Shown here: positions 1-64,000 of the stretch, one piece after another | Layout: every line of letters starts with the position of its first letter | How positions within the stretch are numbered: position 1 is the first letter of the stretch | NCBI GenBank assembly: GCA_032718475.1 | Contig: JAUCBJ010000688.1 | Span: 1 to 64,000 of the forward strand | Direction: 5' to 3' | DNA length: 64,000 nucleotides | Source of the DNA: Nemertoderma westbladi | Lineage: Eukaryota > Animalia > Xenacoelomorpha | Translations under genes and position numbers: made by a program | Notes under the pieces: generated by a model | Database searches by the model: none | Told to the model about the DNA's origin: nothing | Seen by the model: the letters and a program-made list of their open reading frames with translations, nothing else

Positions 1-1781
1 GTTTCTCTAAACTCTTCGTCGTCGTGTTCGGTGTGTAGTGGTGCGGTGTTCCGATGACGTAGATTCTGCGCGATGGGTGAAGCACTAATACCAACTGGCG
101 TGCGATATGTAGAGAACGGTTTAGCGATCCGTGTACTCGTAATAGCTGGACCGGGTATAGGAATTCTGGTCGTCGTCGACTCGCGTATAGTCGGAGTTCT
201 CGCTTCCTGTTCGGCCTTCTGCAGTGCGAACAGTTCTCGCAACTCTGTCCCTACACTCGCCCCACATTCTTCGATCATTCGCATCCCCTTCTCGGCGATT
301 TCATTCGCCTTCCTAGTCCGTTCTTCGCTCTCTAAACTTAATCTCGCACTTTCCAACTGCGCCAGTTTACGTTCTTCTTCTTCCCTCGCTCGTCTCGCTG
401 CGCCCTCTTCTTCCACACGCGCCTTCTCTTCATACAACGCTTGTCGCTCCTTGTCGATCTCGAGTTCGCGTTCCTTGCGTTCGCGTTCAAGTTCGAGCTC
501 ACGTTTCTTCTGTTCGCGTTCGAGCTGGAGTTCGCGTTCCTTCTGCTCGCGTTCAAGTTCGAGTTCGCGTTCCTTGCGCTCGCGTTCAAGTTCGAGTTCA
601 CGTTCCTTCTGCTCGCGTTCCGCTCGCTCACGCTTACCTTTCTCTTCCAACTCTCGCAACTTCGTGTCTAACTTACGTGTTCGTTCCCGTTCCCGCTCGG
701 CTTCCTTCCGTGCTTCCGATGCACGCAAAACTTCCGCCTGCTGTTCGTCCAGTCGGCGTCTTCTCTCCTCCGCCGAGTTGTGCGAAACAAGGGATCTAGC
801 ACATATAACCTTACCTCGCGCGTGACTAACCTGGGAATCGCCGCTGTTTCTGGATGCGTCGTCGGGTGGAGTCAACGTCCTCTGTTGGATGTTCTCCGTC
901 GTCGGTAGCACCTGACCCGGTACCACCACTCCATTCTGCATCAGCCAGCTAGTAACTTCCCTCTGATAACGGCGCTCTTCTTTATCCTGGATCTCTTCTC
1001 GCTCCACTAAGTCTCTTAACTCTGCGTCACTCACTTGAGTCGCCTGCGCTTGTGATGTCCATAGCAGCCAGTTCTCCGTCCTAACTCGTCGGAATCGCTC
1101 CGACAACTCGCGGTGCTCCAACAAGGCTGCTAAAACCCTGTCGTAAATCCTCGTCGCCACGTCGCTCGACTGAGACTCTACTGCCTTCTTCGCTAGGACT
1201 GCAAGCTCCTCCGTCTGCTTGAATAATGCTGAGTTATATCCTCTTCTAATCTCTACTAACTCTACCCTCCCGATGTTGGCTGAGTCAGCTAACATCTTCC
1301 TTACCTTGTCCGCCGTCCGGGTTATATGTCCGGCATGCGCGCGAAGTTTCTTCTTCATCGCAGTGTCGAACTCTCTATCACTTACCTGACTTACGCTCGG
1401 TGGACTTGAAGGGTTATTTCGGGAACTACGGGTACTCCTTACAGCCGTCGGGACCACGGCACTTACCATACCCACAGGTCTGGAAACCGGGCTCCGGGCT
1501 CTCGCTTCTGCTACACTACCCTCCCTATCACTCACCTCTGTCCGGGCTGCCGTACAGTCCTTCCTTACAGTAGCGGTAGGGGATCCTAATACTATTACTT
1601 GAGGTTGTTGTTCTTCCTCACTAGTCACTGTCTCGTCCTCCTGTTCACTTACGTCAGCGTCGCTCGCTGCGTCGTCATAGTCGGCATTGTCGTCAACAGT
1701 AATATTTACGCTATCGTCAGTCGGCGGTCCAGCCGCCGTCTCGTAGCTGTCCTCTAGTGCCTCTTTGTCTGAGACACTCAT
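1..1781 (-). CDS. gag-like ORF of an LTR retrotransposon (>=593 aa, runs off the left edge), with acidic N-terminus and long E/R/K coiled-coil
   Basis: Manual translation from ATG at 1781 (MSVSDKEALEDSYETAAGPP...) stays open to the window edge, so it is absent from the ORF track. It includes KERELELERERKERELELEREQKERELQLERE. It lies downstream of a putative LTR and PBS. The gag identity is inferred from position and composition; no pol domain is visible. Confidence 0.7.
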   Translation of the reverse strand, partial: MSVSDKEALEDSYETAAGPPTDDSVNITVDDNADYDDAASDADVSEQEDETVTSEEEQQPQVIVLGSPTATVRKDCTAARTEVSDREGSVAEARARSPVSRPVGMVSAVVPTAVRSTRSSRNNPSSPPSVSQVSDREFDTAMKKKLRAHAGHITRTADKVRKMLADSANIGRVELVEIRRGYNSALFKQTEELAVLAKKAVESQSSDVATRIYDRVLAALLEHRELSERFRRVRTENWLLWTSQAQATQVSDAELRDLVEREEIQDKEERRYQREVTSWLMQNGVVVPGQVLPTTENIQQRTLTPPDDASRNSGDSQVSHARGKVICARSLVSHNSAEERRRRLDEQQAEVLRASEARKEAERERERTRKLDTKLRELEEKGKRERAEREQKERELELERERKERELELEREQKERELQLEREQKKRELELERERKERELEIDKERQALYEEKARVEEEGAARRAREEEERKLAQLESARLSLESEERTRKANEIAEKGMRMIEECGASVGTELRELFALQKAEQEARTPTIRESTTTRIPIPGPAITSTRIAKPFSTYRTPVGISASPIAQNLRHRNTAPLHTEHDDEEFRE

Positions 1782-4039
1782 AGTCTAAATAATATTTGCC
1801 TTCCGGCAAAAATATCTCGCAAAAATTCGAGATATAATTATAATTTAACCGAAATACGGTCAAATTAATTGTCAAATAATCAGTTGGTCCAAATGTCAAA
1901 ATAAATTCGCAATGCAATATTGTGAATTTAATGGGGTATATAGTTATAGCAAATACTAGCACAATATTTAAACAAAATATTATTATATAGCTATTATATA
2001 GCATTAAATACCGGTATAGCACAAAATAACTTTGAATCTAATACAAAATATTCAAAATATACTTGCCGCCCGAATATTTCTAATTTTATATATATATAGC
2101 TCTAATCAACGTAATTTTAATTTCAAATATTATTATGTATCCACTAGCGCGTGGCTACATCTTCGGGTTGCGACTCTCTAACTCTCTCTCTAACTTGAGC
2201 GATTCAAAAAACCATGGCCGGCTAAACCTAAATATCCTAACTAATAAATTGAGTTCAGCTTCGCAGTTAAACAACCGATAATTTTTTACTGCTTCCACAA
2301 ACACACTGGTGCCAACAGAACAACTAACCTTGTTTGCTGTGAGATTCCACGTCCGCGTCCAAAGATTCAGGCCCTTCGCTGATTGCAAACCGAACCCGCA
2401 GACCCACACGAACCCCAAACTCAGAAGTTCCGTCTTGCCATGTATCTCCAGATGGTATAAAATAACTAAGCGGTTACTTAACATACCGGTACAAAACTCT
2501 AGAATTTTACGAAATAATTTTGACCGAAAACTGAATTCTCGCAAACCTAGCTAAAAATTTCAAAAAACTTACTAATTACAATTTGCCCTAAGGCCTAAGG
2601 AACTGCTGTATTCGCAATTAGCAAAAACGCACTACCGTACATCCACTGTATGCAGTACAGTAAGTAAAACAGTACACCAACCTAACAGCCTAATGATACT
2701 GTGTGTGGTACGGCAAAACAAATGTCCCTTCTACCGTACGCAGTAACAGCAATCAGCCTAATGTACTACTGTACTATCGTACGCAACTAGTGAATACAGT
2801 AATCTAAACTAACAGTAGTCTAAACTAACAGCCTAAGAATACTCTATCTGCCTTACTGTACGCAGTACAGCAAAGCAATAGACGCGTATTACTGATAAAC
2901 AACCGCGACCTCTATACTAACAGCAGAACTGTTGAACAGACAAATACTGGTATACTTCTCTGCCAACCTAATAAGTTCCCGCCTAACCAATAAGACACAA
3001 AGACTGCTCTACTGTTAAGTAAAGGGGATCAGGAGCGTGCTATTACTAAATTGTAAGGGTTGCTAAATACAAAACCGCTACTTACCGTTAGATGGCGCTA
3101 ATCTGCCGTCCACTAATATATTTTACTAATTTTACACAACTCCTGCAAAATCGCTTGTTCCTTTCTCTACCGATTGCTCGATAGAGAGCTAACTGTTCGA
3201 ATCTATGAGCCACGCGGGAATAACCAAAACAATAAACCCGAGTCGGCTCCCTAAGCTTACTTAAGACGAGTGCGAGAGGCCTTGCACTCAGAGTATTCTT
3301 ACGCCTAATTTTATCACTATTAAAGCACGCTATTACCTACGTCTTTCTAATCGCGAATACTGGAGGTTCCCTAACGTAATGTGTGAATGCGAGAATATTT
3401 AAAATATCAAAATGGTACAGTATCTGTTTCTACGTGGATAATACCACCCCGGGTCTAAAACTGCCCGCGACTGGCTTTAGGCCAGCAAAATTACTAGCGT
3501 ATCGTGCGTACCGAATAGTGCGTTCTAGCTGATTGCCCACTAATGCAAATAACCGCTCAGCGTGAATAGTTTACAGTACACTAATTATTACCTTAGCTAC
3601 TCTCCGCTATGCTGCGTACTAATTCTTAATTTTTTACTAATTAATTACAGTCACGAATATTTAACAGCGTACTAATTACTAAGAGTTCCAGAATACGTAA
3701 TTCTAATTTATCACGCAACAGGTTTCGATAGTAATAGCCTAAATTGCCGTATTACTTTGACCTAATCAATAACTAATTATTGTAACTAAGAAATAGAAAT
3801 CAATCAAAAGAAAAGAGCGCCTATCTAAGCATTCGTAATCTTAGGCACACTTCAATAACACACCAATCAGCGTTAGAAATCACAGTTTACAATTGTGCAA
3901 TTCACTACTCGTACTCCACACTCAACGTTGTAATACGCGCAGGCCTCTCCCAGGTACATCTAGGATTCCTAACTAACCCAATTCCTGCCCCCCTAATACC
4001 AAATAGAGACAAAATCTGGATCATCAGCCCCCTAATTAC

Positions 4040-5040
4040 TGTACCGGCGATCGGTCTGCGTGCCGCAGTGCAAGTTACCCGCCCGCAACGGTGACCCTGG
4101 CCAGCGTTGCTCGCTTTGAATCCTCCGCTCTCTCCTAGTCGCTCAACCCCCCGATGCGCCCACCGCCCACTGGCACCTTAGCTCTCCATGATGCTAATAG
4201 CTACCGTAGCGGCGCATGCAAATCACAAAGTCTGACAGTCTCAGAATCCCTTAGGATTATTGCGCAGAAAAGAATCACATAGAACCATTAATCAAAGGTA
4301 GAAATCATAGTTCAATTGTAATTAGCAGCAATCAAAGGAATTATTGAGAAACACAAGCAAGTAATCGCACTAGCAAATCATTTCACGAAATTAATCAAAT
4401 TAGCAAATTGCAGAAAGTATCAAGAAAAAACAGCAAGACAGGTGCTAGGGCTAGGTGTCATGTGATGAGTTGATGAGGCTCTACCGGCACACCGCCAATT
4501 TATAGGTGATCCGGATGGGGTGATGCAATAGGGTGACTCAATCGCTTTCTTATTGGCTCTCCAGTCCGTGCTAGCACTAGACCAACCTGGAAGCAGCTAG
4601 TCCAATAAGGAGGCCGGATTGTAGCCCTATTTGCTCCCCTTCCTCGAATTATTACCATATATGGTAATGGTTCACGTCTCTGGCTGCTGAATGGCCAGGA
4701 CAGCGTCCCTATATGCTAGCCCTACTAAAGCTAATATCAGCAAGCACTGAATCCAGGGTCCGAATAAACTTACCCTGGAACTATCTACATATAACCTAAT
4801 ACAAAATTACGTAGGTAGGGCTACATACTATACAAAATGGATGGTTTCAAATATATGGGCGTTTTGATTTCCCTACCTAAATACCACTGCGTTATTATGC
4901 CTTATCTAAAATATCATGCTGCACAACGGACTAATATTACGTACAGTATAACGGACTAATATTGCATACTGCATAACGGACTAATATTGCATACTGCATA
5001 ACGGACTAATAATGTGGATACAGCGCCATATACCGTAACA
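4040..5040 (-). repeat. putative 5' LTR (~1.0 kb)
   Basis: TG...CA ends with imperfect inverted termini (TGTTACGG / TGTACCGG). Minus-strand TATA (CCTATAAAT, ~4498-4506) and CCAAT (~4552-4556). Internal 25-bp tandem repeat AACGGACTAATATTGCATACTGCAT, ~4 copies at ~4925-5010. The second LTR is outside the window, so the inner boundary is unconfirmed. Confidence 0.55.
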
Positions 5041-5113
5041 AAATGTACTACCGATATGTTTGTTTAGGTAAATGTACAACCGATATGTTTGTTTAGGTAA
5101 ATGTACAACCGAT
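5041..5113 (+). repeat. 29-bp tandem repeat spanning the ACO2 splice acceptor (2.5 copies visible)
   Basis: AAATGTAC(T/A)ACCGATATGTTTGTTTAGGT at 5041-5069 and 5070-5098, then AAATGTACAACCGAT continuing into the exon. Confidence 0.9.
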
Positions 5114-5221
5114 CATATATCAGCTGCTGGGCCTTGGCTGAAATACCGCGGCCATCTGGACAACATATCTAACAACTTCTGTATTGGCGCCATAAATATA
5201 GAGAACGACCAAGCCAACAAG
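5097..5221 (+). CDS. ACO2: mitochondrial aconitate hydratase, penultimate exon
   Basis: Encodes (G)[41 protein letters not shown], the aconitase domain-4 TTDHISAAG motif. Acceptor tttgtttag at 5088-5096; donor AAG|GTTAGT at 5221/5222. Confidence 0.95.
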
Positions 5222-8200
5222 GTTAGTCGAAATACAGAGAACGACCAAGCAAACAAGGTTAGTCGAAATATAGAGAACGACCATGCCAACAAGGTTAGTC
5301 GAAATATAGAGAACGACCATGCCAACAAGGTTAGTCGAAATATAGAGAACGACCAAGCAAACAAGGTTAGTCGAAATATAGAGAACGACCAAGCCAACAA
5401 GGTTAGTCGAAATATAGAGAACGACCAAGCCAACAAGGTTAGTCGAAATATAGAGAACGACCAAGCCAACAAGGTTAGTCGAAATACAGAGAACGACCAA
5501 GCAAACAAGGTTAGTCGAAATATAGAGAACGACCATGCCAACAAGGTTAGTCGAAATATAGAGAACGACCATGCCAACAAGGTTAGTCGAAATATAGAGA
5601 ACGACCAAGCAAACAAGGTTAGTCGAAATATAGAGAACGACCAAGCAAACAAGGTTGGTCGAAATATAGAGAGCGACCAAGCCAACAAGGTTAGTCGAAA
5701 TATAGAGAACGACAAAGCCAACAAGGTTAGTCGAAATATAGAGAACGACCACGCAAACAAGGTTAGTCGAAATATAGAGAACGACCAAGCAAACAAGGTT
5801 AGTCGAAATATAGAGAACGACCAAGCAAACAAGGTTAGTCGAAATATAGAGAACGACCAAGCAAACAAGGTTAGTCGAAATATAGAGAACGACCATGCCA
5901 ACAAGGTTAGTCGAAATATAGAGAACGACCATGCCAACAAGGTTAGTCGAAATATAGAGAACGACCATGGGAACAAGGTTAGTCGAAATATAGAGAACGA
6001 CCAAGCAAACAAGGTTAGTCGAAATATAGAGAACGACCAAGCAAACAAGGTTAGTCGAAATATAGAGAACGACCACGCAAACAAGGTTAGTCGAAATATA
6101 GAGAACGACCAAGCAAACAAGGTTAGTCGAAATATAGAGAACGACCAAGCAAACAAGGTTAGTCGAAATATAGAGAACGACCACGCAAACAAGGTTAGTC
6201 GAAATATAGAGAACGACCAAGCAAACAAGGTTAGTCGAAATATAGAGAACGACCAAGCAAACAAGGTTAGTCGAAATATAGAGAACGACCATGCCAACAA
6301 GGTTAGTCGAAATATAGAGAACGACCATGCCAACAAGGTTAGTCGAAATATAGAGAACGACCATGGGAACAAGGTTAGTCGAAATATAGAGAACGACCAA
6401 GCAAACAAGGTTAGTCGAAATATAGAGAACGACCAAGCAAACAAGGTTAGTCGAAATATAGAGAACGACCACGCAAACAAGGTTAGTCGAAATATAGAGA
6501 ACGACAAAGCCAACAAGGTTAGTCGAAATATAGAGAACGACCAAGCAAACAAGGTTAGTCGAAATATAGAGAACGACCACGCAAACAAGGTTAGTCGAAA
6601 TATAGAGAACGACAAAGCCAACAAGGTTAGTCGAAATATAGAGAACGACCAAGCAAACAAGGTTAGTCGAAATATAGAGAACGACCACGCAAACAAGGTT
6701 AGTCGAAATATAGAGAACGACCAAGCAAACAAGGTTAGTCGAAATATAGAGAACGACCAAGCAAACAAGGTTAGTCGAAATATAGAGAACGACCATGCCA
6801 ACAAGGTTAGTCGAAATATAGAGAACGACCATGCCAACAAGGTTAGTCGAAATATAGAGAACGACCATGGGAACAAGGTTAGTCGAAATATAGAGAACGA
6901 CCAAGCAAACAAGGTTAGTCGAAATATAGAGAACGACCAAGCAAACAAGGTTAGTCGAAATATAGAGAACGACCACGCAAACAAGGTTAGTCGAAATATA
7001 GAGAACGACAAAGCCAACAAGGTTAGTCGAAATATAGAGAACGACCACGCAAACAAGGTTAGTCGAAATATAGAGAACGACCAAGCAAACAAGGTTAGTC
7101 GAAATATAGAGAACGACCAAGCAAACAAGGTTAGTCGAAATATAGAGAACGACCAAGCAAACAAGGTTAGTCGAAATATAGAGAACGACCATGCCAACAA
7201 GGTTAGTCGAAATATAGAGAACGACCATGCCAACAAGGTTAGTCGAAATATAGAGAACGACCATGGGAACAAGGTTAGTCGAAATATAGAGAACGACCAA
7301 GCAAACAAGGTTAGTCGAAATATAGAGAACGACCAAGCAAACAAGGTTAGTCGAAATATAGAGAACGACCAAGCCAACAAGGTTAGTCGAAATATAGAGA
7401 ACGACCAAGCAAACAAGGTTAGTCGAAATATAGAGAACGACCAAGCAAACAAGGTTAGTCGAAATATAGAGAACGACCACGCAAACAAGGTTAGTCGAAA
7501 TATAGAGAACGACCAAGCAAACAAGGTTAGTCGAAATATAGAGAACGACCAAGCAAACAAGGTTAGTCGAAATATAGAGAACGACCAAGCAAACAAGGTT
7601 AGTCGAAATATAGAGAACGACCAAGCAAACAAGGTTGGTCGAAATATAGAGAACGACCAAGCAAACAAGGTTAGTCGAAATATAGAGAACGACCAAGCCA
7701 ACAAGGTTAGTCGAAATATAGAGAACGACCATGCCAACAAGGTTAGTCGAAATATAGAGAACGACCATGCCAACAAGGTTAGTCGAAATATAGAGAACGA
7801 CCACGCAAACAAGGTTAGTCGAAATATAGAGAACGACCAAGCCAACAGGGTTAGTCGAAATATAGAGAACGACCAAGCAAACAAGGTTGGTCGAAATATA
7901 GAGAACGACCAAGCAAACAAGGTTAGTCGAAATATAGAGAACGACCACGCAAACAAGGTTAGTCGAAATATAGAGAACGACCACGCAAACAAGGTTAGTC
8001 GAAATATAGAGAACGACCAAGCCAACAATGTTAGTCGAAATATAGAGAACGACCAAGCCAACAATGTTAGTCGAAATATAGAGAACGACCAAGCCAACAA
8101 TGTTAGTCGAAATATAGAGAACGACCAAGCCAACAGGGTTAGTCGAAATATAGAGAACGACCAAGCAAACAAGGTTAGTCGAAATATAGAGAACGACCAA

Positions 8201-11200
8201 GCCAACAATGTTAGTCGAAATATAGAGAACGACCAAGCCAACAGGGTTAGTCGAAATATAGAGAACGACCAAGCAAACAAGGTTAGTCGAAATATAGAGA
8301 ACGACCAAGCAAACAAGGTTAGTCGAAATATAGAGAACGACCAAGCAAACAAGGTTAGTCGAAATATAGAGAACGACCACGCAAACAAGGTTAGTCGAAA
8401 TATAGAGAACGACCAAGCAAACAAGGTTAGTCGAAATATAGAGAACGACCAAGCAAACAAGGTTAGTCGAAATATAGAGAACGACCAAGCAAACAAGGTT
8501 AGTCGAAATATAGAGAACGACCAAGCAAACAAGGTTGGTCGAAATATAGAGAACGACCAAGCAAACAAGGTTAGTCGAAATATAGAGAACGACCACGCAA
8601 ACAAGGTTAGTCGAAATATAGAGAACGACCACGCAAACAAGGTTAGTCGAAATATAGAGAACGACCAAGCCAACAATGTTAGTCGAAATATAGAGAACGA
8701 CCAAGCCAACAATGTTAGTCGAAATATAGAGAACGACCAAGCCAACAATGTTAGTCGAAATATAGAGAACGACCAAGCCAACAGGGTTAGTCGAAATATA
8801 GAGAACGACCAAGCAAACAAGGTTAGTCGAAATATAGAGAACGACCAAGCCAACAATGTTAGTCGAAATATAGAGAACGACCAAGCCAACAAGGTTAGTC
8901 AAAATATAGAGAACGACCAAGCAAACAAGGTTAGTCGAAATATAGAGAACGACCAAGCCAACAAGGTTAGTCGAAATATAGAGAACGACCAAGCAAACAA
9001 GGTTAGTCGAAATATAGAGAACGACCAAGCAAACAAGGTTAGTCGAAATATAGAGAACGACCAAGCCAACAATGTTAGTCGAAATATAGAGAACGACCAA
9101 GCCAACAATGTTAGTCGAAATATAGAGAACGACCAAGCCAACAATGTTAGTCGAAATATAGAGAACGACCAAGCCAACAGGGTTAGTCGAAATATAGAGA
9201 ACGACCAAGCAAACAAGGTTAGTCGAAATATAGAGAACGACCAAGCCAACAATGTTAGTCGAAATATAGAGAACGACCAAGCCAACAAGGTTAGTCGAAA
9301 TATAGAGAACGACCACGCAAACAAGGTTAGTCGAAATATAGAGAACGACCAAGCAAACAAGGTTGGTCGAAATATAGAGAACGACCAAGCAAACAAGGTT
9401 AGTCGAAATATAGAGAACGACCAAGCAAACAAGGTTAGTCGAAATATAGAGAACGACCAAGCAAACAAGGTTAGTCGAAATATAGAGAACGACCAAGCAA
9501 ACAAGGTTAGTCGAAATATAGAGAACGACCAAGCAAACAAGGTTAGTCGAAATATAGAGAACGACCAAGCCAACAAGGTTAGTCGAAATACAGAGAACGA
9601 CCAAGCAAACAAGGTTAGTCGAAATATAGAGAACGACAAAGCCAACAAGGTTAGTCGAAATATAGAGAACGACCACGCAAACAAGGTTAGTCGAAATATA
9701 GAGAACGACCAAGCAAACAAGGTTAGTCGAAATATAGAGAACGACCAAGCCAACAATGTTAGTCGAAATATAGAGAACGACCAAGCCAACAATGTTAGTC
9801 GAAATATAGAGAACGACCAAGCCAACAATGTTAGTCGAAATATAGAGAACGACCAAGCCAACAGGGTTAGTCGAAATATAGAGAACGACCAAGCAAACAA
9901 GGTTAGTCGAAATATAGAGAACGACCAAGCCAACAATGTTAGTCGAAATATAGAGAACGACCAAGCCAACAAGGTTAGTCGAAATATAGAGAACGACCAC
10001 GCAAACAAGGTTAGTCGAAATATAGAGAACGACCAAGCAAACAAGGTTGGTCGAAATATAGAGAACGACCAAGCAAACAAGGTTAGTCGAAATATAGAGA
10101 ACGACCAAGCAAACAAGGTTAGTCGAAATATAGAGAACGACCAAGCAAACAAGGTTAGTCGAAATATAGAGAACGACCAAGCAAACAAGGTTAGTCGAAA
10201 TATAGAGAACGACCAAGCAAACAAGGTTAGTCGAAATATAGAGAACGACCAAGCCAACAAGGTTAGTCGAAATATAGAGAACGACCAAGCAAACAAGGTT
10301 AGTCGAAATATAGAGAACGACCAAGCCAACAAGGTTAGTCGAAATATAGAGAACGACCAAGCAAACAAGGTTAGTCGAAATATAGAGAACGACCAAGCAA
10401 ACAAGGTTAGTCGAAATATAGAGAACGACCAAGCAAACAAGGTTAGTCGAAATATAGAGAACGACCATGCCAACAAGGTTAGTCGAAATATAGAGAACGA
10501 CCAAGCAAACAAGGTTAGTCGAAATATAGAGAACGACCAAGCAAACAAGGTTAGTCGAAATATAGAGAACGACCAAGCAAACAAGGTTAGTCGAAATATA
10601 GAGAACGACCAAGCAAACAAGGTTAGTCGAAATATAGAGAACGACCAAGCAAACAAGGTTAGTCGAAATATAGAGAACGACCAAGCAAACAAGGTTAGTC
10701 GAAATATAGAGAACGACCAAGCAAACAAGGTTAGTCGAAATATAGAGAACGACCAAGCAAACAAGGTTAGTCGAAATATAGAGAACGACCAAGCCAACAA
10801 GGTTAGTCGAAATATAGAGAACGACCAAGCAAACAAGGTTAGTCGAAATATAGAGAACGACCAAGCCAACAAGGTTAGTCGAAATATAGAGAACGACCAT
10901 GCCAACAAGGTTAGTCGAAATATAGAGAACGACCAAGCAAACAAGGTTAGTCGAAATATAGAGAACGACCAAGCAAACAAGGTTGGTCGAAATATAGAGA
11001 ACGACCAAGCCAACAAGGTTAGTCGAAATATAGAGAACGACCAAGCCAACAAGGTTAGTCGAAATATAGAGAACGACCAAGCAAACAAGGTTAGTCGAAA
11101 TATAGAGAACGACCAAGCAAACAAGGTTAGTCGAAATATAGAGAACGACCAAGCAAACAAGGTTAGTCGAAATATAGAGAACGACCAAGCAAACAAGGTT

Positions 11201-14200
11201 AGTCGAAATATAGAGAACGACCATGCCAACAAGGTTAGTCGAAATATAGAGAACGACCAAGCCAACAAGGTTAGTCGAAATATAGAGAACGACCAAGCCA
11301 ACAAGGTTAGTCGAAATATAGAGAACGACCAAGCAAACAAGGTTAGTCGAAATATAGAGAACGACCAAGCAAACAAGGTTAGTCGAAATATAGAGAACGA
11401 CCAAGCAAACAAGGTTAGTCGAAATATAGAGAACGACCAAGCAAACAAGGTTAGTCGAAATATAGAGAACGACCAAGCAAACAAGGTTAGTCGAAATATA
11501 GAGAACGACCAAGCAAACAAGGTTAGTCGAAATATAGAGAACGACCAAGCAAACAAGGTTAGTCGAAATATAGAGAACGACCAAGCAAACAAGGTTAGTC
11601 GAAATATAGAGAACGACCAAGCAAACAAGGTTAGTCGAAATATAGAGAACGACCAAGCCAACAAGGTTAGTCGAAATATAGAGAACGACCAAGCCAACAA
11701 GGTTAGTCGAAATATAGAGAACGACCAAGCCAACAAGGTTAGTCGAAATATAGAGAACGACCAAGCAAACAAGGTTAGTCGAAATATAGAGAACGACCAA
11801 GCAAACAAGGTTAGTCGAAATATAGAGAACGACCAAGCAAACAAGGTTAGTCGAAATATAGAGAACGACCAAGCAAACAAGGTTAGTCGAAATATAGAGA
11901 ACGACCAAGCAAACAAGGTTAGTCGAAATATAGAGAACGACCAAGCAAACAAGGTTAGTCGAAATATAGAGAACGACCATGCCAACAAGGTTAGTCGAAA
12001 TATAGAGAACGACCAAGCCAACAAGGTTAGTCGAAATATAGAGAACGACCAAGCAAACAAGGTTAGTCGAAATATAGAGAACGACCAAGCAAACAAGGTT
12101 AGTCGAAATATAGAGAACGACCAAGCAAACAAGGTTAGTCGAAATATAGAGAACGACCAAGCAAACAAGGTTAGTCGAAATATAGAGAACGACCAAGCAA
12201 ACAAGGTTAGTCGAAATATAGAGAACGACCAAGCAAACAAGGTTAGTCGAAATATAGAGAACGACCAAGCAAACAAGGTTAGTCGAAATATAGAGAACGA
12301 CCAAGCAAACAAGGTTAGTCGAAATATAGAGAACGACCAAGCCAACAAGGTTAGTCGAAATATAGAGAACGACCAAGCCAACAAGGTTAGTCGAAATATA
12401 GAGAACGACCATGCCAACAAGGTTAGTCGAAATATAGAGAACGACCAAGCAAACAAGGTTAGTCGAAATATAGAGAACGACCAAGCAAACAAGGTTAGTC
12501 GAAATATAGAGAACGACCAAGCAAACAAGGTTAGTCGAAATATAGAGAACGACCAAGCAAACAAGGTTAGTCGAAATATAGAGAACGACCAAGCAAACAA
12601 GGTTAGTCGAAATATAGAGAACGACCAAGCAAACAAGGTTAGTCGAAATATAGAGAACGACCAAGCAAACAAGGTTAGTCGAAATATAGAGAACGACCAA
12701 GCCAACAAGGTTAGTCGAAATATAGAGAACGACCAAGCAAACAAGGTTAGTCGAAATATAGAGAACGACCAAGCAAACAAGGTTAGTCGAAATATAGAGA
12801 ACGACCAAGCAAACAAGGTTAGTCGAAATATAGAGAACGACCAAGCAAACAAGGTTAGTCGAAATATAGAGAACGACCAAGCAAACAAGGTTAGTCGAAA
12901 TATAGAGAACGACCAAGCCAACAAGGTTAGTCGAAATATAGAGAACGACCAAGCAAACAAGGTTAGTCGAAATATAGAGAACGACCAAGCAAACAAGGTT
13001 AGTCGAAATATAGAGAACGACCATGCCAACAAGGTTAGTCGAAATATAGAGAACGACCAAGCAAACAAGGTTAGTCGAAATATAGAGAACGACCAAGCCA
13101 ACAAGGTTAGTCGAAATATAGAGAACGACCAAGCAAACAAGGTTAGTCGAAATATAGAGAACGACCAAGCAAACAAGGTTAGTCGAAATATAGAGAACGA
13201 CCAAGCAAACAAGGTTAGTCGAAATATAGAGAACGACCAAGCAAACAAGGTTGGTCGAAATATAGAGAACGACCATGCCAACAAGGTTAGTCGAAATATA
13301 GAGAACGACCAAGCCAACAAGGTTAGTCGAAATATAGAGAACGACCAAGCCAACAAGGTTAGTCGAAATATAGAGAACGACCAAGCCAACAAGGTTAGTC
13401 GAAATATAGAGAACGACCAAGCAAACAAGGTTAGTCGAAATATAGAGAACGACCAAGCAAACAAGGTTAGTCGAAATATAGAGAACGACCAAGCAAACAA
13501 GGTTAGTCGAAATATAGAGAACGACCAAGCAAACAAGGTTAGTCGAAATATAGAGAACGACCAAGCAAACAAGGTTAGTCGAAATATAGAGAACGACCAA
13601 GCAAACAAGGTTAGTCGAAATATAGAGAACGACCAAGCAAACAAGGTTAGTCGAAATATAGAGAACGACCAAGCAAACAAGGTTAGTCGAAATATAGAGA
13701 ACGACCAAGCAAACAAGGTTAGTCGAAATATAGAGAACGACCAAGCAAACAAGGTTAGTCGAAATATAGAGAACGACCAAGCAAACAAGGTTAGTCGAAA
13801 TATAGAGAACGACCAAGCAAACAAGGTTAGTCGAAATATAGAGAACGACCAAGCAAACAAGGTTAGTCGAAATATAGAGAACGACCAAGCAAACAAGGTT
13901 AGTCGAAATATAGAGAACGACCAAGCAAACAAGGTTAGTCGAAATATAGAGAACGACCAAGCAAACAAGGTTAGTCGAAATATAGAGAACGACCAAGCAA
14001 ACAAGGTTAGTCGAAATATAGAGAACGACCAAGCAAACAAGGTTAGTCGAAATATAGAGAACGACCAAGCCAACAAGGTTAGTCGAAATATAGAGAACGA
14101 CCAAGCCAACAAGGTTAGTCGAAATATAGAGAACGACCAAGCAAACAAGGTTAGTCGAAATATAGAGAACGACCAAGCAAACAAGGTTAGTCGAAATATA

Positions 14201-17200
14201 GAGAACGACCAAGCAAACAAGGTTAGTCGAAATATAGAGAACGACCAAGCAAACAAGGTTAGTCGAAATATAGAGAACGACCAAGCAAACAAGGTTAGTC
14301 GAAATATAGAGAACGACCAAGCAAACAAGGTTAGTCGAAATATAGAGAACGACCAAGCAAACAAGGTTAGTCGAAATATAGAGAACGACCAAGCAAACAA
14401 GGTTAGTCGAAATATAGAGAACGACCAAGCCAACAAGGTTAGTCGAAATATAGAGAACGACCAAGCCAACAAGGTTAGTCGAAATATAGAGAACGACCAA
14501 GCAAACAAGGTTAGTCGAAATATAGAGAACGACCAAGCAAACAAGGTTAGTCGAAATATAGAGAACGACCAAGCAAACAAGGTTAGTCGAAATATAGAGA
14601 ACGACCAAGCAAACAAGGTTAGTCGAAATATAGAGAACGACCAAGCAAACAAGGTTAGTCGAAATATAGAGAACGACCAAGCAAACAAGGTTAGTCGAAA
14701 TATAGAGAACGACCAAGCCAACAAGGTTAGTCGAAATATAGAGAACGACCAAGCAACAAGGTTAGTCGAAATATAGAGAAGACCAGCAACAAGGTTAGTC
14801 GAAATATAGAGAACGACCAAGCAAACAAGGTTAGTCGAAATATAGAGAACGACCAAGCAAACAAGGTTAGTCGAAATATAGAGAACGACCAAGCAAACAA
14901 GGTTAGTCGAAATATAGAGAACGACCAAGCAAACAAGGTTAGTCGAAATATAGAGAACGACCAAGCAAACAAGGTTAGTCGAAATATAGAGAACGACCAA
15001 GCAAACAAGGTTAGTCGAAATATAGAGAACGACCAAGCAAACAAGGTTAGTCGAAATATAGAGAACGACCAAGCAAACAAGGTTAGTCGAAATATAGAGA
15101 ACGACCAAGCAAACAAGGTTAGTCGAAATATAGAGAACGACCAAGCAAACAAGGTTAGTCGAAATATAGAGAACGACCAAGCAAACAAGGTTAGTCGAAA
15201 TATAGAGAACGACCAAGCCAACAAGGTTAGTCGAAATATAGAGAACGACCAAGCAAACAAGGTTAGTCGAAATATAGAGAACGACCAAGCAAACAAGGTT
15301 AGTCGAAATATAGAGAACGACCAAGCAAACAAGGTTAGTCGAAATATAGAGAACGACCAAGCAAACAAGGTTAGTCGAAATATAGAGAACGACCAAGCAA
15401 ACAAGGTTAGTCGAAATATAGAGAACGACCAAGCAAACAAGGTTAGTCGAAATATAGAGAACGACCAAGCAAACAAGGTTAGTCGAAATATAGAGAACGA
15501 CCAAGCAAACAAGGTTAGTCGAAATATAGAGAACGACCAAGCAAACAAGGTTAGTCGAAATATAGAGAACGACCAAGCAAACAAGGTTAGTCGAAATATA
15601 GAGAACGACCAAGCAAACAAGGTTAGTCGAAATATAGAGAACGACCAAGCAAACAAGGTTAGTCGAAATATAGAGAACGACCAAGCCAACAAGGTTAGTC
15701 GAAATATAGAGAACGACCAAGCAAACAAGGTTAGTCGAAATATAGAGAACGACCAAGCAAACAAGGTTAGTCGAAATATAGAGAACGACCAAGCAAACAA
15801 GGTTAGTCGAAATATAGAGAACGACCAAGCCAACAAGGTTAGTCGAAATATAGAGAACGACCAAGCAAACAAGGTTAGTCGAAATATAGAGAACGACCAA
15901 GCAAACAAGGTTAGTCGAAATATAGAGAACGACCAAGCAAACAAGGTTAGTCGAAATATAGAGAACGACCAAGCAAACAAGGTTAGTCGAAATATAGAGA
16001 ACGACCAAGCAAACAAGGTTAGTCGAAATATAGAGAACGACCAAGCCAACAAGGTTAGTCGAAATATAGAGAACGACCAAGCAAACAAGGTTAGTCGAAA
16101 TATAGAGAACGACCAAGCAAACAAGGTTAGTCGAAATATAGAGAACGACCAAGCAAACAAGGTTAGTCGAAATATAGAGAACGACCAAGCAAACAAGGTT
16201 AGTCGAAATATAGAGAACGACCAAGCAAACAAGGTTAGTCGAAATATAGAGAACGACCAAGCCAACAAGGTTAGTCGAAATATAGAGAACGACCAAGCAA
16301 ACAAGGTTAGTCGAAATATAGAGAACGACCAAGCCAACAAGGTTAGTCGAAATATAGAGAACGACCAAGCCAACAAGGTTAGTCGAAATATAGAGAACGA
16401 CCAAGCAAACAAGGTTAGTCGAAATATAGAGAACGACCAAGCAAACAAGGTTAGTCGAAATATAGAGAACGACCAAGCAAACAAGGTTAGTCGAAATATA
16501 GAGAACGACCAAGCCAACAAGGTTAGTCGAAATATAGAGAACGACCAAGCAAACAAGGTTAGTCGAAATATAGAGAACGACCAAGCAAACAAGGTTAGTC
16601 GAAATATAGAGAACGACCAAGCAAACAAGGTTAGTCGAAATATAGAGAACGACCAAGCAAACAAGGTTAGTCGAAATATAGAGAACGACCAAGCCAACAA
16701 GGTTAGTCGAAATATAGAGAACGACCAAGCAAACAAGGTTAGTCGAAATATAGAGAACGACCAAGCAAACAAGGTTAGTCGAAATATAGAGAACGACCAA
16801 GCAAACAAGGTTAGTCGAAATATAGAGAACGACCAAGCAAACAAGGTTAGTCGAAATATAGAGAACGACCAAGCAAACAAGGTTAGTCGAAATATAGAGA
16901 ACGACCAAGCCAACAAGGTTAGTCGAAATATAGAGAACGACCAAGCAAACAAGGTTAGTCGAAATATAGAGAACGACCAAGCAAACAAGGTTAGTCGAAA
17001 TATAGAGAACGACCAAGCCAACAAGGTTAGTCGAAATATAGAGAACGACCAAGCCAACAAGGTTAGTCGAAATATAGAGAACGACCAAGCCAACAAGGTT
17101 AGTCGAAATATAGAGAGCGACCAAGCAAACAAGGTTAGTCGAAATATAGAGAACGACCAAGCAAACAAGGTTAGTCGAAATATAGAGAACGACCAAGCAA

Positions 17201-20200
17201 ACAAGGTTAGTCGAAATATAGAGAACGACCAAGCAAACAAGGTTAGTCGAAATATAGAGAACGACCAAGCAAACAAGGTTAGTCGAAATATAGAGAACGA
17301 CCAAGCAAACAAGGTTAGTCGAAATATAGAGAACGACCAAGCAAACAAGGTTAGTCGAAATATAGAGAACGACCAAGCAAACAAGGTTAGTCGAAATATA
17401 GAGAACGACCAAGCAAACAAGGTTAGTCGAAATATAGAGAACGACCAAGCAAACAAGGTTAGTCGAAATATAGAGAACGACCAAGCAAACAAGGTTAGTC
17501 GAAATATAGAGAACGACCAAGCAAACAAGGTTAGTCGAAATATAGAGAACGACCAAGCAAACAAGGTTAGTCGAAATATAGAGAACGACCAAGCCAACAA
17601 GGTTAGTCGAAATATAGAGAACGACCAAGCAAACAAGGTTAGTCGAAATATAGAGAACGACCAAGCAAACAAGGTTAGTCGAAATATAGAGAACGACCAA
17701 GCAAACAAGGTTAGTCGAAATATAGAGAACGACCAAGCAAACAAGGTTAGTCGAAATATAGAGAACGACCAAGCAAACAAGGTTAGTCGAAATATAGAGA
17801 ACGACCAAGCAAACAAGGTTAGTCGAAATATAGAGAACGACCAAGCAAACAAGGTTAGTCGAAATATAGAGAACGACCAAGCAAACAAGGTTAGTCGAAA
17901 TATAGAGAACGACCAAGCAAACAAGGTTAGTCGAAATATAGAGAACGACCATGCCAACAAGGTTAGTCGAAATATAGAGAACGACCAAGCCAACAAGGTT
18001 AGTCGAAATATAGAGAACGACCACGCAAACAAGGTTAGTCGAAATATAGAGAACGACCATGCCAACAAGGTTAGTCGAAATATAGAGAACGACCAAGCAA
18101 ACAAGGTTAGTCGAAATATAGAGAACGACCAAGCCAACAAGGTTAGTCGAAATATAGAGAACGACCAAGCAAACAAGGTTAGTCGAAATATAGAGAACGA
18201 CCAAGCAAACAAGGTTAGTCGAAATATAGAGAACGACCACGCAAACAAGGTTAGTCGAAATATAGAGAACGACCATGCCAACAAGGTTAGTCGAAATATA
18301 GAGAACGACCAAGCAAACAAGGTTAGTCGAAATATAGAGAACGACCAAGCAAACAAGGTTAGTCGAAATATAGAGAACGACCAAGCAAACAAGGTTAGTC
18401 GAAATATAGAGAACGACCAAGCAAACAAGGTTAGTCGAAATATAGAGAACGACCACGCAAACAAGGTTAGTCGAAATATAGAGAACGACCAAGCAAACAA
18501 GGTTAGTCGAAATATAGAGAACGACCAAGCCAACAAGGTTAGTCGAAATATAGAGAACGACCAAGCAAACAAGGTTAGTCGAAATATAGAGAACGACCAA
18601 GCCAACAAGGTTAGTCGAAATATAGAGAACGACCAAGCAAACAAGGTTAGTCGAAATATAGAGAACGACCAAGCAAACAAGGTTAGTCGAAATATAGAGA
18701 ACGACCAAGCCAACAAGGTTAGTCGAAATATAGAGAACGACCAAGCCAACAAGGTTAGTCGAAATATAGAGAACGACCAAGCCAACAAGGTTAGTCGAAA
18801 TATAGAGAACGACCAAGCCAACAAGGTTAGTCGAAATATAGAGAACGACCACGCAAACAAGGTTAGTCGAAATATAGAGAACGACCAAGCAAACAAGGTT
18901 AGTCGAAATATAGAGAACGACCAAGCAAACAAGGTTAGTCGAAATATAGAGAACGACCAAGCCAACAAGGTTAGTCGAAATATAGAGAACGACCAAGCAA
19001 ACAAGGTTAGTCGAAATATAGAGAACGACCAAGCCAACAAGGTTAGTCGAAATATAGAGAACGACCAAGCAAACAAGGTTAGTCGAAATATAGAGAACGA
19101 CCAAGCAAACAAGGTTAGTCGAAATATAGAGAACGACCAAGCAAACAAGGTTAGTCGAAATATAGAGAACGACCAAGCCAACAAGGTTAGTCGAAATATA
19201 GAGAACGACCAAGCAAACAAGGTTAGTCGAAATATAGAGAACGACCAAGCAAACAAGGTTAGTCGAAATATAGAGAACGACCAAGCAAACAAGGTTAGTC
19301 GAAATATAGAGAACGACCAAGCAAACAAGGTTAGTCGAAATATAGAGAACGACCAAGCAAACAAGGTTAGTCGAAATATAGAGAACGACCAAGCCAACAA
19401 GGTTAGTCGAAATATAGAGAACGACCAAGCAAACAAGGTTAGTCGAAATATAGAGAACGACCAAGCCAACAAGGTTAGTCGAAATATAGAGAACGACCAA
19501 GCCAACAAGGTTAGTCGAAATATAGAGAACGACCAAGCAAACAAGGTTAGTCGAAATATAGAGAACGACCAAGCAAACAAGGTTAGTCGAAATATAGAGA
19601 ACGACCAAGCAAACAAGGTTAGTCGAAATATAGAGAACGACCAAGCCAACAAGGTTAGTCGAAATATAGAGAACGACCAAGCAAACAAGGTTAGTCGAAA
19701 TATAGAGAACGACCAAGCAAACAAGGTTAGTCGAAATATAGAGAACGACCAAGCAAACAAGGTTAGTCGAAATATAGAGAACGACCAAGCAAACAAGGTT
19801 AGTCGAAATATAGAGAACGACCAAGCCAACAAGGTTAGTCGAAATATAGAGAACGACCAAGCAAACAAGGTTAGTCGAAATATAGAGAACGACCAAGCCA
19901 ACAAGGTTAGTCGAAATATAGAGAACGACCAAGCAAACAAGGTTAGTCGAAATATAGAGAACGACCAAGCAAACAAGGTTAGTCGAAATATAGAGAACGA
20001 CCAAGCAAACAAGGTTAGTCGAAATATAGAGAACGACCAAGCCAACAAGGTTAGTCGAAATATAGAGAACGACCAAGCCAACAAGGTTAGTCGAAATATA
20101 GAGAACGACCAAGCAAACAAGGTTAGTCGAAATATAGAGAACGACCAAGCCAACAAGGTTAGTCGAAATATAGAGAGCGACCAAGCCAACAAGGTTAGTC

Positions 20201-22296
20201 GAAATATAGAGAACGACCAAGCCAACAAGGTTAGTCGAAATATAGAGAGCGACCAAGCCAACAAGGTTAGTCGAAATATAGAGAACGACCAAGCAAACAA
20301 GGTTAGTCGAAATATAGAGAACGACCAAGCCAACAAGGTTAGTCGAAATATAGAGAACGACCAAGCAAACAAGGTTAGTCGAAATATAGAGAACGACCAC
20401 GCAAACAAGGTTAGTCGAAATATAGAGAACGACCAAGCCAACAAGGTTAGTCGAAATATAGAGAACGACCAAGCCTACAAGGTTAGTCGAAATATAGAGA
20501 ACGACCAAGCAAACAAGGTTAGTCGAAATATAGAGAACGACCAAGCCAACAAGGTTAGTCGAAATATAGAGAGCGACCAAGCCAACAAGGTTAGTCGAAA
20601 TATAGAGAACGACCAAGCAAACAAGGTTAGTCGAAATATAGAGAACGACCAAGCCAACAAGGTTAGTCGAAATATAGAGAACGACCAAGCAAACAAGGTT
20701 AGTCGAAATATAGAGAACGACCAAGCCAACAAGGTTAGTCGAAATATAGAGAACGACCAAGCAAACAAGGTTAGTCGAAATATAGAGAACGACCACGCAA
20801 ACAAGGTTAGTCGAAATATAGAGAACGACCAAGCAAACAAGGTTAGTCGAAATATAGAGAACGACCACGCAAACAAGGTTAGTCGAAATATAGAGAACGA
20901 CCACGCAAACAAGGTTAGTCGAAATATAGAGAACGACCAAGCAAACAAGGTTAGTCGAAATATAGAGAACGACCAAGCAAACAAGGTTAGTCGAAATATA
21001 GAGAACGACCAAGCAAACAAGGTTAGTCGAAATATAGAGAACGACCACGCAAACAAGGTTAGTCGAAATATAGAGAACGACCAAGCAAACAAGGTTAGTC
21101 GAAATATAGAGAACGACCACGCAAACAAGGTTAGTCGAAATATAGAGAACGACCAAGCAAACAAGGTTAGTCGAAATATAGAGAACGACCACGCAAACAA
21201 GGTTAGTCGAAATATAGAGAACGACCAAGCAAACAAGGTTAGTCGAAATATAGAGAACGACCAAGCAAACAAGGTTAGTCGAAATATAGAGAACGACCAA
21301 GCCAACAAGGTTAGTCGAAATATAGAGAACGACCAAGCCAACAAGGTTAGTCGAAATATAGAGAACGACCAAGCAAACAAGGTTAGTCGAAATATAGAGA
21401 ACGACCAAGCCAACAAGGTTAGTCGAAATATAGAGAACGACCAAGCAAACAAGGTTAGTCGAAATATAGAGAACGACCAAGCCAACAAGGTTAGTCGAAA
21501 TATAGAGAACGACCAAGCCAACAAGGTTAGTCGAAATATAGAGAACGACCAAGCAAACAAGGTTAGTCGAAATATAGAGAACGACCAAGCAAACAAGGTT
21601 AGTCGAAATATAGAGAACGACCAAGCAAACAAGGTTAGTCGAAATATAGAGAACGACCAAGCCAACAAGGTTAGTCGAAATATAGAGAACGACCATGCCA
21701 ACAAGGTTAGTCGAAATATAGAGAACGACCAAGCCAACAAGGTTAGTCGAAATATAGAGAACGACCAAGCCAACAAGGTTAGTCGAAATATAGAGAACGA
21801 CCAAGCAAACAAGGTTAGTCGAAATATAGAGAACGACCAAGCAAACAAGGTTAGTCGAAATATAGAGAACGACCAAGCAAACAAGGTTAGTCGAAATATA
21901 GAGAACGACCAAGCAAACAAGGTTAGTCGAAATATAGAGAACGACCAAGCCAACAAGGTTAGTCGAAATATAGAGAACGACCACGCAAACAAGGTTTGTC
22001 GAAATATAGAGAACGACCAAGCAAACAAGGTTAGTCGAAATATAGAGAACGACCACGCAAACAAGGTTAGTCGAAATATAGAGAACGACCAAGCAAACAA
22101 GGTTAGTCGAAATATAGATAACGACCAAGCCAACAAGGTTAGTCGAAATATAGAGAACGACCAAGCCAACAGGGTTAGTCGAAATATAGAGAACGACCAA
22201 GCAAACAAGGTTAGTCGAAATATAGAGAACGACCAAGCAAACAAGGTTAGTCGAAATATAGATAACGACCAAGCCAACAAGGTTAGTCGAAATATA
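5194..22296 (+). repeat. 36-bp minisatellite (~475 copies, ~17.1 kb) built from the ACO2 exon/intron junction
   Basis: Unit AAATATAGAGAACGACCAAGC(A/C)AACAAG|GTTAGTCG = last 28 exonic nt + first 8 intronic nt; translates [13 protein letters not shown] net 4-bp deletion across two units at ~14750-14790 is the only phase break seen. Confidence 0.98.
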
Positions 22297-22379
22297 AAGA
22301 AGGAACTAAAGTAAAAAGGTGTTGTCGAAGTAGAGAATGAATCACTTGATTTAATTTATAATATCAATTTATAAACATA

Positions 22380-22512
22380 TGTTATATATTTATATATTTA
22401 TTATTATTATTATTTTATTTATATAATATATATATATATAATATTAATATAATAATATTATAATATTAATATAATAATATAATAATATTAATATTATTAT
22501 TATTTATATATA
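22380..22512. repeat. AT-only low-complexity tract (TA/TAA repeats), probable SINE tail
   Basis: Nearly pure A/T sequence (tattattattat, tatatata, ataatattaat) at the 3' end of the minus-strand SINE-like element. Confidence 0.6.
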
Positions 22513-23985
22513 TTTCCTACCAGCTACAGTTATGTTGAACAGTTAGCCGAAGCCGGAGGCGACCCAATGGCTCCTCCTTTCGATAGCTGCTACTCCTATC
22601 CCTTGTTTTCCTATCTCCTTGTTTTCTATCTTCCTATCTAGGCGCTACTATCTGCTACCCGAAGGTAGGGGTGGGCGCTACTCCTATCTGCTACCCGAGG
22701 GTAGGGGTGGGCGCTACTCCTATCTGCTACCCGAAGGTAGGGGAGGGCGCTACTCCTATCTGCTACCCGAAGGTAGGGGTGGGCGCTACTCCTATCTGCT
22801 ACCCGAGTGTAGGGGTGGGCGCTACTCCTATCTGCTAGCCGAAGGTAGGGGTTGGCGCTACTCCTATCTGCTACCCGAAGGTAGGGGTGGGCGCTACTCC
22901 TATCTGCTACCCGAGGGTAGGGGTGGGCGCTACTCCTATCTGCTACCCGAAGGTAGGGGAGGGCGCTACTCCTATCTGCTACCCGAAGGTAGGGGTGGGC
23001 GCTACTCCTATCTGCTACCCGAGGGTAGGGGTGGGCGCTACTCCTATCTGCTACCCGAAGGTAGGGGTGGGCGCTACTCCTATCTGCTACCCGAAGGTAG
23101 GGGTGGGCGCCACTCCTATCTGATACCCGAAGGTAGGGGTGGGCGCTACTCCTATCTGCTACCCGAGGGTAGGGGTGGGCGCTACTCCTATCTGCTACCC
23201 GAAGGTAGGGGTGGGCGCTACTCCTATCTGCTACCCGAGGGTAGGGGTGGGCGCTACTCCTATCTGCTACCCGAAGGTAGGGGTGGGCGCTACTCCTATC
23301 TGCTACCCGAGGATAGGGGTGGGCGTTACTCCTATCTGCTACCCGAGGCTAGGGGTGGGCGCTACTCCTATCTGCTACCCAAGGGTAGGGGTGGGCGCTA
23401 CTCCTATCTGCTACCCGAGGGTAGGGGTGGGCGCTACTCCTATCTGCTACCCGAGGCTAGGGGTGGGCGCTACTCCTATCTGCTACCCGAGGGTAGGGGT
23501 GGGCGCTACTCCTATCTGCTACCCGAGGGTAGGGGTGGGCGCTACTCCTATCTGCTACCCGAAGGTAGGGGTGGGCGCTACTCCTATCTGCTACCCGAGG
23601 ATAGGGGTGGGCGCTACTCCTATCTGCTACCCGAGGGTAGGGGTGGGCGTTACTCCTATCTGCTACCCGAGGCTAGGGGTGGGCGCTACTCCTATCTGCT
23701 ACCCGAGGGTAGGGGTGGGCGCTACTCCTATCTGCTACCCGAGGGTATGGGTGGGCGCTACTCCTATCTGCTACCCGAGGGTAGGGGTGGGCGCTACTCC
23801 TATCTGCTACCCGAGGGTAGGGGTGGGCGCTACTCCTATCTACTACTCCTATCCCTTGTTTTCCTCCCAGTAATTCAACTGGTGCTCATTTTATCGACCC
23901 CAGTGGATGGACCCTGGCGGGGCTCGAACCTTCAACCCCGATTGTAAGCCTGGCGTTCAACCAACGAACTAAGCTACCCAGTCAG
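22513..23985 (-). mobile_element. tRNA-derived SINE carrying an expanded internal minisatellite
   Basis: Minus strand reads GGGTAGCTTAGTTCGTTGGTTGAACGCC (A-box-like), then GGTTCGAGCCC (B box), then CATCCACTGGGGTCGATAAAATGAGCACCAG. The latter resembles from memory the conserved core of Meta/RUDI/Sauria-type SINEs. It ends in an AT-rich tail. Confidence 0.65.
22641..23850. repeat. 36-bp GC-rich minisatellite (~33 copies)
   Basis: Unit CTACTCCTATCTGCTACCCGA(A/G)GGTAGGGGTGGGCG, flanked on both sides by CTACTCCTATCCCTTGTTTTCCT. Confidence 0.95.
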
Positions 23986-24045
23986 TTTCATTTATGTTTT
24001 AATAGTCCTTTGTTTACAATTTGTAATTTATTATAATTAATTCAG

Positions 24046-24501
24046 GTGAAGAATGTTTTAACTGGAGACTATGAGGGAGTACCAGACACCGCTCGCAAGT
24101 ACAAGGCGGCCAATATCCCGTGGGTTGTAGTCGGAGACGAGAACTATGGAGAAGGGAGTAGTCGCGAACACGCAGCATTGGAACCCAGACACCTCGGGGG
24201 CAGAGCTATCATTGTGAAAAGTTTCGCGAGAATACACGAAACCAACCTCAAGAAACAAGGCGTTCTGCCACTCACATTCAGTTCGCCGTCCCATTACGAT
24301 AAAGTCAGACCGGACGATAGGATCTCTCTCCTAGGATTGGCTAATCTGTCTCCAGGGAAACAGGTCGAATGCGTGCTGACTCACAGCGATGGAACCAAAG
24401 ACTCTATTATGCTGAATCAATCGATGAATCAGGGACAGATTGAGTGGTTCAAGGCTGGCAGCGCTCTTAACAAAATGGCTCGCGACTTGGCTGGTAAATA
24501 G
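24046..24501 (+). CDS. ACO2: mitochondrial aconitate hydratase, last exon
   Basis: Acceptor ttcag|GTG. Encodes [20 protein letters not shown]...[43 protein letters not shown]...[12 protein letters not shown]. Splices in phase 0 to the exon ending at 5221 to give ENDQANK|VKNV, collinear with ACO2 orthologs. Confidence 0.97.
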
Positions 24502-24888
24502 AACATTCTAGAATTCGCGTAGATTATAAACGTACATTTTATTGGTTAACTGTGACATCGTTTGTTAGCACATAAAAGTAGTTAGTTAGAGGCATGTACC
24601 TAAATATTTTATATTTATATCGCTACCTTGTCGTTCAAAGTGTGCTAACTAAGCAAGTAGTTATTGATAGTAAAAATGTTTGAATAATGAACCTCCTTAG
24701 ATTATGACTATTTAATATACTTTTTTCGATTCAGGGTAAATATCGGTGGTAAATTTCTTCCCGTTTTTTTTAAGTTATGAGTGTCGTAATTCTACGCAAA
24801 AACACAAATAAATAATTATATTTACACAATAATTTATGTTATAATATTTACGCATAAAATTAATCCACAACAGAAAGCTTTTATTCTA

Positions 24889-26412
24889 CTACAGTTCATC
24901 TTTCTTCTTGTCTTCTCCACTCTCTTCTGCGAACTCTTTCATTGTATTATCAATGAACTTCGCTAACTTCTCCAACTCCCATACGCCACTGTAATCGGCA
25001 ACTCGATTGTCAATTTGCATGAAAAGTTTCACCGAAGGAAACTCATCAACTACAATGTCGTAAAGCTGATTGGCCGTAGCGTCTATCTTACCGAAGACAA
25101 TATCATTGTTATCTTTATACTTTTCGGCCAGTTCTTCTAATAATTTATCCAGTTTCTCACAGAGTCGGCAGGAAGGTCCTAAGAATCCCACTAAAGCATT
25201 AACACCAGAATTTCGTACAACCTCATGGAAAGTTCTACCAACTAACACCTTAACTGGCTTATCGAACCAACCTTCAGGTATCGGCTCACTTTCATGCTGA
25301 CTCATTATTTTACCTTCCAAACATTGATTCACGAATTCTTCTACATTTTCCCTTGATATTTTTTCTAAAACTTTTGGTTTATATATCTTCATATCGCCCT
25401 CTAGACTTTGCACAACTCTGACTGTAGGGATATCTGAGTCGTACAACTGGAAGTATTCCAAAACTCGGAAATTATCTTTCAAAGTCGCTTCAATAAATAC
25501 GAATAAAACTCTACCTTTAAAAAGTTCAGCAGTTTCCTCAAACTCCTTCAGTATGTCAGCGAATCCCTCAGACAGATGGTCTGCAAACAGAAACGCGTGA
25601 CGTTTAATATGACCGTCGAATAATATTGAAGCGGTATCGTCAGTAAAGTCGACCACTAACGGAAGTTTGCTGTGCCTTATAAACGAGGCCAAAGCCTTAA
25701 GAGTAACTTCGCCTTTATATTGGTCTCGCGAGTTCCCTTTATTTTTGAATACAACAATCTCATTGTCGTCCACTCCCATGTCTTTCATAACTGCGATATC
25801 AGTTATCAAACCGAATGTAACATCGTAAGCTTTCACGTAACTCACTACTTCCATGAATACCATGGCTTTATACGAATTTACGTCAGTAAAAAATCCCATA
25901 ACTACGTTGTTATCGTTTATAATATCGTTAGCGGCCTTGATATCATTAATGTCTACGGGTGTGGATGGTGACGTCATGTGTTTCAACCAGGCCACTAATT
26001 CCGGGGTTTCACGACTCCCTTCATATTCTTCTGGGTTGTCGGTATCTCCATTAATGTATAAATGTATCGTCGGGTAAGCCGCAACATTAAGCTGTTTAGC
26101 AAGGTCAGCCTCTACAGTGGCATCGATTTGTCCTAATCGAACAGGAATGTTTCTTTCTTTGACTATTTCAGCAACGCCTTCGTAGACTGGGGCCAACTCC
26201 TTACAATGCTGACACCAGGGGGCGTACCATTGGACCAATAGGAAGTCAGTTGTACGCAAAGCCTCATCCCAATTGGTCGAATTGAGTAATAAAACGTGAT
26301 TCTTTTCCCCTAAATAACTTATCGATTGGGAATATCCGAAGACAAAACAATTAATTACACAGAGATACGATATTACCTTCCATCTCGTTAACCGAGAGGT
26401 AACAACCGACAT
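24889..26412 (-). CDS. protein disulfide isomerase family protein (a-b-b'-a' architecture, KDEL), intronless, ~507 aa
   Basis: First ATG at 26412 followed by a hydrophobic signal-like segment. Motifs LVQWYAPWCQHCKELAP, IDAT, YPTI, KPVKVLVG, second site GPSCRLC, and C-terminal KKDEL. Confidence 0.92.
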   Translation of the reverse strand: MSVVTSRLTRWKVISYLCVINCFVFGYSQSISYLGEKNHVLLLNSTNWDEALRTTDFLLVQWYAPWCQHCKELAPVYEGVAEIVKERNIPVRLGQIDATVEADLAKQLNVAAYPTIHLYINGDTDNPEEYEGSRETPELVAWLKHMTSPSTPVDINDIKAANDIINDNNVVMGFFTDVNSYKAMVFMEVVSYVKAYDVTFGLITDIAVMKDMGVDDNEIVVFKNKGNSRDQYKGEVTLKALASFIRHSKLPLVVDFTDDTASILFDGHIKRHAFLFADHLSEGFADILKEFEETAELFKGRVLFVFIEATLKDNFRVLEYFQLYDSDIPTVRVVQSLEGDMKIYKPKVLEKISRENVEEFVNQCLEGKIMSQHESEPIPEGWFDKPVKVLVGRTFHEVVRNSGVNALVGFLGPSCRLCEKLDKLLEELAEKYKDNNDIVFGKIDATANQLYDIVVDEFPSVKLFMQIDNRVADYSGVWELEKLAKFIDNTMKEFAEESGEDKKKDEL

Positions 26413-26880
26413 CTCGGAATATTGATATATTATTTCCAATATGTTTCACAAAAACAATGTATGTATGTATGTGTTCTAATTAAAAATAATTTATAATTAA
26501 AAATTTCCGTAGGTGGGAGAATGTATGAGGCCTACCACATTCAGCCGTTTGGGTGTCAATAATTCAATACGTGGCCACACCGTATTGTCAAGTTTAACCC
26601 AATAAGGTGGTAACAATTTCACATCGGTGCCAACAAAAGGAGTTTTCTATTTCTACTTCAGCACGTTTAGGTCACGTACCGGTACATAGCTAACCTAATC
26701 GTGGCAACAAAGCAGTGGGTGGTGGTTTGGTAGTTACATACAGTTAGTTAGATGTGTGGGATTTGTATTGGATTTGTGCCGGTTGTTAGTTTTAAATCTT
26801 GAAATATTTCACAAGTGATTTGGTTTTTGTCGAGCTGTTCACTTCTATACAGGGACCCTATAATAATATCTCAGTGAACC

Positions 26881-27633
26881 ATGTATTTTGGATCCTCGGT
26901 TTTAGTGACAGGCGCCAACCGTGGAATCGGGTTGGGGTTTGTTAAGCAATTCGCCGACTTACCCAGACCACCGAAACACATATTCGCAACTTGTCGTAAT
27001 CCTCAGTTGGCAACGGAGCTCAATGCTTTAGCTGAGCGCAACCCAACGGTGCACGTGATAAAGTTGGACGTAACGAAAGAGGATGAGATTAAGGAAGTTT
27101 ACAGCGCCGTTACCACATTGGCCGGCAATGACGGGCTGAATCTTCTTATAAATAATGCAGGAATTGGAGGAAGAGCGGATCTTTACGGCGTCACATATAA
27201 GGGCATGATGGACAGTTATGCAACTAATACAGTGGGGCCCACATTGATGGCGAAGACATTCGCCCCGATACTCAAACAAACTGCGGCTGCTTGCAGCGAT
27301 CGCAGTGTCGGGTGTAGTAGAGGAGCCATCATAAACATATCTTCTAGTTTAGCTTCTATCACAGACACGTCATCATACTATGCCTTGGCCTACAGAACTT
27401 CCAAAGCCGCTCTCAATATGATAACTAAATGTTCCGCCATTCAACTTGCGCCAGACAATGTTATTGTTGCTTCCATACTCCCCGGATGGGTTAAGACTGA
27501 CTTGGGCGGGCCCAATGCTGAAATTGAGGTTGAAGAAAGTGTCCAAGATATGTTTAATGTTATGTCAACTCTCGACGCTGAAGGGACTGGTAAGTATTAT
27601 GATCGTCGTGATGGCCGTGTGTGGCCATTTTGA
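26881..27633 (+). CDS. classical short-chain dehydrogenase/reductase, C-factor (CsgA)/sniffer-like, intronless CDS, 250 aa
   Basis: TGANRGIG (TGxxxGxG), ATCR, LLINNAG, NISS, catalytic YRTSK, PGWVKTDLGG. Confidence 0.93.
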   Translation: MYFGSSVLVTGANRGIGLGFVKQFADLPRPPKHIFATCRNPQLATELNALAERNPTVHVIKLDVTKEDEIKEVYSAVTTLAGNDGLNLLINNAGIGGRADLYGVTYKGMMDSYATNTVGPTLMAKTFAPILKQTAAACSDRSVGCSRGAIINISSSLASITDTSSYYALAYRTSKAALNMITKCSAIQLAPDNVIVASILPGWVKTDLGGPNAEIEVEESVQDMFNVMSTLDAEGTGKYYDRRDGRVWPF

Positions 27634-29517
27634 TACGGGAATTCAGGGAATTGGACTGTTAGACTGTAAAACACGTTAAACGGTAGTTTATCGGTAGTAG
27701 ATTAGAATATTTTTTGTTTTGTTATTTTTAAGTTTAGTTTACAATGTTACAAATAGAAACACAGGTTCGTTGTGTTACCTAATTTTATTGATTGTGTATG
27801 CCATCACTGGTTCATAGATATTATTTATAAAAAGGTTATAGCTGATAGCTAACTGTAGTTTGTAAAGTTTTGTACTTCTTAGTTCTTGTGGGGCGAGCCA
27901 CGAAGTAAGTTGAGCCTTAGCGTAGGGGTACCATTCAATAATGAACCTGCCGTTGTGTTGATCTATCGTTCTGTCAATAACTACCACCGCAGAAGGCTTA
28001 TATATCCAAAATACAGTAGTTTATTCCACAAAATATTGTGCTAATATTTTTTGATGGGATTTCTGTGAAATGTTCTTAAAAATTATAATATTATTATTTT
28101 TGTGTGTCCTTTGAATTATAAAAAAAATCACTGAGGCATTAACGCTGCAAATTAATTTAATCGAGCTCGGCATAAGATAATTTTTAATATTGAGACGCCA
28201 CAATCTTAATTATTAAACACAAATTCACTGTCAATACATACCATACCATACCCAATCTCACGCATTACAGTAGTGGAGGCCTACTGTCAGCGTATCACTT
28301 TTGAAGTTATGGGTGCGTTTACTTGATTATAGTCCTGGGTCGTTAAATTACAAAAGAAAATTCACCTTAATAAAGGTGATCAGCTTAATTAGCATAAATT
28401 AACATAATTAATGAGGAAAAATGACGTAACAGTTAAAACACGATTTCTCCTTTTAGTTCTCAATGGATTTTCAAAATTGTTTTTTTGTTTTGATGAGAAT
28501 CATACCATAATCATAATCAAAATGAACGAGCATAATTTTTATAGACCTCACAGTTTTTGAATTATAGCAAATTTTGTAAGTTTTCGACAAAAAATTAAGA
28601 ATATTTGGGAAAAAGTCACCGTAACTTTTTTCTAAATATTTTTTCAAACTTATGTTCGTTCATTTTATCGGACAGTTTCTGGGCATTCCAAAACAAAAAA
28701 CAGATTGAAAATCGGTTCACAAATGGCTGAGAAATCGTGTTTCCCATTTTCTATTACGTTCGAAGTTTTCATTAAATCGATTTAAAGTTCAGTTATAATA
28801 ATTCAAACCTTCCCGCCATTATTAGTAATTATGGAATTTTCCTACATTTTCTTTTTGTAGTGTTTTTTTTAAACAATCTTTGATGCCAATTTTGTACCTA
28901 ATAAAAGTAACCAACAAAACCAAATTGGCAACAGGCCAAAATTGATTTTAACAATATTTAGCAGGATGAAAGAAAGCCTTCGCGCAGAACTACGTAGAAC
29001 ACATGTGAAGCTTTTCCCCACTTTGGAATAAAACTCAAATTTCCATATTTAAGTTTTCACAATTGAGTACAATTATGGAGACAAATCGTGATAGTCTACG
29101 TTTTCAAGTAATATTATATTATTATATTACTTTTTATTAAGTTATGTACAGTATTTAACTAGGATGGTTAAAATGACTCTTCCGCCAGCACGAGAAGTAT
29201 CTGACCGACTGTCTGTCTGTCAAAATATAAGAAAAGCATTCCACGTATTTTGCTAACATGGGGTTTTCCTGGATGGTGATTTTATTTCCACTGACAGTTT
29301 TCTCGTTTGTTGGCATCCAAACTGTATGTTTGGTTGTCGAACTGTCAGTAACATTTTGCCAGACTGACTGACAGACTGACATCCATAAAGACAGGCAAAT
29401 GGCAAATGTAAAAAACTGACTTCGGAAATGAAATCTCCGACCAAGAAAACCATTAGAACGGAAATATTAGCTGGGTTGTATACTTTGTTACATTTCGACG
29501 GACAGACAGACAAATGG

Positions 29518-29955
29518 ACTAGGATCGGCATGCTGCATTGCAGCTGCATTTTTAAGAATGCTGTGCCGGCTTGTCGACAAAATTGCACCGCCACAACTCC
29601 CTATCACCCATGACATTTGCTAGATCATCCGCATCTTCAAAGCCAGTGTCCTTTAATATGCGTCTCAAAAAAGTCATGGGCTGTCCACCATGCTTATTCA
29701 CTCCATGAGGCTGCCAAAGTACAAGAATATGCACTGGCTGGTCCTCACGGCGAAAGCAATGTCCTGCACAGCGGAGGCGATTTTGTTCTAGTGTCAAGCT
29801 TGGGGGAACCAATGAGACACCTCCAATGTTATATAGTGTCTGGTTGGAGATGTGTGCATTGTACTTGACACAATGAACCCGGCGTAACATTCTTGTGAAT
29901 GTGCCATCCAGAGATTTGGTGTCCTCAGCAGTTAGAGCCCAGCATGGACTCCCAT
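29518..29955 (-). mobile_element. 5'-truncated RTE-like non-LTR retrotransposon, 3' end (copy 1)
   Basis: Encodes GSPCWALTAEDTKSLDGTFTRMLRRV...RLRCAGHCFRREDQP. It is the reverse complement of 30578-31015. Confidence 0.85.
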
Positions 29956-30217
29956 GGACAAACAGACTGTACACAAACCTAGAGTCCAAGACCACAGTCT
30001 ATATTCTGCAAAATTTTAAAATTGACTTGGGAAATTAATTTGTATTGTGGCGTCAACAAATCTGAAGGCCATCCAAATTAATAGCTAAACAATCGTATAG
30101 AATGGTGCACATTGAGTTACAATTTAATTAAGAGAGACGCCCCGCCCCCATTAGGCACAACATTGGAGAGCACGAAATTTCTCAATTTTGGATTGTGTAA
30201 CAAGATACTTAATCTTA

Positions 30218-31020
30218 GGAGTACTCTCAGAATCACTAGAGGGAGCCCAACGGCTCCTCAGCTCATTAGAACATGCTGCTTCTAGTGTTGGTCTTTTTAT
30301 TAACTCCAGAAAGACCAACATTTTGACAGTTAACTTTGAAAGTCCTCAGCAAGTCTCTGATCGGATGAGCATAAGCTCAAAAGATGGTATGCTTGAGCAT
30401 GTGGTGACTTCTGTCACCTGGGATTATGGATCCGGAAGTCAGGTGAGGACCTTCGAATACGTAAGGGAAAGGCATGGGCAGCCTTGAATAGGCTTTCCAG
30501 GATTTGGAAGTCACCGAGAATTAATCGGACACTTAAGGTCCGATTATTTAGAGCAGCAGTAGTTCCAGTACTCCTCTATGGGAGTCCATGCTGGGCTCTA
30601 ACTGCTGAGGACACCAAATCTCTGGATGGCAAATTCACAAGAATGCTACGCCGGGTTCATTGTGCCAAGTACAATGCACACATCTCCAACCAGACACTAT
30701 ATAACATTGGAGGTGTCCCATTGGTTCCCCCAAGCTTGACACTAGAACAAAATCGTCTCCGCTTTGCAGGACATTGCTTTCGCCGTGAGGACCAGCCAGT
30801 GCATAATCTTGCACTTTGGCAGCCTCATGGAGTGAATAAGCATGGTGGACATCCCATGACTTTCTTGAGACGCATCATAAAGGACACTGGCCTTGAAGAT
30901 GCGGATGATCTAGCAAATGTCATGGGTGATAGGGAGTTGTGGCAGTGCAATTTTGTCGATAAGCCGGCACAGCATTCTTAAAAATGCAGCTGCAATGCAG
31001 CATGCCGATCCTAGTAGTAG
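30218..31020 (+). mobile_element. 5'-truncated, frameshifted RTE-like non-LTR retrotransposon (copy 2)
   Basis: RT C-terminal motifs AQRLLSSLEHAASSVGLFINSRKT, RIWKS..INRTLKVRLFRAAVVPVLLYGS, RLRFAGHCFRR, DRELW. Short (TAG)n tail at ~31012-31020. Confidence 0.88.
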
Positions 31021-31115
31021 AAATATTATTATATGAATTTACCTTGTCAATGTCTCAACGAAATCTTTTATCTACCCAAGCCAACAAAACTTTCGTAACT
31101 TTCCAAACCATTCTA

Positions 31116-33717
31116 CACAAGGGGGGTCGGGTGGTGGTGTCGTTATTGAACCACAAGGGGGGTGTTGGGTCATTACTGGGCCATAAGGGGGGTGTTGGTG
31201 TCGTTATTGAGCTACAAGGGGGGTGTTGGGGTCTTTGAGCCACAAGGGGGTGCTGGGGTCGTTACTGAGCCACAAGGGGGGGGGGGGTGGTGGGGTTTAA
31301 TTGAGCCATAAGGGGGTGGTGGGGTCTTTATTGAGCCACAAGGGGGTGGGGGTGTTGTTATTGAGCCACAAGGGGGTGGTGGGGTCGTTATTGAGCCACA
31401 AGGGGGTGGTGGTGTCGTTATTGAGCCACAAGGGGGTTGTGGGGTCGTTATTGAGCCACAAGGGGGTGGTGGTGTCGTTATTGAGCCACAAGGGGGTGGT
31501 GGGGTCGTTATTGAGCCACAAGGGGGTGGAGGTGTCGTTATTGAGCCACAAGGGGGGGTGTTGGGTCGTTATTGAGCCACAAGGGGGGTGTTGGGGTGTT
31601 ATTGAGCCACAAGGGGGGTGTTGGGTCGTTATTGAGCCACAGGGGGGTGTTGGGTCGTTATTGAGCCACAGGGGGGGTGGTGGTGTCGTTATTGAGCCAC
31701 AAGGGGGTGGTGGTGTCGTTATTGAGCCACAAGGGGGTGGTGGGGTCGTTATTGAGCCACAAGGGGTGTGTTGGGTCGGTATTGAGCCACAAGGGGGGTG
31801 TTGGGTCGTTATTGAGCCACAAGGGGGTGGTGGTGTCGTTATTGAGTCACAAGGGGGGTGGTGGTGTCGTTATTGAGCCAGAAGGGGGTGTTGGGTCGTT
31901 AGTGAGCCACAAGGGGGTGTTGGGTCGTTATTAAGCCACAAGAGGTGTGTTGGGTTGTTATTGAGCCACAAGGGGGTGGTGGTGTCGTTATTGAGCCACA
32001 AGGTGGTGGGGTCGTTATTGAGCCACAAGGCGGTGGTGGTGGGGTTTAATTGAGCCACAACGGGGCGGTGGTGTCGTTATTGAGCCAGAAGGGGGTGCAG
32101 GGTCGTTATTGAGCCACAAGGGGGGTGGTGGTGTCGTTATTGAGCCACAAGGGGGTGGTGGGGTCGTTATTGAGCCACAAGGGGGTGGTGGTGTCGTTAT
32201 TGAGCCACAAGGGGGTGGTGGTGTCGTTATTGAGCCACAAGGGGGTGGTGGGGTCGTTAGTGAGCCACAATGGGGGTGTTGGGTCGTTATTGAGCCACAA
32301 GGGGGGTGTTGGGTCGTTATTGAGCCACAATGGGGTGGTGGTGTCGTTATTGAGCCACAAGGGGGTGGTGGTGTCGTTATTGAGCCACAAGGGGGGGTGT
32401 TGGGTCGTTATTGAGCCACAAGGGGGTGTTGGGTCGTTATTGAGCCACAAGAGGGGTGTTGGGTCGTTAATGAGCCACAAGGGGGTGGTGGTGTCGTTAT
32501 TGAGCGACAGGGTGGTGGGGTCGTTATTGAGCCACAAGGGGGTGGTGGTGTCGTTATTGAGCCAGAAGGGGGTGGTGGGGTCGTTATTGAGCCACAAGGG
32601 GGTGGTGGTGTCGTTATTGAGCCACAAGGGGTGGTGTTGGGTCGTTAATGAGCCACAAGGGGGTGGTGGTGTCGTTATTGAGCCACAGGGTGGTGGGGTC
32701 GTTATTGAGCCACAAGGGGGTGGTGGTGTCGTTATTGAGCCACAATGGGGTGGTGGTGTCGTTATTGAGCCACAAGGGGGTGGTGGTGTCGTTATTGAGC
32801 CACAAGGGGGGGGGGGGGGGTGTTGGGTCGTTATTGAGCCACAAGGGGGTGTTGGGTCGTTATTGAGCCACAAGAGGGGTGTTGGGTCGTTAATGAGCCA
32901 CAAGGGGGTGGTGGTGTCGTTATTGAGCCACAGGGTGGTGGGGTCGTTATTGAGCCACAAGGGGGTGGTGGTGTCGTTATTGAGCCACAAGGGGGTGGTG
33001 GGGTCGTTATTGAGCCACAAGGGGGGTGGTGGTGTTGTTATTGAGCCACGCTGGGGGTGGTGGTGTCGTTATTAAGCCACAAGGGGGGGGGGGGGTCTTT
33101 ATTGAGCCACAAGGGGTGGTGTGGTCTTTATTGAGCCACAAGGGTGTGGTGGGGTCGTTATTGAGCCACAAGGGGTGGTGGGGTGTTTATTGAGCCACAA
33201 GGGAGAGTGGTGGGGTCATTATTGAGCTACAAGGGGGGGGGGGGGGTGTTGGGGTCTTTGAGCCACAAGGGGGGGGGGGGTGCTGGGGTCGTTACTGAGC
33301 CACAAGGGAGGGTGTTGGCGTCATTATTGAACCACAAGGGGGTGGTGGGGGTCGTTATTGAGCCACAAGGGGGTGGTGGTGTCGTTATTGAGCCACAAGG
33401 GGTGGTGTGGTCTTTATTGAGCCACAAGGGTGTGGTGGGGTCGTTATTGAGCCACAAGGGGGTGGTGGGGTGTTTATTGAGCCACAAGGGAGAGTGGTGG
33501 GGTCATTATTGAGCTACAAGGGGGGGGGGGGGGTGTTGGGGTCATTATTGAACCACAAGGGAGTGGTGGGGGTCGTTATTGAGCCACAAGGGGGTGGTGG
33601 GGTCTTTATTGAGTCACCAGGGGGTGTTGGGGTCTTTATTGAGCCACCAGGGGGTGTTGGGGTCTTTATTGAGCCACCAGGGGGGGTGGGGTGTTGGGGT
33701 CTTTATTGAGTCACAAG
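31116..33717. repeat. ~30-bp G-rich minisatellite (~85 copies) with variable G-runs
   Basis: Unit TTATTGAGCCACAAGGGGGTGGTGG(G/T)GTCG, with more degenerate edges. Confidence 0.95.
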
Positions 33718-34574
33718 TTCGGGGAATAAAATGAACAAAGAATCCCAATTAGGAACAACCATCGAACATGCGACTGTATTATACAATAATTACATAACCT
33801 CACTTTGTGATATTTACTACAATAGAACAGAGAGACTCTTTGCACAGATAAAATAACCAACGAACAATATCTAATATTAAACAAACAGACATACATTCTA
33901 TATTTATTACTGTGATATTGAAACACGTTGTATCACTAGACGCTTTCTACACCTATTGTATATAATCGCAATAAAGTCAACGCCTTTAATGACGTCATTA
34001 TTTTAAATTAATAATTACTTGAAGTCTCAATAATAGAGATATTAAAAAGTAGCAATACCAATTATTTATAATTTAAGTAGTAATAAAAAGGTAAAAGGTT
34101 TACTGTTTCAGTAAGTCCTCATTCATTATAAAATAATGTACTTTTTACGGTTCAAAATAAATGCTAATAAAAACGAATCGCTTAAGATGTTGAAAATTAT
34201 AAGAAATTAAGACATTTAAAGACGTTGACCACAATATTACACAAAATATAAAAATTATATAGTATATTGTTGAAATCCAATGGAAATTTACTGTAAAACA
34301 AAACATTATAAACCAAACGTGTTTGCCTTTTAACATTACTTACCAATACAAACACTACACTTTCCGTTTACTTAATTACTTACTTAACTACGTTAATTGT
34401 AATAAAATTCACTACATAAAATTAAAAAATACCAAATTTAATTAATTAATAACAGTAATTGGCAAAAAACGAGTTTGTAATTATTATAAGCAATTGGACT
34501 AAAAAGGAATCTTGCTAAATGAGTTTGTTCAGCTAGTTCCCGCTAGGGGGACTCTGTTTATGCACCAAATTTAT

Positions 34575-34869
34575 TCGCGTGCCGAATTTATTCCCATAAT
34601 TGCCCGTCGATGACTATAATTACTCAAACTAAGTAGAGTTGAAAATATCAACGTCTACGTAGTTCAGTAAACAATGTTCAACTCTATATTTAGTATGAAT
34701 GCCCCCGTAACCTGGGCGATGAACTACCTTAAAGCTATAATCATCACCCCTCATTGCGATGGGACGCGGTGTATTTGAAATAATATAATTTATACGCCGT
34801 ATCTCTTTAACTGGCCTGTATGTTCATATCGAGCGCGGTGTGTTTAAACGGAATAAATTCGGCACGCGA
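34575..34869. repeat. 20-bp perfect inverted repeat pair (MITE-like) downstream of the UNC5 stop
   Basis: TCGCGTGCCGAATTTATTCC (34575-34594) and GGAATAAATTCGGCACGCGA (34850-34869). Confidence 0.6.
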
Positions 34870-35186
34870 CTCAAAACTACACTCTCCTCTCCATTACATT
34901 ACCAGGTTTGCTGCGCGCACCCACTTTGCTGCGGGCATCCCGCTTGCTGGAGGCGAAAGTTTTGCTGCGACCACCCAGAATGATACAAAGGTAAATCACG
35001 CAGTTTGTTACGAAAAACCATTTTGCCGCGAGCACCGTTGAAAAAAGAGCATCCTGTTTGCCGTGACGAGTACAACTGAGCACCCAGTTTATTAATTATT
35101 TAAGTCTTAATAAATAGACCAAATTCATTTACTGAGCCAGAATAGCACTTCCATATACACAACTATAAGCAGGCCGCTAGAGGGCG

Positions 35187-35729
35187 TTAGCAGACGACAT
35201 CCCATTGGCTGAGTTCCTGCTCCACATATATACCGGCGTCCCTACGGCCCATCACGTCCAGTATATGAATGAGTTCGGGTACTGCAGTGGTGTCCCGGTT
35301 GCGGGCCTCCCACAGATCCAGTATGTGCTCCGTGGGACTCGATTTGGTAGCGAAATAGTTTATATACCTAAACAAAGTAATAATATAATAATATAAATAT
35401 ATAATAATACAAAGTAATATAAAGTAAACTCTAGTGAGGGAAAGTACAATCAAACTATACAGATAAACAAGGTTGGTATCTTTACCTCCTTGTGTTGGTT
35501 TGTTACTCAACTCATACAATCCCATGACTCACCTATCGACTTGTAATTGGCGAGCTAACATCCTCCAATCGTTGCCCTGTAGATTGGGGGGATCCAACCA
35601 GAGACACAGCTTGTGTTTCACGTGACTGGGTAGCCGGAATACCACGCCCTCGTTGGCTTGGTGCGCCCCCGAACTGTTACACGAGGAACCACCATCGCGG
35701 ATCTGTAGTTGCAGCATCACGTCGCTAGG
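35187..35729 (-). CDS. unc5: UNC5 death-domain exons (35533-35729 and 35187-35367)
   Basis: FRLPSHVKHKLCLWLDPPNLQGNDWRMLARQLQVDR|YINYFATKSSPTEHILDLWEAR...WDVVC*; phase-2 intron GTGAGT...TTTAG. Confidence 0.92.
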
Positions 35730-38700
35730 CTGTGTAAGAAAATAATAATAATGATATAGAAACATGAATGTTAAACTGTGTTGCTTTTAAATGTGACGGA
35801 TTTTATGCTTTTGGTGATGGGAAACTATGGAATTAAAGATAACGATAGCATTTTATGGTACGTTGATTAAACTGTTACGTAGCTGAATTTAATAGGGATT
35901 GGATCGAATGAGACGAAGGACCGAAAGTGGCTTCGTCTTCCAAAGTCCCGCTTTCTCCTTTCAAAAACTTAACTGTAACATGTGCTATTGACTCTCGTTT
36001 ATTGTTTTGGTTAGAAAAACGTGCCACTGGAACCTGTTCCTTTCCCTTAATCTACCTATTCGCACCTTTATCCCATAACGACAAGGACCTTCGTCCTGTA
36101 ACCCTTTCAATACAAATACATTTCAAGATCCATTATTAATTAAATGTATCGCAGTAAACTAACCTCCCGTAGGTTATCGGAGACAATAATTGTCTGTCGA
36201 TCTTTACTCCTAGACTGTTGGTAGACCTGGACGCGGCAACTGATAAGGTGTACAGAGTGCTCAAGGTGCTCCAATGTGAAGGCGGCGTGCAGGGTGCACT
36301 GACTACCAGTCCACACGTGGGTGAAGGGAATCTCCTAAAAATGTTAACCAAATCATTTTATTCCTCAGAAAATAAACCGATAAAAATAATAAGACACTCT
36401 TTATGAGGGAAATGTAATTAATAGCCAGAGAGCAGTTTAGAGCACCGCGCGGAGATGTTATTATGTAGGTAGAGAATAAACATTAGGTTGAGGATAAACT
36501 TAGTTTATTGATTCTGGTTTATTGCCGCCCAGCACTATCTATGTTTAACGAGGTCGATTAAATCATAAAGTAGAACTGGAGTTGAGTTTTAGATATTATT
36601 ACACAGCCGAGTCTACGTGTGTGGGTTGACTTGTACTGTTTGTACCGTTTTGGGTACCTATTATGTACCAATTTGTGTACGTCTTGTACCTAGTATGTAC
36701 CAAGTTGTGTACCGTTTTGTACCTACTATGTACCAAGTTGTGTACTGTCTTGTACCTACTATGTACCAAGTTGTGTACTGTCTTGTACCTACTATGTACC
36801 AAGTTGTGTACTGTCTTGTACCTACTATGTACCAAGTTGTGTACTGTCTTGTACCTACTATGTACCAAGTTGTGTACTGTCTTGTACCTACTATGTACCA
36901 AGTTGTGTACCGTTTTGTACCTACTATGTACCAAGTTGTGTACTGTCTTGTACCTACTATGTACCAAGTTGTGTACTGTCTTGTACCTACTATGTACCAA
37001 GTTGTGTACCGTTTTGTACCTACTATGTACCAAGTTGTGTACTGTCTTGTACCTACTATGTACCAAGTTGTGTACTGTCTTGTACCTAGTACCAAGTTGT
37101 GTACTGTCTTGTACCTACTATGTACCAAGTTGTGTACTGTTTTGTACCTGTTCGACATTGTGTACCGTGTTGTATTCACCGGGTACGTACAACTCGCACT
37201 ACGCCTACCTGGTAATGAGTAGCGAGTTTACTCCTCCAACCCGGGTATATATCCTCGATCTGTAGACAAAGACTGCCGGCGTTGTCCGTGTAGACCAAGG
37301 TCCGCGGGTGGTCCAACAATCTGCCCCCCAGTCGGTGTTCCACGTCCAGGACGCATTCGAATCCGTCGCGGGTATCGTCGATGCAGTAGACGCGCACGTT
37401 GTAGTCCGCGCCGTGCCGCGCCGGTGCTGCGAACGCCGCGAGTCGCAGGAGTTTACTCGCGGGCTGCTGGTGGGAAGTCCCAACCATCCCGTACCGACTA
37501 GACAACTGGTCCAGCATTAGGAAACAGGATTTATCGTCCAGTTGGCAGTAAACTGTGCTGTTTATAGTTTCTTCACCTAATGTTTGTCGCTGCAAAAATA
37601 AATTGGTAAAAACAATTTACTTTTTGTAAAATTTATTGGTTTAAATAATAAATAATTAATTAATTAATAACTAAATAAATTATTAATTATTTGTAATAAA
37701 TTACAAACAATATTTAGTGGTTTCTAATAAATAACCACATCAATGTCAATAATAATTTATTAAAACCATAATATTACAAAATGAGAACCAATACGATTTC
37801 ATTATTAGATACTAAAAGTGGTAATTATGTAATCGAACTTACAGTCCATCTGGTTGGTTTATCGGGATGTGCGTCATTGGTTGCCACGGAGATCTTCCAG
37901 TGGTTGGGTTGGAGATGGGCGCAGTGACCGAGGCTGAGGATAACCGGCTTGGCGAAGTGTAGCCCGTGGGGGCCGCAGAGCACGACGGGAGAGAGGGCGG
38001 TCTCGTTGGTGGCGAGTCGGGGCCGGTCCCGGTCGTCCCGGGAGACCGCCACAAACATCTCCTCCGTGGTCCCCTTCGGGATGGCCCCCTCCGGGATCAG
38101 CAGACTGACCCCGCTGTCCGGGATGCAGAGACGGCCCCCCGCGTGGCCCACCTTCCCCCAGGCCAGACAGCTGGGGTCCACGTTGCCCGGGAGACCGCCC
38201 CCTAGCGGGGACTCGGGGCGCTCGCTGGGGCGGATCGGTTCGCAAGGTCGAGTGGGTTCGGGGTCGCATAACTCTGTTGTCATGTAGGGGGAGGGAGCGC
38301 CAGCAGGGTTGTCCTTGCGTTGCGAACAATGACCTGCGGGGGAGAAGGTTAAACCTACATGTAATGTAAGGAAATAAAGTAAAATACAAAAAATAGGAAA
38401 ATAAAGTTAATTATGCTACGGAAGGGAATAAAGTTAAATTACAAAAAGGGGAAAATATAATTATGTTTCAGAAGGAAATAAAGTACAATATCGACCTGCA
38501 AACAAAGAAAAATTACGGAATGAGAGAAAATTTTTAAATATATAGTGTTCTCATCAAACAAGCACTCAAAGGACTAAAAATCAATTAAAACAAATGAAAA
38601 TCCATCCCAAATGTTGGCCTAAAGCAAAATAACCAACCCAATGAAAACGGATCGATATTTCAAATCAATATACTGTAGACACAAGAAATAATTTCATTAG

Positions 38701-41700
38701 CCGTATAAACGTGAGTTATTGTCGTTATTCCATGTTAATTAGCCGTATAAACGTGCGTTATTGTCGTTATTCCAGGTTAATTAGCCGTATAAACGTGCGT
38801 TATTGTCGTTATTCCATGTTAATTAGCCGTATAAACGTGCGTTATTGTCGTTATTCCAGGTTAATTAGCCGTATAAACGTGCGTTATTGTCGTTATTCCA
38901 GGTTAATTAGCCGTATAAACGTGCGTTATTGTCGTTATTCCAGGTTAATTAGCCGTATAAACGTGCGTTATTGTCGTTATTCCATGTTAATTAGCCGTAT
39001 AAACGTGCGTTGTCGTTATTCCACTTTAATTAGCCGTATAAACGTGCGTTATTGTCGTTATTCCAGGTTAATTAGCCGTATAAACGTGCGTTATTGTCGT
39101 TATTCCATGTTAATTAGCCGTATAAACGTTCGTTGTCGTTATTCCACGTTAATTAGCCGTATAAACGTGCGTTATTGTCGTTATTCCACGTTAATTAGCC
39201 GTATAAACGTGCGTTATTGTCGTTATTCCAGGTTAATTAGCCGTATAAACGTGCGTTATTGTCGTTATTCCACGTTAATTAGCCGTATAAACGTGCGTTG
39301 TCGTTATTCCACGTTAATTAGCCGTATAAACGTGCGTTATTGTCGTTATTCCACGTTAATTAGCCGCATAAACGTGCGTTATTGTCGTTATTCCAGGTTA
39401 ATTAGCCGTATAAACGTGCGTTATTGTCGTTATTCCACGTTAATTAGCCGTATAAACGTGCGTTATTGTCGTTATTCCAGGTTAATTAGCCGTATAAACG
39501 TGCGTTATTGTCGTTATTCCACGTTAATTAGCCGTATAAACGTGCGTAATTGTCGTTATTCCATGTTAATTAGCCGTATAAACGAGCGTTATTGTCGTTA
39601 TTCCATGTTAATTAGCCGTATAAACGTGCGTTATTGTCGTTATTCCACGTTAATTAGCCTTATAAACGTGCGTTATTGTCGTTATTCCATGTTAATTAGC
39701 CGTATAAACGTGCGTTATTGTCGTTATTCCAGGTTAATTAGCCGTATAAACGTGCGTTATTGTCGTTATTCCATGTTAATTAGCCGTATAAACGTGCGTT
39801 ATTGTCGTTATTCCAGGTTAATTAGCCGTATAAACGTGCGTTATTGTCGTTATTCCAGGTTAATTAGCCGTATAAACGTGCGTTATTGTCGTTATTCCAT
39901 GTTAATTAGCCGTATAAACGAGCGTTATTGTCGTTATTCCATGTTAATTAGCCGTATAAACGTGCGTTATTGTCGTTATTCCACGTTAATTAGCCTTATA
40001 AACGTGCGTTATTGTCGTTATTCCATGTTAATTAGCCGTATAAACGTGCGTTATTGTCGTTATTCCAGGTTAATTAGCCGTATAAACGTGCGTTATTGTC
40101 GTTATTCCATGTTAATTAGCCGTATAAACGTGCGTTATTGTCGTTATTCCAGGTTAATTAGCCGTATAAACGTGCGTTATTGTCGTTATTCCAGGTTAAT
40201 TAGCCGTATAAACGTGCGTTATTGTCGTTATTCCAGGTTAATTAGCCGTATAAACGTGCGTTATTGTCGTTATTCCACGTTAATTAGCCGTATAAACATG
40301 CGTTATTGTCGTTATTCCATGTTAATTAGCCGTATAAACGTGCGTTATTGTCGTTATTCCATGTTAATTAGCCGTATAAACGTGCGTTATTGTCGTTATT
40401 CCACGTTAATTAGCCTTATAAACGTGCGTTATTGTCGTTATTCCAGGTTAATTAGCCTTATAAACGTGCGTTATTGTCGTTATTCCAGGTTAATTAGCCG
40501 TATAAACGTGCGTTATTGTCGTTATTCCAGGTTAATTAGCCGTATAAACGTGCGTTATTGTCGTTATTCCAGGTTAATTAGCCGTATAAACGTGCGTTAT
40601 TGTCGTTATTCCATGTTAATTAGCCGTATAAACGTGCGTTATTGTCGTTATTCCAGGTTAATTAGCCGTATAAACGTGCGTTATTGTCGTTATTCCAGGT
40701 TAATTAGCCGTATAAACGTGCGTTATTGTCGTTATTCCAGGTTAATTAGCCGTATAAACGTGCGTTATTGTCGTTATTCCACGTTAATTAGCCGTATAAA
40801 CATGCGTTATTGTCGTTATTCCATGTTAATTAGCCGTATAAACGTGCGTTATTGTCGTTATTCCATGTTAATTAGCCGTATAAACGTGCGTTATTGTCGT
40901 TATTCCACGTTAATTAGCCTTATAAACGTGCGTTATTGTCGTTATTCCATGTTAATTAGCCGTATAAACGTGCGTTATTGTCGTTATTCCACGTTAATTA
41001 GCCTTATAAACGTGCGTTATTGTCGTTATTCCAGGTTAATTAGCCGTATAAACGTGCGTTATTGTCGTTATTCCATGTTAATTAGCCGTATAAACGTGCG
41101 TTATTGTCGTTATTCCATGTTAATTAGCCGTATAAACGTGCGTTATTGTCGTTATTCCACGTTAATTAGCCTTATAAACGTGCGTTATTGTCGTTATTCC
41201 AGGTTAATTAGCCGTATAAACGTGCGTTATTGTCGTTATTCCATGTTAATTAGCCGTATAAACGTGCGTTATTGTCGTTATTCCACGTTAATTAGCCGTA
41301 TAAACGTGCGTTATTGTCGTCATTCCAGGTTAATTAGCCGTATAAACGTGCGTTATTGTCGTTATTCCAGGTTAATTAGCCGTATAAACGTGCGTTATTG
41401 TCGTTATTCCACGTTAATTAGCCTTATAAACGTGCGTTATTGTCGTTATTCCATGTTAATTAGCCGTATAAACGTGCGTTATTGTCGTTATTCCAGGTTA
41501 ATTAGCCGTATAAACGTGCGTTATTGTCGTTATTCCATGTTAATTAGCCGTATAAACGTGCGTTATTGTCGTTATTCCAGGTTAATTAGCCGTATAAACG
41601 TGCGTTATTGTCGTTATTCCAGGTTAATTAGTCGTATAAACGTGAGTTATTGTCGTTATTCCAGGTTAATTAGCCGTATAAACGTGCGTTATTGTCGTTA

Positions 41701-44700
41701 TTCCAGGTTAATTAGCCGTATAAACGTGCGTTATTGTCGTTATTCCACGTTAATTAGCCGTATAAACGTGCGTTATTGTCGTTATTCCACGTTAATTAGC
41801 CGTATAAACGTGCGTTATTGTCGTTATTCCAGGTTAATTAGCCGTATAAACATGCGTTATTGTCGTTATTCCACGTTAATTAGCCGTATAAACGTGCGTT
41901 GTCGTTATTCCACGTTAATTAGCCGTATAAACGTGCGTTATTGTCGTTATTCCAGGTTAATTAGCCGTATAAACATGCGTTATTGTCGTTATTCCAGGTT
42001 AATCAGCCGTATAAACATGCGTTATTGTCGTTATTCCACGTTAATTAGCCGTATAAACGTGCGTTATTGTCGTTATTCCAGGTTAATTAGCCGTATAAAC
42101 GTGCGTTATTGTCGTTATTCCAGGTTAATTAGCCGTATAAACATGCGTTATTGTCGTTATTCCACGTTAATTAGCCGTATAAACGTGCGTTATTGTCGTT
42201 ATTCCAGGTTAATTAGCCGTATAAACGTGCGTTATTGTCGTTATTCCAGGTTAATTAGCCGTATAAACGTGCGTTATTGTCGTTATTCCACGTTAATTAG
42301 CCGTATAAACGTGCGTTATTGTCGTTATTCCAGGTTAATTAGCCGTATAAACGTGCGTTATTGTCGTTATTCCAGGTTAATTAGCCGTATAAACGTGCGT
42401 TATTGTCGTTATTCCAGGTTAATTAGCTGTATAAAGATTGACTTTTTTAATAATTTATTTATCTATCAACTTTTACGACTTATTATTTGAATATTTATTA
42501 TATTTTAATTTGACGGAAAATTTAGTTAATAACTTATCGCCGACGGACCTGAGTCGTATCCGTTGCTACGCAACTGGTAGTCGCCGCAGTTGACCGGCTC
42601 GCTAGGCACGGCGTAGTGGTCCGGGGTGATGGAGGAGGCCGTGTAGCAACCGGGGGAGGGGGTCATCGTGCTGAGGGGGGCGGGGGCAACGGTGGCGCCC
42701 CCGCGGGGGGAAACCATGGCGTGGACGTTCAACGGGTTCACCGTCATATGGGGGGGCGGGGGGCGGAATAGGGGCAGCTGAGGGGGCGGAGGGGGCGGGT
42801 CCGCGTGGATCAGGGGCGCCGTGTGGTAGGGGGAGATGGCGGGAGTGCCCCCCGAGCCGGGGGGGCACGCGTGAGTAACGTCCGGGATGGAACACGGGGG
42901 CTTCAGAATACCCGCGCCTAAGAAACAATAGCAAACAGGAGAGAGTTAAAGCGAGCAACAAAAATATGGTAAAACAATAAATAGTTGGATATTCTTATCA
43001 AATATAAATTAATATTTAAATATTATTTATGGAAAACTAAATTCACGGTATTTCACTCAGCACTATATTTATACCTGTACTGGCATACAGTACCGGTACT
43101 CGATTAATTTATAATTATCACCTCAACATATAAACTTATAAAATGCTATATGACGACACACTCTGCGTTAAAATGAGTTGATAAAGTTTCAAGTTTTGAT
43201 TTTTTTTATTATTTATGTTTTAAATATTTTATCACAAAAAGAGTCGAAATATATTTCACTTTTCACTTACTGTTAACGGATCCAGTATGACTCATTGTAC
43301 CGTCATTCAAAGGCATGAGGATGTGATTGGTGGGTTTTATTACTCCGTTCCCGTTGTAAACGTTAGGTGGAGCCGTGTAACCCGTATTAGGACCGATATT
43401 GTAGCCTAGAATAAAAAAATACAGATTAAATATTACTTAGAAGTATTCTATAATTAATAGCCGCGGATTAAGGGCTCTTTGGAGTATAAACAGTAGTTGA
43501 TAGAGAGTTTAACGATGAATACAATACCAGAGTACTAGCCTACGCTGCCCTAGACAGTATACGGTCTAATACTCTGTAAAATATAAAGATATGGTGGTGG
43601 GAAATTTAAATTTATATTATGCTTTGTAAAACACAAGTTCAAATTGTCTACAACTATAAATATTTGATTTAAGCAAAATAACTTTAAATGCATCTTAAAA
43701 TTAAAAACAGGTAGAAATCAATGTGTTGAAAAAAGATTTAATGTTTCCTGAAACTGGTTAATAAAATGTGCGTCAATGATATTGTTTCTGTGACACTGAC
43801 CTCTGTCTGCCTGATGGTAGGCACCGCGTCTGGACCGGTGACCTTTGCGTTGGACAAGGAATACGATGAGCGCGATAACAGCGACAAGGACGAGCACAGC
43901 GACAACTAGACCGATATAGAGTGCGACATCCTGGGTGGATGAGCCTGGAGCTGGAAGGAAAACAATTTAATTTCATTAATAACTTTAACTCAATTACTAT
44001 TTTGTAACAACTGTTAAAAAACAAATTATATTAGTTAAAACTTTAAAGTTAATTTTGTATTTTTTTGGAATTTAATTATTTTTGGTGGTCCGGTTATTTT
44101 CTTTCTTTTCCCCTAATATTTTTCACGTGGTTTATAAATTTAACAATATGTTTCCACGAGAAATAATGGTTTACACCGATTTACATCAAAAATGTGGCCG
44201 TCAACATGGTGCCGGTAAATAGGATTTTATGACTTTTAAAGAACATGGGATCACAGGGACACAAAGTCTGCGAAAAGCACAGTAAACGGGTATTATAAAC
44301 GCCGAGGGTGACACATAGGAAACCTGTAAGCCAACCATTCATCGAATGACAAATTAATTTTGCGTAAATACGAAGTAACTTTTAAATAAAAGCCGATCTA
44401 AACCGAGTTAGGGAAGGAATAAAGCCAGTGTTAGCTCAAATAATTCCCCGGTGTAATTTCCTATGAGGCCAACCTGTAGCTAATTCCCAAACATTCCAGT
44501 ATGCCGGGAATACTGGCTTTTAATACCAAACTAACAGTAACTCTATAGATTCTATATTTATACCGGTTTAAAATTCTCGTGCAATCAGCTCCATACGGAC
44601 CGAGGGAATGCAGGAGGTAGAAGGCACTCGAAACGACCGGGAAGTGATGAAATTAGTCGTAGAGCGGGGGAATAACGACAACTTGTCCGAGCGAGTAACC

Positions 44701-47700
44701 CCACTCGAGGAAAACTGTTTAACTTTGGTTTACCGGTGGTTCACATAAAACTGTATAGCCGTTTATGGAACAGTGGCGGTTGGGGAGTTTAATTGGGATC
44801 AATGGATGGAAAAATAGATAAGTTTGGGAATAAACGTGAATTATATGCGATGGAATTCGCTACAAATCTAATTTTGGAAATATTCGAAAGCAAATTAAAT
44901 TATAAGAAGAAAAATAGTTATAAATTATTCAAGTTATAAAAATATCATTTAACATTGAATTTATTGATACATTTATACTGGCCGCATATTAAAATAATAA
45001 TTTGGCAGTAATAATAGATTGATTGTTTTTATAAACGGACTAACCTGTTCTTGGAGTATCTTCCGACGGGTGTACATGCCCCCCGGTGCCCCCGCCGCCC
45101 CCGGGCGCGGTACAATGCCCCCCGGTACAGTTAGCGACCTCTATCGGCGAGCCGGGGCAGTTGAGACCGTCGCTTTTAGGGGCGGGATTGTCGCAGACCC
45201 TGCGTCTACGTTTCTCGCACTCGGGGCTGCAGGCGGCCCAGGGTCCCCAGACACCCCAACCCCCGTCGACCACACACATTGTGCTGCAGTCCGTCGACTG
45301 GATGTCGTTGCCCGCGCACGGCACACCTTTGGTGCCCTCCGGTTTGGGACTGGAGCAGGTGCGGCGTCTACGCTGCACCCCCCGACCACACTTCGAGTCG
45401 CACGTGGTCCATACAGACCACTCGGACCAACCGCCTTTAACTGAAACACAATCGATGATAAACTTACAGAAACTAGAAAAGCACAAAACCAAAGTCTGAG
45501 GATATAACAATAGTGTAAAATGTGTTTAAATGTTATTTCATTTATTTTTTTGTTTAAAATTGACATGACGTATTCATTTATAGTTTATATAGTTAACCCT
45601 ATACGCATACGGTAACCCTATACGGTATAAGGCATTATTATCTCTTATAACTTATAGTTATAAGTTATTTATTATATTAAAATAAACAATACCACTCGAC
45701 TCACCATAAACATTTAGTTCAGCGACAGTACTCCGTCTTTCCGCTACTATATTCTCCGCCACGCACGTGTAATTACCCGTATCGGAGATTTCCACATGGG
45801 TAAACATTAGCTTACCATCGCTAGTCATATACATCTGTAAAAAATAAACAAACAAATATATACGTAGAAAAAATATCATAGAGAAGGCCAATTCCAATAT
45901 TTACTTTATAGCCTCACGATTTGCAGGTAGACTATGCCGCACTTTGTGTCGCCTTATGAACTGACAGCACTGAATACCAACCAAATACCCACAGACCTGT
46001 GGGTGTGTAGTGTAGCACTCTCAACGTGCTGTCACCGCGAAGTGTGTCTGTGAGCCGAGCGTAAAATAGTGAAACAAATAAAAACAAATTTGAATAAACA
46101 AAATATGAAGAATTGATTAAATTCCCGAAGTTGCAAGACTTTGTGCCCAACTTACTAACCATATTATTGCCTTCAACGACCAGTCTTCTGTTGTCTTTGA
46201 CCCAGTAAACAGTCGGTTTTGGCACACCCTCTGGCGGCTTACACATCAACTCTGTACTGAAACCTTTCTCTATATCTCGGTTCAACGGTTCCCTATTAAA
46301 GTCCTTCTTCATGACGGCTATGTGAACATATCCCGTATCGCCGAAAACCTTACCATGTGAACTCCAAGCGGTGCACCTACAATTGTATGCTTCACCTGGA
46401 CGGATGCGTTTGAATTCTTCTAAGTGTTGCTTAGTGATATCTGTAAACAACAATAACATAAATATATAAATAATGTCCTTCCTTTCTCGTTCTGGAACAT
46501 AAATTCTTTGTAACATTTAGTGTCTAGACTCGAACCAATCGCTCAATCTATTTTCGAGGTCTAACAATAAAATTAATAAGTAATCTTTGCCATATTAAGT
46601 CTCGGATTAATTAATGTATTTAGTAACCTGGTAATTAAATTATAATATATTTATTTAGCACATTTAGTTAAATATATAATTGTATTTTTAGTAGCGGTAT
46701 CTATGGCTACTCACTGATAGACGTAATTAGAGATACCAATCCAGTTCTGGGGTCTCTATTACTCGTCTGTTCCTGGTCACTCGTGCCAATATCGGTACTA
46801 CACACGAACAGTAGTTTCACACTTTTGGCGGCTTCGCATGTCAGTTGAACTGGCTGGCCTCGGATTATATAAGAGTTAACTTTCGGTTGCTCCAGAAACA
46901 TTGGAAATACTGTAAGAGACAATTAATTAATAGTTTAGTGTTATTTTTTATTTATTATAAAAATAAGTGACGGTGGGGTGTCGGCACAGTGTAGTTGTGC
47001 TGTCGGCACAGAGTCGGCCTAATGTTTACACCCAAATTTAGATAAGTTCTGATTTTGACGTGACTGCGTAATCTGAACGGTGTCAGACAATCATATTTCT
47101 GGACATATTAATATGTCTGTCTGCATGCAGACAGACAGACACTCTACTATATTGATAAAGTGTAACCAATAAAGCCGCAAAGTAAATAAAAATGAATTGG
47201 CATAATATCTTTGTGTATACTATATAAACAATGACAGAGACTTATTTTATTAATCTTTGGACTAGAGAGAATCGCGAGTTAGCATGAAGTGAAGAGGTTT
47301 TGCAAGGGAATTATGGGAAGTATTCCATCAACGTAGAGACACGATCAACCGGAAACTACAACACCATCCATCAAACGCGGGAGTTGGCGCCACCGAGCCC
47401 GGACTAACCCGGCATGGCTCGTAATTCTCTTAAACAACTTTGTTGGATTTTTATTAGAGATCTGCTTTCAGACAAATTGTCTCTATAAAACCGAGGAGGA
47501 AGATACTCATTACTTTACAGCGCCAGCCAGGCTGGAAGCAACAGAAAGTCCCAAGAGTTTTAGGCATTGGCATATGATAGAGTCAAACAAAAGGAATGAG
47601 TACAGCAGTATGTGTAGAATTATAAAAGTATAAGGAAGTTTAATAAGCAAACAACGTGCATGCTAAGTGATGATGTCATGGTTGTAGTTTGTGCGACGGT

Positions 47701-49711
47701 TATCTTACAACAGACTTACATAATTACTTAACTTACATTAGAGTTTAAGAAGCTCTTCATAAGCTATGGTCATACGATTTCATCATACCATGAACAAGCA
47801 TTCGTTCATATACAACATACTTAAACCGCGTCCATAAGATTTTAAATAACGGATTCCACACACGCATAACGCCAGAGAGAAATAACAACGATTCCCACAC
47901 ACACCAAAAAGGCACTGAAAATTACTAAAATTAATATTTAAATAATTAATCACGAAAAGTCAATTAAGTAATCCAAAGGGACAGTTAAGTTGTAAACGTG
48001 TTGTGTAAGAAAAAATGGCCCATCGTAATTTCTTACATAATTGATGTCCAAGTGGAGATAGCCATAAAATTGAATTATAAATTAATGTCAGATGTGGCAG
48101 TTATTAGTTTGAATTTAATTTCATCAACGGAGTTTAAATTTGTAATTAACTTAAAAATTTAATTTATGACCGAGTGACCGAGAACGTAAATAAATGACTA
48201 TCATCAAGCGAGGAATACTTAATTACAGCATCTATAATAGCTTGGATAACATTCTATTTATGGTTGTACGGCTTCTTAAAATCCCATCCTATGATTGATT
48301 TACGGTGTGACACTTTTCCAAAGATATGTGAAATAAAAATTGAGACTCGCAACTGATACCCTCACAAAAATATGGATGGTAAAATAACTACACCATGTAG
48401 GCCTATGCAGCATACAGGGATCTGAGCATTTCTCTGCCCTATATTTATTTAAGCAATGAGGAATGTTAATTTACGGGGTTAAATTAATTATTAGGCGAAG
48501 AAACGTTTACATTTACGCAGATTAGATTCGGCGCTGTTGTTATACTACAAAATTTACGCGTCCAACGTGATGGTAAGGTATAAAAATAAAGTAAGAATGA
48601 CATAAAGTTATAATATGCCATGTTAAAATGTTGTGAAAAAGTTAACAATGCGAAATAAAGATATTATATTATATTACTGTTGATATATATATTACGGTTG
48701 CAAAGACCGTATTCGGTCTTGTGGGATTGTTCTTCTATATTAAGATCCTATATCCTCCCACGCTACACCAATTCATTTAGAAAGGTCATAAAAAAATAGT
48801 ACAGGCCATTTGTACAACTATATGTTCAGGCTAGCTCTAAGGGTTGACTGACGACAGTACATTAGCCAATTAACCCCCCACAAACCATCCATTAAAGGCC
48901 AATGAGGGCCCACAATCCTAGGTAGGTTCATTAAGGGACCGCCTACGGCCATTCCAATTTTATTACACTAACATAGTTAGGCCAACCATCCACGACATCG
49001 GACCTACGACAATGGGACAAGGAGCAATGTATAACTAGGAACTACCCCGGGCCATCCATCAACTGAATGTATAATGGGTTGGGGTTAGGCAGAAATAATA
49101 CAGTGCGATATTAGATGAGGACAGGCCCTACTAGTAGGGATAAGTCTGCAAAACTTACAACTAAATTAATTATAATAAGTACAAATAATATATCGTAAGC
49201 ATCAATACCAAGGGTCGCGGTCGATATTTAATCAGAGACATATTCGTACGGTAACTTATCCTTAGCATGTGAGTCACCGTGTATGGCAACAGTCAGGTCA
49301 GTTTAATAACATTTGTAACGCAGCGGGGTATTCACTTATAATCATATAAAGCCGTATTTATTTAATATAACGATGATCAACATTTATCGCCCGACCAGCT
49401 TAACGTTCGCCGAATATTCGTCTTCCGGCAATTTGCACTCATTTTGTCATTAAAACTATCGACGTAAAAAGTAAGATTACCCGTAAAAAGAAGAGCTAAG
49501 GCTTATGATAAGATAAGGATGGAACACATGTGTTTGTTATCACTGCGGACCTTTGTTATATATTGTAACGTACACACACACACAGAGTGAGATACGAAAA
49601 TAGACATGTAAAAAACAATCTTATAATTATTACGCTTCTTTGTTAACACACCTTGGGGCCGCCCTTGATCACTCTGCATCTCCAATAATTCATCATTGTT
49701 CAAAGCAACGC
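35187..49711 (-). CDS. unc5: netrin receptor UNC5 (Ig-Ig-TSP1-TSP1-TM-ZU5-UPA-death); 13 exons, ~1040 aa, signal-peptide exon not identified
   Basis: Exons, all GT-AG and phase-consistent by hand: 49652-49711 (tentative), 46715-46909, 46160-46440, 45705-45834, 45045-45440, 43801-43950, 43271-43405, 42549-42917, 37843-38333, 37209-37589, 36164-36334, 35533-35729, 35187-35367. Motifs YNCRCTAWSSHG, CKPPEGVPKP, DTGNYTCVAENIVAERRS, GGWSEWS, DVALYIG, GVSLLIPEGAIP, LSPVVLCGP, WRSKL..YQEIPF.HVW, GNDWRMLA, SPTEHILDLWEAR. Confidence 0.93.
36164..36334 (-). CDS. unc5: UNC5 UPA domain exon 2
   Basis: ttttag|EIPFTHVWTGSQCTLHAAFTLEHL...DNLRE|gttagt; not represented in the ORF track. Confidence 0.9.
36652..37150. 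repeat. 33-bp intronic minisatellite (~15 copies)
   Basis: Unit TGTACCTACTATGTACCAAGTTGTGTACTGTCT. Confidence 0.95.
37209..38333 (-). CDS. unc5: UNC5 ZU5 exon (37843-38333) and UPA exon 1 (37209-37589)
   Basis: GGRLCIPDSGVSLLIPEGAIPKG...LSPVVLCGPHGLHFAKPVILSLGHCA; KLLRLAAFA...YNVRVYCIDDT...LGGRLLDHPR...WRSKLATHYQ. Confidence 0.93.
38696..42435. repeat. 42-bp intronic minisatellite (~89 copies)
   Basis: Unit CGTGCGTTATTGTCGTTATTCCA(G/T/C)GTTAATTAGCCGTATAAA, with occasional 3-bp TAT deletions. Fills most of the UNC5 intron 38334-42548. Confidence 0.97.
42549..43950 (-). CDS. unc5: UNC5 transmembrane exon (43801-43950) and Pro-rich juxtamembrane exons (43271-43405, 42549-42917)
   Basis: QDVALYIGLVVAVLVLVAVIALIVFLVQRK transmembrane segment; following exons are phase 1-1 and open, including IPDVTH. 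Confidence 0.85.
45045..46909 (-). CDS. unc5: UNC5 Ig1/Ig2 exons (46715-46909, 46160-46440, 45705-45834) and double-TSP1 exon (45045-45440)
   Basis: FLEQP..SYIIRGQPVQLTCEA; YNCRCTAWSSHG; ELMCKPPEGVPKPTVYWVKD; GGWSEWSVWTTCDSKCGRGVQRRRRTC; VDGGWGVWGPWAACSPEC. Confidence 0.93.
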
Positions 49712-52700
49712 CTGCAAAAAGTAATTCATATACATATATTACAAATAAATAAACATTAAGTAAATAATAATGTTATTTTAAAAGTGAAACTATATATAAC
49801 TTCTGGAACGAATATTAAAATACATAATATATTTTGGATTAAATTCCGTTGACAAATCTACAAATCAACAATAATTGAAGAACTAATCAAACAATATAAT
49901 ATTTTCAGATAATTCACACTCTCCCTACTTGGTAATATAAAACGACTAGAAAACAGGAAAAAATAATTACAAAAATCACAGTATAATATATGGGATGTGC
50001 TGCGGACTCAAGGAGTCAGCAATTTGGGGATGACAGAGTCGACAAGCAATTACAAGATGGCAGGTCTGAAGGGGTTGGAGCTAACCGAAAACCGAGAATC
50101 GTTTGATACAAGAAGCCCCACGTGGGATAGTCGGGAATTTAGTGGAGGCTTGGTTAGAGGGAGAGAAGCCATAAGCAAATACGGAAGGAAAGAAGCCCTT
50201 CTTGGTAAGGACGGATTTTTCCAATCCAATGCAGTAGCTGATAGGGGAAAAAACTAAGGGGCATTTCAACCGTTGAAAATTACTACGTATGGTTACAACA
50301 CTGCCACAAAAGCTAAATAATTAAAAAAGGCTGCCATAGCTACTAATGACGCAATCACTGACTCTAAGATTTACCGGCTAGGGTTTTATTCTTTCAGCGT
50401 ATATAATAAATATAATATTTAACATTATAATATAGAAAATGCCATCAACTTAAACCATACTATTCCAATTATCATCCATCGATTCAGCGCTTGTGGCCAT
50501 AAATGGAAGGGCGGGGGGGGGAGTTGGGTCTCATTAACCTGGCATGTAGATTAGCGACTGGAGGCCATACGGGTGGAGGTAGGGGGAACAGGGGGGTAAT
50601 AATGGTAGGTGGGAGGGAGGGAGGTCAAGGTTATAATATGTCAGTAGAATGCCATGCCTCTGTAGCTACATACATCATACATATATAATATAAAAAGTTG
50701 GAATGAGAAGCTAATTAGGTGGAACAGGAAATCATTTGTGGATTGAGTTGGGGTTGGTAGATAGATAGATGTATAGTTCTAGTTACAGTATGCTATTAGT
50801 GGGTATAGAGATAGACCGGGTACTAATGCAACTCGAACACGAACAAAGTATACATTATTTAATGTGTTCGCAATGTAATTAATAACCCCTAAATGTATGT
50901 ACAAAGTATATCCCTGAATCCTTTAAACCTCTCAACAACTACGTTATTTACCTTATTATTTCTCGCAGCCATAATAAAATCGGGTCCAATAAGCTGTAGA
51001 AATGTAGGTATAACAAAACCCTAAATAGAGATAGCGGTGGAATGGTGACAATGGCAGTGAGACATAACATCAGAGATAGCGTACTCCGAGAACAATGCAG
51101 GCAACCAGAAGCCAAAGACATCCAAGAAACCAATATCCTTATCCTTGAAAGGGTCCCACAGGGCCCCTACCTCAAAACTCATTACTGAGCTAAAGCAAAC
51201 TTATCAGTACTCGAGATAGCCCTTAACAATAACCCAGTAGCATGGCCCCACTGGGAGGGGTGTGACTCACACTCACTCCTTTGGTATACATAGGAAGGAG
51301 GGATGGATAGCCATGGTGGATTACGTAGTTACCCACTTCAGAATGTACCTGATCACACAATGAAAGAGATGCAAAATGACTTATATATTTGACATGCAAA
51401 TCTATGTGTAAAAATTGCAATGCAACTAAAATGTCACTTACGGAGAAAGTGGTACACCTACATACAGTTATTTTAGTTTTGAGGTCGTATAAAATATCGA
51501 CAAATGTTTCCAAAGCAGCGAAACGTGAAACATCATAAATGTTTACTATAAAACGGGTTTTATGACGACGAAAGGAAATTCTATTTGAAATCAACTTGAC
51601 CTCAATATATCATGCAAAACTATCTTGCCTGTATCGGCAGTTGTTATGTGGCTAGTTAACGGCCCTTTTCTTATTATCCATAGTGATAAACAAACTTAGC
51701 AATGTACGCGACACCGACAATATAACAATGCACTCTTGAATAATAATAATGGTAATAAATTTTTTGTGTTGTAAGGCCGCGTATAGTAAAGAGAGATTGA
51801 TGACCATAAAATCCACAACTAGTGTACGAACTTAGCTGTCTGTCTGTCGGTTTGTCTGCCAATCTGTCACACCTTTCATCCAATGTGCTTGCTGTCAGGA
51901 ATGCAGAAACAATATTGTGTTCCGTGTTCGTAATATTTATTATCCCTTGTTTGATTCTGAAATTCGATTATGTTTGTATAGACAAATATACTGTGTGAAC
52001 TAATAATAGATCGATTATTGAATTGGTAACATCTGCTTCAATAGAAATCGGTATTTATAATCTATTTACAATAATGCAGATTATTTCATTATATTTCATC
52101 CCATTATAAAGCAAGCACAGCAGGCGTGGTGTAACATTCCAGACAAACAACAAATAATAAAATCGTTAATTATAAAATTATATCTGATGTAAGAAGTTCA
52201 AAGGAAGAAGTTAATCTTGTATAAATGATAAGGTGTACTGTGGGTATGATGCCGGGTGAGCCACACACAGTGGCATAGTTGCAAAGCTGTGGTTTACGGT
52301 TACAGTTTTGTCTATAACAAACAAATTCACATGATGCTAGTGGCTTCTCCTACCATAGTACTAAAAGGGGGGAGTATATAGCTCTTCACGTTTGCTGTAA
52401 AACATAACTGGCTACTCGTAAGTAACAAATAGATTAAGCTATTTTCTCATAGAGCTGTTCTTTGTTGTTCCCATGCTAAGTAATATGTATTTACAACCTT
52501 TCAACTACATGCAAAAAAAGGCTAACATTAATTGGAAAAGCTACAAAGTGGCACACAAACTGGAGGGCGGCTGGGACCACGCTCTGATCACCAGGGGGGC
52601 TCCAACAAAAACCTGTACCAACGGCTAGGATTCTATGTCCCCATCAAGCAACGTTGCATATTGTGTGCCAACGCTCCACTGCGTCTATAGAGTCGGGAAA

Positions 52701-55700
52701 GGCCGTGTCAGACAATGAGTTGAGGTAGTAGACACGTGTGCGCTGATTACAGAACCATACCGAAGTGACCCAAAATGCAGAGAACACACTCCAGGACATA
52801 TAATCACTGGAGGTTGATTACCTAAGTGATAGCTGTTTACGATAGAAAGAAACGAGCAGTGCAGTTGAGTCAATAGAATATAATTATGCAGTAATCTATA
52901 ATATATATTGCTACTCTTACTATAATTATACTATTATATATATATATATATATACTCACAAACAGACAGTGTAACAATAAGCAAACATGCTAGACAACGT
53001 GATTTCTCATAAGGAAATAGGTAATATAGACTACTGAATTGAACATATCGGACGCGACATGTATATAATACAAATATAAATATTCAAAAATAGAAAACAA
53101 TATACAATGATTTATACACAGGTATTGAATTTCGATAAGGTCCACTAAGTCTTTCATCCCCTGAGATTGTTAAAATAAGGTCCAGATGAATTACTGGAGC
53201 GGGAGGAAAACTTGGTCGGGTCGCCTCCGGCTTCCGCCGACTGTTTGCTTTTGATTTGCCTGAATTTCGATAAAATGATAAAACCATACATATGAAATCC
53301 CATATATTTCTAGGAATTTTGAGAACTAATTTATAATAAACTCTTTTTCATCTCATCGTATTTTACAGATGATGGGTCATAAGAGGACATAAGATAAAAG
53401 TAAACACTACAAGATATTGCTGATTTCACCGGAAGGTGCGGTAATTAAACGTTCACGCAAGTTACAAATTTCCAATACATGCCTCTCCTCTCCGCTCAAA
53501 TGAATATATATTAGAAATACGATCTGTGCGAAAGAACACATCAAAGGTTGATGGGATCCAAGATAGGGTAATAAGATGCCATGCTGTTGATAGGATGCGG
53601 AAATCTAGTAGGCTATATAGTTTGTAAAATAGCAGTAACAAGTACTAATGACTTCATAAAGTAGAATAAGTAAGAGTCATCGCATGTGGAAGGGAATCTT
53701 TTGATGGGCGGAGACAAAAGGCCACATCCTCTGTGATTCATCATATACTACACTCTTACACTAACGAAGGGCCGTGTGTACAACGCTGATAGTAGCTAGG
53801 CTGCCTTCTTATTAACAATAGACATTCAGCATTTTAATCACAGCGGGACAGTGTACACATTGATTGTGATGGGCCGGGCCCCATATGGGGAGGCATCCTG
53901 TGAGCTCGAACGGAAATATTTTAATGTGCTAAGTAGGCATTCAGTTACATGAGCACAGAACCGAGCACCAAACGGAAGGCGGGGCAGGACGGGTGCCCTG
54001 CCCACGGTTCGGATACCTAAATGCATGAAGGCCAATTTTTATAATGACACCGAATATTTGTGATAGAAGATCGCGCTGTTTCATCATATAAAGGGGGAAT
54101 TAGTTGTTCCGCAATATAACTTGGATATAATAATAACCATTGATCGCTACAATTGTAACAATTCTGCTTAGTTTTCAATATGCTGTGAATGTTTCCAACG
54201 CTCAAATCGATGGGTATATTATATAATTATTACAAAACATTATAAGAGCTTTATGCTACATTATAGCATAAAAAAAATATTTTTTTTGTTTTTTTATTGT
54301 GGAATTCATGTATGCCTTGGAATGTCACACCTTTGCAGTGTTGTTTGTATGAGGCTCTAACCTAACAGTGGATATGAAAGCCTTGTATGTCGTCCGTCTT
54401 GCCTACGCGATCTACAAGATAATATAATGCTACGTAACTTGACTTCTGGTTGGGACCCCCCATCCCTGAATGATGGGGGAAGGTCGACATTACAGCCCAT
54501 ATGCCAGTCCACGCACTTGAAAATATATTGACCATCACTAAGTGCGTCCTTAAGTTTACTCATTCACACATGAGTAGTTTTTCAAGAGATTCACAGTGGT
54601 TTTTAAACTCAATATAACTTTACGCCGCGTATAAATAATAAATTAATCGGAGCATATGTACTGAATATGATAACACATACCTACTCTGGTACAGGGGGTG
54701 TTGTGCATTTGCTACTGTATGAACAATCACTATAGTATAGAGTGGGTGATGCAGGCAACATCTCATAAAAAGTAAATGTGACACTTAGGAGGTGTAATGG
54801 AGTGTGTGGCGGTAGGGCTATTGTGTATTCAATAAACGGAACTATGATTTACTGTAGCACGTAAATAAAATGCTGTTCATATCTAATGGTAATCTATGCC
54901 ATTATGCAATGCCTCTATGGGATTGCGGGAATTCGAAAAATTTACTACACATTTTGCGCTTTGATTGCATAACATTTCTATGCGACAATTGACGACCTAT
55001 ACCGTTTTAAAATCGCAACCATTTATATATACATGGAGTCACGACAAATACCAGAAGAAGCCATGCAAAACGTGACAGCAAGATAACTAATTATCCTTGA
55101 GCAATCTTAGAGAAGATTACTCATGATGCATCTTGAGTAATAATGCAATGGCGTCCTACATGATATATAAGGGACTCGCTTGTTCATTCGTTAAAAAGAA
55201 GCGGCTCAAAATCTCATGTGATGGAATTAATCCATGATCGAAACAGACAAGCGAATAATTAACACAAATCCACAAACATCGGCCATTTTAGAAGTACTCT
55301 CTGGATCGGTAGCACAATTGATTGCACCAGCCAATGTGAATTACGCTATAGGTTTGCATTTCTAGGTTGCCGTAAAATTTCTCAATTTGATTTCCATGCA
55401 TATAGTGTGTTGAAGGACTCAGTAAATTCTTACAAACCTTTGTTTAATAATAACCAAATTCATAAACACTAAAACTGGAGATATCAAGAATGCTGCATTA
55501 TCATATTATATAGTTATACTACTTATATTGCATTATACTTGATGAAACATAAATACAATACAAATTACCAATTCATTGCGCTAATGTTTCAACTTCGATA
55601 TTGAATTACCATTAGAAGCTGAAAACGTGTGTACGCCGCGTTTAATGAAAAATTTCATGAGAGTGCCCAAGGCTGCGCGCGGGAAGTGATCCAGCCAATG

Positions 55701-56960
55701 CAACTAACACCGTTACCAATCGAGTTATAGGAAATAAATGAGATAAGACGTGTTTATCCCTAGCAGCCATCTCCAAAGCATGAAACCGGTAACACAATTT
55801 GTCCTTTTAAGAAGAGATAAAATTTATCTCAAACCAACAGTATAATGACATAAACCATACCCTCAATTTGCTGTTGTTGCTCGGATTCAGTGATTGGTGT
55901 TCTTGAGCTCTCTCTACCTGCCTGCCTGGCTGCATGCCGCATGCCGCATACCGTAAGAGTTTAGCTCACTGTGGTTGTATTTTGAATTTAAACTACAAAG
56001 AGTTTTTATCATTAGCATGGCTCAACCCGAGATAATGCAGATAGGGAGTGGGTTGCTGCTTACTGGAAGTTGAGTCAACGGCTCCAGATAGTCTGACGCG
56101 CAGCTCCGGCTGCACGCCTGGACAATAGGCAAAGCAACGCAACCTCGCCTTAATAACATTGTCCTTCAAGCATAGTCATCGGGAAACAGGGAATAATGAG
56201 GCGTCTTAATGTCTTACTGAATCAACAAAACAACAATTAATTAAATTATACTGCCTTAGTAAAAAAGTTTATGGATTATGGCTAACCCAAAATATTTAAT
56301 CTTCGTTTTATCAACACAGAAATGAATTTTACAGGTGTGCCACTCCATCTATACGATTGCACACTCACTCATCCATCTCCATCATAGCTTGATAGGTTGA
56401 AAAAATGTGTTTAATTTTGGATGCAAGCAGATAGATAGATGCCGATATTCAGAAATAAGAAACCACTTCCTCATTAATATGCCAATGGAATAGCCCTGGA
56501 AACCATAAAAAGAAAGATAATTAAGACGGGTTGATGAGAAGATGGGTATCATGAATCCGAGTCAGCCTTCTCTGAATTCGCTTTAATTTAATATTTAGGA
56601 GCTAGATAGAGCCAGAGGGGATGAGGATGAAATATAATATGGATAAAGGAGTTGTTAGAAATCACTGGGTTACTTGCATCACTGCCAGGACCATGTGAAA
56701 TTAGTAAATCGGGATATATTATAAATGATTAAATGCATGATACAGCTCTTAGCATGATAAATACAAGATTGTCACTGTAAAGATAAACCAGAATTACATT
56801 TATAAAAGGGCTAAGTCTACCCAAAACAATAGACGCATTCGAACTGCAAAATTTATTGGAGTATATATCTTTTAGGTATATTAAGCACTGGAATGCATCT
56901 TCAGTTCGCCGCCATGAGAGGTGATCTTCTGCATTAATGAGGTTATTCATATCTCTATTA

Positions 56961-57130
56961 TAGCTGGGAGATCCTGGGTTCGATCTCGATCAGGTAGAAT
57001 TACAGAACTGGGGCGCCAACCCATCGATATAGGAACTTCGCTATCGGTGCTGAGCGAGTTTGTCAATCTCGGGAGTTAACAATGCGAGTAAACAAAGTAT
57101 TTGCCACGAGAGGATCCTTTCTATGTTCCC
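56961..57130 (+). mobile_element. possible SINE fragment
   Basis: B-box-like GGAGATCCTGGGTTCGATCTC at ~56967-56987, with no convincing A box or cloverleaf. Confidence 0.25.
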
Positions 57131-57303
57131 TCCTGTGTTCGTGTATCATGTTAACTTTTACTAAGTATTAATTAGTGTTTCCTTAGTTACCATGGTGGTT
57201 GTTCCCAGTTGGGTTGTGGAATTCAAAGCTGCTCCGTAGAGACCCAACTCCAACGTGGTGTTCCCTGAATAGAAGCCCGAATATCATCACATAACCAAGC
57301 AAT

Positions 57304-59063
57304 GGTAGACGGACAGTATGTATGTTCCCGGACCGTATGCTCCCGGACTTTATGTTCCCATTTTTCTTTCCTTAGGCATTAAATGGACTTTATGATCCCA
57401 AAACGGGGGAGTGAGTACAAAACAAAGACCCAAGACCCTCTGTACAAAACAAAGAGTAAAGTCGCGTTAGGTCCCATTGCCATTTAAAAGAACAGGTTAG
57501 TAAAGGAGCAGGTTACAGAGGCGTGTTGGGGGAACCAAAACAATAAACGAAAGTGAGTTAACACATGGGTTTTGTACAGGTTTGAGTCTTTGGTCTTTGT
57601 TTGTACTCACTCACCCCATCAAAACAAACGTTGTGTTCCCGCGTTACTGGTTTAGGTAAATGAGTATTTAAAAGGTCATTACAACAACTCCATTGAACAC
57701 AAAAGCGTTTCCATTCCACATAGCATAATCAGCTGTATGTAATATTGCCAATTTAATTAAAACTACTGAAGATTTATTATCTAAATTAAATTTAATAAAC
57801 GAGGTCAAACATGAATTAACTAAAACAGTTGAAAATTCTACAACAGTTGTTAAATCTAACCCACTTGTCATCTCTTGCACAAAGAGTTATACCGCGGAAG
57901 TGCAAACTTTTCGTCATGATATCAATGATGTTACGTGGTGTTCGTTCGAAACAGATTCCATTGGAACCCTAATATGTTGCGAATGTGTTTCTAGTGCGAT
58001 AGCGGTGGGACAGTGGCCCTCACCTTCAATCAGATGAGCGTATTGTCTGTCGTCTTTTGAACTCCCGAGGCAATTTAGTACTTTTTTTTGTTTCTTTCAT
58101 TTGTCAGTGTGTATATCGTTGGGTGACGGATAATGGTTGTACTTCACTATAAATTATCTGCTGAATATCGTCTTCTCACAATGAAGTTGCTATAGCACTG
58201 GCGTTCTTACCTCATAGCTCTGTTGTGGAAGGCCACCCCATCTGAGTGCACAGACATTGTCACATATTTCGACGCGACTTATGTAACTGGGCGTCGCCAC
58301 ATTAAGCCAGTTTCGAAAAACTCACCTGTGTCGCGTCCTTCATTTCCTCTTCTGCTCCGCGTTACGCCCAACTTAGATCGAATTGGATTGTCCACAACGC
58401 TGTCCTTGAAAGGCGTGAAAAAAACAATAATGCTTGCGAACACATCAACCGCGACATGTCAACATCATTATGGCGCAAACATGGCTCAGTCTGGCCTGGC
58501 AGCTGATAGACGTTATGAAGGCTAAAGATGCCGACGTTATCGCTCAACTAACTCAGGCTGCAGTGGGACAATTAAATCAATCCCGTGCGACCCAATCTTG
58601 ACTCGTGTGGTTTGTATGAACGCCTGTATAACTTGAACAAATCTATTTCAAATGATGAGATTACCAGTTGATCAACTTATCGAAGACTTTACTTCGAACC
58701 TCAACGATTTCCTGCAGCGCAAATTCAATGTTCTTTCAGATACCGATGTTGAAGAACACCTGGACTGCGATGGTTTCCAGTAAATTATAATCTTTTCTAA
58801 TATCTTATTTTATTATATTGTACGGTGTTTTATATACTATATATAGGCATTATTCGAGAAACAAATACGAATTGATATGTATTATTAATTATGTTGTTCA
58901 GTTGTTGCTAGTAAATTCTTAACATCACGTTTTACTTAATTCATGTTGCATTGCAATATATTTATATTTTTAGTATTTTTTGGGAACATATTGTACGGGA
59001 ACATAATGTAGGGGAACATAACGGCCGGGAACATAACGGCCGGGAACATACTGTCCTGTTGGA
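57304..59063 (+). mobile_element. decayed MULE (Mutator-like) DNA transposon
   Basis: Inverted ends GGACAGTATG(TATG)TTCCCGG at 57311 and CCGGGAACATACTGTCC ending 59056, with subterminal GGGAACATA repeats. Flanking 8-bp direct repeat CAAGCAAT (57296-57303, 59064-59071). Internal transposase remnants DIVTYFDATYVTG (~58253-58291) and NWIVHNAVLERREKNNNACE (58381-58440). Confidence 0.75.
57405..57617. mobile_element. ~213-bp MITE nested in the left subterminal region of the MULE-like element
   Basis: Inverted ends GGGG(T)GAGTGAGTACAAAACAAAGACC(C/A)AAGAC...CTGTACAAAAC at both sides. Confidence 0.75.
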
Positions 59064-62000
59064 CAAGCAATCTATAGTGACTAGGAAACATAATGGACTA
59101 ACGATTTTCTTTAGATGTTTTTTTAGGCAAACGAATGGAATGGCCTAATTAAATAGACTTAACAGGGAATGTGTGAAATGAAAGGCAAAGAAATCAAAAG
59201 TGAAAATTTGGAGGGAACAACAATAATATCGTGATTGACGGAGAAGGGACATCAGCGATGGTATTACGAAATAAACTCAAACGTTCACGCCCTAAATCCA
59301 AGGCTAAATCCCTGGAAAACTTAATCAAATGACAGGAAGAAGGGAGCCAGTCTGTCTGGCGCGAGCTCTCAAAATTTAATCCAAACTAGCCCTTGAGCAA
59401 TTCGTCAATGCCTAGCGGTACAACACGGCTCCGTTTTGTATGGGCTTGGCTGGTAAAGGCCGTGTATTTACACTGGGGCTGTATTATTCAGAGGGCCCCT
59501 CTACACGAGCAAGGTCGATTATCGACTACCGTGTGAAGGCATAATGTATTCCGTGAATAATACCAGTACCGGTACCAATAGCAGACTGACTGGCGTCAAC
59601 CGGTCAGTCCAATGGGACCTAAACAGCGACAATGTACATACACTTGAGTCAATCAAACAGCCTTGAGCACAAGAGAGTAACAATCTAACCCACTTCATCT
59701 GAGAACTAGCCCTACCAGTTCCCTACCGATATGTTATTTTATTAATCTACAAAGGAACACAATAATAGCCCCAGGGCCGAGATAAAAAGAATTGATCAAC
59801 ACGGACAGAATCTTCCTAAAAAGTTGCCTCGCATCGCCCCTTAAAACAAATCATTACTCATCTCGTGGCAAATAAACATTAAACATATTATGGCCATTGA
59901 ACTTTCGGAATTATATAGTTATATTTTACAATTTAAAGCTAAAAATATAAAGGCTTAATGAAATGAAACCAAAACAATAAACGAATTTACAAATGTTCAC
60001 ATTGCAGAAACGAACATCACACTACGACTGAGAACTATAACCGAGCATAAATACGCGAGCACGGCACGATGAGACGTCTTGATAATCCCGAAGATAAACT
60101 ATATTTGAATATGTTAGGATGGTAGTAGTGCTGTAATGAAAATACAGTTCAGATAAAGGTTACGTGAAAATAATCAGTCCAAAGGGAGTATTTCAGGCAA
60201 AAAGATCGTATTATACTGCGAATTCCCTTAATAATTTTACTGCTTTGTTTGAATGTCTCAAGGAGTCGGCCTTTATAGTATAATGGATTTAATGCAATCA
60301 GAGTTATAATATTCTAAATTTTGAAAATAAATTAATCCCCACCCTTGGAATTATAAATTCCATTGGCATTGGATGCGTGTGTGGCGTAGTATAACATTAA
60401 CTGGAAGTCGCTAGAATAAGATAAACAGGCGATCTCTGTGGCAATGGAAATGGTGGGTTGCGTGATATATATACAATACTCACATAGGAGATACACAATA
60501 ATATAAAGCGATGGGAAATTAACAGTAACATAAACCAAGGAAGAATAGATCGAATCATTAAAGTACGCCCTCCTATCCTTCAAGATGAAGATGTTATGAT
60601 GGGGAATAGTTTTTCACTTACGGCTACGGCTGTGCGCCAAATTACTCTCTTAAATCACAACACATCCCTGTTAGTAAAATGGAGGATTCCCAATTATACT
60701 CACTCGTGTTAGCTGTCCAAGTAATAATTGAAATCAGTATTTATGATAATTTCTAAAATGAAAATCCTAAATTAACTTTAGATAAATAAACTGTATACCG
60801 CGGTATCAAACATACTTCATATACCCTCAGTTGTGTACCAGGATGTGGACACAAACATAACTGTAATGTGAGGAATTCAAACTTTCGATTTTTCATCCAC
60901 AAATGTCTGGCAATTACTGAGCCCAAAAAGGAATATTAGACAATATATTTCTTGCATCTGCTGTTCCTTTAGGGGCACCGCATAGGAAATAAACCAAATA
61001 TAATATTCAGTAGACGTACTATTTATTATAAACATATGTGCACAGTGTTGTGCTAAGTAAGTGCAACCATTTATTGTAACTAAATTTTACTGTACTACGG
61101 TGAGAGCAAATTAAGCTTGCATTGTCGTATGGTCTGTCTGGTCAGTGGTCGTCACCTTAGACAATAAATTCGACATTCGGAAGGAAGACAAAATAAAAAC
61201 ATAGAACAAACAAAGATGATTGCACCTAATCATAATGCATGAAGAATAATTATCATTATACTATGTTCATGAGTAAGATTAGATGAAATGTATTGGATAC
61301 AATTCATCAGGTTCTTCCATTACCAATGCAAGAATAATTACTGGGAAACAGCGGGAGGAAGGGTTTATTTGTGGGATCTTATATTCAATAACAATGCAAC
61401 TTCCTTATGTGCACGGCTGCTATGCTGCCGGCTACAAACCATCAAATATAACGAAGTAATTGGCGGATGCGAACGGGGATGAACTGGACTACTCCGCCTC
61501 GGAGATGATGATGGATTCATCCCCCATCGGACACAAGGGTACACGACGCATAACCATCAAAACATTAATTAAACCAGGCAATATGTTTTTCCCGCCCTGC
61601 GGTTTGTAAGCAAGGAGGGAGGATTTAATAGATGGCGTGTGCAGAAATTAAGTCGGATACACGGTTGTCAACCGTATACATGTCAGCGGCTTCCGCTGAA
61701 TAGAGAATTACAGATTAATGAGATATTACAAAATCTCATACAAACACAATTTCAATTATCATTAGTAAAAATCTCGCAGCAGGCTCTGCACAGAGGGAGT
61801 TGTGCTATTTTGGGCGTATCCATGACTGATATATATGTCGGACGTGCGGATGTGTGACGAGCCACTGTATCGGCAAGTGCCGGTGACTATGAATTTTCGT
61901 AAAACCATGACCTGATGTAAGGCGCAAAAGAGAGATGCATCAGAAGATACTAAAACGTATGGTCATTATTGTTTAATCTTTGTAGCTCTTTGTACAGTCT

Positions 62001-64000
62001 GGAAATGGCTTTGTATCTATCTATAATAGTTCTTAACAGTCACCGTGTATCGGTTGCTTGCAATGCAATTGTGACCAATCCCAAGTATTATAATTAATAA
62101 AGAACAAATAACCCCATGTGGATCGTTTTGTTAGTGATAAATATTAACACGTGCTTGTTATTGTTATAGGGTTACTAATTTCTTAGTAATCTGTGCGCTG
62201 TAAGCAACTAAATATGACAACGTGACTATCTCTGGAAAGCAAATCGTCTGTATGCGAAGGGTATATAGGGGATGTACGTAGAAACCGTGATTTACATCAG
62301 ATTAAACGCGACGAAATGCCGAGAACAACGTGGAACTAACTCCACGGGATATTATCTTAATCCTACGACACGCCAATTAAACGGCAACCCACTGGAGATG
62401 TGTCCCGTTCCTAAACCAACAGGAATAAAACTCATCGATAAATCTTCAAAAGTCCCAGGGTTATCAACCGAGTCCTTCTATAACCGAAAGGCAGCTGGAA
62501 AAGTCAAACCTATATAGATAACAGCTGGTTGATTTTATCTATCATCAGGACACCGGACCTTTAGCAGGTAAAGTTTGGAGATTGTACTGTCATTCCCTTC
62601 ATAGCAGCAGTGAGGCAATTCCACTAAAGATAAGGTTCATTCGTTGAGTTGGAAAGAAAGAGTACAATCCCAGTAGTCAATTAAAGGAAGCCAGTCCATT
62701 TAATCTGAGAACTAAACTGTCTAATCCCAATTATCCCAGGCCACAGAGCACAGAGGGGTTCAGTCAATTTTAGTATTTAACGAGAGTTAATATAGATGCG
62801 AAATCCAATAATATTTAGCCAATAAGCGAACAATCAGGTTGGAATATAATATAAAACACGGGACAAAGAAAGCTTTTTGTTTGGAATCAGCGGGCGGCTT
62901 GGGAAAAATCAAAGGAACATTTCAATTGAATGGACTATAGCGGTCAGGCTATGCACAGAAGGAAAAACTCAATCAACCGAACGTCAGCAGATAGGATATG
63001 ATACAGGGAGGGCAGCAGCGGGCCACCAACATAATATAACGTAACAGCCTTTGATGGACAAAGGATTAATGACAGCCAATATATTGGGACACAAGCACAA
63101 TAATAAAAGACCCCGGGTGTATTATACACAAGATTGTATTATATAGAAGTCATCATAATTATTATTTATGACCATTAGCGTTATGGCACAGCTGCCATTT
63201 ATATACAACACAACACATTGCCCCATAGCAGTGACCGCATGTAATGTAAGTGAGATGTGATGTGATTATACTACAGCCGTTCTATAACGCTATGTTCGTG
63301 TGCATGTGTATCGCAGTATTGCACACATACGAACTCAAGAATCAACATTATTCACGAATCTATATTAAAATCTCTATCCATAAAACATATTTCAGGAAAA
63401 TATATTCAAATAAGAAACCAAATTTAGCAATTTGACTTGCGATATAAGTTCATATCGTAAATTCTAATGCTAGTTAAGTAGGTAAATTTATCTGTACGTG
63501 TGTAATATATTGATTTATGATATGTAAAGAAGCGAATATGATGCGAGGCAGTATAAGCTTAACACTGTAGTATAGGAATAAGGCTCTTGTACAAACATAT
63601 TAATGTGCCGCCATAAGTAACACCAGCTAAGGATCGGCGCCGGTAAAAATAATAATTCATAGGGTGGTTTCTCTAAGTGGATATTGTTTGAATCCATTAA
63701 AGTATGAAATTACGCCGCACACGCTGAAACGTAACCTTGTATATACATGTACAGTGTAAGAGTACCAAGTACATTGAGAGATAGGTAGGGCCAGGGGTTA
63801 GGTGTTGTGTTGCGAATGTAAGTTAGTATGTACAAATGCAACTGGAGTTCAGTTTCTGAGTGAGTGAGGTCATAGTAAGTTGAAACTTTCGTATATAAAG
63901 TATCTAAAAAGGATGTCATTCAAAAATCACAATGGCACAAACAAGCCTATAATTTATCGCGTTAACATTATTTTTTAATTTTACTTAATTATTAAGAAAC

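Follow-up and report, generated by a model that had tools for sequence, protein, structure and literature searches.

The stretch of DNA analysed here (the window) comprises the first 64,000 nt of contig JAUCBJ010000688.1 from Nemertoderma westbladi (assembly GCA_032718475.1). Using two orthologs as queries, tblastn placed two exons of ACO2, the gene of the core TCA-cycle enzyme aconitase, in it, at 5096-5224 and at 24043/24046-24483, and these are separated by an intron of which 91% is a tandem repeat (Table 1). The earlier ACO2 exons lie outside the window. Neighbouring genes are PDI, SDR and UNC5-like. The best identity of the last exon was 78% among the 120 ACO2 matches listed, and a scan of metagenomes (3/64 parts, best 80 of 592 loci) returned relatives at 59-72% identity only.

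Table 1. Features of the ACO2 locus, in positions of the window.
Feature	Position	Strand	Evidence and remarks
End of a high-copy interspersed element abutting the first acceptor unit	5012..5043	.	Single copy in the window
Acceptor duplication, 29-bp unit (17 exon nt + 12 intron nt), 2.5 copies	5039..5113	+	TRF, scan
ACO2 internal exon, 125 nt, phase-1 start, KCTTDH...NDQANK, phase-0 end	5097..5221	+	tblastn, translation; spliced X2 and X5 contigs define the two ends
GT-AG intron, 18,824 nt, 91% of it array	5222..24045	+	X2 contig joins across
Junction minisatellite, 475 x 36 bp	5194..22289	+	Real donor 5221|5222 in unit 0, then 474 decoy donors; unit deep in the X1 and X3 DNA
Two adjacent short units (35 and 33 nt) shifting the frame	14734..14801	+	Sole indel units among 475
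Decayed array edge, ~1.4 degenerate units	22290..22340	+	Local alignment
Second, unrelated 36-bp array, 33 copies	22648..23846	.	TRF; same intron, spans no splice site
ACO2 last coding exon (Aconitase_C) with stop codon	24046..24501	+	X2 contig covers 24044-24659, 0 differences

Composition of the junction arrays

A sequence-only reading of this DNA had described some 475 tandem copies of the ACO2 exon/intron junction. TRF indeed reported 475.3 copies of a 36-bp unit with 97% matches at 5194-22301, and our parse of the array gave 475 whole units. The parse also agrees with that reading on the composition of the unit, which consists of the last 28 nt of the 125-nt exon and the 8 nt that open the intron, i.e. 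28 exon nt + GTTAGTCG. As these 8 nt match the start of the exon at 24046 at only 3 of 8 letters, they are a real intron head and not a duplicated piece of exon, and a Rogers-type intron birth by tandem duplication, in which the unit would combine an exon tail with the head of the next exon around AG|GT, was rejected on the same comparison. The donor AAG|GTTAGT, said to be reproduced by nearly all copies, is complete in 443 of the 475 units, while GT is retained in every one of them; 85 units, unit 0 among them, are identical over 28 exon and 6 intron nt. GTTAGT is an ordinary donor at this locus and was read by eye in 3 of the 11 putative donors of the neighbouring UNC5-like gene.

The unit length is equally regular, with 36 nt in 473 units, 35 nt in one and 33 nt in another. 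The two exceptions, units 265 and 266, lack one and three bases, which amounts to four single-base deletions, and there are no other indels in the array. These deletions are likely a consensus error of the assembly, and the real array may thus be in frame throughout. Beyond the whole units, local alignment recovered a decayed 3' edge with a score of 36 for 22301-22360, a value reached by 0 of 2,000 shuffles.

As had been claimed, the first 265 copies are in the aconitase frame and free of stops. Donors k=0 to k=264 are in frame, the last of them at 14725, those beyond are out of frame, and the first stop occurs at 14774; the limit of 265 itself rests on the indels at 14734-14801. A random junction unit has a chance of about 0.26 of being both a multiple of 3 and stop-free, and the 15 substitution types found among the units had a chance of 0.57 of creating no stop and of 0.42 of sparing GT. 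On these last two values we rejected the idea that selection keeps the frame open or preserves GT, and the stop-free frame of the array has no meaning beyond chance. A coding tandem repeat is not supported either: the units are not retained in the joined contigs described below and are not constrained as protein, 13 of the 15 substitution types being amino-acid changing. The commonest variant by unit count (145 units) is silent and is also the exon's own base.

The acceptor of the same exon is duplicated too, a feature missing from the sequence-only reading. The 17 exon nt of the acceptor unit encode KCTTD, and the duplication places a decoy AG at 5066-5067 upstream of the used AG at 5095-5096. 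Use of the upstream AG would lead to a stop after 8 codons, so that nonsense-mediated decay could mask it.

Further downstream in the intron, the second 36-bp array apparently lies inside a high-copy interspersed element, and the summed depth at 23860-24041 reaches 15,000-30,000 in the DNA runs. Motifs resembling the A and B boxes of tRNA genes were read by eye on the minus strand; ARAGORN found no tRNA. Altogether, five arrays fill 39% of the window, which indicates that array growth is common in the region.

Read depth and internal order of the arrays

We then considered whether a short junction duplication could have been inflated during assembly. In the DNA run X1, the summed depth of contigs on the unit was 5,104-31,623 compared with 16 for single-copy DNA (lowest ratio 319), and in X3 it was 5,943-9,906 compared with 24.9 (lowest ratio 239), it being understood that summed contig depth is neither copy number nor location. 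X3 comes from a different sample, with 20 substitutions relative to the window in 4,023 nt of flank. Hundreds of copies of the unit are thus present in both samples, which argues against an expansion made by the assembly, although the exact figure of 475 could be off. The order of the units points in the same direction. Ten-unit words with rare variants are repeated in the array (11, against 0 in 200 shuffles), and the number of differences per unit, about 1.0 close to the 5' end, is down to 0.13 in mid-array. Ordered multi-unit blocks with a uniform middle are the pattern of real tandem turnover. An assembly artefact could draw on the fact that no contig spans the array, on X1 being perhaps the source of the assembly and on the resemblance of the indel patch at 14734-14801 to a local consensus error; against a unit depth of at least 319x (X1) and at least 239x (X3) single copy, higher-order blocks absent from shuffles and a decayed edge, we consider it highly improbable.

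Depth was still higher on the acceptor side. A 54-nt X1 contig spanning two acceptor units had a depth of 13,771 compared with 16 for single-copy DNA, i.e. about 860-fold, and the summed depth on the acceptor unit peaks at 162,000 in X1 and at 142,000 in X3. Both samples therefore contain a large array of the acceptor junction, and it lies outside the window. Behind 5043-5047, the summed depth of 42,000-67,000 and the varied loose ends in X1 and X3 are those of an interspersed element that stops near 5043 and seems to truncate the first acceptor unit. The rest of the acceptor array may consequently lie upstream in the same intron. It could also belong to the other haplotype, have been collapsed, or be an unlinked satellite. 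One loose end in X1, which is absent from the window, may correspond to an edge of this array.

On this basis, one could tentatively picture the 125-nt exon as lying between two giant arrays of its own splice sites, the 474 decoy donors behind it and, ahead of it in the intron that carries the acceptor duplication, decoy acceptors that number several hundred or more. Inserted repeats would have separated these acceptors from the exon, or the assembly would have collapsed them. The two innermost sites would then be chosen by the spliceosome with hardly any error, and nonsense-mediated decay would give no help in the choice of the donor. We regard this arrangement as possible but less likely than not; if true, it would be the most extreme natural test that we found of first-come or exon-definition choice.

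Donor choice in the spliced contigs

All 8 sequencing runs are listed as 'DNA?' or '?', X2 and X5 being among the 'DNA?' entries and none being recorded as RNA. We infer that X2 and X5 are transcriptomes from the splicing at both ends of the exon and, in the case of X2, from contigs that end at gene ends, one of them with a poly(A) loose end. The X2 contig of interest (record 9, 1,885 nt, depth 1,474) aligns with its letters 614-742 on 5095-5223 and with its letters 2-617 on 24044-24659, and the join was read from these two separate alignments of one contig, one on the exon side and one on the 24046 side. Both sides match with 0 differing letters and 0 gaps. The 4 letters shared by the two alignments are AGGT, a sequence that both ends have, so that zero repeat units are retained, and the sequence that precedes 24044 in the contig is that of 5190-5219, which occurs a single time in the window. 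The X5 contig (record 18, 1,147 nt, depth 124) covers 5095-5223, continues with 24048-24077 and shows the identical join, 5221 to 24046. X5 and the DNA run X3, in which the unit is deep, come from one sample, S3, and X2 from another. The number of units retained at junctions ending at 24046, which the sequence-only reading had proposed to count in RNA-seq and long-read cDNA, is zero in both contigs. A retrocopy does not seem to be the origin of the joined form, since in the DNA runs X1, X3 and X4 contigs pass at 24046 straight from the last exon into the intron.

We conclude that the main ACO2 mRNA uses the first donor (5221), a statement that holds for the main isoform as contigs drop rare forms. 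The X2 and X5 contigs also enter the exon at 5095-5097, which is the innermost AG. Over 5012-5280, each of the two runs has one contig, the spliced one, and there is no cover on 5228-5280; this missing cover is no evidence, given that the DNA runs X1 and X3 are also uncovered on the exon core at 5120-5191. At another place, the X2 assembly kept a 60-nt branch with a depth of 5.4.

The protein is the expected one. The 5221-24046 join leaves 53 aa between two motifs, which is the ortholog spacing: it was observed in 113 of the 115 motif-bearing segments among the 120 homologues listed, the remaining two being shorter. The statement that orthologs carry no insert at this junction is thus borne out, an insert being present in none of the 115. 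Regular splicing is undisturbed in the main form, the dominant X2 and X5 contigs having a junction of ortholog length.

Transcripts spliced at donors k=1-264 would stay in frame and would not be concealed by nonsense-mediated decay, and the dominance of k=0 therefore likely reflects the choice of the splice site itself. RNA folding of three stretches, without shuffles, gave one weak hairpin that is alike over the first and later donors and thus provides no structural reason for this choice.

The same mRNA would be expected if the intron were removed stepwise, by recursive splicing or by a Rogers-type re-splicing through the AG|GT present in each unit, and both intron ends of the exon also read AG|GT. 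Recursive splicing uses internal AG|GT sites with a preceding pyrimidine tract, and such a tract is what the unit lacks: the 20 nt that precede its five AGs contain 0-25% T, compared with 45-55% at the ACO2 acceptors, and the C+T content before the unit AGs is 25-35%, compared with 60-65%. Stepwise removal is thus highly improbable. Three ways of handling the array had initially been proposed; the choice of the first donor is the one that fits the X2 and X5 joins, whereas a ladder of length isoforms is without positive support and stepwise removal is unsupported in a unit without an acceptor.

Relation to known junction minisatellites and significance

Minisatellites that span a splice junction have been described before. 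According to Borensztajn et al. 2006 (PMC1557585), intron 7 of human F7 contains a 37-bp VNTR of 5-9 copies of which only the most upstream donor is used. This was also true of constructs with up to 12 repeats, and the decoy donors work once the first donor is lost. The same paper cites minisatellites of 10-26 copies in IFI6 (6-16), CBS intron 13, LMNB2 and PDGF intron 4. Only the real donor is used in LMNB2 and PDGF, whereas in IFI6 and CBS the real donor and the next two pseudo-sites are used. The lancelet 'mirages' (Ebner et al. 2010, PMC3087553; PMC3902484) are minisatellites at either boundary of an exon, with undisturbed splicing and a homogenised interior. The amphioxus examples include the globins BflGb6/BflGb9 and Adh3 (PMC3087553) as well as PGBD5 and troponin C (PMC3902484), with 3-6 units in the BflGb6 mirage and units of 10-72 bp in Adh3 (PMC3087553).

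Like the mirages, the ACO2 unit spans the exon/intron boundary, with the real boundary in unit 0. Its copies keep the splice signal (GT 475/475, AAG|GTTAGT 443/475), splicing of the main form is undisturbed according to the X2 and X5 contigs, and concerted evolution acts inside the array to the exclusion of its edges (0.13 versus ~1.0 differences per unit, and a decayed 3' tail). The differences concern size, 475 units (17 kb) versus 3-6 in BflGb6, and the duplication in ACO2 of both boundaries of one exon. As to the length instability of mirages, the ACO2 unit is deep in two samples, in a summed contig depth that is no copy number. The resemblance to F7 lies in a first monomer that spans the boundary and in identical downstream donors, the first one being dominant in ACO2 by the contigs. 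On the other hand, F7 has 5-9 copies with 4 exon nt per unit and ACO2 has 475 with 28, and the ACO2 period is a multiple of 3 without a stop. As in the cited cases of LMNB2 and PDGF, a repeated donor follows the real donor and the real donor is used, in ACO2 for the main form; the next two pseudo-sites, used in the cited cases of IFI6 and CBS, are not seen in use in the dominant ACO2 contigs.

The ACO2 array is thus a junction minisatellite of the 'mirage' or F7 type, a known kind, and what is unusual is its size, far beyond the 3-26 copies given in the cited papers. The initial statement that each way of handling the array would be unusual was therefore too strong: use of the first donor is known from F7, LMNB2 and PDGF (PMC1557585) and from mirages (PMC3087553, PMC3902484), and size is the unusual part. 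A literature search largely confined to openly accessible papers returned no report of the ACO2 locus or of a junction array of such size; PMC10078293 and PMC12783039 do not deal with arrays of this type.

One would also wonder whether the first donor, although dominant, is accompanied by a low or tissue-specific use of donors k=1-4, which would give in-frame exons of 161-269 nt and an aconitase with 12-48 additional residues. The decoy donors are in frame and share an identical context with unit 0 in the 85 units mentioned above, contigs drop rare variants, and IFI6 and CBS do use their next two pseudo-sites (as reported in PMC1557585). The X2 contig however crosses the junction without a break on either side, the units show no coding constraint (a residue is changed by 13 of 15 substitution types), none of the 115 ortholog segments has an insert, and F7 uses only its most upstream site with up to 12 repeats (same source). 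Leaky use of these donors is in our opinion unlikely.

We therefore favor, with a probability of roughly 0.85, the view that the array is an intronic minisatellite of 475 copies of the ACO2 junction, and that the main product joins at the first donor and drops the other 474. The choice would likely be co-transcriptional, on a first-come or exon-definition basis, and the array itself is probably a neutral passenger. It could have started from a local duplication that crossed the exon/intron junction. Slippage or unequal exchange would then have amplified and homogenised it, as the repeated multi-unit blocks and the more uniform middle suggest. It could persist because the exon-proximal donor would be committed first and would leave the enzyme unchanged. 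The acceptor side mirrors the donor side in the use of the innermost AG, although use of the upstream AG could there be masked by decay.

Since the main mRNA is normal, the array does not alter what ACO2 makes. For annotation, it is a warning that a gene predictor might continue an exon into the repeat for 3,200 codons. For the biology of splicing, it offers a test case with hundreds of identical in-frame donors behind the real one. As any mis-choice of the donor survives decay, long RNA reads would show it as a ladder of 36-nt steps that can be counted directly, with the variant units as barcodes for the donor used. The strictness of upstream-first donor choice could thus be measured at about 40x the largest F7 construct, and in an animal that is not a vertebrate model.

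Repeats around the ACO2 exon

AG|GT sites are found at both introns flanking the ACO2 exon 5097-5221 (5093-5100, 5220-5223 and 24044-24047). On its upstream side lies the 29-bp acceptor-junction unit, which duplicates the acceptor of this exon. In one contig of X1, a DNA run with a single-copy depth of 16, this unit reached a depth of ~860-fold, as compared with its 2.5 copies in the window, so that a large array of it would have to lie elsewhere. Its summed depth, which gives neither copy number nor location, was very high both in X1 and in X3, a DNA run of a different sample. A very high-copy element, with a summed depth of 42,000-67,000, ends beside the neighbouring 25-bp repeat.

On the downstream side, the 33-copy array sits in an element that resembles a high-copy, tRNA-derived SINE in minus-strand orientation, its boxes having been read by eye; this element ends ~60 nt upstream of the ACO2 acceptor at exon 24046.

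Features of the window, with coordinates
Feature	Position	Strand	Remarks
Open frame, 594+ aa	3-1784	minus	charged repeat; within the upstream ACO2 intron
25-bp repeat	4915-5043		3.9 copies
29-bp acceptor-junction unit	5039-5113		2.5 copies
36-bp array with its host element	22540-23985	minus (SINE)	33 copies; within an apparent SINE
Protein disulfide isomerase	24889-26412	minus	intronless; C-terminal KDEL; covered by contigs of X2, a putative RNA run
Short-chain dehydrogenase	26881-27633	plus	intronless; covered by X2 contigs
Inverted pair	29518-29958 and 30575-31015		441 nt; 96% identity; LINE-like fragments
UNC5-like gene	35187-46911	minus	TSP1, ZU5 and Death domains (Pfam)

Other genes of the window

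No Pfam family was found for the 594+ aa open frame, which could possibly, at a guess, be a retrotransposon gag-like gene. The introns of the UNC5-like gene harbor the 33-bp and 42-bp arrays. By our own reading, neither of them spans a splice site, and the 33-bp array starts ~57 nt past a putative donor.

Periods of the arrays

The five large arrays in 5194-42435 have periods of 36, 36, 30, 33 and 42, all multiples of 3 (post-hoc chance 0.004 for 5/5). When the 25- and 29-bp repeats are added, this chance becomes 0.045 for 5/7, and the high-copy 29-mer counts against a general multiple-of-3 rule for array periods.
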